64,000 nt of DNA from a bacterium (GCA_963674695.2 CAXXGI010000002.1:480001-544000), one strand, 5' to 3'; shown: positions 1-64,000, counted from the stretch's first letter. The notes: generated by a model from the letters alone, not told the origin. A program made the numbers and translations.

Positions 1-55
1 CGCCGGAGAGCAGCCTGGTTGTGCGCCGATCCCCCTTTTTCGTAACGATGCTCAT
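1..55 (-). CDS. 5' fragment of a probable PduO-type cob(I)alamin adenosyltransferase (runs off window start)
   Basis: Reverse strand from ATG at 55 reads MSIVTKKGDRRTTRLLSG, matching the PduO N-terminal motif (TK-GD-G-T-L). Only 18 codons are visible. Confidence 0.6.
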   Translation of the reverse strand, partial: MSIVTKKGDRRTTRLLSG

Positions 56-186
56 GGCCACGGACCATAGAGGCTCGGGCGCCATTTGTAAACGGGACCG
101 TTTTTCGCTGGCACGACGCGGAATGAGGCGTACAATACGGTCCATCGTCAATGGTCCATGGTCGCTCTTTCAATGGGGGAGGAATT

Positions 187-675
187 ATGTTCGTCTTTCG
201 CACCGTCGTTTGGGGCGCCATCTTCTCTTTTTTGGCGCTCATCGCGGGTCCCTTCATCGCCGTGCAGTTCGACGGCAGTTTCCCCGATGTCGCTCTCGGC
301 ATATGGCGCACGCTCGGAGCACCGCTTATCGTCGTTGGGCTCGCCCTCACGCTCTACTGCGCATGGGCGCTCTTCGTCCCGGGCAAATCGCGCCCGGCGC
401 CGTATGACGCCGGCGGCGCCTTCACCATCGCGGGCCCCTATCGCTTCGTGCGCAACCCCTACATGCTGGGCATCTTGCTCGCCGCATGGGGCGAGGTGCT
501 CGTCATGAGCCTCGTGGCCATGTTCGTCTATGCGTTTTTGCTGACCTGGGTGATTCACTTCTGGGTCGTCTTCTATGAGGAGCCCTCTCTGCAGGAGAGC
601 TTCGGCCCGGAATACGAGACCTACCGCCGCGCCGTCCCGCGCTGGTTCCCCAAACTCCGTCGTTATCGGGGGTGA
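187..675 (+). CDS. Isoprenylcysteine carboxyl methyltransferase/PEMT-family membrane methyltransferase
   Basis: Hydrophobic helices, GPYRFVRNPY, EEPSL..FG.EY..Y...VPRW motifs; GGAGG before ATG 187. Confidence 0.85.
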   Translation: MFVFRTVVWGAIFSFLALIAGPFIAVQFDGSFPDVALGIWRTLGAPLIVVGLALTLYCAWALFVPGKSRPAPYDAGGAFTIAGPYRFVRNPYMLGILLAAWGEVLVMSLVAMFVYAFLLTWVIHFWVVFYEEPSLQESFGPEYETYRRAVPRWFPKLRRYRG

Positions 676-1272
676 TTAGAACGCGTCGTCGATGGGGGTG
701 GGGGCGAAGGGTGAGGGTTCGCCGCCGATCTCGGCTCGCAGCTCGGCGATGCGCGTCATCCACTCCGGGTCGGCGCCGAGCAGGGCTTCGGCCTTGTCCA
801 GGAGTCCGAGGGCGGCATCCCCTTCATCCTGTCGTGCGCGCGTGAGCGCGAGCGAGTAGTAGGCCACCCCGTTGGTGCCGTCCACGTTGATCGCATCGCG
901 GAAGAACGTGGTGGCGCGATCGTACTCCTGCGCTTCGAGCATCGCGTTTCCCTTTTCCACCAATCGCATCGAGGCATGGCGTTTCGGCGTGGCCGCCTGT
1001 GCGGCTGCAGCCGCAGCGGGGGCTTCGGCGGGACGAATGACTTCCTTCGGTGCGGTGCGCTTCTGTGGCAGGCGTTTGTGCGTGGGGCGTTTTGGCATCT
1101 CGGCACATCCGGCGAGAATGGTCCCCGCCAGCAGCATGACGCCGATCAGAAGTAATCCGGTGCGTCGGTTTTTTGTGCCGGTGCGGGTGGTGCTGCCGGT
1201 GCGATGCGTGTGGCCTCGCCGGAAAGCGGCGGGGGTGTGAACGACGGGGCAGAAAGGTCGATATCCTCGCAT
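676..1272 (-). CDS. TPR-domain lipoprotein, LpoP-like putative PBP1B activator (start uncertain)
   Basis: Lipobox ILAGC, Ala/Pro linker and C-terminal TPR pair; lies directly downstream of PBP1B. Confidence 0.7.
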   Translation of the reverse strand: MRGYRPFCPVVHTPAAFRRGHTHRTGSTTRTGTKNRRTGLLLIGVMLLAGTILAGCAEMPKRPTHKRLPQKRTAPKEVIRPAEAPAAAAAAQAATPKRHASMRLVEKGNAMLEAQEYDRATTFFRDAINVDGTNGVAYYSLALTRARQDEGDAALGLLDKAEALLGADPEWMTRIAELRAEIGGEPSPFAPTPIDDAF

Positions 1273-3596
1273 GCGAGCTCCGGTTCCGTGCCTTCGATAA
1301 AGGCTTCAAAGATGCCGCCGGGGCAGCTGTTGCTCACGAGCCCGCCGGTTACCGGATCGATCTTTACCAGAATCACCCCGGGCGGGCTAGGGAATTTCCC
1401 CGATTCCTCAGCTGCGGCCTGCTTCATGAAGTGCGTCCAGATCGGCAGGGCCGCACGACCGCCGCTCATCTTCATCTCGGCGTTGTCGTCGAAGCCGACC
1501 CAGGCCAGCGCCAAGAGGTTCGGCGTGAAGCCGACGAACCACGCATCGCGATAGTTCGAGGTGGTTCCGGTTTTTCCCCCAGCCGGTGCGGTGAATCCGC
1601 GTGCGCGTGTGCCCGCGCCGGTGCCGCGATCGACGACCCCTTCGAGGAGCTTGGTCGTCACCGCCACGGGGGCGGCATCGAAGGCGCGCTTCATACGGAT
1701 CTGTTTCTTCTCCAAAACATCGTTTTCCTTCGTGACGACGTTGATGATGGCGATCGGCTGCGCCAGAATGCCGCCGTTGGGAAAGATCGTGTAGGCGGAA
1801 GCCATCTCCATCGGGCTCACCTCGAACGCGCCGAGCGAGAGCGACGGCACTGCCATCAGCTCACTGGTGATCCCCGCGTCGCGCGCAGTGGCGACGACGT
1901 TTTCGAGCCCTGCCTCCAGGGCGAGTTTTGCGGTGGCGATGTTGTAGCTCTTCTCCAGTGCGCGACGGAGCGTGACCGGGCCATGATCCTTCTTGTCGTA
2001 GTTGCGCGGCTTCCAGTTTTTACCGCCCGATTCCACGTCAAAGCTGCTGTCGTCGATGATCGAAGCGGGCGTGAAGAGCTTGTCCGTGCGGCGCGCATCG
2101 AAGGCGGTGAGATAGACGAAGGGTTTGAAGGTCGAGCCGGGCTGGCGCGCGGCCTGCGTGCAGCGATCGAACTGGCTTGAGCCATAGTCGCGTCCGCCCA
2201 CGAGCGCGCGAACATAGCCGTTGTTGGGCTGAATGGTGATGAGACAGGCCTGCAGCGGGTCGGCATGATCCTTCGGCAACAGGTGCGCGAAGTCCTTCTC
2301 GAGGAGCTTAAGCTCCTCGCTCACGGCCGCTTCGGCGGCGACCTGCATCGTCGTGTCGAGGGTCGTGAAGATGCGAAGGCCCTCGGTCGTGAGCGTCTCG
2401 GGCGAATAGAACTCCGCCAGCTGTCGTTTGACGAAGTCGGTGAAGTAGGGCGCGGCGCCGACGCGAATGCGCAGCTTCGGCGTCACGATCCGTTCGGCGC
2501 GCGCCCGTTGGTAGTCCTCATTCGAGACGAGGCCATTCTCCCGCATGCGTTGCAACACGAAGTCACGCCGCTCGCGAGCGGCCTCGGGGTGTCGCATCGG
2601 ATTGTATTTCGAGGGGGAACGGATCATGCCCGCGAGCAGCGCGCACTCGCCGAGGGTGAGTTGATCGACGTTCTTGCCGAAGTAGAGGCGGCTGGCCTCG
2701 GCCACGCCCGAGACGGAGGAGGCGCCGCGTTGCCCCAGGTAGATTTCATTGAGATAGGCCTGTAGGATTTCGGACTTGCTGTGCGTGCGTTCGATGCGCC
2801 AGGCCATGATCGCTTCGTTAAGCTTGCGGGCATAGGTCTTCTTCGCGTGCAGGAAGAAGTTTTTCACGAGCTGTTGGGTGAGCGTCGAGCCGCCCTGCAC
2901 GATGCGCATCGATCTCAAGTTCACGAGCGCCGCGCGCAGGATGCCGATGGGATCCACACCCCCGTGTTTGAAAAAACGCTCATCCTCGATGAGCACGATC
3001 GCCTCGACGAGCGTCGGCGGTACCTCGGCGAGCGTGACGATCGTGCGGTCCTCCATCAGGTCGTTGAAAATCGAAGTGATCAGTTCCGGTTCGAGTCGGA
3101 TCAGGTCGAGCCCTTCGCGGTCGTCGAGGTTGACGATGCTCGCGATCGTCTTTCCGGAGAGGAGCAGACGGACCGGAAAACCGGCGAAGCGTTCGTCCGG
3201 GTAATCGAAATCGTGCAGATAGATGTCGAGCCGTCCCTCGCCCAGGGCATAGTCGCCGGGGCCACGGATCTCTTCGCCCGTATTGCGGTAGCCCAGGCGG
3301 TCGAGCTTGGCGACGATGCGGCGAGCAGCGGTATTCGTGCCGGGATAGAGGTATTCGGCATCGGAGTAGACGCGCGAGGGGAGATCCCAGCGGCGCTGCT
3401 GGTCGAACTGCTCCGCGATCGTGCGGTCGATGCGACGACCGTAATAGAGCAGCGCCACCGTGCCGATGATGATGAGAACGATGAGCAGCTTCACGATACG
3501 CCAGAGAAAACGCGCCTTCTCCCGCAGCGTGCGTTTCTTTGACGTCGGTTTCTTTCGACGCGAGGTAAAACTCTTGTAGCGTTTGCGAGGGCACAT
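1146..3596 (-). CDS. mrcB: Penicillin-binding protein 1B (transglycosylase/transpeptidase, UB2H-like region)
   Basis: N-terminal TM helix, EDERFFKHGG, GGSTLTQQLVKN, SxxK (STFK), SYN and KTG motifs. Confidence 0.92.
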   Translation of the reverse strand: MCPRKRYKSFTSRRKKPTSKKRTLREKARFLWRIVKLLIVLIIIGTVALLYYGRRIDRTIAEQFDQQRRWDLPSRVYSDAEYLYPGTNTAARRIVAKLDRLGYRNTGEEIRGPGDYALGEGRLDIYLHDFDYPDERFAGFPVRLLLSGKTIASIVNLDDREGLDLIRLEPELITSIFNDLMEDRTIVTLAEVPPTLVEAIVLIEDERFFKHGGVDPIGILRAALVNLRSMRIVQGGSTLTQQLVKNFFLHAKKTYARKLNEAIMAWRIERTHSKSEILQAYLNEIYLGQRGASSVSGVAEASRLYFGKNVDQLTLGECALLAGMIRSPSKYNPMRHPEAARERRDFVLQRMRENGLVSNEDYQRARAERIVTPKLRIRVGAAPYFTDFVKRQLAEFYSPETLTTEGLRIFTTLDTTMQVAAEAAVSEELKLLEKDFAHLLPKDHADPLQACLITIQPNNGYVRALVGGRDYGSSQFDRCTQAARQPGSTFKPFVYLTAFDARRTDKLFTPASIIDDSSFDVESGGKNWKPRNYDKKDHGPVTLRRALEKSYNIATAKLALEAGLENVVATARDAGITSELMAVPSLSLGAFEVSPMEMASAYTIFPNGGILAQPIAIINVVTKENDVLEKKQIRMKRAFDAAPVAVTTKLLEGVVDRGTGAGTRARGFTAPAGGKTGTTSNYRDAWFVGFTPNLLALAWVGFDDNAEMKMSGGRAALPIWTHFMKQAAAEESGKFPSPPGVILVKIDPVTGGLVSNSCPGGIFEAFIEGTEPELACEDIDLSAPSFTPPPLSGEATRIAPAAPPAPAQKTDAPDYF

Positions 3597-3670
3597 GGTT
3601 CGCTACCATGAGAAAAAAGGATTGATTTCGCAAGGGGATTACATAGAACCTTTCAGAAGTTGGTTTTTGC

Positions 3671-3741
3671 TGTCATTCCCGAGGAGTCGGGAATCTCGAA
3701 GGACTTGAAAAATCGAGATTCCCGATTCCTCGGGAATGACA
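3671..3741. repeat. REP-like double-hairpin palindromic element (TGTCAT...ATGACA family)
   Basis: TGTCATTCCCGAGGAGTCGGGAATCTCGA ... TCGAGATTCCCGATTCCTCGGGAATGACA inverted arms. Confidence 0.85.
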
Positions 3742-3813
3742 AAAACCGTTAAAATCGCCAGTTTCCGATAGGTTCTTTCCAGAGCAACGATTCGTGTGCT
3801 CGACGCATTGAGC

Positions 3814-3900
<87 letters not shown>

Positions 3901-4090
3901 CAATGCGTCGAGTTTTCAAAAGATTATGCTCTCATGCTTCTCCCGCCGGGATTTCCTCCGTGGCGCCAAAATTATGACGGTGTCAGCGTTTCGCCCGCCT
4001 GAATCCCTCACATTGAGAGTCGTGAAATCGATGGTCAAGTAATTCACTTGTTATTTCAATGGGTTATTAGATGTCCCCGACCGTTCCTTT

Positions 4091-4106
4091 CGGAATGATT
4101 CTTGCA
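4091..4106 (+). promoter_or_regulatory. Putative sigma-54 promoter (-24/-12) with upstream IHF-like site
   Basis: CGGAAT-GATTC-TTGCA (GG-N10-GC); TTTCAATGGGTTA near 4054-4066 resembles WATCAANNNNTTR. Confidence 0.5.
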
Positions 4107-4136
4107 AATAAGAAATGATGGCACAAGGAGGTCGTT

Positions 4137-5327
4137 ATGAAACGCACATGGATACTTCTCACCCTGGTCGTCCTCGTCGGCGTGGGCTCAAGCGCCTGCA
4201 GCAGCAAGGCGGCCAAAAAGGTCTACGATGAATGGGCCGAAAACCTGGATTTCTTTGTCGAGGATCCATCCCCGTATCAGCCCTCATCCTCGTCGGACGA
4301 CGACGATTCCGGAGGGTCCTCCCCTTCGGGCGATGACGACGACGATGCAGTGCCGCCCGAACCGGAGCCGGGACCTCAGTCGGTTATCGATCGGCTCGAT
4401 TTTTCGGTGACGATGGTGAAGGACGGTAGTGATTTTGGTGAGATCGTTTCCGGGTTCATCGACTTTACCTACGACGAGAATGGAATGCTCAAGCAGCTTG
4501 AGCAGACGTTCGATTCCATCGATGTGGGTAATCCCACTCAGAAGCGTTTCGAGTATACCGCCCAGCTCTTTACCTATGAGGGCGGCGTGTTGAAGGAGCA
4601 AAACGACTACGTGTTCAAAACCGAATATCCCTCCGTGGATCCAGCTCCGACCGTTCCTGCATTGGATACTTTTGATGATGAATACAAGAAGCAGCGAGAA
4701 TACGTCTACGATGCACAGGGCGTTCTCAAGGAGATCGTACTCACCAGCGGCGATAAGACCAAAGAGCTCTACACGGTTCATGAAGCAGAGGATGGATCGC
4801 GATGGGTCGAGATCAGGAAATCGAGTTTTGAGGATAACCAATGGAGCGATCCGTCGGAAAAGTATACGCGCATCGATCTCGACGCGAATGGCTTTCCGGC
4901 AAGCGAGATGAAGTGTGAAGCGTCTGGGTGTCGTGCGAATTCAAAGAAGACATTTCAGATTGTCGATCATGTTCTGCGGAAGTATGTCAGGACAGATCCG
5001 ATGCTGATGTATGCTATTGTGACAGATGCGGCAAATCAGGTGATCAGCGGGGAGCTGCTCGATGATGAATTGGGATTGTTTTCCATTACCCCCACCCGGG
5101 ATGAACAGGGTCGCATCGTCGAGGAAGTGATTATCAATGACGATTATGAGCCGGGTAATTCCATAATAACGAAGATCACCGAGGTTCATCAGGTGACGTG
5201 GCTTGAATTCGATCACCCCGTCATTTCTCCCCTCAAGAATATCCTCCTGACGCGATCGATTTCCGGAAAGCCCATGACCACGCTGCTCTACATGGATCAG
5301 CCGGAATTTCTCTTCCGGAAGTGGTAA
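4137..5327 (+). CDS. Acidic hypothetical lipoprotein with YD-like beta-hairpin repeats
   Basis: AAGGAGG RBS, lipobox SSAC, Ser/Asp linker, repeats FTYDENG, FTYEGG, YVYDAQG, TRDEQG. Confidence 0.75.
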   Translation: MKRTWILLTLVVLVGVGSSACSSKAAKKVYDEWAENLDFFVEDPSPYQPSSSSDDDDSGGSSPSGDDDDDAVPPEPEPGPQSVIDRLDFSVTMVKDGSDFGEIVSGFIDFTYDENGMLKQLEQTFDSIDVGNPTQKRFEYTAQLFTYEGGVLKEQNDYVFKTEYPSVDPAPTVPALDTFDDEYKKQREYVYDAQGVLKEIVLTSGDKTKELYTVHEAEDGSRWVEIRKSSFEDNQWSDPSEKYTRIDLDANGFPASEMKCEASGCRANSKKTFQIVDHVLRKYVRTDPMLMYAIVTDAANQVISGELLDDELGLFSITPTRDEQGRIVEEVIINDDYEPGNSIITKITEVHQVTWLEFDHPVISPLKNILLTRSISGKPMTTLLYMDQPEFLFRKW

Positions 5328-5344
5328 GCGATACGACGAAGATA

Positions 5345-5380
5345 AAAAAACGGCGGGGCCTTCGCAGCCCCGCCGTTGTT
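5345..5380. terminator. Probable bidirectional intrinsic terminator
   Basis: A-tract, then AACGGCGGGGC/GCCCCGCCGTT stem, then T-rich tail, between convergent genes. Confidence 0.75.
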
Positions 5381-5405
5381 GTATGTGCGATGGGAGGTGA
5401 TGGGA

Positions 5406-7070
5406 TCAGTAATGCAGGCGAACCGTGCCGATAGGGTTGTTGCTGATAGCGCCTTCGCCGGTCATGATTTCGATTGCACCGTCATTGTTGAGATCGACCC
5501 CGATGCCACAGATGATCGAGAGCTGCTCGGGCAGGACGAGAAAGCTGTTGTCGATATCGATACTCTCGCCGCCCAGGATGATGCGAGATTCAAAGGCGGT
5601 GTTCACGACGAGCAGATCGTCGATCCCGTCGTCGTTGACATCCCCGGCGGGGGTTATGTCGTAGGCGAGCCCAAGGTCGATTACCTGGGGGGACTGGCTG
5701 GCAAAGGCCGTTCCGCCGGGATAGAGCTTTATCGTGGCCTCCGGCCAGGCGCTGCCCGAGGGATAGTTGGAAGAGGTGGTGATCAGGTCGGGATGGCCGT
5801 CGCCGTCCAGGTCGCCGAGGTTGTATTCGGTCCAGGGACGATAGGAGAATTCATCATCTCCACAGCCATCCGCGGCGGTTGGATCTATCGTGCGCCCCGG
5901 CGTCGAGGAGAAGCCGTCCGCACTCCCGAAAAAGACGTAGGTGCGTCCGCACCCTTCTGCGCCATAGTCGGGGGCCCCCACGACGAGGTCGCGAAAACCG
6001 TCGGCGTTGAGATCTCCCGGCGATCCGACGTTCATGCCGAACTCGGCGTTGGCCGTGAGGCCGGCCGGCTGCAGCTCGGTGAAGGGAACGGGATCGCCCG
6101 GCGTGGTGGTGTCGACGATATCCTGGCCGCTATAGAGGCGCACCACGCCTAGATTTTCATCCTCTGGATCGCCCACGGCGATCTCGCTCTTGCCATCGCC
6201 GTCGATATCGCCCAGGTCGGCGAACTCCTCGGCAAAGAGTTCGCGGTCTTCGTCGATGAAGATGATTCGATCCAATTCCGCAATCGCTATCTCGCCGCTG
6301 AAGCGTTTTCCATAATAGACTATAATTGCATAGTAGGGGCCGTCGCTGTCTCCATAGCGGATGAGAACATCCATCTTACCGTCGCCGTTGACATCCGAGA
6401 GGGCCAAATAGGTGGCAAAATAGTTATTTCCTGCCGCAGTCGGATTGATGAACTGCGCGGGAGCGCTCAAAGAGAGATCCGGTCCACCGAAGAAGAGATA
6501 GACGTCGGCATCGTCCGAACTGCCATTGTCGCCGACGAGCACGTCGTCGTAGCCGTCGCCGTCGACATCGCCCACGACCATGCGCATCGGTGTGAGGTTG
6601 GCCACGATGGCCGGCATCGACATCGATCGATAGTCGGTCTGCACCGTTGCGATGTTCGAGATCGCCGAGGTGTTTCCCTCGGCGTCGATCATCAGTATGG
6701 CGGCGTAGTAGGTGGTGTTGGGGATGAGCGATTCAAAGTCGTAGGTCTGCGTTTCACCGGACGCCGACGGTGTCGGGACATCGATGACGGCGCTGGCCGC
6801 GTCGAAATTCGTGGCGTTGATGATTTCCGTCGAGTAGCGGATGTCGTATTGGGCGATCGCCGCGCCGGACGGATGCGAATCGGGAACCGTCCAGGAGATC
6901 TGGTTGCGCGTCCCGGAGACCTGGGCAAGCGTGGTGACTCCCAACCAGGACAGGACGTCGCTGCCCCCTCCACTGGAGGGATCGTAATCGCCCATGCCGA
7001 TGCCCGCGCCGCAGCCGGCGGTGACGAAGATCACGCTCAGGATAAGACCGATGTACAGGGTGTGTTTCAT
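5406..7070 (-). CDS. Lipoprotein with fibronectin-III-like domain and FG-GAP (integrin-alpha-like) repeats
   Basis: Lipobox TAGC; YDIRYS...LIPNTTYY FN3 pattern; GDVDGDGYDD, GDLNADGFRDLVVGAP repeats. Confidence 0.85.
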   Translation of the reverse strand: MKHTLYIGLILSVIFVTAGCGAGIGMGDYDPSSGGGSDVLSWLGVTTLAQVSGTRNQISWTVPDSHPSGAAIAQYDIRYSTEIINATNFDAASAVIDVPTPSASGETQTYDFESLIPNTTYYAAILMIDAEGNTSAISNIATVQTDYRSMSMPAIVANLTPMRMVVGDVDGDGYDDVLVGDNGSSDDADVYLFFGGPDLSLSAPAQFINPTAAGNNYFATYLALSDVNGDGKMDVLIRYGDSDGPYYAIIVYYGKRFSGEIAIAELDRIIFIDEDRELFAEEFADLGDIDGDGKSEIAVGDPEDENLGVVRLYSGQDIVDTTTPGDPVPFTELQPAGLTANAEFGMNVGSPGDLNADGFRDLVVGAPDYGAEGCGRTYVFFGSADGFSSTPGRTIDPTAADGCGDDEFSYRPWTEYNLGDLDGDGHPDLITTSSNYPSGSAWPEATIKLYPGGTAFASQSPQVIDLGLAYDITPAGDVNDDGIDDLLVVNTAFESRIILGGESIDIDNSFLVLPEQLSIICGIGVDLNNDGAIEIMTGEGAISNNPIGTVRLHY

Positions 7071-7096
7071 AGGGTTCCCCCACGACAATCCTAATT

Positions 7097-7112
7097 AGCA
7101 AGGAGCGTGCCA
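7097..7112 (-). promoter_or_regulatory. Sigma-54 promoter
   Basis: Minus strand TGGCAC-GCTCC-TTGCT, consensus match, about 27 nt before ATG 7070. Confidence 0.7.
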
Positions 7113-7245
7113 TGGAGGAATTCGCTAATAGGCTGAATTGAAGGTGTTTTATTGTGACATCTCTGACAAATTGACGAACCCTGGGCGAGAATCGTCAAAA
7201 TAGTGCCATCGAGGGGGTGAAAGTTGACGTAGGCACCATCGCGTC

Positions 7246-9156
7246 CTATCGCCGCCACTTTCCATATGCCATGCGCAGGAGGTAGAAGCCCAGTCCCATG
7301 AAGAGCAGGAACGAGACGATCTCGCCCATGTGCCCCGGCCAGTCGATCCCGAGTCCGGACGGCTTTCCATAGAAGAAGGCGTAGAAGGCGATGGCAACAC
7401 CCAGGAGCCCTTCGCCGGCGATCAGCCCGGAGCTGAAGAGCACGCCCTGGTCGCGGCGCGATTCGAGCAGCGCTTCGTCGTCGCGGCTGTGGTGGTCGAC
7501 GATGCGTCGAATGACACCGCCCAAAAAGACGGGCACCATCGTGGACAGCGGCAGGTAGATTCCCACGGCAAAGGCCAGCGGCTTGATGCCGAGCAGTTCC
7601 GCCACCAGTGCAAGTCCGGCGCCGATAAAGACCAGCCCCCACGGGAGGTTGGCCTGCAGCACGCCCTCGACCACGGTCTTCATGAGCATTGCCTGCGGCG
7701 CGGGCAACTCTTCCGTGCCGAAACCGAAGGTCTCGCCCAAGAGCCAGACCGCCGCGGCGATGAAGAAGGCGGAGGTCAGCACACCGATGAGTTCGCCGGT
7801 CTGTTGTCGGCTCGGCGTGGCGCCGACGATATAGCCGGTCTTTAAGTCCTGCGACGTATCGCCCGCGATCGATGCAGCCACGGCCACCACCGTGCCCACG
7901 GTGAGTGCGGCGGCCATGCCGGTGATGTCGGTCCAGCCCAGCATCGCAAAGACGATCGACGTTCCCAGGAGTGTGACGATCGTCATGCCCGAGGTGGGAT
8001 TCGAGGTGACCCCCACCATGCCGACGATGCGCGAACTCACGGTCACGAAGAGAAATGCGAAGAAGCCGATGCAGAGCGCGCCGAGTACGCGCACGAGCGC
8101 GGTATTCGATTCCCCGATCACATGCGGCAACACGGCGATGGCCAGGACGATGCAGAGCGCGCCGATGAAGACGACCGACATCGGTAGATCGTGATCGGTA
8201 CGCACGCGTCCTGCCTTTGCGGAGGTGCGCCGGGTCAGTTCATGAAACCCCATGCGCGCCGCCGCATACATCGTGGGGAGCGATTTGATCACCGTCACGA
8301 TGCCGGCAAAGGCCACCGCCCCCGCGCCGATATAGCGAATGTAGCGCGTCCAGATTTGATCGGAGCTCATCGCCGCGATTGGGTCGGTCATCTCCGGAAA
8401 GAAGGGACTGGAAAGACCCTGGCCGAACGTCGCGATCAGCGGGATGAGGACGAGCCAGGAGAGCAGTCCGCCGGCGACCATGATCGAGGCGATGCGATAG
8501 TTGAGGATGAACCCCACGCCCAGCAGTGCGGGCGATGTCTCCATGCCGATGACGGCCTTCTTGAGGATCGGCACTCGTATCGAAACTTCGCCCGGCACGA
8601 GTTTGAGAAACGAGAGGATCGCCTTGTAGGCGGCGGCGATGCCCATGCCATAGAAGATGTTGCGCGCCTTGGTGCCGCCGCTGTCGGCGGCGATCAGCAC
8701 ATGCCCCGCAGCGGTGCCCTCCGGGTAGGGGAGCGTGGCGTGTTCGCGCACAATGAGAAAGCGGCGCAGCGGAATCATGAAGAGTACGCCGAGCAGTCCG
8801 CCCAGAAGGGCGAGCATTCCGATCTGGGCGATCGAGGGGGAAAGCCCCCAGAGGAAGAGCGCCGGAATCGTGAAGATGATTCCGGAGGCGAGCGACGATG
8901 AGGCCGAGCCGATCGTCTGCGTCATGTTCGTTTCCAGGATGGTCGCTGGCGCCCAGGCGTTCTTGAGGACGCGAAAGACCGCCACCGCAATCACCGCGAT
9001 CGGAATCGAGGTCGAGATCGTCAACCCCACGCGCAGGCCCAGATAGGCGTTGGCCGTGCCGAACAGGATGCCAAAGAGGATGCCGAGGATGATCGAGCGC
9101 AGGCTGAATTCTCGCATCGACATCTCCGGTGCGACGTAGGGCTGAAATGCCTTCAT
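7246..9156 (-). CDS. OPT family oligopeptide transporter
   Basis: NAYLGLRVGLT, LPYPEGTA, GDTSQDLKTG, LPAPQA motifs; many TM helices. Confidence 0.93.
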   Translation of the reverse strand: MKAFQPYVAPEMSMREFSLRSIILGILFGILFGTANAYLGLRVGLTISTSIPIAVIAVAVFRVLKNAWAPATILETNMTQTIGSASSSLASGIIFTIPALFLWGLSPSIAQIGMLALLGGLLGVLFMIPLRRFLIVREHATLPYPEGTAAGHVLIAADSGGTKARNIFYGMGIAAAYKAILSFLKLVPGEVSIRVPILKKAVIGMETSPALLGVGFILNYRIASIMVAGGLLSWLVLIPLIATFGQGLSSPFFPEMTDPIAAMSSDQIWTRYIRYIGAGAVAFAGIVTVIKSLPTMYAAARMGFHELTRRTSAKAGRVRTDHDLPMSVVFIGALCIVLAIAVLPHVIGESNTALVRVLGALCIGFFAFLFVTVSSRIVGMVGVTSNPTSGMTIVTLLGTSIVFAMLGWTDITGMAAALTVGTVVAVAASIAGDTSQDLKTGYIVGATPSRQQTGELIGVLTSAFFIAAAVWLLGETFGFGTEELPAPQAMLMKTVVEGVLQANLPWGLVFIGAGLALVAELLGIKPLAFAVGIYLPLSTMVPVFLGGVIRRIVDHHSRDDEALLESRRDQGVLFSSGLIAGEGLLGVAIAFYAFFYGKPSGLGIDWPGHMGEIVSFLLFMGLGFYLLRMAYGKWRR

Positions 9157-9191
9157 GAACGACTCCTTGTGAGGGGGTGTATCGTTTAAGC

Positions 9192-9273
9192 TGTCATCCC
9201 CGAATGATTCTATCGGGGATCCAGTCTGGAAAACACCTGGCTGGATTCCCGCTTACACCATGCGGGAATGACA
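9192..9273. repeat. REP-like palindromic element (TGTCAT...ATGACA family)
   Basis: TGTCATCCCCGAA...CGGGGATCCAG ... CTGGATTCCCGC...GCGGGAATGACA. Confidence 0.75.
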
Positions 9274-9310
9274 CGACATGAATTCAGGGCTTGTTATCCT
9301 CGGTCTGTCG

Positions 9311-10717
9311 TTACAGCCATCGTCCCGTCTGAGACTCCGGCCCGCCCTTCGGTTTATCCTCGCCGTCGATATCCTTGATCTCCTCCTGCATCGGCGCGGG
9401 GAGTTCCTCGATTGAGGGGACCGGCTGCGGCGATGGCGGTGGCACGCTCATGACCGGCGGTGCCGCCATCGGTGCAGCAGCTGCAGGTGGTGGCAGCGGC
9501 ATGGGCATCGGCGCGGGCGCTACGGGCGGTGGCATCGGCGCGATGGGGGCAGCTCTGGGGACCGCGGTGGAGCCGGGCAGATCCTCGAGGCGATATTTTC
9601 CCTCGGGAACCGGGGTCGGCTCATGCCAATCCTCGGGGAGATCGGACTGGGCACCGCTGTAGCCGGGGCGTTCCATCGGCGGCGGCGGTGGGGCGCTCAT
9701 GGGGGCGTTCGGTGCGGCGCCGGTTTCTCCGCGTGCCTCTGGAGGGGCCTTGCTCCAATCTACGGGGAGCGAACGGGTGTTGCCATCGACCGCGCCTGCG
9801 CCGGTCATCGCCGGAACATCGGGCATCGGTGGTGGTGGTGCAGCCACGGGTGCCGGCATCGGTTCGGCATACGGTTCGGGCATCGGTGCAGGCGGCGGTG
9901 CCATCGGGAGCGGAGCGGGAGTCCCGCTCTGTGCCTCGGCAGGAGCCTTGCTCCAATCGACGGGGAGTGAGCGCGTATTGCCTGTGGTCGAACCCAGGTT
10001 GGGGCCCGCATCCATCATCGGTGCCGGCGGCGGTGCGGTCAGGGGCGCGGATATGCCGCCGGAGCCGGGCAGATCTTCGAGGCGATATTTGCCCTCGGGC
10101 ACGGGGGTCGGCTCATGCCAGTCCTCGGGGAGATCGGATGCTGCACCGCTGTAGACCGGCCTTTCCATCGGTGGCGGTGGCGGGGCTGACGGCATCGGCG
10201 CGACCGGCGCCGGGCTCATTGCCGACGGCGAACTCGCCGTCGTTCGCGGCATTGGCGAGGTGGCGCCGCGGTTGCGCGCTTCCGCTGGGGCGTTGGACCA
10301 ATCGACCGGCTGCGTGCGCGTGTCGCCGCCGAAGGAGGGCGTGCCGACATCGGCCGCACTCGGCACGGACGGCGGCGCGACGGGCGCTGGTGGCGGTGCG
10401 GCAACCGGTGCGGGCGGCGGCAGGGCGGGTTCGATATACGGCGGTGGAATCTGTTCCGGTGCAGCTGGCGCTACCGGCGGCGTCGGCATCGGTGCGGGCA
10501 TCGGTGTGGTCGGTGCTGCCTGCGGCGTGCGCGGAACCATGCCGTCGGCGGGCAGGTCTTCGAGGCGATACTTTCCCTCGGGGACGACGACCGGTTCCTC
10601 CCATCCCTCCGGGAGATCGGATGCCGGCGCCGATGACTGGGCGCTGGCCCAAACGGGCATGAAGAAAAAGGTGGCGATGAGTGTACCCAGCGCCACGAAG
10701 CTGCGGAATGATGCCAT
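9311..10717 (-). CDS. Secreted Pro/Ala/Met-rich protein with two alternating repeated motifs
   Basis: Signal peptide (ASA/Q); 3x SDLPExWxEPxxVPEGKYRLEDLP and 3x G[DN]TRxxPVDWSxAPxEA. Confidence 0.75.
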   Translation of the reverse strand: MASFRSFVALGTLIATFFFMPVWASAQSSAPASDLPEGWEEPVVVPEGKYRLEDLPADGMVPRTPQAAPTTPMPAPMPTPPVAPAAPEQIPPPYIEPALPPPAPVAAPPPAPVAPPSVPSAADVGTPSFGGDTRTQPVDWSNAPAEARNRGATSPMPRTTASSPSAMSPAPVAPMPSAPPPPPMERPVYSGAASDLPEDWHEPTPVPEGKYRLEDLPGSGGISAPLTAPPPAPMMDAGPNLGSTTGNTRSLPVDWSKAPAEAQSGTPAPLPMAPPPAPMPEPYAEPMPAPVAAPPPPMPDVPAMTGAGAVDGNTRSLPVDWSKAPPEARGETGAAPNAPMSAPPPPPMERPGYSGAQSDLPEDWHEPTPVPEGKYRLEDLPGSTAVPRAAPIAPMPPPVAPAPMPMPLPPPAAAAPMAAPPVMSVPPPSPQPVPSIEELPAPMQEEIKDIDGEDKPKGGPESQTGRWL

Positions 10718-10831
10718 GACTCCCCCCTTACACGAAGCCATGCCAGTGTAGCACTTTTATGAGAAAAAACAACAGGGTGGGAGGTTGTTCCGGGTGGGGA
10801 ACGGGCGCCGAGCTCCGGTGTGGATCTCCTG

Positions 10832-12526
10832 CTACGCCTTTTCCTCCCACGGCCACTTCCCGGTGTCGCGATAGATGACGATGGCCTTCTCGGCGTATTT
10901 CTTTCCCGCCTCCGTGCCGAGGATCTTGTCGCTCATGGCTTCGTTTGCGATTCGAAGGGCGTACGGATGGACCTCCGCATGAGGAAAATTTTCGACCGTC
11001 AGCCGTGCCGCCCGGTAGGCGTCGATGAGCTCGCCGGCGAAGTACGCTCCCGCCTCCATGCCGCGGGTTCCCGCCCCCGCCGTGATGGTTGCGATCATGG
11101 GGGCGTTGCCCTTTATGTTCGCATCGGCATGATTTTCGGCAAGCTTGCGCGCTGCCTGATACGCCGCGATGACGTCCTCGGCGAATCGCTCCCCCGCTTC
11201 TTCGCCGCGAATGCCGATATGTGCCGCGGCATTCGCGATCGTGGGGGCGTTGTCCCTCACGTTTTCATCGTCGTGTCCTTTCGCGATGGATCGCACCTTC
11301 TGGTAAGCGGCGATTACATCCTCGGCAAACATTTTTCCCGCATTTTCACCGCGGATGTCGGCTTTCGCTGCGGCGTTCGCGATCGTGGGGGCGTTGTCCC
11401 TCACGTTTTCGTCGTCATGCCTTTCTGCGGTGGACAGCGCCGCCCGATAGGCGAGTACAGCATTGCGGACAAACTCGTGCCCCTCTTCCTTTCCACGCAT
11501 CCCGCTGTTGGCGATGGCCTTCGTGAAGGCGGGAATCTTCTTCACCAGGGTTTTGTTGCGGGTTTGCTTCACGATGGCAATCGCTTCCTGACAGGCGGCG
11601 ATGATCTCTTCGGCGGCCTGGGCCCCCGCCTTGGCGCCGCGGACCTCCTGGCGGGCAACGGCGGTCGCGATCGTGGAAGCCTTGTTCCGCATCCTTTTGT
11701 CGGTCTGTTTGATTACGGTTTCGAACGCGGCGCACCGTGCCGATTCAATCGCATGCGCCGCGTTGAGCGCATCCGATTGATGGATGCTCGCATGACGGAC
11801 CGTCCCGGGAAACGGCAGGAGCATCCGGAACGTCTCCTCCGCGTGTCGGTGCAGGCCAAAGCCCAAGGCGCTCTTGCTGTACCCGAGCGATCGAATCGTC
11901 TTCGCCTTCTTCGCGATGTGCACTCCCAGCTGCCGGATTCCCTTCTCGCCGAGCGCTTCGGCCAGCGCCTGATCGAAACCGTAGTTTCGCACCCATTTTC
12001 CTGCGCAGGCTTTGGTCACCTGGTCCCAGATCGAGTGCGGGACCGATTCCGGACGCAGGGTTCCCCAGCCACCGGTTATCATCCGGACGACCTGTTTCTG
12101 CTGCGGGAGCAGCTGCCCCCGTATGCTCGGTGCGCCGTTGTCGAGATAGGCCATGAGGCCATCGATCATCTGCTCGACGGTCGCGTCTGCCGGGCTGTTT
12201 CGGAGCGCGTGTGCGAGCCGGTGCAGCGGCTCCTCGAAAGTTGCGTCCGTTGCCTGCTCGGACTGCGCCAGCGCATTTTGCCAGGACTGCGCGACCGGTG
12301 CGGGAGGCGTGGGGAGCTTCCCGTAGAATCGCGCCATCCCCTCGGCGATGAAGCGGTCCCCTTCTTCCGCATAGGCCCCGGCGATCGCCTCGGCGGCATC
12401 CGCTCCTTCGAGGAAGGCGGCGGCCTCGCTCGGGTCGGGCGGAATATCCGCCGACCATTCCATCGCGGGAGCGATCGCCGCGCAGGCGGCGGTCGAAAGG
12501 GCAGGGGTAGTCATGATCCAGGTCAT
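10832..12526 (-). CDS. Hypothetical protein with about six tandem 48-aa helical repeats
   Basis: AGGAG before ATG 12526 (ORF opens at 12547); repeat AAY....HDDENVRDNAPTIANAAA..IRGE.AG..FAEDVI; DNA period 144 nt. Confidence 0.75.
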   Translation of the reverse strand: MTWIMTTPALSTAACAAIAPAMEWSADIPPDPSEAAAFLEGADAAEAIAGAYAEEGDRFIAEGMARFYGKLPTPPAPVAQSWQNALAQSEQATDATFEEPLHRLAHALRNSPADATVEQMIDGLMAYLDNGAPSIRGQLLPQQKQVVRMITGGWGTLRPESVPHSIWDQVTKACAGKWVRNYGFDQALAEALGEKGIRQLGVHIAKKAKTIRSLGYSKSALGFGLHRHAEETFRMLLPFPGTVRHASIHQSDALNAAHAIESARCAAFETVIKQTDKRMRNKASTIATAVARQEVRGAKAGAQAAEEIIAACQEAIAIVKQTRNKTLVKKIPAFTKAIANSGMRGKEEGHEFVRNAVLAYRAALSTAERHDDENVRDNAPTIANAAAKADIRGENAGKMFAEDVIAAYQKVRSIAKGHDDENVRDNAPTIANAAAHIGIRGEEAGERFAEDVIAAYQAARKLAENHADANIKGNAPMIATITAGAGTRGMEAGAYFAGELIDAYRAARLTVENFPHAEVHPYALRIANEAMSDKILGTEAGKKYAEKAIVIYRDTGKWPWEEKA

Positions 12527-12723
12527 CGACGGTACTCCTCTCTCCATGGACGCGTATCGACGACATCATCGTCCCGTGGGGGAAAAAGTTGCTCTTTTTT
12601 TAAGGAGATCGGTCGGTTGTGACGTTTCTTTTTGAGGCCGTCGAGGGGGTCGGCTGCCGGTTTTTCTCCGGGGTCGGCCCCTTCCGGTTTGTCTTTTTCC
12701 CTGTTTTGGTCGATGAGGGTCCC

Positions 12724-14439
12724 ATGGACCGACACGAGATCGCACAGGTGCTCCACGAGATGGGGCTCATGCTGGAACTGACGGGCGCGAACGCCTTCAA
12801 GGTGCGCGCGTATACGAACGCGGCGCGCGCTCTGGAGGAGCTTGCCGACGATATCGGCGCGCTGATCGCATCGGGGGAGCTCACCGCGATCCGCGGCATC
12901 GGCAAGAATCTCGCCGAACACATCGCCGAACTCCATCGCACGGGGGGGCTTGCTGAATACGATGAACTCCGGGGCCAGATTCCCGACGGCGTCATCGAGA
13001 TGCTGCGCATCCAGGGGCTCGGCCCCAAGAAGGCGCGCGCCATCTGGAAGGAGCTGCACGTCACCTCGGTGGGCGAGCTCGAGATGGCGTGCCGTCGCCA
13101 CATGGTCCAAGCGCTTCCGGGGTTCGGTGCCAAGAGCGAGGCGAAGATCCTTTCGGGCATCGAGGTCCTCAAGAAATTCGCGGATAAACACCTCTTCGCC
13201 GAAGGGGTGGCGTGGGCGGAACTCATACACGATCAGGTCAAAAGCTGGCCCGAGGTGATGCGCTCCGAGATCGCTGGTTCCATTCGGCGACGGCGCGAGG
13301 TCATCAAGGATATCGATATCCTCGTCGCGACCGATGCGCCGGAGGAGGTGATGGAGCGATTCATCGCCCTTGCATCGATTGAACGCGTGATCGCGCATGG
13401 CGCGACGAAGTCGTCGGTGATGCTCGAGGGCGGAATCAACTGCGACCTGCGTGCGGTGACGGATGCCGAATATCCCTTCGCGCTCCATTATTTCACGGGG
13501 TCGAAGGAGCACAACGTCGCGATGCGCGCGCGGGCGAAGAAGTACGATTGCAAGCTCAATGAGTATGGCCTCTTCAATGGGGCATCGCAGTCGTCGCTCG
13601 CGTGTGCGGACGAGGCGGAGATCTTCGCGGCGCTCGAACTCGAATACATCCCGCCGGAGCTGCGCGAGGATCGCGGCGAGATCGAGGCGGCAAGCGAGGG
13701 GGCGCTCCCGACGCTCGTCGAACAGGCCGATCTCAAGGGAATTCTGCACGTGCACACGACCTTCACCGATGGCACCGCGACGGTGGCCGAGATGGCCGAG
13801 GCCGCGCGCGAGCGCGGATACGCCTACATCGCCATCTGCGATCACAGCCAGGCGGTGACGATTGCCGGCGGGATGAAGCCCGCCGATGTGCGCCGCCAGC
13901 ACAAGGAGATCGACGCGCTCAATCGGAAATGGAAAGGGTTTCGCGTCCTCAAGGGGATCGAGGTCGACATCCTCGCCGATGGAACGCTCGACTTCGACGA
14001 TGAGCTGCTCGCCACGTTCGACATCGTCATCGCCGCGGTGCATTCGCGCTTCGGCATGTCCGAGTCGGAGATGACCGAGCGGATCGTTCGTGGCATTTCA
14101 AATCCGCACGTCGATATCCTCGCGCATCCGACCGGGAGATTGCTGCTCGCGCGCGAGGGGTATGCTCTGGATCTCAAACGCGTGCTCGAGGCGATCGGCA
14201 GGAGTGGCAAGGCCGTCGAGATCAATGCGCATCCGCGTCGCCTCGATCTGGATTGGCGCTGGCACCGCGTCGCCATCGAGTGCGGCGCGAAGCTCGTCAT
14301 CTGTCCGGATGCCCACGCCCCCGACGGCCTCGACGATGTCAGCTTTGGCATAAATGTCGCCCGCAAGGGGTGGCTGAAAAAGGCCGACCTCCTCAATAGC
14401 CTCTCTGTCGAGGAGCTGCTGCGGTGGAAAAGGCGCTGA
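12724..14439 (+). CDS. polX: DNA polymerase/3'-5' exonuclease PolX (PolX + PHP domain)
   Basis: GSIRR, DIDIL, HYFTGSKEHN motifs; PHP motifs HVHT, DHS, AHPTGR, EIN, DAH. Confidence 0.93.
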   Translation: MDRHEIAQVLHEMGLMLELTGANAFKVRAYTNAARALEELADDIGALIASGELTAIRGIGKNLAEHIAELHRTGGLAEYDELRGQIPDGVIEMLRIQGLGPKKARAIWKELHVTSVGELEMACRRHMVQALPGFGAKSEAKILSGIEVLKKFADKHLFAEGVAWAELIHDQVKSWPEVMRSEIAGSIRRRREVIKDIDILVATDAPEEVMERFIALASIERVIAHGATKSSVMLEGGINCDLRAVTDAEYPFALHYFTGSKEHNVAMRARAKKYDCKLNEYGLFNGASQSSLACADEAEIFAALELEYIPPELREDRGEIEAASEGALPTLVEQADLKGILHVHTTFTDGTATVAEMAEAARERGYAYIAICDHSQAVTIAGGMKPADVRRQHKEIDALNRKWKGFRVLKGIEVDILADGTLDFDDELLATFDIVIAAVHSRFGMSESEMTERIVRGISNPHVDILAHPTGRLLLAREGYALDLKRVLEAIGRSGKAVEINAHPRRLDLDWRWHRVAIECGAKLVICPDAHAPDGLDDVSFGINVARKGWLKKADLLNSLSVEELLRWKRR

Positions 14440-14501
14440 TCCCACCTTTACTTCCGATTTATATTTCAGTAAAACGCGGCCCTCATCCCAGGAGGTCCGC
14501 C

Positions 14502-16595
14502 GTGTTGGAAAATCTCTTCACTCCGAAGGCCGTCGCCGTCGTTGGCGCATCGAGCAAGCCGGGCAAGGTTGGCAATGCCTTGCTCAAGAACCTGATCGAG
14601 CATGGGTTCAAAGGGCCGATCTATCCGATCAATCCCAAGGCCGATCAGATCGAGGGCTTGAAGTGTCTGCCCGATATCCCGTCGCTGCCCGACGGGGTCG
14701 ATCTGGCCGTCATCATCATTCCCGCCAAGGGCGTTCCCGCTGCGATCGAACAGTGTGGGGCCAAGGGGATTGGCGCGGCCATCGTCATCTCGGCTGGCTT
14801 CAAAGAGGTGGGCGAGGCGGGTAAGGATCTGGAGAAGCGCCTCTTCAACGCCGCGATGACCAGCGGCGTGCGCATCCTGGGGCCGAACTGCCTGGGGCTG
14901 ATCAACGCCAACTACGGTATGGATGCCTCCTTTGCCGCGGCCTTTCCGGAGCCGGGCGATATCGCGGTACTGTCGCAGTCGGGGGCGCTCTGCACGGCGA
15001 TCCTCGATTGGGCGACGCGCAATCATATCGGGTTTTCAAAACTCATCAGCATCGGGAATAAGACCGACATCGATGAAGAGGTGATCATCGAGGCGCTCGG
15101 GGAAGACCCCGAGACGAAGGTGATCCTGGGATATCTCGAGGACATCCACAACGGTCCGCACTTCATGCGCACCGCTGAACGCGTGACGAAGAGCAAGCCG
15201 ATCATCCTGATCAAAGCGGGCAACACCGTTGCAGGCGCGGCGGCGGCCAGTTCTCACACGGGGAGTATGGCGGGCGCGCGCATGGCCTATGAGTGTGCCT
15301 TTCGCACCAGCGGCATCCTGCAGGCCGCCTCCCTCGAGGCGCTCTTCGACTATGCACAGGCATTTTCCTATCAGCCGTTGCCGAAGGGCAATCGCGTGGC
15401 GGTGGTGACCAACGCTGGCGGTCCCGGGATCATGGCGGCTGATGCCATCGAGAATGCGGGGCTCACGTTCGCCAAGCCTTCCGAGGAGACGCAGGAGAAG
15501 CTGCGCTCCTTCCTGCCGGCGGCGGCGAACGTCCACAATCCGGTCGACATCCTGGGGGATGCCGCGGCGCCCGTGTATGGCAAGGCGGTCGAGACGGTGC
15601 TGGCCGACGAGGGTGTGGATTCACTCGTCGTGCTGCTCACCCCGCAGGCGATGATCGATGCGTCCGAAGCCGCGCGTGAGATCGCCGAGATGGCGAAGCG
15701 TTTCGAGAAGCCGGTGATGACCGCCTTCATCGGTGCCGAACGCGTGGCCGAGGGGATCGAGTTTTTACAGCGCAGCCGCATTCCCCATTATCCCACGCCG
15801 GAGCGCGCGGTGGATTCGCTTCGCATGATGGTCGATTATACCAAGTGGCTCGAGCGCCCGCGTCGCGTGATCGAGCGCTTTTCGGTCAACACCACGAAGG
15901 TCGATCGCGTCATTAATCTCAACCGCAAGCGCGGGCTCGTCAATATCAGCGAGCAGGACTCGAAGTCGATTCTCACGGCCTATGGCTTTACCGTTCCGCG
16001 CTCGGGCATGGCGCGCAGCGCCGATGAAGCCACGGGTGTGGCCTCCCACCTCGGTTATCCGGTTGTGATGAAGATCGTCTCTCCCGACATCGTTCACAAG
16101 TCGGACGTCGGTGGTGTGAAGGTGGGACTGCGCGGGCCGGGGGAAGTGCACGATGCCTATGAGCTGATGTTCTCCCGCATTCGGCAGCGCATGCCGCACG
16201 CGCGCATTCATGGTGTGCTGGTGCAGGAGATGATCACCGAGGGGCGCGAGATCATCATCGGCATGACGCGCGATCCGCAGTTCGGACCGATGCTCATGTT
16301 CGGTCTGGGCGGGATCTACGTCGAGGTCTTGCGCGATGTTTCTTTCCAGCTCGCCCCCATCACCGCCGATGAAGCAACACAGATGCTCATGGGGACGAAG
16401 ACCTATAAACTGCTCAAGGGCGTGCGCGGTGAGAAGTCAGTCGATATGCAGTTGGTGGCCGAGTGCATTCAGCGCATCTCCCAGCTCTCGGTCGACTTTC
16501 CGATGATCGAAGAGATGGACATCAACCCGCTCAAGGTCAGTAGTGAATTTGCACGCGCGGTTGCCGTCGATGGCCGTGTACGCATTTCGGAGTGA
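14502..16595 (+). CDS. ADP-forming acetate/acyl-CoA ligase (fused alpha+beta)
   Basis: GGAGG + GTG start; VVGAS, LGPNCLG, SQSGA, SHTGS (phospho-His), NAGGPG, HKSDVGGV, FGLGG ATP-grasp. Confidence 0.9.
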   Translation: MLENLFTPKAVAVVGASSKPGKVGNALLKNLIEHGFKGPIYPINPKADQIEGLKCLPDIPSLPDGVDLAVIIIPAKGVPAAIEQCGAKGIGAAIVISAGFKEVGEAGKDLEKRLFNAAMTSGVRILGPNCLGLINANYGMDASFAAAFPEPGDIAVLSQSGALCTAILDWATRNHIGFSKLISIGNKTDIDEEVIIEALGEDPETKVILGYLEDIHNGPHFMRTAERVTKSKPIILIKAGNTVAGAAAASSHTGSMAGARMAYECAFRTSGILQAASLEALFDYAQAFSYQPLPKGNRVAVVTNAGGPGIMAADAIENAGLTFAKPSEETQEKLRSFLPAAANVHNPVDILGDAAAPVYGKAVETVLADEGVDSLVVLLTPQAMIDASEAAREIAEMAKRFEKPVMTAFIGAERVAEGIEFLQRSRIPHYPTPERAVDSLRMMVDYTKWLERPRRVIERFSVNTTKVDRVINLNRKRGLVNISEQDSKSILTAYGFTVPRSGMARSADEATGVASHLGYPVVMKIVSPDIVHKSDVGGVKVGLRGPGEVHDAYELMFSRIRQRMPHARIHGVLVQEMITEGREIIIGMTRDPQFGPMLMFGLGGIYVEVLRDVSFQLAPITADEATQMLMGTKTYKLLKGVRGEKSVDMQLVAECIQRISQLSVDFPMIEEMDINPLKVSSEFARAVAVDGRVRISE

Positions 16596-16605
16596 GGACA
16601 TCATT

Positions 16606-18474
16606 ATGGAACCGTTCAATTGGAAGCAGGTCTACGATCACAAGATCGTCTCCGCATCGGAGGCGCTTTCGCACATCCGTCCGGGCGACAAGATCTTCAT
16701 CGGCACGGGGTGTGCCGCACCCCAGGTGCTCATCGAGGCGCTCACCGCCGAAGACCAGAATGTCTCGGATACCTCCATCTTTCATCTGCTCACGATGGGG
16801 ATTGCACCGTATGCGCAGACCAAGCTCACCGATCGTTTTCGGTTCAATAGCTTCTTCATCAGCGAGAACGTGCGCGATGCGGTGCAACAGGGAATGGGCG
16901 ATTACACGCCGGTCTTTCTCTCGGATATTCCCTCCCTCTTCGAGTCGGGGCGAACGCCGATCGACGTGGCGCTCATCCAGGTCTCTCCGCCGGATGTCAA
17001 TGGCATGGTGAGCCTTGGTGTTTCGGTCGACATCGTCAAGAGTGCCACTGAGAATGCCGGTATCGTCATCGCCGAGGTCAATCCGAACATGCCGCGCACG
17101 CGCGGCAACTCGCAGATTCCCGCCGACTTCATCGACTACATGGTCCTCTCCAATTGCGAACTCTTGACCTATCACCCGGTCGAGGTCGATGATACCATTC
17201 GCAGCATCGGTCGGCATGTTGCATCGCTCATCGAGGATGGCTCCACCATCGAGGTGGGCATCGGCGCCATTCCGCAGTCGATCCTCGAGTTCTTGGGCGA
17301 GAAGAAACACCTCGGTATTCATACCGAGATGTTCACCGATCAGCTCGTCGACCTCATTCAGGCGGGCGTGGTCGATGGGTCGAAGAAGATCCTCGATCGC
17401 GGAAAGGTGGTCGCGTCATTCCTCATGGGGACGAAGAAACTCTACGACTTCGTGCACGACAACCCGGTGGTCGAGATGCATCCGTCGGAATATGTCAACG
17501 ACCCGTATGTTATCGGTCAGCAGCCGAAGATGGTTGCCATCAACGTGGCGCTCGAGGTCGATCTCACGGGGCAGGTCTGCTCCGACTCATTGGGCTATCG
17601 CTTCTACAGTGGCATCGGCGGACAGCTCGATTTCATCCGGGGGGCGTCGCGTTCTGTCGGCGGAAAGCCGATCATCGCCATGCGCTCGACTGCACTCGAC
17701 GATAGTGTTTCGCGCATCGTGCCCTGTTTGAGCGAGGGGGCGGGCGTGGTGACGACCCGCGGCGATGTGCACTATGTGATCACCGAATACGGTATCGCCG
17801 ATCTGCACGGTAAAAATATCCGTGAGCGCACGATGGCGCTCATCAACATCGCACACCCGCGCTTTCGCGCAGAGCTTCTGCGCGAGGCCAAGAAGCGCAA
17901 TTTTATCTATGAAGATCAGATCGATCTGGCCGAAAAGGTCGCGTACCCGGAGGAGCTCGAGCGGTGTCAGGTGATCGCTGACGGCACCGAGGTGCTCTTT
18001 CGTCCGGTCAAGCCCACCGACGAGGAGCCGATGCGCGAGCTCTTCTATTCCCTCTCCGAACAGAGCGTCTATCTGCGATTTTTCCAGCCGGTCAAGAGCA
18101 TGCCGCATGTTCGCATCATGCCGCTGGTCTCCATCGACTACGACAAGGATATGGCGGTCGTGGCCACCGTCGAGGATATGGCGGGGGAGAAGATCCTCTC
18201 CGTCGGGCGGTATCAGCGTGCCTCAAAAGAGGACAAACTCGCCGAGGTCTCCTTCATCGTGCGCGACGACTGGCAGAACCGCGGCATGGGCCGTGCGCTT
18301 TTGGGGACGCTCATCGAAATCGCCAAAGGCAGGGGTGTCGAGGGATTTGTGGCGACCGTGCTCGGCAGCAACAAACAGATGCTCTCCGTCTTCCACCACT
18401 GTGGCTACAAACTGCACATGACCTTCGAAGAGGGGACCTACGAGCTGATGTTCCGGTTCGACGAACCGGGGTAG
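16606..18474 (+). CDS. Acetyl-CoA hydrolase/CoA-transferase fused to a C-terminal GNAT acetyltransferase
   Basis: GIGAIP, HTEM (catalytic Glu), SGIGGQLDF motifs; GNAT part LRFF...DYDKDMA...VRDDWQNRGMG. Confidence 0.9.
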   Translation: MEPFNWKQVYDHKIVSASEALSHIRPGDKIFIGTGCAAPQVLIEALTAEDQNVSDTSIFHLLTMGIAPYAQTKLTDRFRFNSFFISENVRDAVQQGMGDYTPVFLSDIPSLFESGRTPIDVALIQVSPPDVNGMVSLGVSVDIVKSATENAGIVIAEVNPNMPRTRGNSQIPADFIDYMVLSNCELLTYHPVEVDDTIRSIGRHVASLIEDGSTIEVGIGAIPQSILEFLGEKKHLGIHTEMFTDQLVDLIQAGVVDGSKKILDRGKVVASFLMGTKKLYDFVHDNPVVEMHPSEYVNDPYVIGQQPKMVAINVALEVDLTGQVCSDSLGYRFYSGIGGQLDFIRGASRSVGGKPIIAMRSTALDDSVSRIVPCLSEGAGVVTTRGDVHYVITEYGIADLHGKNIRERTMALINIAHPRFRAELLREAKKRNFIYEDQIDLAEKVAYPEELERCQVIADGTEVLFRPVKPTDEEPMRELFYSLSEQSVYLRFFQPVKSMPHVRIMPLVSIDYDKDMAVVATVEDMAGEKILSVGRYQRASKEDKLAEVSFIVRDDWQNRGMGRALLGTLIEIAKGRGVEGFVATVLGSNKQMLSVFHHCGYKLHMTFEEGTYELMFRFDEPG

Positions 18475-18490
18475 AATGGTGTTATTTTCC

Positions 18491-19132
18491 ATGGCGACGC
18501 TTTTGGCGAAACAATCACGGGCGAGCGAGATTTTTAAGCGCCTCAAGAAGCTCTATCCCAAGGCCGATTGTGAGCTGAACTTCACCTCTCCCTTGCAGCT
18601 GCTCGTCGCGACGATCCTCTCGGCGCAGTGCACCGATGCGCGGGTGAACGAGGTGACCCCTGCGCTCTTCAAGCGCTATACGGACGCCAAGGCGTTTGCC
18701 AAGGCCGAGAGCGAAGAGCTCAAGGGGCTCATCCGCTCCACCGGTTTCTTTCAGAACAAGGCGCGCTCCATACAAGATTGCTGCATGCAGATCGTGATGG
18801 AGCACAAGGGCGACGTCCCCGAATCGATGGAGGCGCTCGTCGCGCTTTCCGGCGTCGGGCGCAAGACCGCCAACCTCGTGCGTTCTTTTGCCTTCGGTCA
18901 TCCGGGCATCATCTGCGATACGCATGTCCTGCGCGTGACGAAACGCCTGGGGCTCACCGAAAATACCAAGCCGGAGAAGGTCGAGGCGGATCTCGCCGCG
19001 ATCGTTCCGGAGAAGGACTGGACGCGCTTTTCCACCGCTGTCATGTGGCACGGGCGTCGTTGCTGCAACGCGCGTAAGCCGGATTGTGCTGCGTGTACGG
19101 TTCGAGATCTTTGCCCATCAGCTGTTACGTAA
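18491..19132 (+). CDS. nth: Endonuclease III
   Basis: LVATILSAQCTD, HhH LSGVGRKTAN, DTH, C-x6-C-x2-C-x5-C Fe-S motif. Confidence 0.93.
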   Translation: MATLLAKQSRASEIFKRLKKLYPKADCELNFTSPLQLLVATILSAQCTDARVNEVTPALFKRYTDAKAFAKAESEELKGLIRSTGFFQNKARSIQDCCMQIVMEHKGDVPESMEALVALSGVGRKTANLVRSFAFGHPGIICDTHVLRVTKRLGLTENTKPEKVEADLAAIVPEKDWTRFSTAVMWHGRRCCNARKPDCAACTVRDLCPSAVT

Positions 19133-19143
19133 AGGAGAAGAAA

Positions 19144-19374
19144 ATGGCCATCGGAGAAGACAAGGTCGCGGAGAACGTGGCGGGAAAATTCTACGTCGAT
19201 TCCCAGTGCATCGACTGCGGTCTGTGCAAGGACGTGGCGCCGGAGAACTTCGCGCATCAGGAGGAGGCGGGCTATATGTATGTAAGCCGCCAGCCCGTGA
19301 ACGAAGAGCAGGAGGCGCAATGCGTCGAGGCCAAGGAGAGCTGCCCCGTCGAGGCAATCGGTGATGATGGATGA
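19144..19374 (+). CDS. Small ferredoxin
   Basis: CIDCGLC ... CPVEAI; AAGGAG RBS. Confidence 0.88.
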   Translation: MAIGEDKVAENVAGKFYVDSQCIDCGLCKDVAPENFAHQEEAGYMYVSRQPVNEEQEAQCVEAKESCPVEAIGDDG

Positions 19375-19380
19375 ACTGTT

Positions 19381-20163
19381 TTACCGCCGCTTGCGTCTCC
19401 GTTTGGAGGGCATGCTTGTGGCGGGTTTGATCAGCCCCGAGGCGTCCCGTACTTCGAGGCAGGGGGCAGTTGATAGCGGGGGAGAGAGCGTCGGGCCTGA
19501 GGTGCTTGCAGGTTTCTGCCATGTCGCGAGGTGTTGTGAAAACCGAGTATCGCCGGCGATGCTTGCGAAGTCGTCGGTGATGGCGAGCCACATGCGGGTG
19601 CGCTCGGGATCGAGCGCATACGCTTCATCGAGCGCTGCGATCGCTTCGTCGATTTCATCGACCGCGGCATGATAGGTCGCGCGATATTCAGCCGCTTCAT
19701 ATCCTCCCTTGAGCAGCTTCAGATCGACCTTGGAAAATTTCTTATTGGCTTTCTGTATCTCTCCCTGAGCCCCCAGGAGCGAGGCCAGCAGGAGATCGCA
19801 TTCGGCCTTGTGGAGCTTCGTTCCCTTCCGGCGCGCTTTTTTGTAATAGCGATGGGCCTCATCGGCGAATGCTTCTCCCGTGCGACCTTGCGCCTTCAAA
19901 AAGAGATAGAGGTTGTGATAGGCGACCCCGATGCTGCGCCAGGTCTGGTGCGCGGTGGTGCGTTCCGGTTCTTCGCTCGCTTCAAAGGCAACGATGCGCG
20001 AGGCCTGTCGCAGCAGGTGGCGGCCCTTGGGGCAGTCGGCCGAAGCGCGCAGCGCCTGGATGGCGACTTCCAGATCATCGTTTGCAAACGCCTCCACAAC
20101 GGCGGGCGAGACGGGACCAGCGTTGGCCGATGAAACGAAGACGAGCAGGATCAGTCCAAGCAT
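19381..20163 (-). CDS. Secreted TPR-like hypothetical protein
   Basis: Signal peptide (ANA/G); TPR-like AIAALDEAYALDP followed by DDFASI..D.RF. Confidence 0.7.
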   Translation of the reverse strand: MLGLILLVFVSSANAGPVSPAVVEAFANDDLEVAIQALRASADCPKGRHLLRQASRIVAFEASEEPERTTAHQTWRSIGVAYHNLYLFLKAQGRTGEAFADEAHRYYKKARRKGTKLHKAECDLLLASLLGAQGEIQKANKKFSKVDLKLLKGGYEAAEYRATYHAAVDEIDEAIAALDEAYALDPERTRMWLAITDDFASIAGDTRFSQHLATWQKPASTSGPTLSPPLSTAPCLEVRDASGLIKPATSMPSKRRRKRR

Positions 20164-20241
20164 GAACGGCCATCGAATGTGAGGTGCGAATTTCAGAGTG
20201 ATCTCCTGAGGCGAACGTTCTGTCGGGTCACGTGTTACGTG

Positions 20242-20919
20242 TCACGGCTTCTTCACCGACACCGCAAAGTTCTTATAGTCGCATGCGGCGGTCTTGTGCA
20301 CGGCGTTGCCGTCGGTGAGGATGCCGACGCCGGAGGGGTTCCTCTCGAGTTTTCGTCCGAAGAGCTGTTCGTAATCGGAGACGACATCGACCGTGTGCGC
20401 GATCCACTGTCCCTTTTGGGCGGCACCGCTGTCGAGGACCTTGATCTTGAGTTTGCCCCCGCGACGCGTGACCACGGTGCCCGGTGCGAGCGTCGTGCTC
20501 CAGACGTATTTGATCGCGTGACCCTGCCATTTGCCGACTACGACGTAGACGCCGCAGGCGCTGTCGTTGGTGGCGTCATTGTTTTCCGCTGCCCCCTCCG
20601 GGAGCGTCATCGCGCGCCACGACCAGGAGAGCATCGGGCGTTTGGCCACCGGCCAGTCGAAGTTACGGAAGATCTGAACCGAATACCCCTTGTCGTCCAT
20701 GGCGCGAATGAAGCGCCTGTTTCCCTCTGCCCCAACTTTGTAGACGTATTCGACTTCATCCCCCTGCGTGGGCCAGTTGCGCCACCCCTTCGGAAAGGCG
20801 CCGACTTTCCAGGCCTTCGTGTTGTCGAGTGAAAAACGAGTGATGCCCTCCTGGGCGGAACCGATTGTGGGAGCAGCCAGGAGAAGCGCGCAGATGAGAA
20901 CCATGCCGAGAGTTTTCAT
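20242..20919 (-). CDS. DUF3047-like secreted protein
   Basis: Signal peptide; LSWSWR, NDSACGVYV, IKYVWS, DYEQLFG, GILTDG pattern. Confidence 0.75.
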   Translation of the reverse strand: MKTLGMVLICALLLAAPTIGSAQEGITRFSLDNTKAWKVGAFPKGWRNWPTQGDEVEYVYKVGAEGNRRFIRAMDDKGYSVQIFRNFDWPVAKRPMLSWSWRAMTLPEGAAENNDATNDSACGVYVVVGKWQGHAIKYVWSTTLAPGTVVTRRGGKLKIKVLDSGAAQKGQWIAHTVDVVSDYEQLFGRKLERNPSGVGILTDGNAVHKTAACDYKNFAVSVKKP

Positions 20920-20954
20920 GGGTTTCGTATAGAGGGGATGGCGCATGCTGTCAA

Positions 20955-21728
20955 TTATACCGCGATCAGTCGGCGAAGCGCCGCTTCAAAGGGTTTCGGC
21001 AGCGGTGTGGTGAATGTGAGTTGCGCACCGGATTTTGAATGGATGAAGGATATCGTTTCGGCGTGCAGCAGGTGATGCGTGGGGGCGAGCGGATCTTGCT
21101 CGCGCTTCTTCGGATTCTGGTAGAGCGTATCTCCGGAGAGGGGGAAGCCGAGCCCACTCAAGTGCGCGCGAATCTGATGCCGCACGCCCGTTTCGATTGT
21201 CACGCGCAGCAGGGCATAAGGGAGAGGGATCCCATCGCCGCGGAACTGAAAACGCCTCTCGACGGAAAAGGCGGTGTGCGCCTCGCGGGCCTTGAGCTCT
21301 CGCGCACGCTCGCTTGATTCGCAGACGACCATCTTCTTCTTCTTGCGCGGATGATGCGCGATGGGCGCATCGATCCTTCCCGCATTCGGCGGGATTCCCA
21401 CGACGAGGGCAAGGTACTCCTTGTGAATGGCATGATCGGCGAGCTGTTGGCGGAGATTCTCGTAGGTTTCCATCGTGCGCGCCGCGACGATGACGCCCGA
21501 AGTATCGTTGTCGAGACGATGCACGAGCCCCGCCTCGAGTGCTCCATCGGGGAGTTTGCGCTGCTCGGGAAATGCATCGAGGATCCAGGCCGCGAGCGTT
21601 CCCGTTTCATCCGCGCACAGGTTTGCCGCCGCCATCCCCGCAGGCTTGTCGAGGATCAGGAGGAAGTCATCCTGATACAGGATCTTTGGCATTTCTGCAT
21701 TCATAAGCGATGGGGTTTTACGCTTCAC
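20955..21728 (-). CDS. RluA family pseudouridine synthase
   Basis: DKPAG, HRLDNDTSG, TGVRHQIRAHL, GDTLY motifs. Confidence 0.92.
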   Translation of the reverse strand: MKRKTPSLMNAEMPKILYQDDFLLILDKPAGMAAANLCADETGTLAAWILDAFPEQRKLPDGALEAGLVHRLDNDTSGVIVAARTMETYENLRQQLADHAIHKEYLALVVGIPPNAGRIDAPIAHHPRKKKKMVVCESSERARELKAREAHTAFSVERRFQFRGDGIPLPYALLRVTIETGVRHQIRAHLSGLGFPLSGDTLYQNPKKREQDPLAPTHHLLHAETISFIHSKSGAQLTFTTPLPKPFEAALRRLIAV

Positions 21729-21761
21729 GGATCACGGGTCACGTGTAACGGGTTACAGTTC

Positions 21762-23051
21762 TTACGGCGTCACCCGCGTGATCATGCGCGGAAAGGGGAT
21801 CGCCTCGCGGATGTGGCGCACGCCACAGATCCAACCGACGAGCCGTTCCAGGCCGAAGCCAAAACCGGAGTGGGTGACACTTCCGTACCGGCGCAGATCG
21901 AGATACCATCCAAAAGAATCACGCGGGAGACCGTGTTCATCGATGCGCGCAAGCAATGTATCATAGTCGTCTTCGCGCTGGCTTCCACCGATGACCTCTC
22001 CGAACCCTTCGGGCGCGAGGAGGTCGGCGCACATCGCGAGCCCCTCGTCCTCGGGATCGCGCTTCATATAGAAGGCCTTGATCGCGGCCGGATATTTTTC
22101 GACGAAGAGCGGCGTGTCGAGGTTCTCCGTCAGCAGCGTCTCATCTTCGGCGCCAAGATCCTTTTCCGATGTGATGGCACTGCCGAGCCCCTGGAGCTTC
22201 TTCACCGCGTCGGCATGTGTCATGCGCGCAAAGGGTGCATCGGCCTTGTTGAGTCGCTCCACATCGCGCTCGAGGATCGCAAGTTCCTGCTCGCAGTTTT
22301 TCAGACAGCGCCGTACGATATGACGGATGAGTGCCTCCTGAATGACCAAGTTCCCCTCATGGTCGCAGAAGGCCATCTCGGCATCCATCATCCAGAATTC
22401 AGTCAGGTGTCGACGCGTCTTGCTCTTCTCCGCGCGGAAGGTCGGCCCGAAGTCGAAGACGCGCCCGAAGCTCATGATCGCCGCCTCGAGGTAGAGCTGG
22501 CCCGACTGCGAGAGATAGGCCTTGCCCAGGTCGAAGTAGGGGACCTCGAAGAGCGTGGTCGTGCCCTCGCACGCGGCGGGGGTCAGGATGGGCGAGTCGA
22601 ACTTGATGAAGTCGTTGTCGCCAAACCACTCGTAGGTGCCATCGATGACCTCGTTGCGCACGCGCTGGATCGCCCACTGTCTCTTCGAGCGCAGCCAGAG
22701 GTGGCGGTTATCGAGGAGGAAGTCCGGTCCGTGTTCCTTCTTGGAGATCGGATATTCCGCAGCGATCTGCACGATCTCAATGCCGCTCACCTGCAGTTCG
22801 TACTCCTCCTTCTTCGGGTGCTTGCTCACGGTTCCGGTAACGATAGCGGATGATTCCATGGTCAGCGCGTGGGCGTCATCCCAGACCAATTCCTCCACGT
22901 CCGGTCGGTGCACGATGCCCTGCACGAATCCCGAGCCGTCGCGGATTTGGAGGAAGGTGATCTTGCCGGATGAGCGCGTGTTGTAGATCCATCCCTTGAC
23001 GGTGACTGTTTTGCCCACATGTTCGGCGATGTCGGTGATCAGAATATCCAT
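21762..23051 (-). CDS. asnS: Asparagine--tRNA ligase
   Basis: OB fold, [39 protein letters not shown]. Confidence 0.96.
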
Positions 23052-23084
23052 TATTGTTTCCTTACAAAGGAGGGGGGTGTCACT

Positions 23085-23972
23085 CTATTCATCCACATCC
23101 CGCGTGACGTGCGCCGCGAGTATCTTCTGTATGAACGGGGCGAGGTCCTCGCCGTGATCGCGAAGTCCGTAGAAGAGGTTGGCCTCGAGAAATCCGATGG
23201 GATCGCCCGTGTCGAACTGTCGCCCCTCATATTCATATGCGATCATTTTGTCGGCGGCGGCGAGCGTATTCATGGCGTCGGCCAGTTGAATTTCGCCACC
23301 ACGTCCCGGCGGGGTTTGTTCCAAAACCTCCATCACCTCATTCGTGAAGAGATAGCGCCCCACCACCGAGAGGTCGCTCGGCGCTTCGTCGGCCGTTGGT
23401 TTTTCCACGACGCTCCGGGCGTAGTGCAGTCGATCCTCCGAACGCGCGATGTCATAGATGCCATAGAGGTGAATCTTGTCGCGCGGCGTGTGTTCGGTGG
23501 CATTCACCGACAGCCCCGTTTTTTCGTATGCCTCGATCAGCTGCTGACAACAGGGCGTTTCGCTCTCGATGAGGACATCCGGCAGGATGATGATGAAGGG
23601 CTCTCCCGCCACCGCCTCTTTGGCGCAGAGGATCGCGTGGCCGAGCCCCTTGGGGTTCTCCTGCGGCGCGGCGGTAATGCGCACCCCATGGGTGAGTTCG
23701 CGCAGCCCATCGAGCAGGGCCCCTTTTCCCGCTTGGGCCAGTTTACGGTCATAGGCGGTATCGCCCCGGAAGTAGTCGAGGATCTCCTCCTTGTCGGGCG
23801 AGGTGATCAGGATCACCTCGTCGATGCCGGAGCACACGGCCTCTTCGATCACCAGGTGCAGCGTGGGCCTGGTTCCAATGGGGAGCAGCTCCTTCGGAAT
23901 CACCTTGGTGATGGGCAGAAATCGTGTTCCCATCCCCGCCACCGGGATGACGACCTTTCGCACGTTGGACAT
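23085..23972 (-). CDS. galU: UTP--glucose-1-phosphate uridylyltransferase
   Basis: PVAGMGTRFLP.TK..PKELLP, GLGHA, VEKP, GEIQLAD. Confidence 0.93.
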   Translation of the reverse strand: MSNVRKVVIPVAGMGTRFLPITKVIPKELLPIGTRPTLHLVIEEAVCSGIDEVILITSPDKEEILDYFRGDTAYDRKLAQAGKGALLDGLRELTHGVRITAAPQENPKGLGHAILCAKEAVAGEPFIIILPDVLIESETPCCQQLIEAYEKTGLSVNATEHTPRDKIHLYGIYDIARSEDRLHYARSVVEKPTADEAPSDLSVVGRYLFTNEVMEVLEQTPPGRGGEIQLADAMNTLAAADKMIAYEYEGRQFDTGDPIGFLEANLFYGLRDHGEDLAPFIQKILAAHVTRDVDE

Positions 23973-24146
23973 GATGACCTCCAGGGAGCGTCGAAGCTTT
24001 AGCAATGCCCCTGATTCCTGTAAAGTCCTTTTTTTCCAATGGGTTGGAAGGTTTCTGTGTGACGCTGAAAACTAAATGATGGTATTTATAGTATTCTCTG
24101 GTTTTTTTACGCAACATTTGCGAACAAGTTCCGATAAGGGAGGCCT

Positions 24147-26330
24147 ATGGACAATCAGAGTTTCGGCCTCTGGACGTCGCCGATTACAAAAAACCCATCC
24201 CACGAGTTGAGTGTGGCAAAGGCTGAGAAGCACGGCGCCACCGTGCATGACGTCGATTGCAATGGATTCGTGAATGTCGGCGATACCATCGCCATTCCGA
24301 CGTTTCATCGAAACTCCTCCTATCAGCGACGGCCGTTTGTCTTCAGCGTCACCGAGCAGAATGAGCGTGAACTCAGTTTGATTTTTTCGAGTCCACCTGG
24401 GTTTCGCGTGCGGCGGCACTTTCGCGATCGCGGGGATACGAAACAGTGGATGCACTATTCCTATCAGTTCACGCGTGGGCAGCTTGAGTTCGATCAGGTG
24501 CAGACGCTCACGATGATCGGGAGTGCGTGCCGTGTCTTTGAAAACGATGTGAATAACGTTCAGGACCGTCCCTGTACGCCATTTGAGAAATCACTCTTTC
24601 GGACGAACGCCGATGATGAGGTTCCCTTCATAACAGAGCGCCTTATCGTGGAACGACACATGGCGGCGGTGGAGGAACTCGAACGTCTGCAGCAGGAGAT
24701 TCGTTGGACCAACGATACAGAGGGACGCGATCTGGATCTCGAGCCGACCTATCGCGGTTACGAATTTCTCTTCTCCGACGATGTGATCCCCACCATCGAT
24801 GCCCTGATTCAGCATGTCGAGCAATCGGGTGATAGCGATGAGACCGCAGGGCTGGGGGTGAAGGAGCTGCAGTTCTATCGGCAGTACCTGATCGCCATGT
24901 GGCTGGAGCGGGGTGTTGGAGCATATGAGGATCGGATCAAAGATGTTCTGAATGAGGATCGCATTCCCATCTCATGGTTGGATCGAAAGGTCTGTGCTCA
25001 TGAGTTGGGGCAGTTGCTCGCAAGTGAGCAAAGTGGCGACAGACGGCAAGAACTCCTGAAGCTGCGGGCGCAGTTTCAGCGCGAGGTCTACAACCCGCTG
25101 TTGCTCGAACGGGAAGGATTCTATACGGAAGCGGTGCAGAAGTTTTATCCCTCCTATTTCGATTTCGTCGTTTCCGCCAAGAATGTTGCAGATCCGAACG
25201 GTATTATCGATTCGGCAAAGGCATTTTCGGAGAGGACCGACTCGATCTATCAGCAGCTGCTCGCGCATAGGGCCAAAGGGATTGGAAAGACGGTGGAGGA
25301 GCTGCGTTGGTCCGATCTCGGCGTCCTCTTCGATCCGCTCTCCTCCCGGAAATTCTTTCCGGCGGAGCTGATGGTCCCGTTCATGCGATATACATTTGAA
25401 GGCATGGGTTTTACCTTCGACGAGGATCTCAACCAAGCCATCCTCATCAATGATTTTCCCCACCCGCGCAAGGATCCAAACCCAAAGACCTATCCGGTCT
25501 CCGTGCCGGACGATGTGCGTTTCACCATCATGCCCCACGGCGGCATGAGTGATTTCAATGCCATGTTGCATGAGATGACCCACGCGCTGCACTATACCAA
25601 TGTTTCAACACAGCAGTGGGCGCTGAAATATCTCGGCGATCGGATGGCGCTGGAGACCTATGCGGTTATGATTGGGCATCTGATGTGCGACCCCGATTTT
25701 CTCATGCACTATCGTGACTTCGTGCACGCGTGGAACAGCCAGGGTGCCGTTGAGAAGAAGGTGCCGGAGCTCGCCGATAAGGATATCGCCGAGATCGTTC
25801 GCGCGGGGGCGCTCCGGAAGCTCTATATGGTGCGGCGATATAATGTCGGAAAGATGCAGTATGAGCGCGCGGTGATGCGTGGAGACGGCTATCGTCTCAA
25901 CGATAGTCCGACGGAGCCGTCGATTGGGCGGCGCACCTATTATGGGCATGTCTTCGAGGGGGTCTATGGATTTCCCCTGGAGGAGGAAGATTTAGATCGG
26001 TATGTCTCCGATGTGAGTCCTGACTTTGTCACCGTCGATTATGCGCGCGCGTTCACCCTGGCGCCCCATTTTTCCGAGCTCCTCAGCCGTGATGTCGGTT
26101 CCGACTGGTATGTGAATCCGGACACAGCGGATTTTCTGCGCACCTGGTGTTTTCAGTGGGGCACTTCCGATACAGAGGCTGAATATGCCGATCGATTCGG
26201 TATGAGTGTCACCGATAACTCTGCGCTGTTTCGTGAGATTCAGTCGAACCTTCGTCGTGCTGATGAGCTGGCTGGTCCCCTTCCCTCCGATGGGACGGAC
26301 GGGGGATTCTTCGATTTCCTCTTCAAATAG
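24147..26330 (+). CDS. Hypothetical zinc metallopeptidase-like protein (M3/gluzincin-like)
   Basis: HEMTHALHY zinc motif with downstream E (ALETYA); P..VPDDVR region; unique N-terminus without signal peptide. Confidence 0.65.
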   Translation: MDNQSFGLWTSPITKNPSHELSVAKAEKHGATVHDVDCNGFVNVGDTIAIPTFHRNSSYQRRPFVFSVTEQNERELSLIFSSPPGFRVRRHFRDRGDTKQWMHYSYQFTRGQLEFDQVQTLTMIGSACRVFENDVNNVQDRPCTPFEKSLFRTNADDEVPFITERLIVERHMAAVEELERLQQEIRWTNDTEGRDLDLEPTYRGYEFLFSDDVIPTIDALIQHVEQSGDSDETAGLGVKELQFYRQYLIAMWLERGVGAYEDRIKDVLNEDRIPISWLDRKVCAHELGQLLASEQSGDRRQELLKLRAQFQREVYNPLLLEREGFYTEAVQKFYPSYFDFVVSAKNVADPNGIIDSAKAFSERTDSIYQQLLAHRAKGIGKTVEELRWSDLGVLFDPLSSRKFFPAELMVPFMRYTFEGMGFTFDEDLNQAILINDFPHPRKDPNPKTYPVSVPDDVRFTIMPHGGMSDFNAMLHEMTHALHYTNVSTQQWALKYLGDRMALETYAVMIGHLMCDPDFLMHYRDFVHAWNSQGAVEKKVPELADKDIAEIVRAGALRKLYMVRRYNVGKMQYERAVMRGDGYRLNDSPTEPSIGRRTYYGHVFEGVYGFPLEEEDLDRYVSDVSPDFVTVDYARAFTLAPHFSELLSRDVGSDWYVNPDTADFLRTWCFQWGTSDTEAEYADRFGMSVTDNSALFREIQSNLRRADELAGPLPSDGTDGGFFDFLFK

Positions 26331-27097
26331 GTACAGTAGGGCACACCCCTTGTTTCATCCCATCCAATATGGACATCCGCGCCGAAGACGGCAGCCATCA
26401 TCTCCGATGTGATGATCGTCCGCGGGTGGCCGTTCGCGGCGATGGCCCCCTCCCGCATGAGCACCATGCGATCGCAGAGGGTTGCGGCCATGTTGATGTC
26501 GTGCAGGACGATAGCGATGGCCAATCCCTCGTCGTGCGCTAATCGGCGCAGGCGCTCGGCCAGTTCTGCTCCGTGGCGCAGATCGAGGAAGGTGGTCGGT
26601 TCATCCAGGAGCAGCACGGGGGTGCGCTGCGCGAGCGCACAGGCGAGCAATACCCGTTGGTGTTCGCCGCCGGAGAGTTCGTGAATGGAACGGTGAGCAA
26701 AACGAGTGGTATCGGTCGCCTCCATCGCGCGTTGGGCGATCGCCAGATCCTCAGCCGATTCAAATCCAAAGGGGCTGAGATGTGGGGCGCGGCCCATCAG
26801 CACGATTTCGAGCGCCGTGAAGGAAAACGGAATGTGGTTCTCCTGCGGAAGCCATGCGATCAGCTGTGCGCGCTCGCGAGCGGAGAGCGCAGCGAGTTTC
26901 TTCTCTTGTGCCATCACCTCACCCTCGGTGCTCTCGAGTGCGCCGGCCAGCAGCCCCAGCAGCGTTGATTTCCCGGCGCCGTTTGGCCCAAGGATTCCCA
27001 AGATTTCACCGGCGCGTACCTCAAGCGAAACCCCGCGGATGATCGGGGTGTCGTCGTAGGAGAAGTGAAGGTCCTTTGCGGCGAGCATGGTTTTCAT
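26240..27097 (-). CDS. Cobalamin/Fe-siderophore ABC transporter ATP-binding protein (BtuD-like)
   Basis: GPNGAGKS, LSGGE, LLLDEPT; ATGA overlap with the permease gene. Confidence 0.92.
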   Translation of the reverse strand: MKTMLAAKDLHFSYDDTPIIRGVSLEVRAGEILGILGPNGAGKSTLLGLLAGALESTEGEVMAQEKKLAALSARERAQLIAWLPQENHIPFSFTALEIVLMGRAPHLSPFGFESAEDLAIAQRAMEATDTTRFAHRSIHELSGGEHQRVLLACALAQRTPVLLLDEPTTFLDLRHGAELAERLRRLAHDEGLAIAIVLHDINMAATLCDRMVLMREGAIAANGHPRTIITSEMMAAVFGADVHIGWDETRGVPYCTYLKRKSKNPPSVPSEGRGPASSSARRRFD

Positions 27098-28104
27098 CGG
27101 GTCTTTGCCCCCCGTTTCAAGAGGATCAGAAACAGCGGCGCGCCGACCATCGCGGTGATGACCCCGACGGGCAGCTGGGTTGCATAGTCGGTATGCATCA
27201 GAAGCGTGCGCGCGCCGGTATCCGCCCAGATGAGAAAGATCGCTCCTCCCAGCCCCGAGGCGGGGATGACCAGTCGGTTGTCCGCGCCGAAGGCGAGCCG
27301 CACCATGTGGGGCACAGCCAGGCCCACAAAACCGATAAGCCCGGATGCGGCGACCGCCGCCCCGACCATGAGGGAGCTGGCGATGAAGAGCATGAATTTG
27401 AGTCGTTCGATATTGACTCCGAGCGTGCGGGCTTGGGCTTCCCCGAGGATAAGCAGATTCATGCGACCGGCGAGCAGGCAGAGCACGATGTAGCCGGCGA
27501 GCACGCATGCAGCGATGATTCCCACGAGCTTTAAACTCATCGCTTCGAGGTTTCCGATGAGCAAAAAGAGAATTTGATAAGCCTCCTCCATCGTGACGAT
27601 GGAATTGATAAAGAGGATGAGCGCGAAGCAGAAGGCATTGAAGATGACTCCGGTGAGCAGGAGCGTCGTCGCGGGAAGGCGTCCGCTCGTGCGGGCAAAC
27701 CAGAAGATGGCCAACATGGACGCGGCGGCGCTGACAAATGCCGCGAGCGGGACGGCGGCGAAGGGGAGGGAAAAAGACATGGCGATGATCGCGCCGAGGG
27801 CCGCGCCGCCGGAAACCCCAAGGATGAAGGGATCCGCGAGCGGATTGCGCAGGAGTGCTTGATAGGTCCCGCCGGCGGAGGCCAGCGCCATTCCCACGCA
27901 GGCGGCAAGCAGGACGCGCGGCAAGCGCGAGGCATAGAGGATCGCATGGGCGCGCATATCGTCGGAGAAGAGTTGCGCCAGCCCAACCGATTCGGAGCCG
28001 ATATCGAGCGCACCGAGAATCGAAAGAATGAGTAGAGCGGTGAGCGCCCCCATGATGAGGAGGAAGCGCTTGCGCGTGAGATGTGTGCTCTGCAGAAGCG
28101 ACAT
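27094..28104 (-). CDS. Cobalamin/iron ABC transporter permease (BtuC/FecCD family)
   Basis: RLPR, RNPLADPFILGVSGGA, IGFVGL.VPH, LPVG motifs. Confidence 0.93.
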   Translation of the reverse strand: MSLLQSTHLTRKRFLLIMGALTALLILSILGALDIGSESVGLAQLFSDDMRAHAILYASRLPRVLLAACVGMALASAGGTYQALLRNPLADPFILGVSGGAALGAIIAMSFSLPFAAVPLAAFVSAAASMLAIFWFARTSGRLPATTLLLTGVIFNAFCFALILFINSIVTMEEAYQILFLLIGNLEAMSLKLVGIIAACVLAGYIVLCLLAGRMNLLILGEAQARTLGVNIERLKFMLFIASSLMVGAAVAASGLIGFVGLAVPHMVRLAFGADNRLVIPASGLGGAIFLIWADTGARTLLMHTDYATQLPVGVITAMVGAPLFLILLKRGAKTR

Positions 28105-28158
28105 GATTATATCATTCTCATGCGCAAACGTGAGAATTCCTCTTTAGAACTCATATAT

Positions 28159-28237
28159 TCCCTCCCCTTTGTAAGGGGAGGGTTAGGGTGGGGTAGGTCG
28201 ATCTACCTCCCCTATCCCCTCCTTACAAAGGAGGGGG
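28159..28237. repeat. CCCTCCCC...GGGGAGGG-type palindromic repeat overlapping the btuF-like stop codon
   Basis: CCTCCCCTTTGTAAGGGGAGGG ... CCCCTCCTTACAAAGGAGGGG; identical CTTACAAAGGAGGGG at 23061. Confidence 0.7.
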
Positions 28238-29086
28238 ACTGTTCAGTCGGGTTCGTTTTTTCCCATGAATCAGCTGTGCCATCCGTGCAAGTCCCTTCGG
28301 GAGGTTCGGCCCTGGGCGCAGCAGCGTTGCGTTCATCGCGTGGAGGTGACCCTCGCGTACCGCTCGAAGCGCTTCAAGATGTGTCCAGGGTCGCGCGTTC
28401 GCATCCGATTTCACTTCGCTTCCCATCGAGAGGTCGATGATCGCATCCGGATCCATGGCGATGAGCTCCTCGAGCCCGATGCGCGGATAGGCGGTTGATC
28501 CGTGCTCAATCGCATTGATGGCCCCGATGGTTGTGAGCTGTTCGTCAATATAGGTTCCGCGTCCCCCGACGATGATGGGTCGCGTTCCCCATATGAGGAG
28601 AACGCGCACCGGATCTTTCTTCTTCCATGTGCGGGACAATTCGGCAAGCTGCTCGCGTGTCTGTTGCTCCAGGTGTTTTCCCGCCTCTGAAATGCCGAGC
28701 GCGTCGGCGATCTCATGGATCGAGGTGAGGATATCCTCCATCGTTCGGAAGGAGAAGAGACGCACCGGAATGTTGAGGCTCTTGAGCATATCGATCGAGC
28801 GACGGCTGGCATTCTCCTTCGAGGCGAGCACCATGTCCGGTGCGAGCGCGATGATGCGTTCGGAGTGCGCTCGCGCATAGTCGCCGATGATCGTGGGCCG
28901 CTGCGTTCCCTGTGGGAGATCGCAGTAGCGCGTGACACCGACGAGTTTCTTCGTAGCGCCGAGCGCGACGACGATATCGGTGATGTTGGGTTTGAGCGAG
29001 ATCACGCGTGTGGGTTCCGCCGCCGTGCTCACCACATGAGCGGCGAGTACGGCAGCGAAGACCACGATGGAAAAAGGTCGACGCAT
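28223..29086 (-). CDS. Cobalamin ABC transporter substrate-binding protein (BtuF-like)
   Basis: Signal peptide; RVISL.PNITD, LVGVTRYCD, E.IIAL.PD, RPGP motifs. Confidence 0.88.
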   Translation of the reverse strand: MRRPFSIVVFAAVLAAHVVSTAAEPTRVISLKPNITDIVVALGATKKLVGVTRYCDLPQGTQRPTIIGDYARAHSERIIALAPDMVLASKENASRRSIDMLKSLNIPVRLFSFRTMEDILTSIHEIADALGISEAGKHLEQQTREQLAELSRTWKKKDPVRVLLIWGTRPIIVGGRGTYIDEQLTTIGAINAIEHGSTAYPRIGLEELIAMDPDAIIDLSMGSEVKSDANARPWTHLEALRAVREGHLHAMNATLLRPGPNLPKGLARMAQLIHGKKRTRLNSPPPL

Positions 29087-30400
29087 TTAGTGCAGCTCCG
29101 TCATGTCGATGGAAACGATCGACGCGCTCATGGCGTCGTTTGCGGTGACGGCGATATACAGGGTGTCGCCTGCCATGATCGCGGGCCCCGCGGCGCCGGT
29201 GAGCTCCGTGATGGGCACACCTTCCCATCCGTTGGCGCGCGTGTCCAGGAAGAGGACGCGCCCGCCTTCGCCGAAGACGCCGAAGTCGGCGACGGCTGCG
29301 ACGGCGCCGTCGGTCTGTACGGAAGAGATGAAGTTTTCCACCTGCGGCAGTTCGTGATCGGCTGCGATTCCCTCGCTGTCGACGATCATCAGGGCGTTGT
29401 CGGGGCGCTGCCGTGCGAAACAGAGAGCGCCGTTGTCCAGAAGCGCCATTGTCGGGGCGACCTGTCCGGTGATGTTTCCCAAATCGATGATTTGGCGCGA
29501 CAGGTTCGGCAAGGTGAACAGTTCCAGCGCCGCGGAATTGCCGGAATCCAGGTCATAGGTATTTGCTTCCAGCACCGCCAAGCTCCCGTTCGCGAGGAGT
29601 GCCATCGACGTCGGATTCTTGGCCTCGGTCTCGAAGGCCGTACAGGCTTGGCCGTCGACGATGCCGTCTCCCTCGTACGGACAGGCCAGGACCGTTCCAC
29701 TGAAATAGGTGGTCAGGGCCGGGTCGGTGTAGTCGGCGGTATCGATGTTGGAGGTGGCGATGAAGATCTGTTCGCCGGCAAGGATTGCGCCGTTTGGATT
29801 GTTCGGTGCAAACCCGAGAGTGCTCACGATTGGCAGCGATGCAAAATTGATGGCGGTTGTAGCGGCGCCGCTTTCCGCATCGACGACCGTGATCCCGTCT
29901 GGGCTGGCATGAGCGATCAGGTGGTAGCGATCGGAAAGGCGGATATGGTTGGAGGGATAGCCATCTGCATATCCCACCTCACTCCAGTTCGGTGCGCCGT
30001 CGGTCAGCGGGGTGGAACGAAACAGCGCGCTGGGGGCACCGCTGCAGGTGGCCATGAGTCGATCTCCAGCGGCATCATAGGAGAGGCTGGCGGGGAAGGC
30101 GCAGGGAGCTTGCCCGACAAAGGTAGCGGTGGGACTCATCGGAGTCTCAGGCCGAAGCGCCTGTTCGTCCTCGCGTTCGGTTGCGTCGAAATCATCTTCG
30201 GCATCGGCGATTTCTTCATCCTCATCCAGATCGCCGCCGGTCACCTCATCGTCAGGGTCGCCGTCGACCGGTGGGTCGGCATCGAAGGGGGAGTCCGTGC
30301 GATGGTCGAGGTCACCGTCGGCGGGTTTGTTCTCCGACGAAGAACAGCCCCATGCCGTGATGGCCAACGTGATGAGTGTGATTGCGATTCCCAGTCCCAT
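29087..30400 (-). CDS. Surface lipoprotein, probable beta-propeller (YncE/BtuG-like)
   Basis: AGGAG RBS, lipobox AWGC, acidic linker, repeated propeller-like strands; inside the B12 operon. Confidence 0.65.
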   Translation of the reverse strand: MGLGIAITLITLAITAWGCSSSENKPADGDLDHRTDSPFDADPPVDGDPDDEVTGGDLDEDEEIADAEDDFDATEREDEQALRPETPMSPTATFVGQAPCAFPASLSYDAAGDRLMATCSGAPSALFRSTPLTDGAPNWSEVGYADGYPSNHIRLSDRYHLIAHASPDGITVVDAESGAATTAINFASLPIVSTLGFAPNNPNGAILAGEQIFIATSNIDTADYTDPALTTYFSGTVLACPYEGDGIVDGQACTAFETEAKNPTSMALLANGSLAVLEANTYDLDSGNSAALELFTLPNLSRQIIDLGNITGQVAPTMALLDNGALCFARQRPDNALMIVDSEGIAADHELPQVENFISSVQTDGAVAAVADFGVFGEGGRVLFLDTRANGWEGVPITELTGAAGPAIMAGDTLYIAVTANDAMSASIVSIDMTELH

Positions 30401-30444
30401 GATGTTCTCCTGTTTCTTTGTGAAAAAACGATTTTGCCAATCTT

Positions 30445-30515
30445 TGTCATTCCCGCGGAGGCGGGAATCTCGATTTTTCAAGTACTTCGAGATTCCCGCC
30501 TCCGCGGGAATGACA
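30445..30515. repeat. REP-like palindromic element (TGTCAT...ATGACA family)
   Basis: TGTCATTCCCGCGGAGGCGGGAATCTCGA arms; spacer is a near reverse complement of the 3671 copy. Confidence 0.88.
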
Positions 30516-30520
30516 ACAAA

Positions 30521-32407
30521 TCACTCGTTCTCAATCGTTCCATTGACGACGGCGATGGCATCCAGATCATAGCCGAACGAGTTTCCTCCCAGCCCTGATC
30601 CATCCCGATCGCGGATGCGGATGTAGCGTGCACGGTCGATGCCGATGTCAGCCAGATCGAAGGCTTCACCGCCGGCGGTATCCACATCGAAGGGGCTGAT
30701 GCCATTGTCCGGATGCGAGAAGACGCGTTCATAACCCGAGCATCCTTCGAAGGTCGCCGGGTCGCAGTCGAACTCGGTGAAGTTCACCCCGTCGTCACTC
30801 ACGCCGACGACGCCGAGTTCTTCCCATCCGCTGAAGGCATTTTCAAAGACGATGAAGTCCTCTCCAGCATCATCGACGGCGACACAGGTGCCCAGATCGA
30901 GAACGATCTCGCCGTGCACGCCCAGCGAGAGGACGTGATAGCCGCCGCCGCTGGTCGCCCCGCGTGGCGGGCCCAGGACGATGTCGGGAAAGTCCGCCTG
31001 ACCGAACCCGGCGCCATCGCCGTAGGTGACGGAATGCACCGCCTGCGCAAATCCCTGACAGGGTTCGTCGTCCGTTCCCGTCGGCGGATCCGGCGGCGGA
31101 TCGTTGTCCGATTCGCTTTCCTCCGGCGGCGTGAGCACGATGTCGTTGGGCGATTCGGAGTCGATCGCCACGAGTGTTCCCGGATAGCCGGTGAGCGTGA
31201 AGAGATCGGCGCCGGTGTAATCCTCGCCGCGCAGGCCCGGCCGTACCGCCAGTGCTCCCGCGCCGGTGTTCGCGCCCGTCGGGTTCTCAGCCGATACGCC
31301 GGACGCATACCCGATCACGAACGGATCGCCGCGCGTGGGATTGATCTCGGACAGATCGAACGGAAAGATCGCGCTCTGCTCGAAACTCGAAGCGAAGAGA
31401 TACCGGTTGTCAGTCGAGAGCGTGACGTCCGTGATGTAATCGGTGCCATCGGAGACGACGATCGGGTTGGAGAGGCCGCGCACGACGCGTTCACTTGAGA
31501 AGTCGATCTGATAGACATGTCCATAGGCGGCCGATCCGACATAGCCCATCGTGCCGTCATAGGTCAGCGTCACACCGTGGAAGGCAGCTCCCGCACGACC
31601 CAATGAGAAGGAGCGTGTGATCTCCTCCGCATCCGCGTCGACGATGTCGATGCTCGAATCGCTGCGCGGGAGTCCTGCGGCATCGACGATATCGATGACG
31701 CCGGAGTTGACCACGATGAGCTCCTCGCCAACTCGCACGGTGATTCCGGTCGGGTTGAAGGCGCTGGTGAAGAGAAAGCCGGTGCGCGTGAGGGAAAAAT
31801 CTGCGCCGATATCGAAGATCTGAATGGTGCCCGGTGCACAGACGGACGGTGCTGCGGTGCGGATATAGTTGGCACTCGAGACGAAGAGCTTATCGCCGAT
31901 GCGCGCAATGCCGCCGGGATAAGCGGGGGTGATCGTGTCGTCCGCCTGCGTGCCGTTTGAATTCAGCTGCCCTGGATCGATGGCGATCGGTTCCACCGCG
32001 CTGACGACATCATAGGTCTCGCCCGTGGTCGGGTCGAAGGGGACGATCGAAGAGGAGGTGAGCAGATACGCCTCATGCGGGCCTTCGATCAGGAGGCGAG
32101 CTGGAAGTCCCGATCCATCGGGTGAACGCATCCCCGTAAAGGTCGACGAGATGATCATCGGGTTTGTATCGAGATCGATGGCGATCACGCCGGCGGGGTC
32201 GGAGAAGTTCACCACGAAGGCGGTGGAGCGCATGCCGTCGATGTCGGGGATCACGAGGTCCGCCGGAAAATCGGAGGTCAGCGCGAACGCCGGAGGGATA
32301 ACCTCGCTGCCGTCGGGGGTGTCCGGAATGGTGGTGTAGATCTGGCTATGTCCGCAGGCAGTGAGCATGAGTGCCAGCAGGGCTCCCAATAAGAGTTTTC
32401 GATACAT
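30521..32407 (-). CDS. Surface lipoprotein: beta-propeller plus C-terminal BtuH-like domain
   Basis: Lipobox LTAC; propeller repeats; C-terminal SLG..G.IVL...DFIVFENAF...FDLAD....YIRIRD...DLDAI. Confidence 0.65.
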   Translation of the reverse strand: MYRKLLLGALLALMLTACGHSQIYTTIPDTPDGSEVIPPAFALTSDFPADLVIPDIDGMRSTAFVVNFSDPAGVIAIDLDTNPMIISSTFTGMRSPDGSGLPARLLIEGPHEAYLLTSSSIVPFDPTTGETYDVVSAVEPIAIDPGQLNSNGTQADDTITPAYPGGIARIGDKLFVSSANYIRTAAPSVCAPGTIQIFDIGADFSLTRTGFLFTSAFNPTGITVRVGEELIVVNSGVIDIVDAAGLPRSDSSIDIVDADAEEITRSFSLGRAGAAFHGVTLTYDGTMGYVGSAAYGHVYQIDFSSERVVRGLSNPIVVSDGTDYITDVTLSTDNRYLFASSFEQSAIFPFDLSEINPTRGDPFVIGYASGVSAENPTGANTGAGALAVRPGLRGEDYTGADLFTLTGYPGTLVAIDSESPNDIVLTPPEESESDNDPPPDPPTGTDDEPCQGFAQAVHSVTYGDGAGFGQADFPDIVLGPPRGATSGGGYHVLSLGVHGEIVLDLGTCVAVDDAGEDFIVFENAFSGWEELGVVGVSDDGVNFTEFDCDPATFEGCSGYERVFSHPDNGISPFDVDTAGGEAFDLADIGIDRARYIRIRDRDGSGLGGNSFGYDLDAIAVVNGTIENE

Positions 32408-32427
32408 GTGCTTCTCCTTCTGAATGG

Positions 32428-32498
32428 TGTCATTCCCGCGAAGGCGGGAATCTCGACGGTCACGGCCCATCGAGATCCCCGCGTTCGCGGGGATGACA
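32428..32498. repeat. REP-like palindromic element (TGTCAT...ATGACA family)
   Basis: TGTCATTCCCGCGAAGGCGGGAATCTCG ... CGAGATCCCCGCGTTCGCGGGGATGACA. Confidence 0.88.
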
Positions 32499-32514
32499 CC
32501 CCCAAGGTTTGTCA

Positions 32515-34626
32515 TCAGCCGGATGAGTCACGAGTCACGGCTTTATAGTTCGCTCCCACCGTCATCCAGTAGCTGCGGCGCGGCAGCGGGAAACCCCGCG
32601 CATCGTAGATCTGTACGTTGGTTACATCCTTCACCTCGACGGTGGCGAAGAAATGCTTTGCGAATCGCCAGCGTGCGCCGAGGTTCAGCGCGGTGTGGCC
32701 GGTCAGCCAGACGGTGTTCGCTGTATTGACCGGGTAGTCGCCGATGTATTGCACTTCGCCGAAGAGGGTCAGCGTTTTGATGAATCCTTCGAGCCGCGCG
32801 TTGGCCTTATGTCGCGGCCGTCCCGGCAGGCGACGGCCATTCGCGACAAACGTCGCGTCGAGAAAGGTGTAGTTCGCGTCGAGATGAACGTATTTCACCG
32901 GATCGAAACGGGCGGTCAGTTCCACGCCGCGGCTGCGCGCGCGATCGGTGTTGACCGGCATGATCGTCGTGGCTGAGATGGGCACGAACATGATCTGGTT
33001 GTCGATGCGACGATCAAAATAGATACACTCGAGTCCCGCGATGCGATGATCGAGCGCAATTCCCGCATCCCATTCGAAAGCCTGTTCGTCATTTAAGTTT
33101 GCGTTGCCGCGGATATATCCCTGATCCGGGTAATAGAGTTCGTCGAACGAGGGATAGCGAAAGGAGGTGCCGACGTTCGCTTTGATCGTCAGCCAGGTGA
33201 GCGGTCGTCCGATCGCGCCCACCTTCCAACTCAAATGGCTTCGGCGGGAACTCGCGGTTTCGACCCGCGCGCGCGGCACGAAGACGAGCCGTTCTCCCAG
33301 AAGTCCCACCTCCTCCTCGAGGAAGAGGGCATTGGTCACGCGCCCATGCGTCCCCATGAGATTGGCACCCGCCAGCGGCGATTCGTCATGCGTGTGATCA
33401 TAGCGCAGCTGATACCGGAAGGTGGTGAGCAGGTTCACATGGCGTGATGAAAATCCATGTTGAAGCTTGGCATATCCCTCGGGTGCATAGGAGACCCAGG
33501 TGGTATCGATCGGGCCGCCTAGCGCCGGGCTTGGGTCGGTGAAGTGATCGTGACTGAAGAGGTTGGTGATGCCGACCTCACCGGTGAGCCCTGAGGTGAT
33601 GAGCGGGTCGATCGCGAGCTTGAGGCTCGAGACGGTACGAAAGAGTTCTTCATTCGCTTCCAGCGGATTGGCTGGATAGAGCTGTGTGGTTTCGATCTCC
33701 ATGCCCGGCACCTGGCGGTCGGTCCAGAGGAAGTCGTTGGCGACCGAGACGGTGAGCGCGTCGGTCGGGCGCACATCGAACTTGGCCAGCACATCCTCCA
33801 TGATCGAACGGTTATGCAGGCGCGTATAGATGCGGGGATTTGCGACCTGCCCGCCGGCCAGTGTCACTCCGGCGCTGCGAAAGGTGAAGTCGCCCCCGGT
33901 GGAACGGTGCGAGTGCGCCAGCACCAGATCCCACATCTCATGTGGTTCGCGCCAGGACTCCTGGGTTTTGAGCGTTGCAAACGAGGCGCCGGTCAGCGCC
34001 AGGTCGATGGCGCGAGTTTTTCCCGCGCTCTTGGTGACGATGTTGATGACGCCACCGATCGCGTCCGTGCCGAAGCGAGCCGAGGCATCCCCACGGATGA
34101 TCTCGATGCGATCGATCGCCTCGATCGGAATGGTGGAGAAGTCGACGGCCCCGGCCAGCGCGGTATTGATGCGCACGCCATCGAGGAAGACCGCGACCTG
34201 TTCAGCCGATGATCCGCGGATGGAGACCGTGGAGAGCTGCCCTTCGCCGCCCATGCTGGTGACGTCGACGCCGACGGTCTGTGAGATCATCTCGGAGATC
34301 GATTGGGTGGTGATGCGGGTGGCATCCGGACGGATGATCGTGGCAAACGCGCTGACATCCTCGTTCGATACCCGCCTGGCGCGCCCTTCGACGCGAACTT
34401 CGCCTATATGAACCCCTTCCGTTTCCCCTTCCCCTTTAGGGGGGAGGGAGGTCGGCATCGAAGATGTCGACGGGAGGGGGTGACCTATTGCTTCGATCGC
34501 ACGATCGGGAGCCGTCTCCTGCGCATTGAGGAGTGTCGGGGAGAAATGGATCCCGGCGACGAGGAGGAGGGTGACAAAAAAAACCTTCCGCCTCGCGGGG
34601 AAGGTTTTGGAAACGCGTACCACCAT
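32515..34626 (-). CDS. btuB: TonB-dependent receptor, vitamin B12 transporter
   Basis: Plug motifs SIRGS, IDRIEIIRG, GGVINIVT; beta-barrel; directly downstream of a cobalamin riboswitch. Confidence 0.85.
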   Translation of the reverse strand: MVVRVSKTFPARRKVFFVTLLLVAGIHFSPTLLNAQETAPDRAIEAIGHPLPSTSSMPTSLPPKGEGETEGVHIGEVRVEGRARRVSNEDVSAFATIIRPDATRITTQSISEMISQTVGVDVTSMGGEGQLSTVSIRGSSAEQVAVFLDGVRINTALAGAVDFSTIPIEAIDRIEIIRGDASARFGTDAIGGVINIVTKSAGKTRAIDLALTGASFATLKTQESWREPHEMWDLVLAHSHRSTGGDFTFRSAGVTLAGGQVANPRIYTRLHNRSIMEDVLAKFDVRPTDALTVSVANDFLWTDRQVPGMEIETTQLYPANPLEANEELFRTVSSLKLAIDPLITSGLTGEVGITNLFSHDHFTDPSPALGGPIDTTWVSYAPEGYAKLQHGFSSRHVNLLTTFRYQLRYDHTHDESPLAGANLMGTHGRVTNALFLEEEVGLLGERLVFVPRARVETASSRRSHLSWKVGAIGRPLTWLTIKANVGTSFRYPSFDELYYPDQGYIRGNANLNDEQAFEWDAGIALDHRIAGLECIYFDRRIDNQIMFVPISATTIMPVNTDRARSRGVELTARFDPVKYVHLDANYTFLDATFVANGRRLPGRPRHKANARLEGFIKTLTLFGEVQYIGDYPVNTANTVWLTGHTALNLGARWRFAKHFFATVEVKDVTNVQIYDARGFPLPRRSYWMTVGANYKAVTRDSSG

Positions 34627-34671
34627 GCGCCGCCTCTTTCCGCGAAGAGTGCACAACAACTGAAAAGGTGC

Positions 34672-34850
34672 CGGCGCAAGGTTTCCTGACTCGGGAGTTT
34701 CGGGATTTTCTCCGAAATCGCTTTCGCCTCGCCTTCCCGTCCCCCTTCGGACAGTGACTGACATACGTGCGGCGAAAGATTGCTCCCTTACAGTGGCGGG
34801 ACCGCGCGGGATTTTCACCCGCTTCCCTTGCACGCCGGACCGCCGACTTC
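34672..34850 (-). promoter_or_regulatory. Cobalamin riboswitch
   Basis: Minus strand AAGGGAA-GCGGGTGAAAATCCCGC-GCGGTCCCGCCACTGT ... GTCACTG ... GGGAAGG ... GAGTCAGGAAACCT (B12 box). Confidence 0.93.
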
Positions 34851-34940
34851 GCCCCCTCCCTAGCAGGGCTCACCCCGAGTTGTCAAATGGGGAGGGTGTT
34901 TTTGTTTTGAACTGCCCGTTGGGAACTGCTAGCGGGGTGT

Positions 34941-35648
34941 ATGCAAAAACCAAAGCCAAGGCCCATGTCCAAACCCAGGCTCACCCCCATGACCACGACG
35001 CTGTGGGAGTATCCTTCCCAGCACTATTCGGCCGTCGGCGAGAAGGGGAAGGAGTATATCGGTGCCACGCCCTCCTGGGTCGTCTGGAATCTCCTCACCC
35101 GCTATACGCGCGAGAAGGATCTGATCGTCGATCCGATGTGCGGCTCCGGTACGACCATCGACGTCGCGCGCGAGTTAGGGCGCCGGGCGCTCGGCTACGA
35201 CATCCATCCCGTTCGCAAGGACATCTTTCGCGCTGATGCACAAAAGCTCCCGCTCGAGGACGGCAAGGCCGATTTCGTCTTCATCGACCCGCCGTATTCG
35301 GATCACATCGTCTATTCGGATGAGAAGGCCTGCATCGGAAAACTCTCGGCATTCGAGGAGCCCTATTTCGACGCGATGAAAAAGGTCATCGCCGAGTGCG
35401 ATCGCGTCCTCAAACCCCGCCGCTGCATGGCGCTGTATGTGAGCGATTCCTATCAGAAGAAGAAGGGGTTCGTGCCGATCGGCTTTCGCCTCTTTACGAT
35501 GCTCTCCCAGCACTTCAGCCCGCTCGATATCGTCTCCGTCGTTCGTCACAACAAAAAGCTCGAGCGCTCCCGTTGGCATACCGAAGCGATCAAAGGCAAC
35601 TACTACCTGCGCGGATTCAATTATCTGTTTATTATGAAGAAGGGGTAA
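34941..35648 (+). CDS. Orphan amino-methyltransferase (N4/N6 DNA methylase or Trm11-like); start may be 34965
   Basis: DPMCGSGTT (SAM binding) and DPPY (catalytic) motifs; no adjacent nuclease. Confidence 0.8.
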   Translation: MQKPKPRPMSKPRLTPMTTTLWEYPSQHYSAVGEKGKEYIGATPSWVVWNLLTRYTREKDLIVDPMCGSGTTIDVARELGRRALGYDIHPVRKDIFRADAQKLPLEDGKADFVFIDPPYSDHIVYSDEKACIGKLSAFEEPYFDAMKKVIAECDRVLKPRRCMALYVSDSYQKKKGFVPIGFRLFTMLSQHFSPLDIVSVVRHNKKLERSRWHTEAIKGNYYLRGFNYLFIMKKG

Positions 35649-35652
35649 ACCT

Positions 35653-35760
35653 CGAAGGGCGAAGGGCGAAGGACGAAGGGCGAAGGGCGAAGGGCGAAGG
35701 GCGAAGGGCGAAGGGCGAAGGGCGAAGGACGAAGGACGAAGGACGAAGGACGAAGGACGA
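35653..35760. repeat. Tandem heptamer repeat (CGAAGGR)x15
   Basis: 15 contiguous CGAAGGG/CGAAGGA units just after the methyltransferase stop. Confidence 0.95.
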
Positions 35761-35775
35761 CCGCGAACCGAAATG

Positions 35776-35846
35776 TGTCATTCCCGCGAACGCGGGAATC
35801 TCGCTTTTTACGGCACATCGAGATCCCCGCTTTCGCGGGGATGACA
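35776..35846. repeat. REP-like palindromic element (TGTCAT...ATGACA family)
   Basis: TGTCATTCCCGCGAACGCGGGAATCTCG ... CGAGATCCCCGCTTTCGCGGGGATGACA. Confidence 0.88.
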
Positions 35847-35863
35847 AAGAGACAGGTTTGTCA

Positions 35864-37348
35864 TCAATACTTTTTCCGCCGATACGCCAGTATTCCCATC
35901 GCCATCAGGAGCATCGCCAGTGCCGAGGGATTGGCACCGGCCGATGAAACGAGCGCGCAGCCACCGCCGCTCCCACCACCGCCTCCACCCTGCGTGCCGG
36001 TTCCCGAGAGCAGGATCTGCTGCGGGCTATCCGCGGCATCATCGGTGACTTCCAGGACCGAGTCGTAGGTTCCCTCCGCCGGTGGGGCGAAGGTGAGCGC
36101 GATCGTGCAGGTTCCTCCCGGGGCGATCGATTCTCCATGACAGGAATCGGTATGGCTGAATCCGCTGGAGTTGCTCTCTCCGGCGAGGGTGACGGAACTC
36201 ACGGCGAGGTTTTCCGAGCCGCTGTTGGTCAGCGTCACCGTCTGTACGTCGCTGGTTGATCCTTTCTCCACGTTTCCGAAATCAATGTTCGTCGCCGACA
36301 GGCTCACCGATGGCGAGCCGGACGAGGTTCCGGTGCCCGTGAGCGCGATCGTCTGCGGACTGTCGGTGGCGTTATCCGTGATCGTCACGGTGCCGGAGAA
36401 GGTTCCCACCGCACTCGGTGTGAAGGTAATCGAGAGCGTGCAGGTCGCATCGACGGCAAGCGTCGCTCCACAGTCATCGGCGACGGCGAAATTTCCGCTG
36501 GCCACGATGGAATCGATGGTCAGCGCGGCCGTTCCGGTATTGGCCAACGTCACTTCCTCGGCGGTGCTCGTCGTCCCGACGGTCTGTCCGGCGAAGGCGA
36601 CGGCATGACGCGAGAACGACGGATCCGGATGCCCCTGTTCGATGCCGGTGCCGGTCAGCGCAATCGTCTGCGGGCTGTCACTGGCATCATCGGTGATCGT
36701 CACCGTGCCCGTGACCGCACCCGTGGCTGTCGGCGTGAAGGTGGCCAGCAGGGTGCAGGTCGCATCCACCGCGAGCGTGTCGCCGCAGTCATCGGTGACC
36801 GCGAACGGCGCATCGGTTTCGATGCTGGTGATCGCAAGTGCCATGTTGCCGGCGTTGGTGAGCGTCACCTCATGCGGGTGGCTGGATTTATTGATCGTCT
36901 GGTCGCCGTAGGCGATGGCAGAGGCCGAGAGCACCGCGCGCGGGCTCACGCCCTGGCCTTCGACCACCGAGGTGTCGACGATCTCGCGGCTCAAGCTCAA
37001 GACCGTGGTGCTGGTCACGTAGTGGCCGCTGCCGGCCGGGGAAAACGAGACGTGGACGTCGCAGCTCTCCTCTTCGAAGAGAAACGCGTTCGAACAGCCG
37101 TCGCTCACGACCGTGAAGTGATCGCTGTCGGCGAGTGTGACCGAAAAGATATAGAGCGGCAGGATGCCGTCGGCTGCGGTGACCGTGAGTGTTTCCGTAT
37201 CCGAGGTCGTGCCCGCACGTGTATCGGAGAACTCGAGCGGGTCGGGCGTGATCTCCGCCTTTGGAATGACCCGCTGGGCAGTGGCCGTGGAGATGAACCC
37301 GAAGAGGGTGAAAGAGAGGACGAGGGCGAAAACCAATGTGCGGCGCAT
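35864..37348 (-). CDS. Surface protein with about four ASH/choice-of-anchor-D Ig-like domains and a Cys-containing C-terminal sorting signal (MYXO-CTERM-like)
   Basis: Repeats VTLTN.G...L.I, C...L....TC, ITDDA.DSPQTIALTGTG; tail GGGGCALV-TM-RRKKY. Confidence 0.85.
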   Translation of the reverse strand: MRRTLVFALVLSFTLFGFISTATAQRVIPKAEITPDPLEFSDTRAGTTSDTETLTVTAADGILPLYIFSVTLADSDHFTVVSDGCSNAFLFEEESCDVHVSFSPAGSGHYVTSTTVLSLSREIVDTSVVEGQGVSPRAVLSASAIAYGDQTINKSSHPHEVTLTNAGNMALAITSIETDAPFAVTDDCGDTLAVDATCTLLATFTPTATGAVTGTVTITDDASDSPQTIALTGTGIEQGHPDPSFSRHAVAFAGQTVGTTSTAEEVTLANTGTAALTIDSIVASGNFAVADDCGATLAVDATCTLSITFTPSAVGTFSGTVTITDNATDSPQTIALTGTGTSSGSPSVSLSATNIDFGNVEKGSTSDVQTVTLTNSGSENLAVSSVTLAGESNSSGFSHTDSCHGESIAPGGTCTIALTFAPPAEGTYDSVLEVTDDAADSPQQILLSGTGTQGGGGGGSGGGCALVSSAGANPSALAMLLMAMGILAYRRKKY

Positions 37349-37725
37349 GGAGTGCTCCTTGCTGATGAAAGGATATCGTCGTCTATTCTACCGAAACATT
37401 GCCCCGTTGAGGAGGGCGTGACCAAGGGATGAGGTATCGCTTCCCCTCCTGAAGGCGATGGATCGAACCATGGCACAGTTTGTGCTTTGGGGCAACGGAC
37501 GGAAATGGAGTTCATTTTCCATCTATCTCCTCCTTCCGCTGCCGATAAGAGGAGCAATGCCGCCATTTGCTGCGTCTGCAGCGATTGGCATTGAATGCCG
37601 TTTTGTCCGGTGTGTATTCCTTCGTGTGACGATTTAAAATGGACGTTGGTACATTTGACGCTCCTGGGTATTTCAACACGATTTCATCCCCCGCCGACAA
37701 TCAAATGAAGAGAAATACCAATTCA

Positions 37726-37778
37726 TATCAATAGATTATAAAGACCCCATCGATCGCTGTTTTGGCACACAACTTGCT
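37726..37778 (+). promoter_or_regulatory. IHF site plus sigma-54 promoter
   Basis: TATCAATAGATTA (37726-37738) matches WATCAANNNNTTR; TGGCAC-ACAAC-TTGCT at 37763-37778. Confidence 0.72.
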
Positions 37779-37825
37779 CTTATATAGAGGTTGAACAACG
37801 ATGAATACCTCCGTTGGGGGGCTTT

Positions 37826-40030
37826 ATGAAGAACAACACACTGACGCGTCGCTTCTCCTCGACGATAGTCATCATGGGTGCAGCCGCCGTGCTCTTCTGG
37901 CTCGGCTGCGCTTCCGGCATCAATCCACCCGATGGCTGGGATGGAGGTGACTCGGTCACCATTCCCATCCTGACCATCAGCGGCAGCATCATCACACCGA
38001 CGTCCGCCTCCATTGTGGGTGCCGATGCCTCGGTCGTCGCTGATATCAGCGGCGCCACCTACGACGCCACCCTCACGCTCAACGGTGAAGTGGTCGGCAG
38101 CTGCACCGTCGCCAACAGCATACTCGACTGCCCCTTCTACGAGCTGAACGAAGTTCCAGCCGATGGCAGCGAACTGGTCCTCACCGTCACGCCCAGCGGC
38201 GGAACCGAACCCCTGATTCAGGGCAGCTTCTCCTTTACCATGCCGGAGGGCATCTCCTTCGACGCCGGCACCTTTGACATGGACTCTACGCTCGCCTACT
38301 GGTCGCTGCAGTACGAGCCGGTCCAGGCGCACATCGCCAGCCTGAGCCAAAGCGCGGGCAAGGCGATGAGCGCGACGGCCGCCGCGCTTGCCGAACGGTT
38401 CGAAACCGCGATCACATTCGGGACGGGGGACCTCTCTGAAGCGGAAGACGCAGCCACAACGGCTCTGGCCCTGATGTATGCATGGCGCGTGGCCTACGTT
38501 GCGAACTTCGGTGAAGGGCTGGGCGAGGCGATCGAGGGCTACCTCCCCGTGGTCGCCCCCTACCTGTTGGTCATCGCCAACAACGCCGATTCGCTCTCCG
38601 ACGACGATCTGCTCTTCAGTGTGCTGGGCCTCAATTCGGACGCCGTCCAGTCCTCCCTGTTCGACACGCTCATGGCGATGGACTATACGGGAGATCGGGG
38701 CCAGATGTTGCTCGGCGCATTCGCATTTGTCGATTTCCTCTCCGACCTGCAATTGCTGGGCAACGGCGACACCTATGACGAGATCTACCAGCTGATGTTG
38801 GCCCAGGATGGCGGCGACCAGCTGACCAATGCCATCCTCGGGTGCATGGGCGACGGCTCGGTCACCGAGGCCTGCGTCTCCGGTACGATGCGGCCCAGCG
38901 GTGTGGTCTCGGCCAACGGCTGGCAGAACTGCCGCAATCACATGAAGATCTACGGCTTCAGCCTCATGACGACGGCGACGGAGGCCACCCCGAGCGCGGC
39001 GACGCTGCGCGCCATGAACCAAGCGATCGGCTGTTCGATCACCGCGTTCCCTGGTGGTATCGTCGATTATTTCTACCAGACCTTCTCCCATTCGGGAGGA
39101 GTCTCTGGGTTCATCGGGGATATTCTCTCCGGAACCGATCCCACCGGCGGTATCGTCGATCTGGAGGATAGCGAAACGTGGATGAACTGCCTGGTCCAAT
39201 GCGGCCAGACCCTCGGAATCGATGTCCTCAACGGCACGGTCGAGGAGACCTCGTCCTGTCTGATCCCCACCTTCGGGCCCACCTTCGTCGATGCTCAGAT
39301 GACGCCAGTCCTCATCAACGCCTTCGGCGGCAATCCAACCGCTTTCCTCGGTGAGTTCGAAAACAGCTCGGGTGATGATGATGATGGTGATGATGATGAC
39401 GACGAGACCAACGACGACGCCATCTGGACGCTGAGTACGTTGGAGGGCACGTTGTGCACCGCTCTGGAAGCGGCGGGTTACACGGAAGGGATCACCGTCA
39501 CCAGCACGCAGGGATTGGAAGGCGACGACTTCATCCTGTTCACCAAGGACGGCTCCGCCATCTTCACCGGCGACTCCGTCGGTGCACAGGGCGGCATCGA
39601 GATGATCGGCGGCTATTCGCAGCCCTGGGATTCGGATGAAGAGGCTCGCGTCCATCACCTCGTCGCCGATGAAAACGTCCTCTGCAACTTCCATATACTC
39701 TACGACGGGGAAACACCGATAATTCACTTTAGCTGCGACATACCGCAGTACTGCAGGCTCAACTTCGTGCTGAGCAGCGGTACGAGCCCTGTCGAGCCTG
39801 ACGGTGACGATGATGATGATGATGACGGTGGTGAAGATGAGTGTACGGAAGATTCTATCTGTGGCGCTATGACGGCTCAGGGCGGAGAAGTGTTTGGAGG
39901 TTTCTGCATGGCCTGCACATGGCCCGCCGATGGTACTACTCTTGGGTGCTTAGTTGATGTCTGTAATTTGGCTCCGCCTGAACAGGCTGCTCCGTGTGTC
40001 GGCTGGATCAACGAGACGTGTGGAGGGTGA
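37826..40030 (+). CDS. Large acidic hypothetical lipoprotein with poly-Asp linkers and Cys-rich C-terminus
   Basis: Lipobox WLGC; very few Lys/Arg; two poly-Asp tracts; paired cysteines. Confidence 0.72.
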   Translation: MKNNTLTRRFSSTIVIMGAAAVLFWLGCASGINPPDGWDGGDSVTIPILTISGSIITPTSASIVGADASVVADISGATYDATLTLNGEVVGSCTVANSILDCPFYELNEVPADGSELVLTVTPSGGTEPLIQGSFSFTMPEGISFDAGTFDMDSTLAYWSLQYEPVQAHIASLSQSAGKAMSATAAALAERFETAITFGTGDLSEAEDAATTALALMYAWRVAYVANFGEGLGEAIEGYLPVVAPYLLVIANNADSLSDDDLLFSVLGLNSDAVQSSLFDTLMAMDYTGDRGQMLLGAFAFVDFLSDLQLLGNGDTYDEIYQLMLAQDGGDQLTNAILGCMGDGSVTEACVSGTMRPSGVVSANGWQNCRNHMKIYGFSLMTTATEATPSAATLRAMNQAIGCSITAFPGGIVDYFYQTFSHSGGVSGFIGDILSGTDPTGGIVDLEDSETWMNCLVQCGQTLGIDVLNGTVEETSSCLIPTFGPTFVDAQMTPVLINAFGGNPTAFLGEFENSSGDDDDGDDDDDETNDDAIWTLSTLEGTLCTALEAAGYTEGITVTSTQGLEGDDFILFTKDGSAIFTGDSVGAQGGIEMIGGYSQPWDSDEEARVHHLVADENVLCNFHILYDGETPIIHFSCDIPQYCRLNFVLSSGTSPVEPDGDDDDDDDGGEDECTEDSICGAMTAQGGEVFGGFCMACTWPADGTTLGCLVDVCNLAPPEQAAPCVGWINETCGG

Positions 40031-40142
40031 TGATACCGTCAATTGCTTGACCGACATCTGCAACAATTTTGGAGAGTCGGCTGATGATTGCATCGCCACT
40101 ATTTCCCAGGCCGGGTGTGAATAAGAAACGCAGCGGATAAAC

Positions 40143-40177
40143 AAAAAAACGGACCCCCGAGGGGGCCCGTTTTTTTT
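40143..40177. terminator. Bidirectional intrinsic terminator after tmRNA
   Basis: A7-CGGACCCC-CGAG-GGGGCCCG-T-tract hairpin. Confidence 0.8.
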
Positions 40178-40519
40178 GGTGGAGGCGGGGAGAATCGCAC
40201 TCCCGTCCGTGAATGCTTTGTGTGTGCCTCTACATGCTTACGCCGTGTATTGAATTTCGCGCGTTGCAGCTCCCACGGAAAGGATCTGCGAGGCACTATC
40301 CCCGATGAGTCTCGCTCTCCCGCGCCGGGGAAGACTTGGGAGAGCCAGCCTGCTAAGGGCGTCTCGCGGCGTAGCGGGCGTCAGCCGGTCGACGTGACGG
40401 CTTTAAGCCGCCATTGCGTAATTGTTGTCAATTACAGGTGTGCCAACAGTTTTACGACTTGCTGACAGGTCGGCATGCCACACACACTCTACGATCCACG
40501 TCGAAATCTCTTCGCCCCC
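40177..40519 (-). ncRNA. ssrA: Transfer-messenger RNA; tag (A)DNNYAMAA*
   Basis: 5' GGGGGCGAAGAGATTTCGAC, 3' CCCCGCCTCCACCA; tag frame GAC AAC AAT TAC GCA ATG GCG GCT TAA; follows smpB. Confidence 0.93.
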
Positions 40520-40654
40520 GCCCGCCACACGAGCCTCGCGCAGCCGGCGGGAACGTCCACCACAGTCACTTTTCAAAGAACAGCTTCATTAGAGCACGCT
40601 TTCAGCGCTTTTGTTTTTCGTCCCTCGTCCCTCGGGCTCTTCAGGTTCCCAGGT

Positions 40655-41122
40655 TCATCGCCTTCTCTTGAGCGCGGCGGACAGTTCGCGATTCGATTCG
40701 CGTTTCTTGATCGAGGCGCGCTTGTCATACTGTTTCTTGCCCCGCCCCAGTCCCAACTCGACCTTCGCGTGACCCTTTCGGAAATAGACCATGAGCGGCA
40801 CGAGCGTCAAGCCGCGTTCGTGCAGTTTCACCGCGAGCTTGGCGATCTCCCGCGCGTGCAGCAGGAGCTTGCGCGTGCGACGGGGTTCGTGCCCGAAGAT
40901 GCTGGCTGGATCGTAGGGCGCGATATGGGCGTGCAAGAGCCAGACCTCATGATCCTTGATGATCGCGTAGGAGTCGGCGAGGTTCACTTTTCCCGCGCGC
41001 AGGCTCTTGACCTCGCTGCCCATGAGCACGAGCCCCGCCTCGATCTTGTCATCGATCTGAAAGTCGTGGAAGGCCTTCCGGTTCTTCGTGACGACCAGGA
41101 TGTCAGAGGGTGTCTTCTTCAT
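40655..41122 (-). CDS. smpB: SsrA-binding protein
   Basis: NRKAFHDF, EAGLVLMGSEVKSLR, RKLLLH, GKKQYDKR. Confidence 0.96.
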   Translation of the reverse strand: MKKTPSDILVVTKNRKAFHDFQIDDKIEAGLVLMGSEVKSLRAGKVNLADSYAIIKDHEVWLLHAHIAPYDPASIFGHEPRRTRKLLLHAREIAKLAVKLHERGLTLVPLMVYFRKGHAKVELGLGRGKKQYDKRASIKKRESNRELSAALKRRR

Positions 41123-41693
41123 GTGCCAGGTGTCGCCCAAACTGCTCGGCGAAGACGATCGTCTGCAGCGGGTGGCGCGGTGTTGCTTCGGGTTTTTCGC
41201 GCGCGGTGCCCAATGCGATGAGGGTGACGACGTATGCGTTTTCCGGAATGCCCAGCACCGGACGCATCCGTTCCTGTTTGAACTGCGAGATCCAGAGGCT
41301 TCCAAGTCCTTCGTCGGTGGCCGCCATCACCAGGTGATCGGCGGCAATGGTGGCATCGCGTACGGTCTTGATGAGCGCCTCGACGTTCCGCGGGTCATCG
41401 GCGGAGGGCATGCTTGAGGCGAACTCGGGTTTGAGCTTCGCCGAGATATCGCCGATGACGGCGATGGTGACCGGTGCCTCCGTGAGCGAAACCTGTCCCT
41501 CGGCGGCGGTGAAGAGCTTCTTCTTGATTGCCCGGTCGCGCACCACGATGAAACGCCAGGGCTGGCTGTTGTTTCCTGAGGGTGCAAATCGCGCCGCTTC
41601 GAGGATGCGTTCGAGTGTGGCGTCGTCGATGTCGTGCTGTTCATATCGACGAATGCTGCGGCGTTTCTTGGCCAAATCGAGGAAGAAACTCAT
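41103..41693 (-). CDS. Nitroreductase family protein
   Basis: RRSIRRY, APSGNNSQPWRF, GLGSLW; overlaps smpB start by 20 nt. Confidence 0.9.
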   Translation of the reverse strand: MSFFLDLAKKRRSIRRYEQHDIDDATLERILEAARFAPSGNNSQPWRFIVVRDRAIKKKLFTAAEGQVSLTEAPVTIAVIGDISAKLKPEFASSMPSADDPRNVEALIKTVRDATIAADHLVMAATDEGLGSLWISQFKQERMRPVLGIPENAYVVTLIALGTAREKPEATPRHPLQTIVFAEQFGRHLAHEEDTL

Positions 41694-41771
41694 GGGGTAG
41701 CTCCGTTGATGTCGTAAAATCGGACCATAGCGGCCGTTTGTCTGCGCGTCAAGTGGCCTGCGAGGAATGGG

Positions 41772-42407
41772 TCAGGGTGTGGCGGGTTCGTGGTCCTGAA
41801 CGATGCCGCCGCTGATGATCAGCTTGAAGGCATATTCGATGCTGATGTTAATCTTGATCGCGTCTTCCTGCGGTACCATGATGAGAAAACCCGAGGTGGG
41901 GTTCGGCGTGGTGGGGACGAAGATGTTGATGACGTGCGCGGCGGTGGCATCCTGAATCTTCCGAATGGGTTCACCCGTGACGAAGCCGAGCACCCAGCAG
42001 CCCTTGCGCGGATATTCCACCAGGACGACGCTCTCGAACTTGTCTTCGCTGCGCGTGAGGATCGTGCCCAGGAATTGTTTGATGCTCTTATAGATCGTGC
42101 GCCCCAGCGGAATCTGTTCGATGATGCGATCGCCGAGTGCCACCATACGGTTGACGATATAGAGGCGCGTGATGAAACCGACTCCCAGGAGGAGGACGAC
42201 GGTCACGATGATGCCGAAGCCGGGAATATTTCGGCCGAAGAGTGAGGCTGGCTGCATGCGCAGCGGCAAGAGCGAGATAACCAGGTCGTCGATGCCGGTG
42301 ATGATAAATTTGAGAATCCAGATCGTGGCGATCAAGGGAATCGTGACCGCCATGCCCGCGAGCAGATAGCGCTTGAAGATTCGTTTGAGGGATGTTCCAA
42401 AGTTCAT
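41772..42407 (-). CDS. DUF502 family membrane protein
   Basis: VLVEYPR.G, FVPTTPNPTSGF, IISGG motifs. Confidence 0.88.
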   Translation of the reverse strand: MNFGTSLKRIFKRYLLAGMAVTIPLIATIWILKFIITGIDDLVISLLPLRMQPASLFGRNIPGFGIIVTVVLLLGVGFITRLYIVNRMVALGDRIIEQIPLGRTIYKSIKQFLGTILTRSEDKFESVVLVEYPRKGCWVLGFVTGEPIRKIQDATAAHVINIFVPTTPNPTSGFLIMVPQEDAIKINISIEYAFKLIISGGIVQDHEPATP

Positions 42408-42446
42408 GGTCTGTCCCTGGAAAAGTTATGCATGTCGTTCATAAGG

Positions 42447-42517
42447 TGTCATTCCCGCGAACGCGGGAATCTCGCTTTTTACAGTAGATCGAGATCCCCG
42501 TTTTCACGGGGATGACA
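42447..42517. repeat. REP-like palindromic element (TGTCAT...ATGACA family)
   Basis: Near-identical to the 35776 copy, including the CTCGCTTTTTAC spacer. Confidence 0.88.
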
Positions 42518-42566
42518 AAAAGCAATGCCCCCTTTGCTTGGAGGTATGGTCACGTGAGGACACGCA

Positions 42567-43856
42567 CTACGCCGACTTCAGAATGTTTCCGTCCACCACC
42601 ACGGTGACGACGCGCTGGGGATCGGTCTGTTTCACGAGCTGTTCATAGAGTTCGGATTCGTTCGGTGCGTTTGTCGCCTCGGGTGCGCGCACGACGATGT
42701 AGTCGGCCTTCTTTCCCTGTTCGAGCGTGCCGATCTGCGGGTCCAGCCCCAGCGCGCGCGCGGATCCGACGGTTGCCATGCGCACGACATCGCGGGCAGT
42801 CAGGGCCGACGGCTCCGTCGCCATCGCGGTGCGCATCTCCTCCCACAGGTTGAACCCGAGGCGCGTGTGCCATCCTTCGGTTCCGAGCCCCACCGGAATG
42901 CCGTGCTCCATGAGCTTGGCATAAGGGAATTTGCCGTGCTTCATGACCGCGTTCATTGTGGGGCACCAGACCACGCGCGCGAGACTTCGCGCGAGGACCG
43001 CAAAGTCGTTGCCCGACAGATGGAGCCCGCCGACCACGATCGTGGGTGCGTCGAAGAAGTTGATGTCGGCCAGATAGGTGATCGGCGTCTTGCGCTGTGC
43101 GGGCGGCAGTTCCAGCCACCCCAGCGCGGGGAAGACGTCGGTGGCGATCGGTCCTTCCGAATCGAAGAAGAATTCCATTTCCGCAAACGATTCGGCGGCA
43201 TGGATCATGAGCGGAATGGAGGCATCGTGCGCGTGTCGGCTGATGATGCGTAGGAGATTTCGCGAGAGCAGATACGGTGCGTACGGTCCTAGCCCCACAC
43301 GTGTGCGGTCAAGCGTGTCGTCGGTGTATTTCTCCAGGAGTGCGAGCGCCACTTCGAAGCGCTGCTGAGCCGCATCGCCGCGCCCCGCCAAAATCTCCGG
43401 AAAGATCACGGCGCGCAGGCCCATCTCATCCAGAATCTTGAACGTCCCCTCGAAGTGGGTCATATCGCCCGCACAGGTCACCCCGGTTTCGATGAGGCGG
43501 GTCACCCCCTTCTGGATGCCGTCCATCACTTTCTCGGGTTCCGTCTCCTGTTTATAATCGATGGAGGAAATGAGCGTGTCGATGAATTCGACGTGCACGC
43601 CATCGAGGCTCGCATCGGCAAAGGTTGTCGCCGCGTAGAAGGTGGTCAGGTCCAGGTGGCTGTGGGCGTTGATGAGCCCCGGCATGAGGATCGACTCTGG
43701 ATTGGTTTTGACCGGGGCGTCCGGGTAGCGCTGCGTGAGTGCTTCAAGCGTCCCTACCGCGTGAATCTTGTCCAACTCGACGGCGATGGCGCCGTCAGCC
43801 ACCGGGGCGCAGCCGTTGGTCATGGGGAGCATCTGGGAAGCGGTAATAATTTCCAT
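42567..43856 (-). CDS. Amidohydrolase family protein (MtaD/deaminase-like)
   Basis: MPGLINAHSHLD, IHAAES, G.LE.GKKAD motifs. Confidence 0.85.
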   Translation of the reverse strand: MEIITASQMLPMTNGCAPVADGAIAVELDKIHAVGTLEALTQRYPDAPVKTNPESILMPGLINAHSHLDLTTFYAATTFADASLDGVHVEFIDTLISSIDYKQETEPEKVMDGIQKGVTRLIETGVTCAGDMTHFEGTFKILDEMGLRAVIFPEILAGRGDAAQQRFEVALALLEKYTDDTLDRTRVGLGPYAPYLLSRNLLRIISRHAHDASIPLMIHAAESFAEMEFFFDSEGPIATDVFPALGWLELPPAQRKTPITYLADINFFDAPTIVVGGLHLSGNDFAVLARSLARVVWCPTMNAVMKHGKFPYAKLMEHGIPVGLGTEGWHTRLGFNLWEEMRTAMATEPSALTARDVVRMATVGSARALGLDPQIGTLEQGKKADYIVVRAPEATNAPNESELYEQLVKQTDPQRVVTVVVDGNILKSA

Positions 43857-43879
43857 GGGTGCCTTCCTTGCGGTTGTTC

Positions 43880-43954
43880 GTCATTCTGAGTGAAGCGAAG
43901 AATCCCTTGAACCTATCGATTTACTGGAGATTCTTCGCTTTGCCCAGAATGACA
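43880..43954. repeat. Related palindromic element (GTCATTCTGAG...AGAATGACA variant)
   Basis: GTCATTCTGAGTGAAGCGAAGAATC ... GATTCTTCGCTTTGCCCAGAATGAC. Confidence 0.75.
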
Positions 43955-43994
43955 GCCGATATGCCAGAACATCCAAAAAAATCGCGTTAATCTA

Positions 43995-44858
43995 TCAGAT
44001 GCGGGCGCGAGGAGCAATATCGAACAGTCGGTTGTCGATGAGGCGGGCCGGGCCCACGAAGGCGGCAAGTGCCAGCAGCGCGTCTTTCTGCACGGTGGGG
44101 ATTTCTTCGAGGGTCTCGGGGTCGACGAGTGTGGCGTAGTCGATGCGGGGGATTCCAGTCGCTTCGATTATTTCACGGACTTCACCGAGGATGCGTTTGG
44201 CCGAGGTCTCGCCCGCGCCGATCATCTCGCCGGCGCGATCGAGCGCGCGGGAGAGCGATGTGGCGGCCGTGCGTTCCTGAGGCGAGAGATAGCGGTTGCG
44301 CGAGCTCATCGCCAGGCCGTCGGCTTCGCGCACGATGGGGCAGCCGACGATCTCGACGGGGAGACCCAGGTCTTGCACCATGCGGCGGATGACGGCCAGC
44401 TGCTGAAAATCCTTTTCGCCAAAGAGGGCGATGTCCGGTTCGACGATGTGGAAGAGTTTCGCCACCACCGTCGCCACACCGGAGAAGTGCCCGGGGCGCG
44501 AGGCGCCACAGAGGTGTCGCGCGATATCCGGAACGTCGATTCGCGTCTGGGCGCCCTCGGGATACATGATCGCATCGGTCGGCAGAAAGACGGCATCGCC
44601 GCCGACGGAGCGGACCTGGTCGAGGTCGCCCGCGAGATTACGCGGATAGGCGGCGAGATCCTCGTTCGGTCCAAACTGGGTCGGGTTCACATAGATGGAG
44701 ACGACGAGGTAATCCGCGTGTCGCTTCCCTTCGCGCATGAGCGAGAGGTGTCCCTCATGCAGCGCGCCCATCGTCGGCACGAAGGCGATGCGCTTTCCCT
44801 CACGCCGGGCGGTGCGGGAGAATGAGCGCATGCGGTCGATGGTGTCGAAGGTCTTCAT
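43995..44858 (-). CDS. panC: Pantoate--beta-alanine ligase
   Basis: VPTMGALHEGH, VNPTQF, RPGHF.GV, GEKDFQQ, AMSSRN, RLIDN. Confidence 0.96.
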   Translation of the reverse strand: MKTFDTIDRMRSFSRTARREGKRIAFVPTMGALHEGHLSLMREGKRHADYLVVSIYVNPTQFGPNEDLAAYPRNLAGDLDQVRSVGGDAVFLPTDAIMYPEGAQTRIDVPDIARHLCGASRPGHFSGVATVVAKLFHIVEPDIALFGEKDFQQLAVIRRMVQDLGLPVEIVGCPIVREADGLAMSSRNRYLSPQERTAATSLSRALDRAGEMIGAGETSAKRILGEVREIIEATGIPRIDYATLVDPETLEEIPTVQKDALLALAAFVGPARLIDNRLFDIAPRARI

Positions 44859-45673
44859 GGTGTTTCGTTCGTCCGATGATGGCCGTGCGCTTCGGTGGGG
44901 AAGGTGCCTTCACGCACTTCGGCGACGAAGCGACTAACGGCGTCGACGACGAACGCGTGGCCGTCGGCATAGACCTTGAGAAAGCCGGGTTGGAAATCGG
45001 GGTTGAGCCCCAGCAGATCTGTCACGACGAGCACCTGTCCCGAGCAGTCTGGTCCCGCCCCGATGCCGACGGTGGGAATGGTGATCGCCGCGGTGACATC
45101 GCGTGCGGCCTCGATGGCCACGCCTTCGAGCACGATGCAGAAGGCACCGGCCTCCTCGAAGGCGCGCGCTTCGTCGATGAGTTCGTTCGTCGCATCCTGT
45201 GTGCGTCCCTGGATCTTGTAGCCGCCCATGGCGTGCACGCGCTGGGGTTTGAGCCCGATGTGCGCGATCACCGGAATGCCGGCGGCCACCATGAGTCGCG
45301 TCGTCTCGACCATCTCGAGGCCGCCTTCGATCTTGATCGCCCCCGCGCGTCCGTCTTTGAGCGCGCGTCCGGCGGCGAGCATCGCCTGTGAGGGAGAAGC
45401 CTGATAACTCATGAAGGGGAGGTCGGCGATCACCATCGCGCGCTGGCTTCCGCGCGCCACGCAGCGGCAGTGATAGAGCACTTCGTCGAGCGTGACGGGA
45501 ATGGTCGAGTCGTGCCCCTGCACGACATGCCCGAGCGAATCGCCCACGAGGATGAAATCCACGCCCGCTTCATCGACGAGCCGCGCCATCGTCGCATCAT
45601 AGGCCGTGATCATCGCGAGCTTCTCCCCCGCGCGATATTTTTTCAGGATGTTCGAAACCGTAGTTCGTTTCAT
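44855..45673 (-). CDS. panB: 3-methyl-2-oxobutanoate hydroxymethyltransferase
   Basis: TAYD, LVGDSLG, DLPFMSY, HIGL.PQ, GIGAG. Confidence 0.96.
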   Translation of the reverse strand: MKRTTVSNILKKYRAGEKLAMITAYDATMARLVDEAGVDFILVGDSLGHVVQGHDSTIPVTLDEVLYHCRCVARGSQRAMVIADLPFMSYQASPSQAMLAAGRALKDGRAGAIKIEGGLEMVETTRLMVAAGIPVIAHIGLKPQRVHAMGGYKIQGRTQDATNELIDEARAFEEAGAFCIVLEGVAIEAARDVTAAITIPTVGIGAGPDCSGQVLVVTDLLGLNPDFQPGFLKVYADGHAFVVDAVSRFVAEVREGTFPTEAHGHHRTNETP

Positions 45674-45723
45674 GGTTTTGTAATGGGGGCAAGTTTTGAC
45701 GTGGGACATGTCCTGTTTTTGTT

Positions 45724-45803
45724 TGTCATCCCCGAGTGCTTGAATCGGGGATCTCGATGTACGCTTGAATCGGGATTCCCGATTGAGACATTCGGGAATG
45801 ACA
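45724..45803. repeat. REP-like palindromic element (TGTCAT...ATGACA family)
   Basis: TGTCATCCCCGAGTGCTTGAATCGGGGATCTCG ... CGGGATTCCCGATTGAGACATTCGGGAATGACA. Confidence 0.8.
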
Positions 45804-45814
45804 CCTCTTTGGGG

Positions 45815-46456
45815 CTATCTCGCAATCAAATGTACCGTGCCGCCGCGGTGGGAGAGGATTGCCTTCTTGAGGTTGGAGAAGTCCTCGGGGTTTTCGATGT
45901 AGTTCTGGTTCGAGGTGTCCACGACCAGCAGCGGGGTCTCCTCATAGGCGAGGAAGTGCCGGTTGTAGGTATCGGTGAGCTTGCGCAGATAGTCCTCGGT
46001 GATCGGGGTCTCGTATTCGACGCCGCGCTTCTTGATGCGCTGCATGAGCACGCGCGGTTCGGCCTGCAGATAGATCACGAGGTCGGGTTTTAAGAGCCGC
46101 TCGTGCAGGAGCTGGAAGACGGTGTTGTAGAGCGCCATCTCGTCGTCGCTCAAATTGATGCGCGCGAAGATCGCATCCTTGGCGAAGGTATAGTCGACGA
46201 TCGCCATCCGGTTGAACAGATCCATCTGGCGCAGGCCCAGCTGTTGCTGATAGCGGTTGAGCAGAAAGAAGAGCTGCGTCTTGAAGGCGTTGGTCTTGGG
46301 GTCCTTGTAGAACTCCGGCAGAAAGGGGTTCTTCTCCGCCGGTTCGAGCACCAGGTGCGCGTCGATCTCCTCGGAGAGCATGCGCGCCAGGGTGGTCTTT
46401 CCCGCGCCGATCGGTCCATCCACCGCAATATAATGAAGGGGCTTGGTCGATTGCAT
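45815..46456 (-). CDS. Deoxynucleoside kinase
   Basis: GPIGAGKTT P-loop, TQLFFL.NR, PDLVIYLQA, RIKKRG..YE. Confidence 0.92.
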   Translation of the reverse strand: MQSTKPLHYIAVDGPIGAGKTTLARMLSEEIDAHLVLEPAEKNPFLPEFYKDPKTNAFKTQLFFLLNRYQQQLGLRQMDLFNRMAIVDYTFAKDAIFARINLSDDEMALYNTVFQLLHERLLKPDLVIYLQAEPRVLMQRIKKRGVEYETPITEDYLRKLTDTYNRHFLAYEETPLLVVDTSNQNYIENPEDFSNLKKAILSHRGGTVHLIAR

Positions 46457-46662
46457 ATCTGGGGTCTAACAGAGCGAAAAACCTTTGTCCAGGACGGGGA
46501 AAATGCGGCATGAGGTCGTGTGCGCGTTGACGCATGTCATGTTTTTGACGCAGATGTCCTCTCGATTCGATTATCGTGATGATAAGTCGTTTTCTTTGTG
46601 AAGAAGTGGCATGTAAGTCTATATATTATAAGCATATTTTAAATTACCCCGCAAAATACACT

Positions 46663-46678
46663 TGGTACATATTTTGCT
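46663..46678 (+). promoter_or_regulatory. Sigma-54 promoter of the giant gene
   Basis: TGGTAC-ATATT-TTGCT (GG-N10-GC) in an AT-rich intergenic region. Confidence 0.62.
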
Positions 46679-46746
46679 TATAAGTCTCCTTGCTCCATGT
46701 TAGGGAAATACATGTCTGTGGATAAAAGTGTGGGAGTATAGTGTTC

Positions 46747-49700
46747 ATGCAGCTTAGCGAGCATTTCAGGAAATCGCGAGCCATTCGCATCATCGTCAGT
46801 ATTCTGACAATGGCGATGGTGAACCTGCCAATTCCGCGTCAAATCTGGGCCTCCCAGGCTACCCCACGCACGCCGCTGTATGCCCAGCACCTCAATATGC
46901 CCGGAACCTTCTCCACCCAGACGACGATCGAGAAGACGGCCGAGCCACAGACGATCGATGGCCTCTCAACGGTTGATACGGACATCAAGAAGCTCGGCCC
47001 GATTTCCACCGTGCGCGAGATCGACGCGACGCTCGTTCCCACCAAGACCGACGATCGGTATGCATTGGTTCCGATCGTCAAAGAGATCTCCAAGGGGCTC
47101 TTCGAGGCCGACAGCGATCAGTGTTCAGTCGTCATCGGAAAGAAGATCGAATTACTGGAGTGCAAGGGTTTCATCGTTGTCGATGGCAGCGAGGGCAAGG
47201 GCGAGGTCAAGCTCGCCGATCCGGATCATCTGCGAAAGATGCAGGAGGAGCTCGGCGAGCAGCTCGTGCTGCGCATCGATTTCACCGACCCCGAGACGGG
47301 CGCCGATCTTGTCGTCAGTGCGCGCGTGGAGACGGCGGCCGAGGAGCTGAGCGAAGAGTTGACCGATGGGCTCGGTGACGGCGAAGGTGAGGGCGAAGGC
47401 GAGGGGAGTGGAACACTTACGCAAGAGATCATCGACGGCGCGCCGCCGTCGGAAGAGCCTGCGGCGACGGGAGAGCCGACCGAGGGCACTGAGGCAGTGA
47501 CGGATGCGATTTCCGAGGGTGTGGGGGAGACGACGCCGGAGCAGACTGCGGAAAACACAGATACGGAAGCGCCCGACGATGCCGACGTCCCCGTCGAACC
47601 TGCCGAGACCGCGACGACCGAGAGCGGCGCGGAATCAGCCGAGACCGCACCGACATCGACCGAGCGCCCCGAGGGCGAGACGTCGACCGCCGATGCCGCA
47701 TCGGAATCAACACGCGAAGACACGCAGGCACCCCCTCCCGCCGAGAGCACTGCGGCACCGATCGCGCAGGCCGCGTCCGTTCCGCAAACGGAATCAGCGT
47801 TCGATCGTGTCAGCCGCGCGTTTGGCGAGTTCTTCGGCACGACTCCGTCATCGCCCACACCTGCGCTGACACCGACTGCGCCCATCGGTTCTACGAGCGG
47901 GACGTCCGCTTCGTCTGCCCTGCCATCGGCATCGACGGCATCTTCGATGCAGGCGGATGTCGGTCCGGCAGCATCACAGGCCGAAGTGCAGGCCGCACCG
48001 GAGCCAGAAGGGGGCACGCCGGTCTCTCCGCTGCCCGAAAACGTGGATGTCTCAGGGGGCACGGGTGCCACGTTCGGAACGCAGATCGATCCGGTTCGTG
48101 ACGTTCCCGATCTGTCCGCTTGTTCCTGCGTCGTCGGCGCACCCGACTCCGACAACGACGGCGTCTGCGATTCCTGCGACAACTGTGTCACCGTCCCTAA
48201 CGGCGATTGCATGAAGGATGCCGCGCGCTGTGACATCACCGGCGATGGCAAGGCCAACTCCTACGAGCGCACCGTCGGCAACCAGATGGACCGCGACAAC
48301 GACAAAGTCGGTGATGCGTGTGATAGCGATATCGACGGCGACGGCCTGCCCAACGATATTTTGGTTTTGCCCCAGAATCTCATCGGCGGGGCAAATTTTA
48401 AGGCGCGTATTGTTCGCAATAACGAGATCAAGGTTGTGGCCTATGATCCCATCAACAACGACGATCACGCAGACGAAGGTTTTGATTCCTATTTCCGCGT
48501 CAGCGCGTCGGCCCTGGGTCTCGATGAGTTTCTTTCCTGCTCACGAGGGGTGATTGCATGGGGAAGGAATGATCTCCCTGACAGCAATATTCCCGACTAC
48601 GTGGATATCATCGATACGAGTCTCGACGACTCCTTCAATCCGAACGATTCCCTTCCTGCGGGCAACTGGAAATCGACGCACAGCGGTTGGCGCGAATGGT
48701 ATTACAAATCGAATGCTTGCAGGGACAACAACCCCTTCGTTCCAAACGCTCTGGATGAGAGCGTTCCGGTCTATGAGAAGGCGGGCGATAATTCCACCGA
48801 TCGCCTCTCGCACTGGAAGAGCGCTTCGTTGCCGCAGTTCTATTATGTGAAGACGGGCGATGCATGCCCCGAAGGCGATGCGCGTTCATGTAGGGGAGGG
48901 GGAGATGCGGGCAGCAAATGTATCCGTGGCAACTGTTACAATGTCTGGCGCATACCCGACACCGAATTTGCGGTCTATTCCAAGCAGAATGTCCCTCGCG
49001 AGATCGTCGATGTGCCGGTGGAGGAGGATGTCGAGTTTAAAGATTTTGTGAGCGATATTTATTATGCTCGGTACGAAAATATGCAGCGGTCGTATTTTTC
49101 GAGCGTGGAATCATGCATTGAAGCGAAGGTGGAGGATCTCGTTCCCTGCTCATCCGATTTCAATTGGAGCGTTCCCGGATGCAGCAACTTTGACTGTCTG
49201 GGTGAGAAATTCTCTGCAGTCGATATAGGCGTTACGACTTCAGCGGAACTGGCGGATCGCTCTTTAGATTGTAGTTCCTATCCCAGCATGCTGAGGGTCT
49301 GTGCATGTGGTGCACGCCAATCTTTTTGGTATAACTGTGTAGGTGCCGTTTCGCATAATATCTATAGCGGGCAATCGAGCTTTGGTCCAGATGACGCGTG
49401 TCTCGATAGCAGGTTGCTGTACTGGCTTTGGGATTTCCAGAGCAGAAACAGTAGCTTTGAACCGAGTACATGCGGTGAGGGCGGTCTTGAAAGTAGGTTG
49501 AGGACGGAACTCAATACAAAGCGCGCTTTGATTCGTGAGAAATGGAACGAATGTGAGGCGGCTTGCACTCCAGATGGTGAATGGGCCAAAACGTGTGAAG
49601 ATGCATGGTGCCAAGATCAACGCGCGAAACTGAAATCAGATCCGTCAATACGCGAGGAGTGCGAGGAGGAGCTGCGAGAGAATAGGCTGTTTGCCCTTCG

Positions 49701-52700
49701 TGAGTGGACCGCCCAAGCCCTTCGAACGCCGTTCAGCATCAGTCCCTATATGGCGTGGGCTGGATGGGATCGCCTTGGATATTACTGGGTCCCCTTCGAC
49801 TGGGATCTCGACGGCGTCTGGGAGGTCGATGTCGATGTCAACGGCGACGGGAACGTCGATGCGGAAGACGAGGTTGTGTGGCAGAGGCGAGAAGTCGATT
49901 TCAAATTAGTCGTAGGCAGCAATCACTATATCGATATCTGTCTCGGTATGAAGGAGAATCCTCCGGACTCGCCATATTCTCTCCAAAAGTGGTGTCCCGA
50001 CATCTACGAGATCGAGAGGTTGAAATCCTCCGGCGCCATATCCTGTTCGATCGACAAACTCGGTGCCTCGGATCCGTTTGATCGGGGTTGTTGTAACGAT
50101 CTCAAGTCCTACATGGATGAGAACCGCGATCATCGCATCCTGCGCTGGATCTATATTCGCTACTGTGCAGGTATGCCGCGCCTGGAAGAGGGTAATACAT
50201 GCGCCTCTTTGCCCGCCACCATCGGCTGTGCCGCTGGCAAGTATGTTCGTCCTCTCCCCCCTGAGGAGATCAATGAGGGTGAGCCGATTCGGCCGCTGCT
50301 CTCCGACTATCTGCGCAATATCGAAAATGCATTCGATTTTCAGAATCCGAAGAACGATATCTACGTCGGCCCCGACCCGGATGGCGACGACATCCAGAAC
50401 GCATCCGATGTGAGCGCTCCCAGGTGTCGCAATAGTGTGAGCCAGAGTAGCTCGGGCGTGTGGCCGCTGGCCGCCCGGTATTGTTCGACGAACTGCAACA
50501 GAGAGAATATCGCCGAGAAGGGTCCCGTCTTCGATGGACGCGGCAGCGATGACATCTCTTATGACGCCATGCTGCCCGCGGATCGCCGTCACAACTTCTG
50601 CACCGAGTTCTGTCCGATTCCGCCCAGCGGGGAGAGTTACGACGCTTGGGCGCGCGAGCAACAAGGCTCTCTGCTGAGGGCGGGCGGCCTCTGCGAGGAT
50701 CACAGCGATTGCGGTGATGGGGCACGGTGCGTCGGGGAAGAGGGAAACAAAACCTGCAAAAATATCTTCAAGGAGACGGACCTCGTCGACATGGAGTGCA
50801 GCCGTATGCCGCGCGAGGGCTGGCCGTATCGTAGGTGTGCCCTCCAGAGTAATGGCGGGATCATCCTCGAGGATATGAATGATGGAGTATGCTCGTCGGG
50901 CCGTACGCAGGTCGATTGCTATCCTTTAGAACTCGACTCGACTCTCTGCGGTGAGAGGGTGACGGTGAAAAACTTGAGCACACCTTTCGGGATGCAGCTC
51001 ATCCATTGCTACGACCCGAATCGTCTGCCGGCTGACTGCATCGTCCCCGACCTCACGGCCGACTTCTGCCGTCGCAACTTCGAACGGACGATGGATCTCA
51101 CATACGCCCAGAAGTTCGGTTGTTTCGATAACTGTCCCGATCACTACAATCCTGACCAGAGGGATGCCGACGGTAACGGCATAGGCGATGCGTGCGACTC
51201 GACGCAGGGTGGAGTGGTTGCTAGCCAGACATGTTCAGAGAGCTTCCCGCCGTACTGGGTCGATCTCGACGGGGATGGCTTCGGCGATATCTGTGATAAC
51301 TGCCCCGCGCGCAAACAGGACGGCCAGGCCGATGCCGATGCCGACGGCATCGGCGATGCGTGCGACAACTGTGATGACGAACGCAACCCGCTCCAGAAAG
51401 ACCGCGATTGCAACATGGTGGGCGATGCGTGCGACCAGTATTGTTCCGGACCGGACGATACCTGCATGGGCGATCGGGATCTGCTCCGCGGAACAGATTT
51501 CATCCGCGGCTATTGCAAGGATTCGAAGCATCTCTACTGCGTCGAGAGTGCCTGCCGCCGCTGCGCGCCGCACCAGGTCTTGGCGGGCAGTGTCTGTATC
51601 GATCGCAACGCTTGCAATGGCGATGACGCAACGATCGAGTGCGGTGATTTCGGTGATGAAAAGATGCTCTGGGACGGCCGTGCCTGCACGCCGAAGGCGG
51701 GGTTTGCCTCCGAGATCAATGCCATCATGACCGACCGCGGCCTGCAGTGTCGCTGCCCCGATGCCGATGAAGTCTTCACGCCAGGTGAAGATGGCCAGCC
51801 TGGTTCATGCGGCACGGCTTGTACCCTCGCCGCTGCCGATTGCACGACGCGCGAGTGGAGCTGGCAGAACGATGTTCCCTACACCACCTTCTCTGCGTGC
51901 AAGGTTCCCGGCTTCGATGAAGATGCCTGTGCGTGTGCCATGAAAGACGCCGATAACGGCACGCCGTGCGGAGAGCGCGGATGGTGTGTCGGCGGGTCTT
52001 GCACCAATAATCCTGAAGACTGTGACGAGTGTGATGAGCCAGGCGGTTGTGTTGCTAACGGCCTCGTGCGCTGCTCCGATGGTTCCTGTGTGACTTCATC
52101 CGATCAGTGCGCCTGCGGCAGCGATGCCAACTGCGCGGCGAACGAGGAATGCAAAAACGGTCTCTGCCAAACGCGGCCGTGTGTAATCGATGCAAATTGT
52201 CTGCTGGGACAAATTTGTCAGGAGGAGACGAACGAACGCGGGGTCCAGGTCTCGGAGTGTCAGTATCGCACCTGCAGTGAAGGGGAACCATGTCCCGAGG
52301 GTTCCACCTGCGAGAGCGGGCAGTGCCTTCCGCAGGAGTGCCGTCGCTCCAGCGATTGTCCGACGGGGCTCATCTGCAGCGATCGTATCTGTACCAGCCC
52401 CAGCACGACCTGTACCATCGATGCCGACTGCTTCGACAACAATGAATGTACCGCCGACACCTGCAGCGATGCGGGCGTTTGCCCCTACGACGCCGTCACT
52501 GCTGGTACGTCCTGTGAAGGCGACGCGCTCTGTTCAGAAGACCTGCTGAGCCGCCTGGTCTATGTGTGTCAGGACAAGACCTGTCGCAGCACGCCGAACC
52601 CTTGCGACGGGCAGCAGCTCTGCGCACCGGCCACCGGCGCGTGTTCGAATGCGTGCGACCTCAATGCGGTCGAGGGCGAAGAGTGTGCCGCCGATGAGCG

Positions 52701-55700
52701 CTGCATCGTCGAGTCTGTCGAAGCGGCCGATGGCAGTCGGACCCAGCAGAGCCTCTGCGTCAAGGTGATCGATCAGCCCGAGGAGATGGCCGGGTTCGAC
52801 CTCGACTTCAGCATGATCGGCGCGCAGGGAACGAACGCCGTCTATTTTGATCCCGAGGATAAACGCTATAGCGAATCATTCGTCGGCGTCTCCGGCGGCG
52901 AGCACGAAGCGAGCGCGACGATCCTGGCCACGGGACTCTATGGCGATGGTCCGATTGCGCAGTTGGTGCCGGCCGATGCGCCGCTCGAACAGCTTGTCTC
53001 CGGGTGGGGATTGTTCAGGAATGATTCCCACCTCTTCCTCAGCCGAAGCGTCGTCGCCACTCCCGGCGAAGAGCTGATGGCCTATGCCTGGTTGCGCGAC
53101 GATCGCGGTGCGGGGCTTTCCCTTCCGAACGTCGGTTTTGTTGTTCCCGGAAGCGACGGCGTTGTCTCCGCGCAACAGGTGGTCTTCGATGAGAAGCCGA
53201 TCGCCGGCCTCTACCGCGCCCGCGTTTCGATTGCGGCGTCGGGTTCAATCTGTGCCTCCGTCGCTGGAGCTGAGAGCGATCTGTGTACGACGATCACCGT
53301 CGGTGGAGAACTCCCCGAAGCCGAAGTTGTAGGGACTTCCTTCGCGCGCATCGGTGCCTTTGATCGGTTAACGCTCATCTGGCCCGACTGGCAACAGGCG
53401 CCGCCAGAGGCCAAACTCACCGTCTATCGGATCGTTCGCTGCGCCCTGCCCGAGGGCGGCGCGATGCCATCAAATGATATTGAGATCGATACGGATGCTT
53501 CGCTCGGCGAGAATAGCATTACGTTTCAGGGCCTCGGCGATCCTCAAGGGAGCGATGGAATATTCACCTTCACGCCGCCGGTCGAACAAAATTGTTCCTT
53601 TGGTCCGACCTACGGTGATGTCACGTTGCCTGGTTTCACCGATATACAGACCGTCGATTTTACGATCGCCATCGCACGCCTCTGCAAGGATCAGCACGTC
53701 ATTGTCGATGAGCGCGGTGAGCAGATCAATTCCCTCATGATCCGCCCGGTGCATCACGACCAGGATATCCTGGATCTGACTCCCTTCTGCAGTGCAGATG
53801 AGAATCAGGATGGGGAGGAGGAGGGATGGACGGGACGCAGATACTGCCGGTATGAAGGACAGACCTGCGACGATGTTGAGGCCTTGCGTCGCTATCGGTG
53901 TTCGACTCCCGAAGACATGATCGACATCCGCTATCAGATGCGGCGCCTGCGCATCATGATCTACGGTTCTGCGGGTGAACCCTACGATGTGACCGATCAG
54001 GTCACCTGTACAGCCGCGGATGACGCCATCGTGCGCTTCGATCCGCGCTGGCCCTGCATGGCGCTGGTGCGCTATCGCGATGGAGAGTCCGAGTCGGCGC
54101 GGGCCGATCTCATGATCAACTTCGGCGGCGATGAGGTGACGAAGAGCGATTTCTTCACGGTCAACAATCCGAATGATATGGACGGCATCTACGTCGATCG
54201 CCTCGACATCCGCATCGGCGCGTCAGTTGCGCTTGAAGAGGATCCGGAACCGCTTCGAGCCTATACACCGATCGATGCGGTGGCATCGGTCACCAACTTC
54301 ACCGAGACGATCCACCCTGATGGCGTTCCGGTGAAACTCTGGGTCGTGCCCGACGCGGAGCGTTCGCCGGACGTTGCCGAATGGGAGGTCACCCCGCTCA
54401 TCGAGCTGGGCGTCGTCGATGTAGAGGCGGGGCGTAGCTATCAGGACGAGATTGCTCTCCTGCAGAGCCAGGAGCTCAATATCTTCCGGTACGAGAACGA
54501 TCCGCAGCGCGGTCCGGTGATCAAGGTGAGCCCGATCGGCGACATGCTCTACACCGGCGGTGCGGTCGCGCGCGAATTCAAGACGGTGCAGGCCCCCTAC
54601 AACTTCAAGTGGGGCACGGGGATCATCAGCGCCAACCTCGGCACCGGAAAACTCATCGCCTTCGAGGCCCCCGAGTGGGAGGAGGGCGAGACCGACTTCG
54701 GTACGGAGCAGATGCTCGGCGCGTCGAGAAAGGTGCATCTCTTCTACAGGCCGGCCGAAGGTGCGGAGGATGATGAGACGCAGGTCTATCTGGAATTTAT
54801 CAGTCCGAAGGCCTCCAGCGCGCGCCTCTTTGGAAAACTCAAACTCACGAACCTGCCACCCGCCGACTGGACGATCACGCCTTCGCGCGTGCTCCCCTGG
54901 GCGATGATCACTGCCGGTGAGCACATCGGCTCGCTTATCACCGAGGGAACACTCGAAGCGCTCGGGCAGACCGACTTTGATCTCGAAATGCTCCTTGCAG
55001 GTGATGAAGCGGCGGCGCGTGCAGCCATCTTGCAAGCGTTTCCGGATAAAACGAATGAGGAACGCGAAGCGATTCAACGTGACCTCAAGGCCTATGGCCA
55101 GGCCATGATCGATGCCCTCGACGCCATGCGCATCTTGGAGGAGCAGGGTGTCGACGGCGATGACTCCAGCCCGATCTTCAATATATCGCTCAAAAGCTGG
55201 CTTGTAGAGCCTGTGATGTCTGAGGTGGATGGGGTCGAAGTTGTTGAGACCCCCGGCGTTCCTCTCAATCGCGATACGTTCTCGCGCCTCTTTCCCGAAT
55301 CGAACGGACATTGTGCCCCCTACTTCATGCCCTTCCTGCGCGACATTCTCCTGGTCATGGCGCCGCTCTTCGGCACGCCGCTCGATGCACGCATCGCCGA
55401 GCGTCTGAGTCGTTTTGAGATCTGCGTCAATCCGGTCAACGAGGATGATCAATGTAACGTCGAGGATGGCTGCGCAGGCGATGCCGAGTGCGTCGAGGTG
55501 GAAGACGGCGAAGGATATTGTGTCGAGGTCTGCCCAGCCGAAACGTTCTGGAACGGCTGGGAGTGCGAGTCGGGCGAGCCGACTTCATGTACGGAGGATG
55601 AGGCGTGCATCGCCGTCGGTCTGGAATACTGTGAAGGCGGCATCTGCCGCGAATGTCCTCCGGGGCAGTATCGTCAGAATGGGATGTGCGTCACCTGCGA

Positions 55701-58700
55701 GGGAGTTACCCCGCAGCCGCCTGAGTGCACCGACGATCGCATGTGTACGCTCGATGCCGAGTGCAGCGATGATGACATCTGTACGAACGACACCTGCGGT
55801 CAGTCCTATCCGGGCTACTGCGACGGTTCGGTTCAGATTCCTCGTTGTGGAAATGACTGCGACGATGAACACCCATGCGGCAATGGCCTCGTCTGCACCG
55901 GCGGCCAGTGCATTCCCACCGATATCCCCTGCGACGCCAGCGCTGACTGCGACGATGGGAATGCCTGCACCACCGATGTCTGTGCTGAAGATGGCACCTG
56001 CGCCTATACCGAGACCACCTGTCCGGAGGGTGAGAGCTGCAACCGGGTCACCGGCCAATGTGCAGTGAGTTGCCCTGTGGGTGAGATCTATCACGAGGCC
56101 GATCATACGTGCAGTCACCTCGTCGATGGCGCGCTCGTCGAATTTTCAGCGACGGCCGGCACGGGTCAGTGGAGCGGCCAGACGACATCAGTCGGCGTTG
56201 GCGCCTATGAAGGCCCGATCGTCGGCATGACCATTCCGGCTGCGCTTACCATTCCCGGCAAGAGCGTCTCCGCTCTCTCCGGCGGCGTGATCGGCAGCGC
56301 GGCGGTGACGATTCCAAACGTGCCCGCAAACATCCGCCTCCTGCTCTCTCGTGAAGAGGTCTTTGAAGAGGATCGCAGTCTCGGTCGCGATGCCGCGCGG
56401 CGCCTGAAGGCCTATGCCTTCGTGACCGACGCAAACGGCCAGCCGGTCGAGGGCTTGACCGACGTTGTTTTTACAAAGAACGGGACGCCGCTTCAAAAGA
56501 CGCAGGGTCAGGATCAGCGCCAGGGCCTCTACTATCAGCTCATCGATGGGATCGATGGGGCGAGCTCCATCGCGGTGAGCGCGGGATCCGTTGCGGCAGC
56601 GCCGCAGGAGGTTGCGTTCGTTTCGGATCCGGATGTTGTGTCGCTTCCGAACGATTGGGATGTGTTGCTCGACCTTCCGCGCCGCACGCTCTATCGGGGC
56701 CAGGAGTTTACGATCCCTGTGCGCGTGAATACCGGTGATCAGTTTGGTGTCATGGCGTTCAACTTCCCCGTCGCCTTCGATGCTGATGCCTTTGAATTCG
56801 TTCGCGTTGAAAAGGGGAGCGGCGGCGCATACCTCATGGACCTGCAGCAGCCGACTGCGCAGGGGGGACAGGTTGTCGTCAACGGGGCCAAGGATCCGCA
56901 AAAGGTTGCGACGCTGGGCGATGATGTGGAACTCATTCGTCTCGTCTTCCGCGTGCAGGATGATGAAGCGACGGTGGTCGCATCCCCACGCCTCTTCACC
57001 GCTACGGCGAATCAGCTCTATTCGATGCAGGTCATCCCGGGCCAGGGCAATCCCAACCATGGAAATGGAAAGGTGATGCAGGTCCTGGATCGCACGGGGA
57101 TTTCGAATGCTGGCGTGGTCGTCGTGGAGCCCGAGGCGTATCTGGGCTTGGCGGCTTATATCGAGGACAACGATTGGGTCGACTATCGGCAGGTCAACCA
57201 GGCACGCGTACCTCCAGCGAGCGTGGTATGGATTAAGGGTGTCAGTACGCGCACGCAGGCGCCGACGGATCTGGTGGCCAACGGCGTTGTTTCGATTGCG
57301 AGTCTCACGGGCGAACCGGAAAACGCGGGCCTCGCCTTTGCGCCGGAAGGTGCCGGCCTGGGTATCAGCCTGGCACCGAATGTCCACAGCTCTCAATCGT
57401 TTGCCGTTCGTCATGGTACATCCGAGATCGAAGTACCCATCAGTGTCACCGCGATTTCGTCGTCCGATCTCCAATTCGAACCGGCATCGAGGAGCATCAC
57501 CCTTGGTCGTCTAGCTGAGGGAATCTATGAGCCGATTCAGATTCGGGCAAAGGCGGAAAAGAATGGAACGACATATGACGTCACCGATGTGATCTCCTGT
57601 CAGGCCACAGGCCCCGCGACGGTTCACGATGGGTGCATCATCGAACCGTCGGCCATCGGTCCGATCTCCCTTGTCCTTGCAGAAGATCAATCATTTGCCC
57701 TCACGGTGGCCGATAGCCCGGTGACGATCGAAGGTGATCTCAATGTCGCGATCGTCGGCTCTCTGGATGTGCAAAAGGTAAACGGCACGGCGGTTGGCGA
57801 TGAACCCATCGAGGTCGCAGGGGGCGTTGCGCGCGTGACGGCAGAAGCGACGAATATCTTCGGCGCGAAGGTTGCCTCTCCCGTTCGCGTGACGGCCAAT
57901 TTCTCGTCCGGTCGCACGGTGGATGTGACGCCGATCGTGGCCGGTTCGCTCGAGCTTCGCGGTCAGGGTGAAGCGGTGCCTTCACTCGCTCCGGTTTCGG
58001 GCGAGCCCGGAATGTTCGAAGTGGTGGCACCAGGGATCAGTTTTATCGATGCCCGCTTCGGGGACGCGATGGGCACGGGCGTGGCGGTGGTCGACCTGGG
58101 TGAGGCGAGCTTCGAGGTGACTCCGATGGCGGCAGCGAGTCACGGGTGCAGTCCCGCTGATGCCGAGGATCGCTCCTGCAAGCTTACTCCTGCAGATGAC
58201 TGGGCACGGCCCATTCGCGACTATGGCGCGACCATCGATTTTACAGCGCAACTTACGTATGAAGCGGATCCGGAGCATCCCTTCGATGTGACGCAGGGCG
58301 CTGCATTCGAGGTCGAGGCGATCGATGGGAATCACATCGTCGTTGAGGCGGTCGCTGGCGTGAATGGTCGCTTTGCGGTCAGCGCCGGTGCCGCGCATGG
58401 CGCGAGTCTTGTCACAGCGAGCTATGCGGGGATGACCTCCTCGTGGATCGTTTTGGTGACGGGGATCGACGAGTTCCGCATCGATCTCTTCGAGGACTTC
58501 GATCCGCTCACGACCGACGATCCGCGTTTCGTTGCATTTACGGGCGATCCCGTCGCGGACGCCGACTTTCAGTTGATCCAGGATATCGATTACCAACGCG
58601 GTCGCGCCAAGGTGATGGGGCGCTGGACCGATGGGTCGTGGATGAATCTGACGCGCGAACCGGGCGCGGTGAATCTGGTTTCACTCACCAGTGAAGTCGT

Positions 58701-61700
58701 TGGCATTCCCATCGCCTGGACGACGGCTGCGGAGTATGTCCTGGTTCACCCGCAGGCCGATGGCAGCGGTGACCTGGTCGTGTCGGTGCCCACGGCACCC
58801 GATGCGCCTACGGTGAGAAAGGCCGTGAGCGCGGGTGGAACGATTGCCGTGAATGCGATCGCGATCCTGCCCGGCGGCGGCGCGAACCGCGAGCCGATCG
58901 ATGCCTTTGACGGAACGATCTCGGCCATCAAAGATGCCTCCGCGGACCTGCGCGTCGGCATCAGGATGGCCGATGACACGCGCTTCCTCGCGGCCAAGGA
59001 CGGTGCACAGACGGTGACAGGCGAGACGCAATCGCTGCTCTCATTCGCCCGGAGCGATATTCCCTTTGCGAATGATTCGGACGATCGCTCCATGGCCGTC
59101 GATGTGACCGAGGGCGCGGGCGATCCGAACGGCGTCGTCGTCCGCGCCAATGGTGCGGCGAATATCACGGTCTCGGCGATCGGCAATGCCACGACGGGTG
59201 AGACGCCCTACGCCATCAACCTTCTGCCTGCAATCGGGGATGTTGACCTGGGTGTCGATATCGTCAATGGCATCGACATCGGTCGTTTCATTCCGGTGTT
59301 GGCCTCGGGGGGAAGAAAGACCGTCGAAGTCTTCGTCAACACGGGTGCGGCGCAGCTCAAAGGATATGATTTTGAGTTCTTCTATGATGCGCGGGTCTTC
59401 AGCATTGAGGAGATCAGACCAAATATTACGGGTGTCTTTACGGGTAACCGTCTCGAACCCGAGGGCGCCACGGGTGATGAATCCGGCCACCTGCTCATCA
59501 ACGGCATCGCCGATCCAGCGGTTGGGCCGGGGCGCGTCAAGATCGCCGAATTCGATATTCGTGCGGTCAAAAGTGACGTCAAGATAACGCACGTGACGGG
59601 ATTTGTGAATGCCCTGAGCGATGTGAGCGGTGCGCCGATAGGTACCGCCGGCCGGCATGCCATCGTTGCGGGCGACGGCTACGTCGATCCGGTCAATGTG
59701 CCGCGCGGCAACCTCGCTCCGGAAGACGATTCCTTCGATATCAACGACATCATCATGGTTGCCGAGTTCGACCAGGGGGCTCGCCCATTCGATGACGAGC
59801 AGCAGGCAGCGGCCGACTATTCGCACTCCGGTCTGCCCATCGACAGCCTCGATGTGGCGAAGGGTTCCGAGCTGCTCGCACTCCTCAATCACTTCGTCGA
59901 TCTTGAAGCGACTGTAAATGAAGACGGAACCGCACGGCTCTCCTTCGCGATCATCAATCGCTATGGCCAGTTTGTGGCGGACGCACAGTATGTGCGCTTG
60001 CGCCTCATCGTAGGTGGTGAAGGGACGTTTGAGATCGTCCAGCCGGCAGAGGACGATGGCACCTATTTGGCGGTGGTTGATGGTGATCGGTATGTCTTGA
60101 ATATTCGAAATGCCGAACCGGGTGCCCGGGCGCAGATCGATGCGATGCTCGAGGTGGTCGATACGAACGATCCCGATCGCGTGACGATCAACGCGATCAA
60201 TTTCGGCGTCGTGCAGTTTACAAATACGCCTGGCTGCGATGTCGATTCCGATTGTCCGCAGGAACCGGAGATAATGGTCTGTATCGACGGCAGTTGTGAA
60301 GAACCAATCCCATGTGAAAACGATGATGAATGTAACGGCGCCGGCTACGATTTCTGCGACGAGATCGAAGGCGTCTGCCGTTCCTGCCCCGAGGGCGAGT
60401 TCTTCGATGGAGAGGCCTGTGTTCCGGGTACGGGCTGCGACACCGATCTCGACTGTCCCGATGATCAGGTCTGTTACGAGGACGCCTGCGTCGTTCCGGT
60501 CGAATGCTCCTCTGCCGAGACCGTGAATGCCCCCTGCACCGATGACAATCCCTGCACCGAGAACGATAAATGCCAGGCGGACAACTCGTGCGTCGGAACG
60601 CCTGTCACCTGCCAAGCTGAAAACGGATGTCAGGTGGCAGCCAATGACGGTGCGTGCGACGAGACGTTCGGGTGTACATACGTCTCCGACTGTCCCGACG
60701 AGAACCAAATCTGCACGCCGGCAGGACAGTGCGAAGAACCGCAGGCCTGCGTGGTCGGTGAGTCCGGTCAGACCTGTCAGCCGGATCCGGAAGACATCTG
60801 CATGGTCGGCGAGTGCCTCGATGATGGAACATGCGGCGAAGCGAGTGCCATGCACGATGGGACCGAATGCGGCGAGAACGCCCTCTGTCAGGGCGGCGAG
60901 TGCCGCGAGCGTTGCACGATCGATGTCGAGTGCGACGACGGCCTCTTCTGCAACGGGACCGAGAGCTGTGCCGATGGTCTGTGCGCGGCGGGCACGCCGG
61001 TCGCGTGCAACGGCGATCAGATCTGCAACGAGATCACCGATGCGTGTGAGGAGCCGATCGATTGTACCGGCGATGATGGCTGTCAGCCCGAGGAAGATGC
61101 GGTTTGTTACGCCGGCAGCTGTGTGGAGATGACGGGCGAACCGCTCTCAGGCCACTGCCAGTTCGATGCAGTTTCGGATGGGACGGAGTGCATGACGGCA
61201 ACGATCGCCGCGGGCCAGTGTCTGGCCGGCAACTGCCGTCCGGTCTGCCAGACGCAGGGCGACTGCCCCGACGAGAGCGATCACTGTCTCGAGGGCGTCT
61301 GCGATGCGTGTCCGGAAGGAACGACCTGGTATCAGACCGGTGCCGATACCGGCGAATGCCGCGTGATCGTCGATGGCTGTACAGCCGATACGATCGGCGC
61401 GGCGTGTGATGATACAAAAATTTGCACCGTGAATGATGTTTGTCAGGCGGACGGCATCACCTGTGCGGGTACAGCTTTCTCTTGTGATGATGGCCTCGGT
61501 TGCACCACGAACAATACCTGCGATCCGACCCTCGGATGTACCTATGTCTCTCTCTGCGATGCGGATGAGCTCTGTCTCGCAACGGGTACTGCACCGAACG
61601 GCCAGTGCGTGCCCACGGTTCTGGATTGTAACGGTCAGGCGATAGGAAGCACCTGCGCGATCGAGGACGATCGCTGCCGCGTCGGCGCATGCGTCGTCGA

Positions 61701-64000
61701 AGGGGAAGCGGCATCCTGCGGCGAGCCCTTCGCGGCGTTTGCGGATGGCACCGCTTGCGGCGAAGGCGCTTACTGCCTGAATGGCGAATGCCGCGAGCGC
61801 TGCACGAGCGCTGCCGAGTGCGACGATGGCCTCTTCTGTAACGGAGCAGAAACATGCGGCGCCGACGGTTTCTGCGCAGCGGGTTCGCCGGCATGTGATG
61901 CGACGACCGAGCGCTGCGATGAGGTGAACGCGCGCTGCGTGAGCCTTGTGTGCGGAAACAACGAAGACTGTGCGGCGAACGAGGAATGCATCGAAGGTCT
62001 CTGCACGCCGCGCGAACTGTCGTGCGAAGGGAACGACGACTGCACGTCATTCAGCGGTCTCTGCGGTATCGGGTTCTGTTCGGAGAGTAATCTCTGCGGC
62101 AGCGATGTCTTCGCCGATGGCACTGCCTGCACGCGCGAGGATGGTCGGCCGGGCACTTGCTCCAGCGGCATCTGCACCATCGGGACGGACTGTGACGCAA
62201 CGAGCTGTCTGATCGACGATGCTTGTGTGGCCGAGAATACTCGCAATCCGGAGAACGACTGCGAGATCTGCACGCCGGATCAAAACGCATTTGGATGGAC
62301 GGTCGTGGACAGCTTCCAGGAATGTACCCTCGACGGTTCAACGGGCGAGTGTCGTGCGGGACAGTGTTTCATCCTGTGCCAGATCGATGAGGATTGCGGC
62401 GAGGGCGTGCTCTGTCGCGGTGGAGTCTGTATCACCGCCGGAACGGCCGAGGGGCAGTTTGTCCAATTCAGCGGCGATGCGAATGAGCACGCCTTCTGGG
62501 CGGGCGATCTGGATGAGGCCAGTGCGACCTACGGCGGCACGATCGTCGGCCCGTTTGCGCAGCGTGCATCTCAGTCGGTCACCACGCGCGTGGTCGACGC
62601 CGCCGGTTCCGGCGATGGCTTCGGGCAGCTCGTCGGCACGAAGTCGGCAGCGCGTGCGCTTCCCGAGACGGCTGCGAGCGCAGAGTTCGTCGTGCCGATC
62701 CAGCAGCTCTTCTCCGATGCACGCCCGGGCGGCGATCCTGAAAACCATGGCCGCACGCTCTACGCCTACATGATGCCGCGCGATGACGAGGGTCGCCCGA
62801 TCGTCGCTTCGCCGACGAATGTGAACTTTGCCCTGAGAAATGGTGATACGAGTATCTCCACGTTGACGAGCGGTACGGTGAGGAATGGCCCTGTTCGCTA
62901 TGCGAGCCAGGCCCTTGCCAACGATCTGCTCCAAAACCAGGAGGGGCAGCGCTCGCTTGTCGCACGTTATAACAGTGCGGATGTCGGTGGCGCGATGGAA
63001 TCGATCACGATCGTTGCCGATCAGGGGCATGCGCCGCTCGCGCCACAAACGATTCTGCTCGACCTGCCGCGCCGCGAACTCGCGCCAAACAAGACCTTCT
63101 GGATTGACGTGCGCGTGAACACCGATCCGGATCTGCTCAGCGGCATCACGCTCTTCGTCTTCGATATCGATTTCACGAATACGCCCTTTGCCTATGCGGG
63201 TGAGGTACAAAAGGGTGCAGATGGTCAGGCTTTTGGCGAACCGATCGTCACGACGGATGCCGATCGTATCAACGTGAAGCTGACACCGCCGTCGATCGTC
63301 GCGGGCGGCGCCGACCAGCTCTACGCGCGTGTGAAGGCGCGTGTGCGCGCGAACGCATCGACGCCGCAGACGGCGGGGATTTCCGGTGCGCTCGTGACCC
63401 TCAAGGATCAGTTGAGTGCTGGCTTCGAAGGGCGCGAGATTCCGGCGGTGGCTGCTAACGGTCACGGCGGGAATACGATGGCCGTCGTCGATTACAGTGC
63501 GATCGTCGGTTCCATCGGGTATCTCTCTCGCGAGTTGCTCATCGATCGCCAGTGGGTGGCCGAAGAAACAGCACAGACATCGACGGCGAATCGCATCGAT
63601 GTCTTCGCCAACGGTGGCAATACGATTTCGCAAGCAGCGGTGCCGATGCAGATCATCTCCGGCGGCGATGTCGTCGAGATCGACGGGAATGCGCTCTCCG
63701 TGAAGGCGAGTGCGGCCAAGGGGATGCACGATGTCGCGGTGAACGTCCTGCGCGACGGTGCGGTTGCGACGGCGAACCTCCCCGCGCGCGTCATGCGCTT
63801 CCCGACCGCCGCGCTCGAACTGTTGGGAGGACCGCGCAAGACGGACCGGCGTTTGGAATGGATCGAGAATAGCAATTTCTACCAGCGCACACAGATTCGC
63901 GTTGGCATGACCGTCGACGGTGTCGAATACGACTTCACCGACAGCATCGATTGTGCCGATATCGAACAGGTGCCGGAGAAACTCGCTCTCGATGCAAACT
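46747..64000 (+). CDS. Giant secreted surface protein, >5,750 aa, 3'-truncated by the window: TSP3 repeats, Cys-rich repeat blocks, Ig-like, cohesin-like and dockerin-like modules
   Basis: Read codon by codon in frame +1: no stop from 46726 to 64000. GGGAG RBS, then MQLSEHFRKSRAIRIIVSILTMAMVNLPIPRQIWA signal peptide (alternative GTG start 46741). Absent from the ORF track, presumably because there is no stop in the window. Confidence 0.93.
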   Translation, partial: MQLSEHFRKSRAIRIIVSILTMAMVNLPIPRQIWASQATPRTPLYAQHLNMPGTFSTQTTIEKTAEPQTIDGLSTVDTDIKKLGPISTVREIDATLVPTKTDDRYALVPIVKEISKGLFEADSDQCSVVIGKKIELLECKGFIVVDGSEGKGEVKLADPDHLRKMQEELGEQLVLRIDFTDPETGADLVVSARVETAAEELSEELTDGLGDGEGEGEGEGSGTLTQEIIDGAPPSEEPAATGEPTEGTEAVTDAISEGVGETTPEQTAENTDTEAPDDADVPVEPAETATTESGAESAETAPTSTERPEGETSTADAASESTREDTQAPPPAESTAAPIAQAASVPQTESAFDRVSRAFGEFFGTTPSSPTPALTPTAPIGSTSGTSASSALPSASTASSMQADVGPAASQAEVQAAPEPEGGTPVSPLPENVDVSGGTGATFGTQIDPVRDVPDLSACSCVVGAPDSDNDGVCDSCDNCVTVPNGDCMKDAARCDITGDGKANSYERTVGNQMDRDNDKVGDACDSDIDGDGLPNDILVLPQNLIGGANFKARIVRNNEIKVVAYDPINNDDHADEGFDSYFRVSASALGLDEFLSCSRGVIAWGRNDLPDSNIPDYVDIIDTSLDDSFNPNDSLPAGNWKSTHSGWREWYYKSNACRDNNPFVPNALDESVPVYEKAGDNSTDRLSHWKSASLPQFYYVKTGDACPEGDARSCRGGGDAGSKCIRGNCYNVWRIPDTEFAVYSKQNVPREIVDVPVEEDVEFKDFVSDIYYARYENMQRSYFSSVESCIEAKVEDLVPCSSDFNWSVPGCSNFDCLGEKFSAVDIGVTTSAELADRSLDCSSYPSMLRVCACGARQSFWYNCVGAVSHNIYSGQSSFGPDDACLDSRLLYWLWDFQSRNSSFEPSTCGEGGLESRLRTELNTKRALIREKWNECEAACTPDGEWAKTCEDAWCQDQRAKLKSDPSIREECEEELRENRLFALREWTAQALRTPFSISPYMAWAGWDRLGYYWVPFDWDLDGVWEVDVDVNGDGNVDAEDEVVWQRREVDFKLVVGSNHYIDICLGMKENPPDSPYSLQKWCPDIYEIERLKSSGAISCSIDKLGASDPFDRGCCNDLKSYMDENRDHRILRWIYIRYCAGMPRLEEGNTCASLPATIGCAAGKYVRPLPPEEINEGEPIRPLLSDYLRNIENAFDFQNPKNDIYVGPDPDGDDIQNASDVSAPRCRNSVSQSSSGVWPLAARYCSTNCNRENIAEKGPVFDGRGSDDISYDAMLPADRRHNFCTEFCPIPPSGESYDAWAREQQGSLLRAGGLCEDHSDCGDGARCVGEEGNKTCKNIFKETDLVDMECSRMPREGWPYRRCALQSNGGIILEDMNDGVCSSGRTQVDCYPLELDSTLCGERVTVKNLSTPFGMQLIHCYDPNRLPADCIVPDLTADFCRRNFERTMDLTYAQKFGCFDNCPDHYNPDQRDADGNGIGDACDSTQGGVVASQTCSESFPPYWVDLDGDGFGDICDNCPARKQDGQADADADGIGDACDNCDDERNPLQKDRDCNMVGDACDQYCSGPDDTCMGDRDLLRGTDFIRGYCKDSKHLYCVESACRRCAPHQVLAGSVCIDRNACNGDDATIECGDFGDEKMLWDGRACTPKAGFASEINAIMTDRGLQCRCPDADEVFTPGEDGQPGSCGTACTLAAADCTTREWSWQNDVPYTTFSACKVPGFDEDACACAMKDADNGTPCGERGWCVGGSCTNNPEDCDECDEPGGCVANGLVRCSDGSCVTSSDQCACGSDANCAANEECKNGLCQTRPCVIDANCLLGQICQEETNERGVQVSECQYRTCSEGEPCPEGSTCESGQCLPQECRRSSDCPTGLICSDRICTSPSTTCTIDADCFDNNECTADTCSDAGVCPYDAVTAGTSCEGDALCSEDLLSRLVYVCQDKTCRSTPNPCDGQQLCAPATGACSNACDLNAVEGEECAADERCIVESVEAADGSRTQQSLCVKVIDQPEEMAGFDLDFSMIGAQGTNAVYFDPEDKRYSESFVGVSGGEHEASATILATGLYGDGPIAQLVPADAPLEQLVSGWGLFRNDSHLFLSRSVVATPGEELMAYAWLRDDRGAGLSLPNVGFVVPGSDGVVSAQQVVFDEKPIAGLYRARVSIAASGSICASVAGAESDLCTTITVGGELPEAEVVGTSFARIGAFDRLTLIWPDWQQAPPEAKLTVYRIVRCALPEGGAMPSNDIEIDTDASLGENSITFQGLGDPQGSDGIFTFTPPVEQNCSFGPTYGDVTLPGFTDIQTVDFTIAIARLCKDQHVIVDERGEQINSLMIRPVHHDQDILDLTPFCSADENQDGEEEGWTGRRYCRYEGQTCDDVEALRRYRCSTPEDMIDIRYQMRRLRIMIYGSAGEPYDVTDQVTCTAADDAIVRFDPRWPCMALVRYRDGESESARADLMINFGGDEVTKSDFFTVNNPNDMDGIYVDRLDIRIGASVALEEDPEPLRAYTPIDAVASVTNFTETIHPDGVPVKLWVVPDAERSPDVAEWEVTPLIELGVVDVEAGRSYQDEIALLQSQELNIFRYENDPQRGPVIKVSPIGDMLYTGGAVAREFKTVQAPYNFKWGTGIISANLGTGKLIAFEAPEWEEGETDFGTEQMLGASRKVHLFYRPAEGAEDDETQVYLEFISPKASSARLFGKLKLTNLPPADWTITPSRVLPWAMITAGEHIGSLITEGTLEALGQTDFDLEMLLAGDEAAARAAILQAFPDKTNEEREAIQRDLKAYGQAMIDALDAMRILEEQGVDGDDSSPIFNISLKSWLVEPVMSEVDGVEVVETPGVPLNRDTFSRLFPESNGHCAPYFMPFLRDILLVMAPLFGTPLDARIAERLSRFEICVNPVNEDDQCNVEDGCAGDAECVEVEDGEGYCVEVCPAETFWNGWECESGEPTSCTEDEACIAVGLEYCEGGICRECPPGQYRQNGMCVTCEGVTPQPPECTDDRMCTLDAECSDDDICTNDTCGQSYPGYCDGSVQIPRCGNDCDDEHPCGNGLVCTGGQCIPTDIPCDASADCDDGNACTTDVCAEDGTCAYTETTCPEGESCNRVTGQCAVSCPVGEIYHEADHTCSHLVDGALVEFSATAGTGQWSGQTTSVGVGAYEGPIVGMTIPAALTIPGKSVSALSGGVIGSAAVTIPNVPANIRLLLSREEVFEEDRSLGRDAARRLKAYAFVTDANGQPVEGLTDVVFTKNGTPLQKTQGQDQRQGLYYQLIDGIDGASSIAVSAGSVAAAPQEVAFVSDPDVVSLPNDWDVLLDLPRRTLYRGQEFTIPVRVNTGDQFGVMAFNFPVAFDADAFEFVRVEKGSGGAYLMDLQQPTAQGGQVVVNGAKDPQKVATLGDDVELIRLVFRVQDDEATVVASPRLFTATANQLYSMQVIPGQGNPNHGNGKVMQVLDRTGISNAGVVVVEPEAYLGLAAYIEDNDWVDYRQVNQARVPPASVVWIKGVSTRTQAPTDLVANGVVSIASLTGEPENAGLAFAPEGAGLGISLAPNVHSSQSFAVRHGTSEIEVPISVTAISSSDLQFEPASRSITLGRLAEGIYEPIQIRAKAEKNGTTYDVTDVISCQATGPATVHDGCIIEPSAIGPISLVLAEDQSFALTVADSPVTIEGDLNVAIVGSLDVQKVNGTAVGDEPIEVAGGVARVTAEATNIFGAKVASPVRVTANFSSGRTVDVTPIVAGSLELRGQGEAVPSLAPVSGEPGMFEVVAPGISFIDARFGDAMGTGVAVVDLGEASFEVTPMAAASHGCSPADAEDRSCKLTPADDWARPIRDYGATIDFTAQLTYEADPEHPFDVTQGAAFEVEAIDGNHIVVEAVAGVNGRFAVSAGAAHGASLVTASYAGMTSSWIVLVTGIDEFRIDLFEDFDPLTTDDPRFVAFTGDPVADADFQLIQDIDYQRGRAKVMGRWTDGSWMNLTREPGAVNLVSLTSEVVGIPIAWTTAAEYVLVHPQADGSGDLVVSVPTAPDAPTVRKAVSAGGTIAVNAIAILPGGGANREPIDAFDGTISAIKDASADLRVGIRMADDTRFLAAKDGAQTVTGETQSLLSFARSDIPFANDSDDRSMAVDVTEGAGDPNGVVVRANGAANITVSAIGNATTGETPYAINLLPAIGDVDLGVDIVNGIDIGRFIPVLASGGRKTVEVFVNTGAAQLKGYDFEFFYDARVFSIEEIRPNITGVFTGNRLEPEGATGDESGHLLINGIADPAVGPGRVKIAEFDIRAVKSDVKITHVTGFVNALSDVSGAPIGTAGRHAIVAGDGYVDPVNVPRGNLAPEDDSFDINDIIMVAEFDQGARPFDDEQQAAADYSHSGLPIDSLDVAKGSELLALLNHFVDLEATVNEDGTARLSFAIINRYGQFVADAQYVRLRLIVGGEGTFEIVQPAEDDGTYLAVVDGDRYVLNIRNAEPGARAQIDAMLEVVDTNDPDRVTINAINFGVVQFTNTPGCDVDSDCPQEPEIMVCIDGSCEEPIPCENDDECNGAGYDFCDEIEGVCRSCPEGEFFDGEACVPGTGCDTDLDCPDDQVCYEDACVVPVECSSAETVNAPCTDDNPCTENDKCQADNSCVGTPVTCQAENGCQVAANDGACDETFGCTYVSDCPDENQICTPAGQCEEPQACVVGESGQTCQPDPEDICMVGECLDDGTCGEASAMHDGTECGENALCQGGECRERCTIDVECDDGLFCNGTESCADGLCAAGTPVACNGDQICNEITDACEEPIDCTGDDGCQPEEDAVCYAGSCVEMTGEPLSGHCQFDAVSDGTECMTATIAAGQCLAGNCRPVCQTQGDCPDESDHCLEGVCDACPEGTTWYQTGADTGECRVIVDGCTADTIGAACDDTKICTVNDVCQADGITCAGTAFSCDDGLGCTTNNTCDPTLGCTYVSLCDADELCLATGTAPNGQCVPTVLDCNGQAIGSTCAIEDDRCRVGACVVEGEAASCGEPFAAFADGTACGEGAYCLNGECRERCTSAAECDDGLFCNGAETCGADGFCAAGSPACDATTERCDEVNARCVSLVCGNNEDCAANEECIEGLCTPRELSCEGNDDCTSFSGLCGIGFCSESNLCGSDVFADGTACTREDGRPGTCSSGICTIGTDCDATSCLIDDACVAENTRNPENDCEICTPDQNAFGWTVVDSFQECTLDGSTGECRAGQCFILCQIDEDCGEGVLCRGGVCITAGTAEGQFVQFSGDANEHAFWAGDLDEASATYGGTIVGPFAQRASQSVTTRVVDAAGSGDGFGQLVGTKSAARALPETAASAEFVVPIQQLFSDARPGGDPENHGRTLYAYMMPRDDEGRPIVASPTNVNFALRNGDTSISTLTSGTVRNGPVRYASQALANDLLQNQEGQRSLVARYNSADVGGAMESITIVADQGHAPLAPQTILLDLPRRELAPNKTFWIDVRVNTDPDLLSGITLFVFDIDFTNTPFAYAGEVQKGADGQAFGEPIVTTDADRINVKLTPPSIVAGGADQLYARVKARVRANASTPQTAGISGALVTLKDQLSAGFEGREIPAVAANGHGGNTMAVVDYSAIVGSIGYLSRELLIDRQWVAEETAQTSTANRIDVFANGGNTISQAAVPMQIISGGDVVEIDGNALSVKASAAKGMHDVAVNVLRDGAVATANLPARVMRFPTAALELLGGPRKTDRRLEWIENSNFYQRTQIRVGMTVDGVEYDFTDSIDCADIEQVPEKLALDAN

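Follow-up and report, generated by a model that had tools for sequence, protein, structure and literature searches.

A giant bacterial protein with five cohesin/Ig/dockerin units that appear related to the TMEM132 ectodomain

We found, in an uncultured bacterium, the gene for a protein of 12,808 residues in which one long unit, consisting of a CR-like domain, a cohesin (cohesin-1), six bacterial Ig domains (BIG1-BIG6), a second cohesin (cohesin-2), a dockerin and a further Ig domain, occurs five times. Sequence comparisons support this unit as a relative of the TMEM132 ectodomain, not as a member of the TMEM132 family. It is very probably the bacterial form of a module known from coherin-type cadherins, whose first five domains, as a truncated version, would make up the TMEM132 ectodomain. 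Since a bacterium encodes five copies, the block extends beyond animals and their relatives. We found no published report of bacterial forms, in a search that mostly left subscription papers aside, and the protein appears to represent a bacterial version, so far undescribed, of the TMEM132/coherin module. As to its function, we see about an even chance that it is a giant secreted surface adhesin, cross-linked through its own calcium-dependent cohesin-dockerin clasps.

Layout of the ORF and its repeat units

All of the motifs picked out in an earlier sequence-only reading of the window (the whole stretch of 64,000 nucleotides that was analysed) lie in this single open reading frame (ORF) and at the positions given there (53080, 56410 and 62761; 53932, 57526 and 63880; 56665, 59320 and 63055; 59707 and 59800). 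The candidate start codons are GTG at 46741 and ATG at 46747. Counted from 46741, the window holds the first 5,753 residues; the frame is open to the window end and stops 21 kb beyond it, at C2:565167 (window coordinate 85167). Cysteine density shows Cys-poor blocks alternating with Cys-rich spacers along the ORF, and the features within the window are listed in the table.

Features of the giant ORF within the 64,000-nucleotide window
Feature	Coordinates	Strand	Basis or remark
5' part of the 12,808-aa ORF	46741..64000	+	U0 (partial), U1, start of U2
Signal-peptide-like N-terminus, basic then hydrophobic	46741..46854	+	Read from sequence
N-terminal region: thrombospondin type-3 Ca-binding repeats and Cys-rich repeats	46855..52800	+	Pfam TSP_3
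U0, partial: CR-like domain (52849-53238) and BIG2-BIG3 (53929-54393)	52849..54393	+	Unit-profile match
Cys-rich spacer 1	55258..56130	+	Cys density; weak LDL-A match under cut-off
U1 CR-like Ig domain, with the motif at 56410	56158..56640	+	Big_1/invasin-like; position of TMEM132 second domain
U1 cohesin-1	56647..57135	+	Pfam Cohesin, predicted fold
U1 BIG1-BIG3, approximate boundaries	57136..58110	+	Collinear with TMEM132 domains 4-6
U1 BIG4-BIG6	58111..59220	+	HHalign to BIG1-BIG3
U1 cohesin-2, with conserved leader motif	59230..59700	+	Family profile, predicted fold
U1 dockerin, both Ca loops, one-residue insertion	59701..59892	+	Adjoins cohesin-2; three-helix model
U1 terminal Ig-like beta domain	59893..60150	+	Lower model confidence; position conserved in homologs
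Cys-rich spacer 2, about 14% Cys	60151..62445	+	Cys density; Cys-repeat families under cut-off
Start of U2: CR-like domain, cohesin-1, BIG1, start of BIG2	62446..64000	+	Inter-unit BLASTP, profiles

Five Cys-poor blocks align end to end, with BLASTP E-values between units down to 4e-56, and define full units U1 to U5 of ~1,300-1,500 residues each (residues ~3140-4470, ~5235-6712, ~7100-8632, ~8915-10405 and ~10935-12482). Pairwise identity among them is 20-27% over ~960 columns, and the similarity exceeds chance. The earlier reading had counted three homologous units; the homology holds but the number does not, there being five full units, with the first of the three (motifs at 53080 and 53932) a partial one, U0. 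In U0 the unit profile recognises just the CR-like domain and BIG2-BIG3 (29.0 bits; shuffle maximum 1.8, n=200), its match to Pfam Ig_TMEM132_4th (E 0.0047) is under the cut-off, and no cohesin or dockerin was found in it by profile search. U1 is the only unit complete within the window. U2, whose cohesin-1 lies at about 63046-63495 (cohesin-1 profile E 2e-8), crosses the window end, and U3-U5 and a C-terminal Gly5-Cys-Ser-Cys tail are encoded downstream.

The units also carry the marks of older, internal duplication. The two BIG triplets match each other with an HHalign probability of 99.6% (E 1e-23), BIG4-BIG6 being by this comparison an ancient duplicate of BIG1-BIG3, and cohesin-1 and cohesin-2 are likewise duplicates (HHalign 99.3%). 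Two cohesins and one dockerin are retained in all five full units, giving ten cohesin-fold domains per chain, and cohesin-2 is the best conserved part among these units (0.29).

The N-terminal region passes the Pfam cut-off for TSP_3 (28.8 bits against 25) and gives a partial match to NCBIfam MtsC at E 1.7e-16, far under the MtsC cut-off. At the other end, the protein is Cys-rich and finishes in a short Gly/Cys tail; no hydrophobic membrane helix was found at this C-terminus and no NCBIfam match in the last 474 residues. In sorting signals of the MYXO-CTERM type, a Gly-Gly-Cys motif precedes a membrane helix and a basic tail. The giant protein has the motif, but neither helix nor basic tail, and the full pattern is found in ten other ORFs of the source genome. 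A CxxCH sequence near the C-terminus was considered as a heme-binding site and rejected, since the closest homolog (P0001) lacks the His.

Domains of the first complete unit

Pieces of the units were scanned with Pfam (60 segments), and most of U1 was covered by two AlphaFold2 models, of residues 3300-3910 (32 alignment rows, pLDDT 85) and 4040-4445 (36 rows, pLDDT 79). Cohesin-1 scores 31.3 bits against Pfam Cohesin (PF00963; cut-off 24.1) and its model superposes on 2vo8 with a Z-score of 13.6 (rmsd 2.7, 133 residues aligned). Cohesin-2 has no Pfam match; it is recovered by the family profile at E 6e-20, its model superposes on 3kcp (Z 13.2, rmsd 2.2, 130 aligned), and its Foldseek list is headed by cohesins. 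The two cohesin folds first read from short motifs are thus borne out by the predicted structures. The CR-like domain is less clear-cut, with a Pfam Big_1 match under the cut-off (E 0.003) and a weak match to Big_1/Invasin_D3 clusters in the Atlas (0.91). BIG1-BIG3 match LigB at E 0.008, and the BIG model aligns with Leptospira LigA over 173 residues (Z 11.5, rmsd 10.8). A Foldseek search with the 611-residue model was uninformative, yielding generic multi-Ig proteins; there were no TMEM132 entries among the solved-structure matches of the U1 models.

The dockerin directly follows cohesin-2: in the U1 model the cohesin match extends to residue 281 and that of the dockerin starts at 282. It has no Pfam match, yet its model fits the solved dockerin 2ccl_B with an rmsd of 1.3 A over 61 of 62 residues (Z 9.5). 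Both the adjacent cohesin-dockerin pair and the paired Ca-loop/helix fold proposed for the degenerate dockerin-like segment are therefore recovered, and the modules are not unrelated sandwiches. An alignment of the dockerin family matches solved dockerins at E 2e-8. Among the five dockerins of the protein the U3 copy alone passes the PF00404 cut-off, and the Ca loops of the U1 and U4 copies carry insertions. In the pieces of U1, cohesin-1 was the one module that Pfam recognised, TMEM132 domains escaping it there, and the remaining cohesin and dockerin copies give weaker Pfam matches or none.

Relation to TMEM132 and coherin-type cadherins

The CR-like domain, the cohesin and three BIG domains occur in the same order in TMEM132 (PF23481, PF23039, PF16070, PF23486 and PF23487) as in the bacterial unit, which adds three BIG domains, a second cohesin, a dockerin and an Ig domain and is repeated five times. 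The giant protein also differs from TMEM132 in lacking a membrane helix, a cytoplasmic tail (with its PP1 and WIRS motifs), TMEM132_N and the family disulfides; neither TMEM132_N nor TMEM132_C is matched in it by Pfam. The likeness to coherin, lefftyrin and hedgling cadherins is more extensive, as the whole unit of ~1,100 residues, including cohesin-2 and dockerin, is found in tandem in P0028, P0034 and P0048. In contrast to these cadherins, the giant protein has no cadherin repeats (no cadherin family is above the cut-off in its Pfam-scanned segments), its spacers are Cys-rich repeats, and bacterial units have no furin-like site between cohesin-2 and dockerin. The accessible part of PMC6030884 places the five-domain TMEM132 architecture at an early holozoan origin and describes the TMEM132-like core in the coherin, lefftyrin and hedgling cadherins of sponges and choanoflagellates. 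The bacterial full architecture is not mentioned in that part, and the words 'bacteri' and 'dockerin' are absent from the legends that form the available supplement text.

Profile comparisons with TMEM132 were made against a teleost reference of low diversity, in which 12 of at least 120 proteins were aligned. A profile of 12 Myxococcota-type units scored 93.4 bits, with BIG1-BIG3 in order (best shuffle 2.4, n=200), a 16-unit profile of the bacterium's own class scored 13.7 bits (best shuffle 0.8), and the five units of the giant protein alone scored 7.6 bits in a shifted register. The corresponding HHalign probabilities were 98.7% (E 2e-16), 61% and 2%. The link between the giant protein and TMEM132 thus depends on its homologs, because the five-unit profile on its own detects TMEM132 unreliably. 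When 27 own-phylum units were aligned jointly, HHalign gave 97.4% (E 9e-12), with 460 columns that span cohesin-1 through BIG3. Cohesin-1 in isolation is not significant (0.2-0.3%) and is covered within this 460-column alignment. For the CR-like domain, the bacterial profile fell at the right place with 1.6% (E 0.03), eukaryote-side units reached 64%, and PF23481 matched one bacterial unit at E 0.023; the domain is provisionally matched to the second domain of TMEM132 by position only.

Several further comparisons point the same way. The cut-off for Ig_TMEM132_4th (PF16070) is passed by 4 of 23 bacterial units from outside the giant protein's own group (best E 7e-14), and one of the four also matches the sixth domain of TMEM132 (E 2e-4). 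When a profile is built from 79 eukaryote-side units, U1-U5 reach 68-124 bits with it (best shuffle 0.9) and U0 is not matched; conversely, the bacterial profile covers whole eukaryotic units of ~1,100 residues at about 350-525 bits. In the ESM Atlas, U1 from cohesin-1 to BIG4 had as its first match a cluster of eukaryotic proteins, 68% of whose members carry PF16070 (score 0.95, 195/256 features), a match that is weak by itself given a recognition value of 2256. The disulfides of the TMEM132 family follow a gradient, being present in 76-79 of 79 eukaryote-side units, in 22, 21, 12 and 12 of 26 units from other bacteria, and in the own phylum in 2 and 5 of 27 (BIG1 pair) and 0 of 27 (BIG2-BIG3 pair). 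The TMEM132-type relation proposed from the window thus stands, and more strongly than it was put, the whole unit being shared in order with eukaryotic cadherin- and TMEM132-domain proteins.

It is hardly credible that all this reflects a mis-binned eukaryotic gene or a chance resemblance of generic Ig sandwiches, an explanation we regard as largely refuted already. Mis-binning does occur in the family: P0307, labelled a bacterial MAG, has EGF and tyrosine-phosphatase domains and looks eukaryotic. The giant gene, however, runs for 38 kb without an intron and lies on a 907-kb contig, with a GC content similar to that of its 3.03-Mb genome (3 contigs, 100% complete, 0.85% contaminated) and with housekeeping-type or otherwise ordinary bacterial neighbours, as named from their translations, and homologs are located on a 9.3-Mb chromosome and a 1.2-Mb contig. 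Nor is an ordered similarity of this strength over ~1,100 columns expected of generic sandwiches; the similarity is not generic, because HHalign finds no match of BIG4-BIG6 or cohesin-2 to TMEM132. Positions 46000-64000 of the window are also present, undivided and with zero differences, in one assembled contig of a public run, which is not an independent confirmation since that run is possibly the source of this DNA.

The five-unit profile has 244 matches at E <= 0.001 among 1.84 billion representatives, and among the 150 best, which were listed, are giant proteins of bacteria and eukaryotic proteins in which Pfam recognises cadherin and TMEM132 domains, a domain context read from 21 and 12 scanned proteins. 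Named eukaryotes among 30 proteins looked up are Cymbomonas (3), Pavlovales (1) and one EukProt entry, the remaining eukaryote-side proteins being assigned by tree position and domain context rather than organism name; P0072, a polycystin-1-like protein with REJ, GPS and membrane parts, is counted with them. The unit is collinear in the cadherin-bearing, chlorophyte and haptophyte proteins. Within the own phylum, which consists of one class with 93 genomes and may be a small group related to deltaproteobacteria such as UBA10199, the whole-unit profile matches 8 genomes and the C-terminal profile 11, two of them marginally. With only 8 to 11 carriers in 93 genomes, the unit is either dispensable or often unassembled. 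A motif scan of 185,579 GTDB genomes returned 21 loci, of which 19 are genuine and lie mostly in genomes labelled Myxococcales, Myxococcota or Deltaproteobacteria; the other two (L043 and L048) were discarded as chance motif matches in oxidoreductase-like ORFs. Two genomes labelled Enterobacteriaceae (8 Mb, with loci of 64-66% GC) are probably mislabelled. In a sample of 301 genomes from the phylum of these relatives, the centre genome of which was chosen for carrying the unit, 7 pass the PF16070 cut-off, compared with none among 14 control genomes. Annotation tables already contain, without remark, Pfam matches to bacterial proteins of this kind.

In unit trees (132 rows with FastTree and 40 rows with IQ-TREE under LG+G4, TMEM132 itself not being among the rows), the units split into bacterial group A, bacterial group B and eukaryotes, groups that were named after the tree had been seen. 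Group A comprises the own phylum, some Myxococcota-type proteins and one probable Patescibacteria-like protein, and group B the other Myxococcota-type proteins. The eukaryote rows, 17 in number, fall into a single clade (99/99) with one exception, P0072, which is placed with group B (100/99). When each half of the unit was rooted by its paralog (30 units, 269 columns), group B and the eukaryotes formed a supported clade in both halves (99/97 and 99/96), with the root among group A, a long-branched group that was analysed here without a mixture model. Forcing all bacteria and P0072 together was rejected by the AU test in the N-terminal half (p 0.037) and not in the C-terminal half (p 0.097). 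A transfer from bacteria to eukaryotes is the direction favoured, not shown, by these trees.

We tentatively suggest, as a possible course of events, that the module originated among bacteria as a self-complementary cohesin-dockerin rod. From a Myxococcota-related lineage it would have entered early eukaryotes and, on a further occasion, at least one polycystin-1-like protein. In eukaryotes it would have acquired the furin-type cut between cohesin-2 and dockerin, and shortening to the five leading domains would have produced animal TMEM132; the giant protein would be a five-fold amplified bacterial form that polymerises via its clasps. The block shared with sponge-type cadherins and TMEM132 may then have come from bacteria, and the module would be an added candidate among eukaryotic genes with a possible myxobacterial source, for which PMC13012113 and PMC3131387 give precedents. 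That bacteria, a chlorophyte and a haptophyte possess the module in its complete, longer form alters the early-holozoan history given for TMEM132, which would correspond to the first half of an older unit in which it is the second cohesin that is paired with a dockerin.

Cohesin-dockerin pairing and possible function

Cohesin-2 and the dockerin are also the parts most conserved between bacteria and eukaryotes (mean identity 0.28 and 0.27, respectively, against 0.17-0.22 for the others). The linker between them has a median length of 17 residues on the bacterial side, counted from inside the last cohesin strand, and of 51 residues on the eukaryote side. A furin-like site lies in this linker in 58 of 72 eukaryote-side units and in 0 of 52 bacterial-side units, and 70 of the 72 have a dibasic pair; these counts exclude 1 of 53 bacterial-side units, which has no dockerin, and 7 of 79 eukaryote-side units, and they include kin that are not independent, with three row pairs identical. 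Such a cut is expected if the pair re-joins non-covalently. TMEM132, for its part, retains cohesin-1 without any dockerin; the available part of PMC6030884 notes that vertebrates have no dockerin and leaves the partner of the cohesin open.

Co-folding of U1 cohesin-2 with the U1 dockerin and calcium gave a score of 0.59, the best of three controls reaching 0.01, with at least 91% of contacts agreeing between runs and a partner pLDDT of at least 83. Of 157 solved pairs 116 reach the mark applied, as do 2 of 215 mismatched ones; scores of 0.60 or under account for only 18 of the solved pairs that reach it and for both mismatches. The result lends weak support to binding between the two domains, and it may reflect likeness to the many solved cohesin-dockerin complexes. 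Self-polymerisation, also suggested in the sequence-only reading, is plausible, and this computed pass lends it weak support.

In the adhesin that we favour, the signal-like N-terminus would direct export, and the C-terminal Gly-Cys-Ser-Cys tail, which has no membrane helix, would probably, if weakly indicated, retain the protein at the surface. Export and adhesion are suggested by that N-terminus together with the TSP3 repeats, the Cys-rich spacers and the absence of catalytic families. Each unit would form a rod of about ten beta-sandwich domains and a dockerin, as modelled for most of U1, and the rods would be joined by disulfide-rich spacers. The calcium-loaded dockerin would most likely bind cohesin-2 of another unit or chain, because the U1 folds abut and leave almost no free linker to the neighbouring cohesin-2. 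Given the usual cohesin-dockerin geometry, so short a linker would be expected to forbid binding in cis. Five self-complementary plug-socket pairs could then cross-link chains into a calcium-dependent mesh for cell-cell or cell-surface attachment.

The dockerin could instead bind a cohesin of its own chain, either the neighbouring cohesin-2 or cohesin-1 of the next unit, which would fold or stiffen the filament and act as a force-bearing latch without cross-linking chains. We think this unlikely, though a serious contender: cohesin-2 and dockerin are always adjacent and co-conserved, the long, cleavable eukaryotic linker would permit docking in cis, and the co-folding result does not separate cis from trans, whereas the short bacterial linkers and the abutting folds of U1 speak against it. 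It is also rather unlikely that no clasp forms any more and that cohesins and dockerins persist as Ca-stiffened stalk domains of a long adhesin in a fast-evolving lineage, with the binding activity elsewhere, in the N-terminal region or U0. The low identity among units, the loss of the family disulfides in the own phylum, the degenerate Ca loops of U1 and U4 and the lack of cohesins and dockerin in U0 would fit such a stalk. The retention of both cohesins and the dockerin in every full unit, the conservation of cohesin-2 and the close fit of the U1 dockerin model to a solved dockerin would not. The intronless bacterial domains provide material for measuring binding, calcium dependence and rupture force.

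A cellulosome-like scaffold, on which the ten cohesins recruit separate dockerin-tagged enzymes or effectors, is very improbable. The number of cohesin-fold domains on one chain and their type-I-like folds recall such a scaffold, and the same folds occur in type I cellulosome pairs and in non-cellulosomal cohesins (Clostridium perfringens GH modules; Archaeoglobus fulgidus 2xdh). Here, however, a single chain carries both plug and sockets. In a search of 25,453 six-frame ORFs of the complete source genome, profiles built without the units of the giant protein found no other ORF with a full dockerin or cohesin, the nearest being a half-length dockerin-like match at E 0.34 and, with Pfam, a partial match at E 0.09; the same profiles recover the cohesins and five dockerins of the giant ORF, one at E 16. 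Docking of dockerin-tagged cargo, raised earlier as an option, is disfavoured because no other ORF carries a full dockerin. The description of the scaffold as non-cellulosomal holds, as no dockerin-tagged enzymes are encoded and Pfam scans of the protein show no glycoside hydrolase or other catalytic family and no CBM.

Another bacterial parallel is provided by the dockerin-type giants of Omnitrophota, for which an attachment role has been proposed (bioRxiv 10.1101/2023.11.21.568195, in the part available, where TMEM132 has 0 mentions). Their discoidin, DUF1080, membrane and SecA-like parts are absent from the Pfam scans of the present protein, which has true cohesin/BIG units. Both share giant size and the combination of dockerins, many of them in the Omnitrophota proteins, with thrombospondin type-3 repeats.

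Possible C-terminal sorting signals and large proteins of the source genome

Ten ORFs of the source genome (G000), one of them encoded on the minus strand within the window, have a C-terminus in which a Gly-Gly-Cys motif precedes a hydrophobic helix and the chain then closes with basic residues, a combination that we take to be of the MYXO-CTERM type. Judged from sequence, these endings suggest that the genome possesses a MYXO-CTERM-like sorting system. The giant ORF, like the unit-bearing database protein P0001, has a Gly-rich Cys-x-Cys tag at its extreme C-terminus, which resembles the beginning of a MYXO-CTERM-like signal but differs from it in that the membrane helix is absent. In seven homologous giants the tag is found immediately after the signal peptide, unlike its C-terminal place in the giant ORF. 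The element may be a movable tag for processing or lipidation.

The genome also encodes five large Cys-poor ORFs (2,279-3,797 aa), three of them in one cluster, with acidic N-termini that lack an evident signal and with Met-rich C-terminal tails common to all five.

Locations of possible sorting-related features, large ORFs and the variable patch
Feature	Location	Strand
ORF with MYXO-CTERM-like ending	window 35864-37348	-
C-terminal Cys-x-Cys tag of giant ORF	G000 contig C2; locus L003 ~9130-9167	
Giants with Cys-x-Cys tag behind signal peptide	L058, L059, L060, P0002, P0005, P0007, P0019	
Five Cys-poor large ORFs	G000 C1:243777-280363, C2:669781-678489, C3:265748-272584	
Variable patch	window 53870-53964	

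Linkers, unusual carriers and labels among relatives

A furin/kexin-like polybasic site, frequently doubled, lies between cohesin-2 and the dockerin in 58 of 72 eukaryote-side units (for example those of P0014, P0028, P0036 and P0053) and in none of the 52 bacterial units. The single unit of P0072, a eukaryotic polycystin-1-like protein with REJ, GPS and a membrane helix, clusters with Myxococcota-type sequences, apart from other eukaryotes, and was possibly acquired by separate transfer. In P0307, labeled as a Rhodobacteraceae MAG protein, EGF and tyrosine-phosphatase domains adjoin the unit, and the protein appears to be a receptor phosphatase from a eukaryote that was binned wrongly. Three loci from records titled Enterobacteriaceae (L037, L045 and L049) lie in 8-Mb genomes, have 64-66% GC and encode myxobacteria-like proteins; these titles are probably wrong. 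P0038, a bacterial-looking protein on a 1.5-Mb contig, combines one unit with bacterial cadherin-like domains.

Variation within the partial unit

One contig of the public sequencing run X3 differs from the window in a single patch, for which 14 substitutions are listed together with two deletions of 3 bases each that keep the reading frame. This dense variable patch falls within U0, the partial unit without cohesin or dockerin, close to the end of the differing contig.
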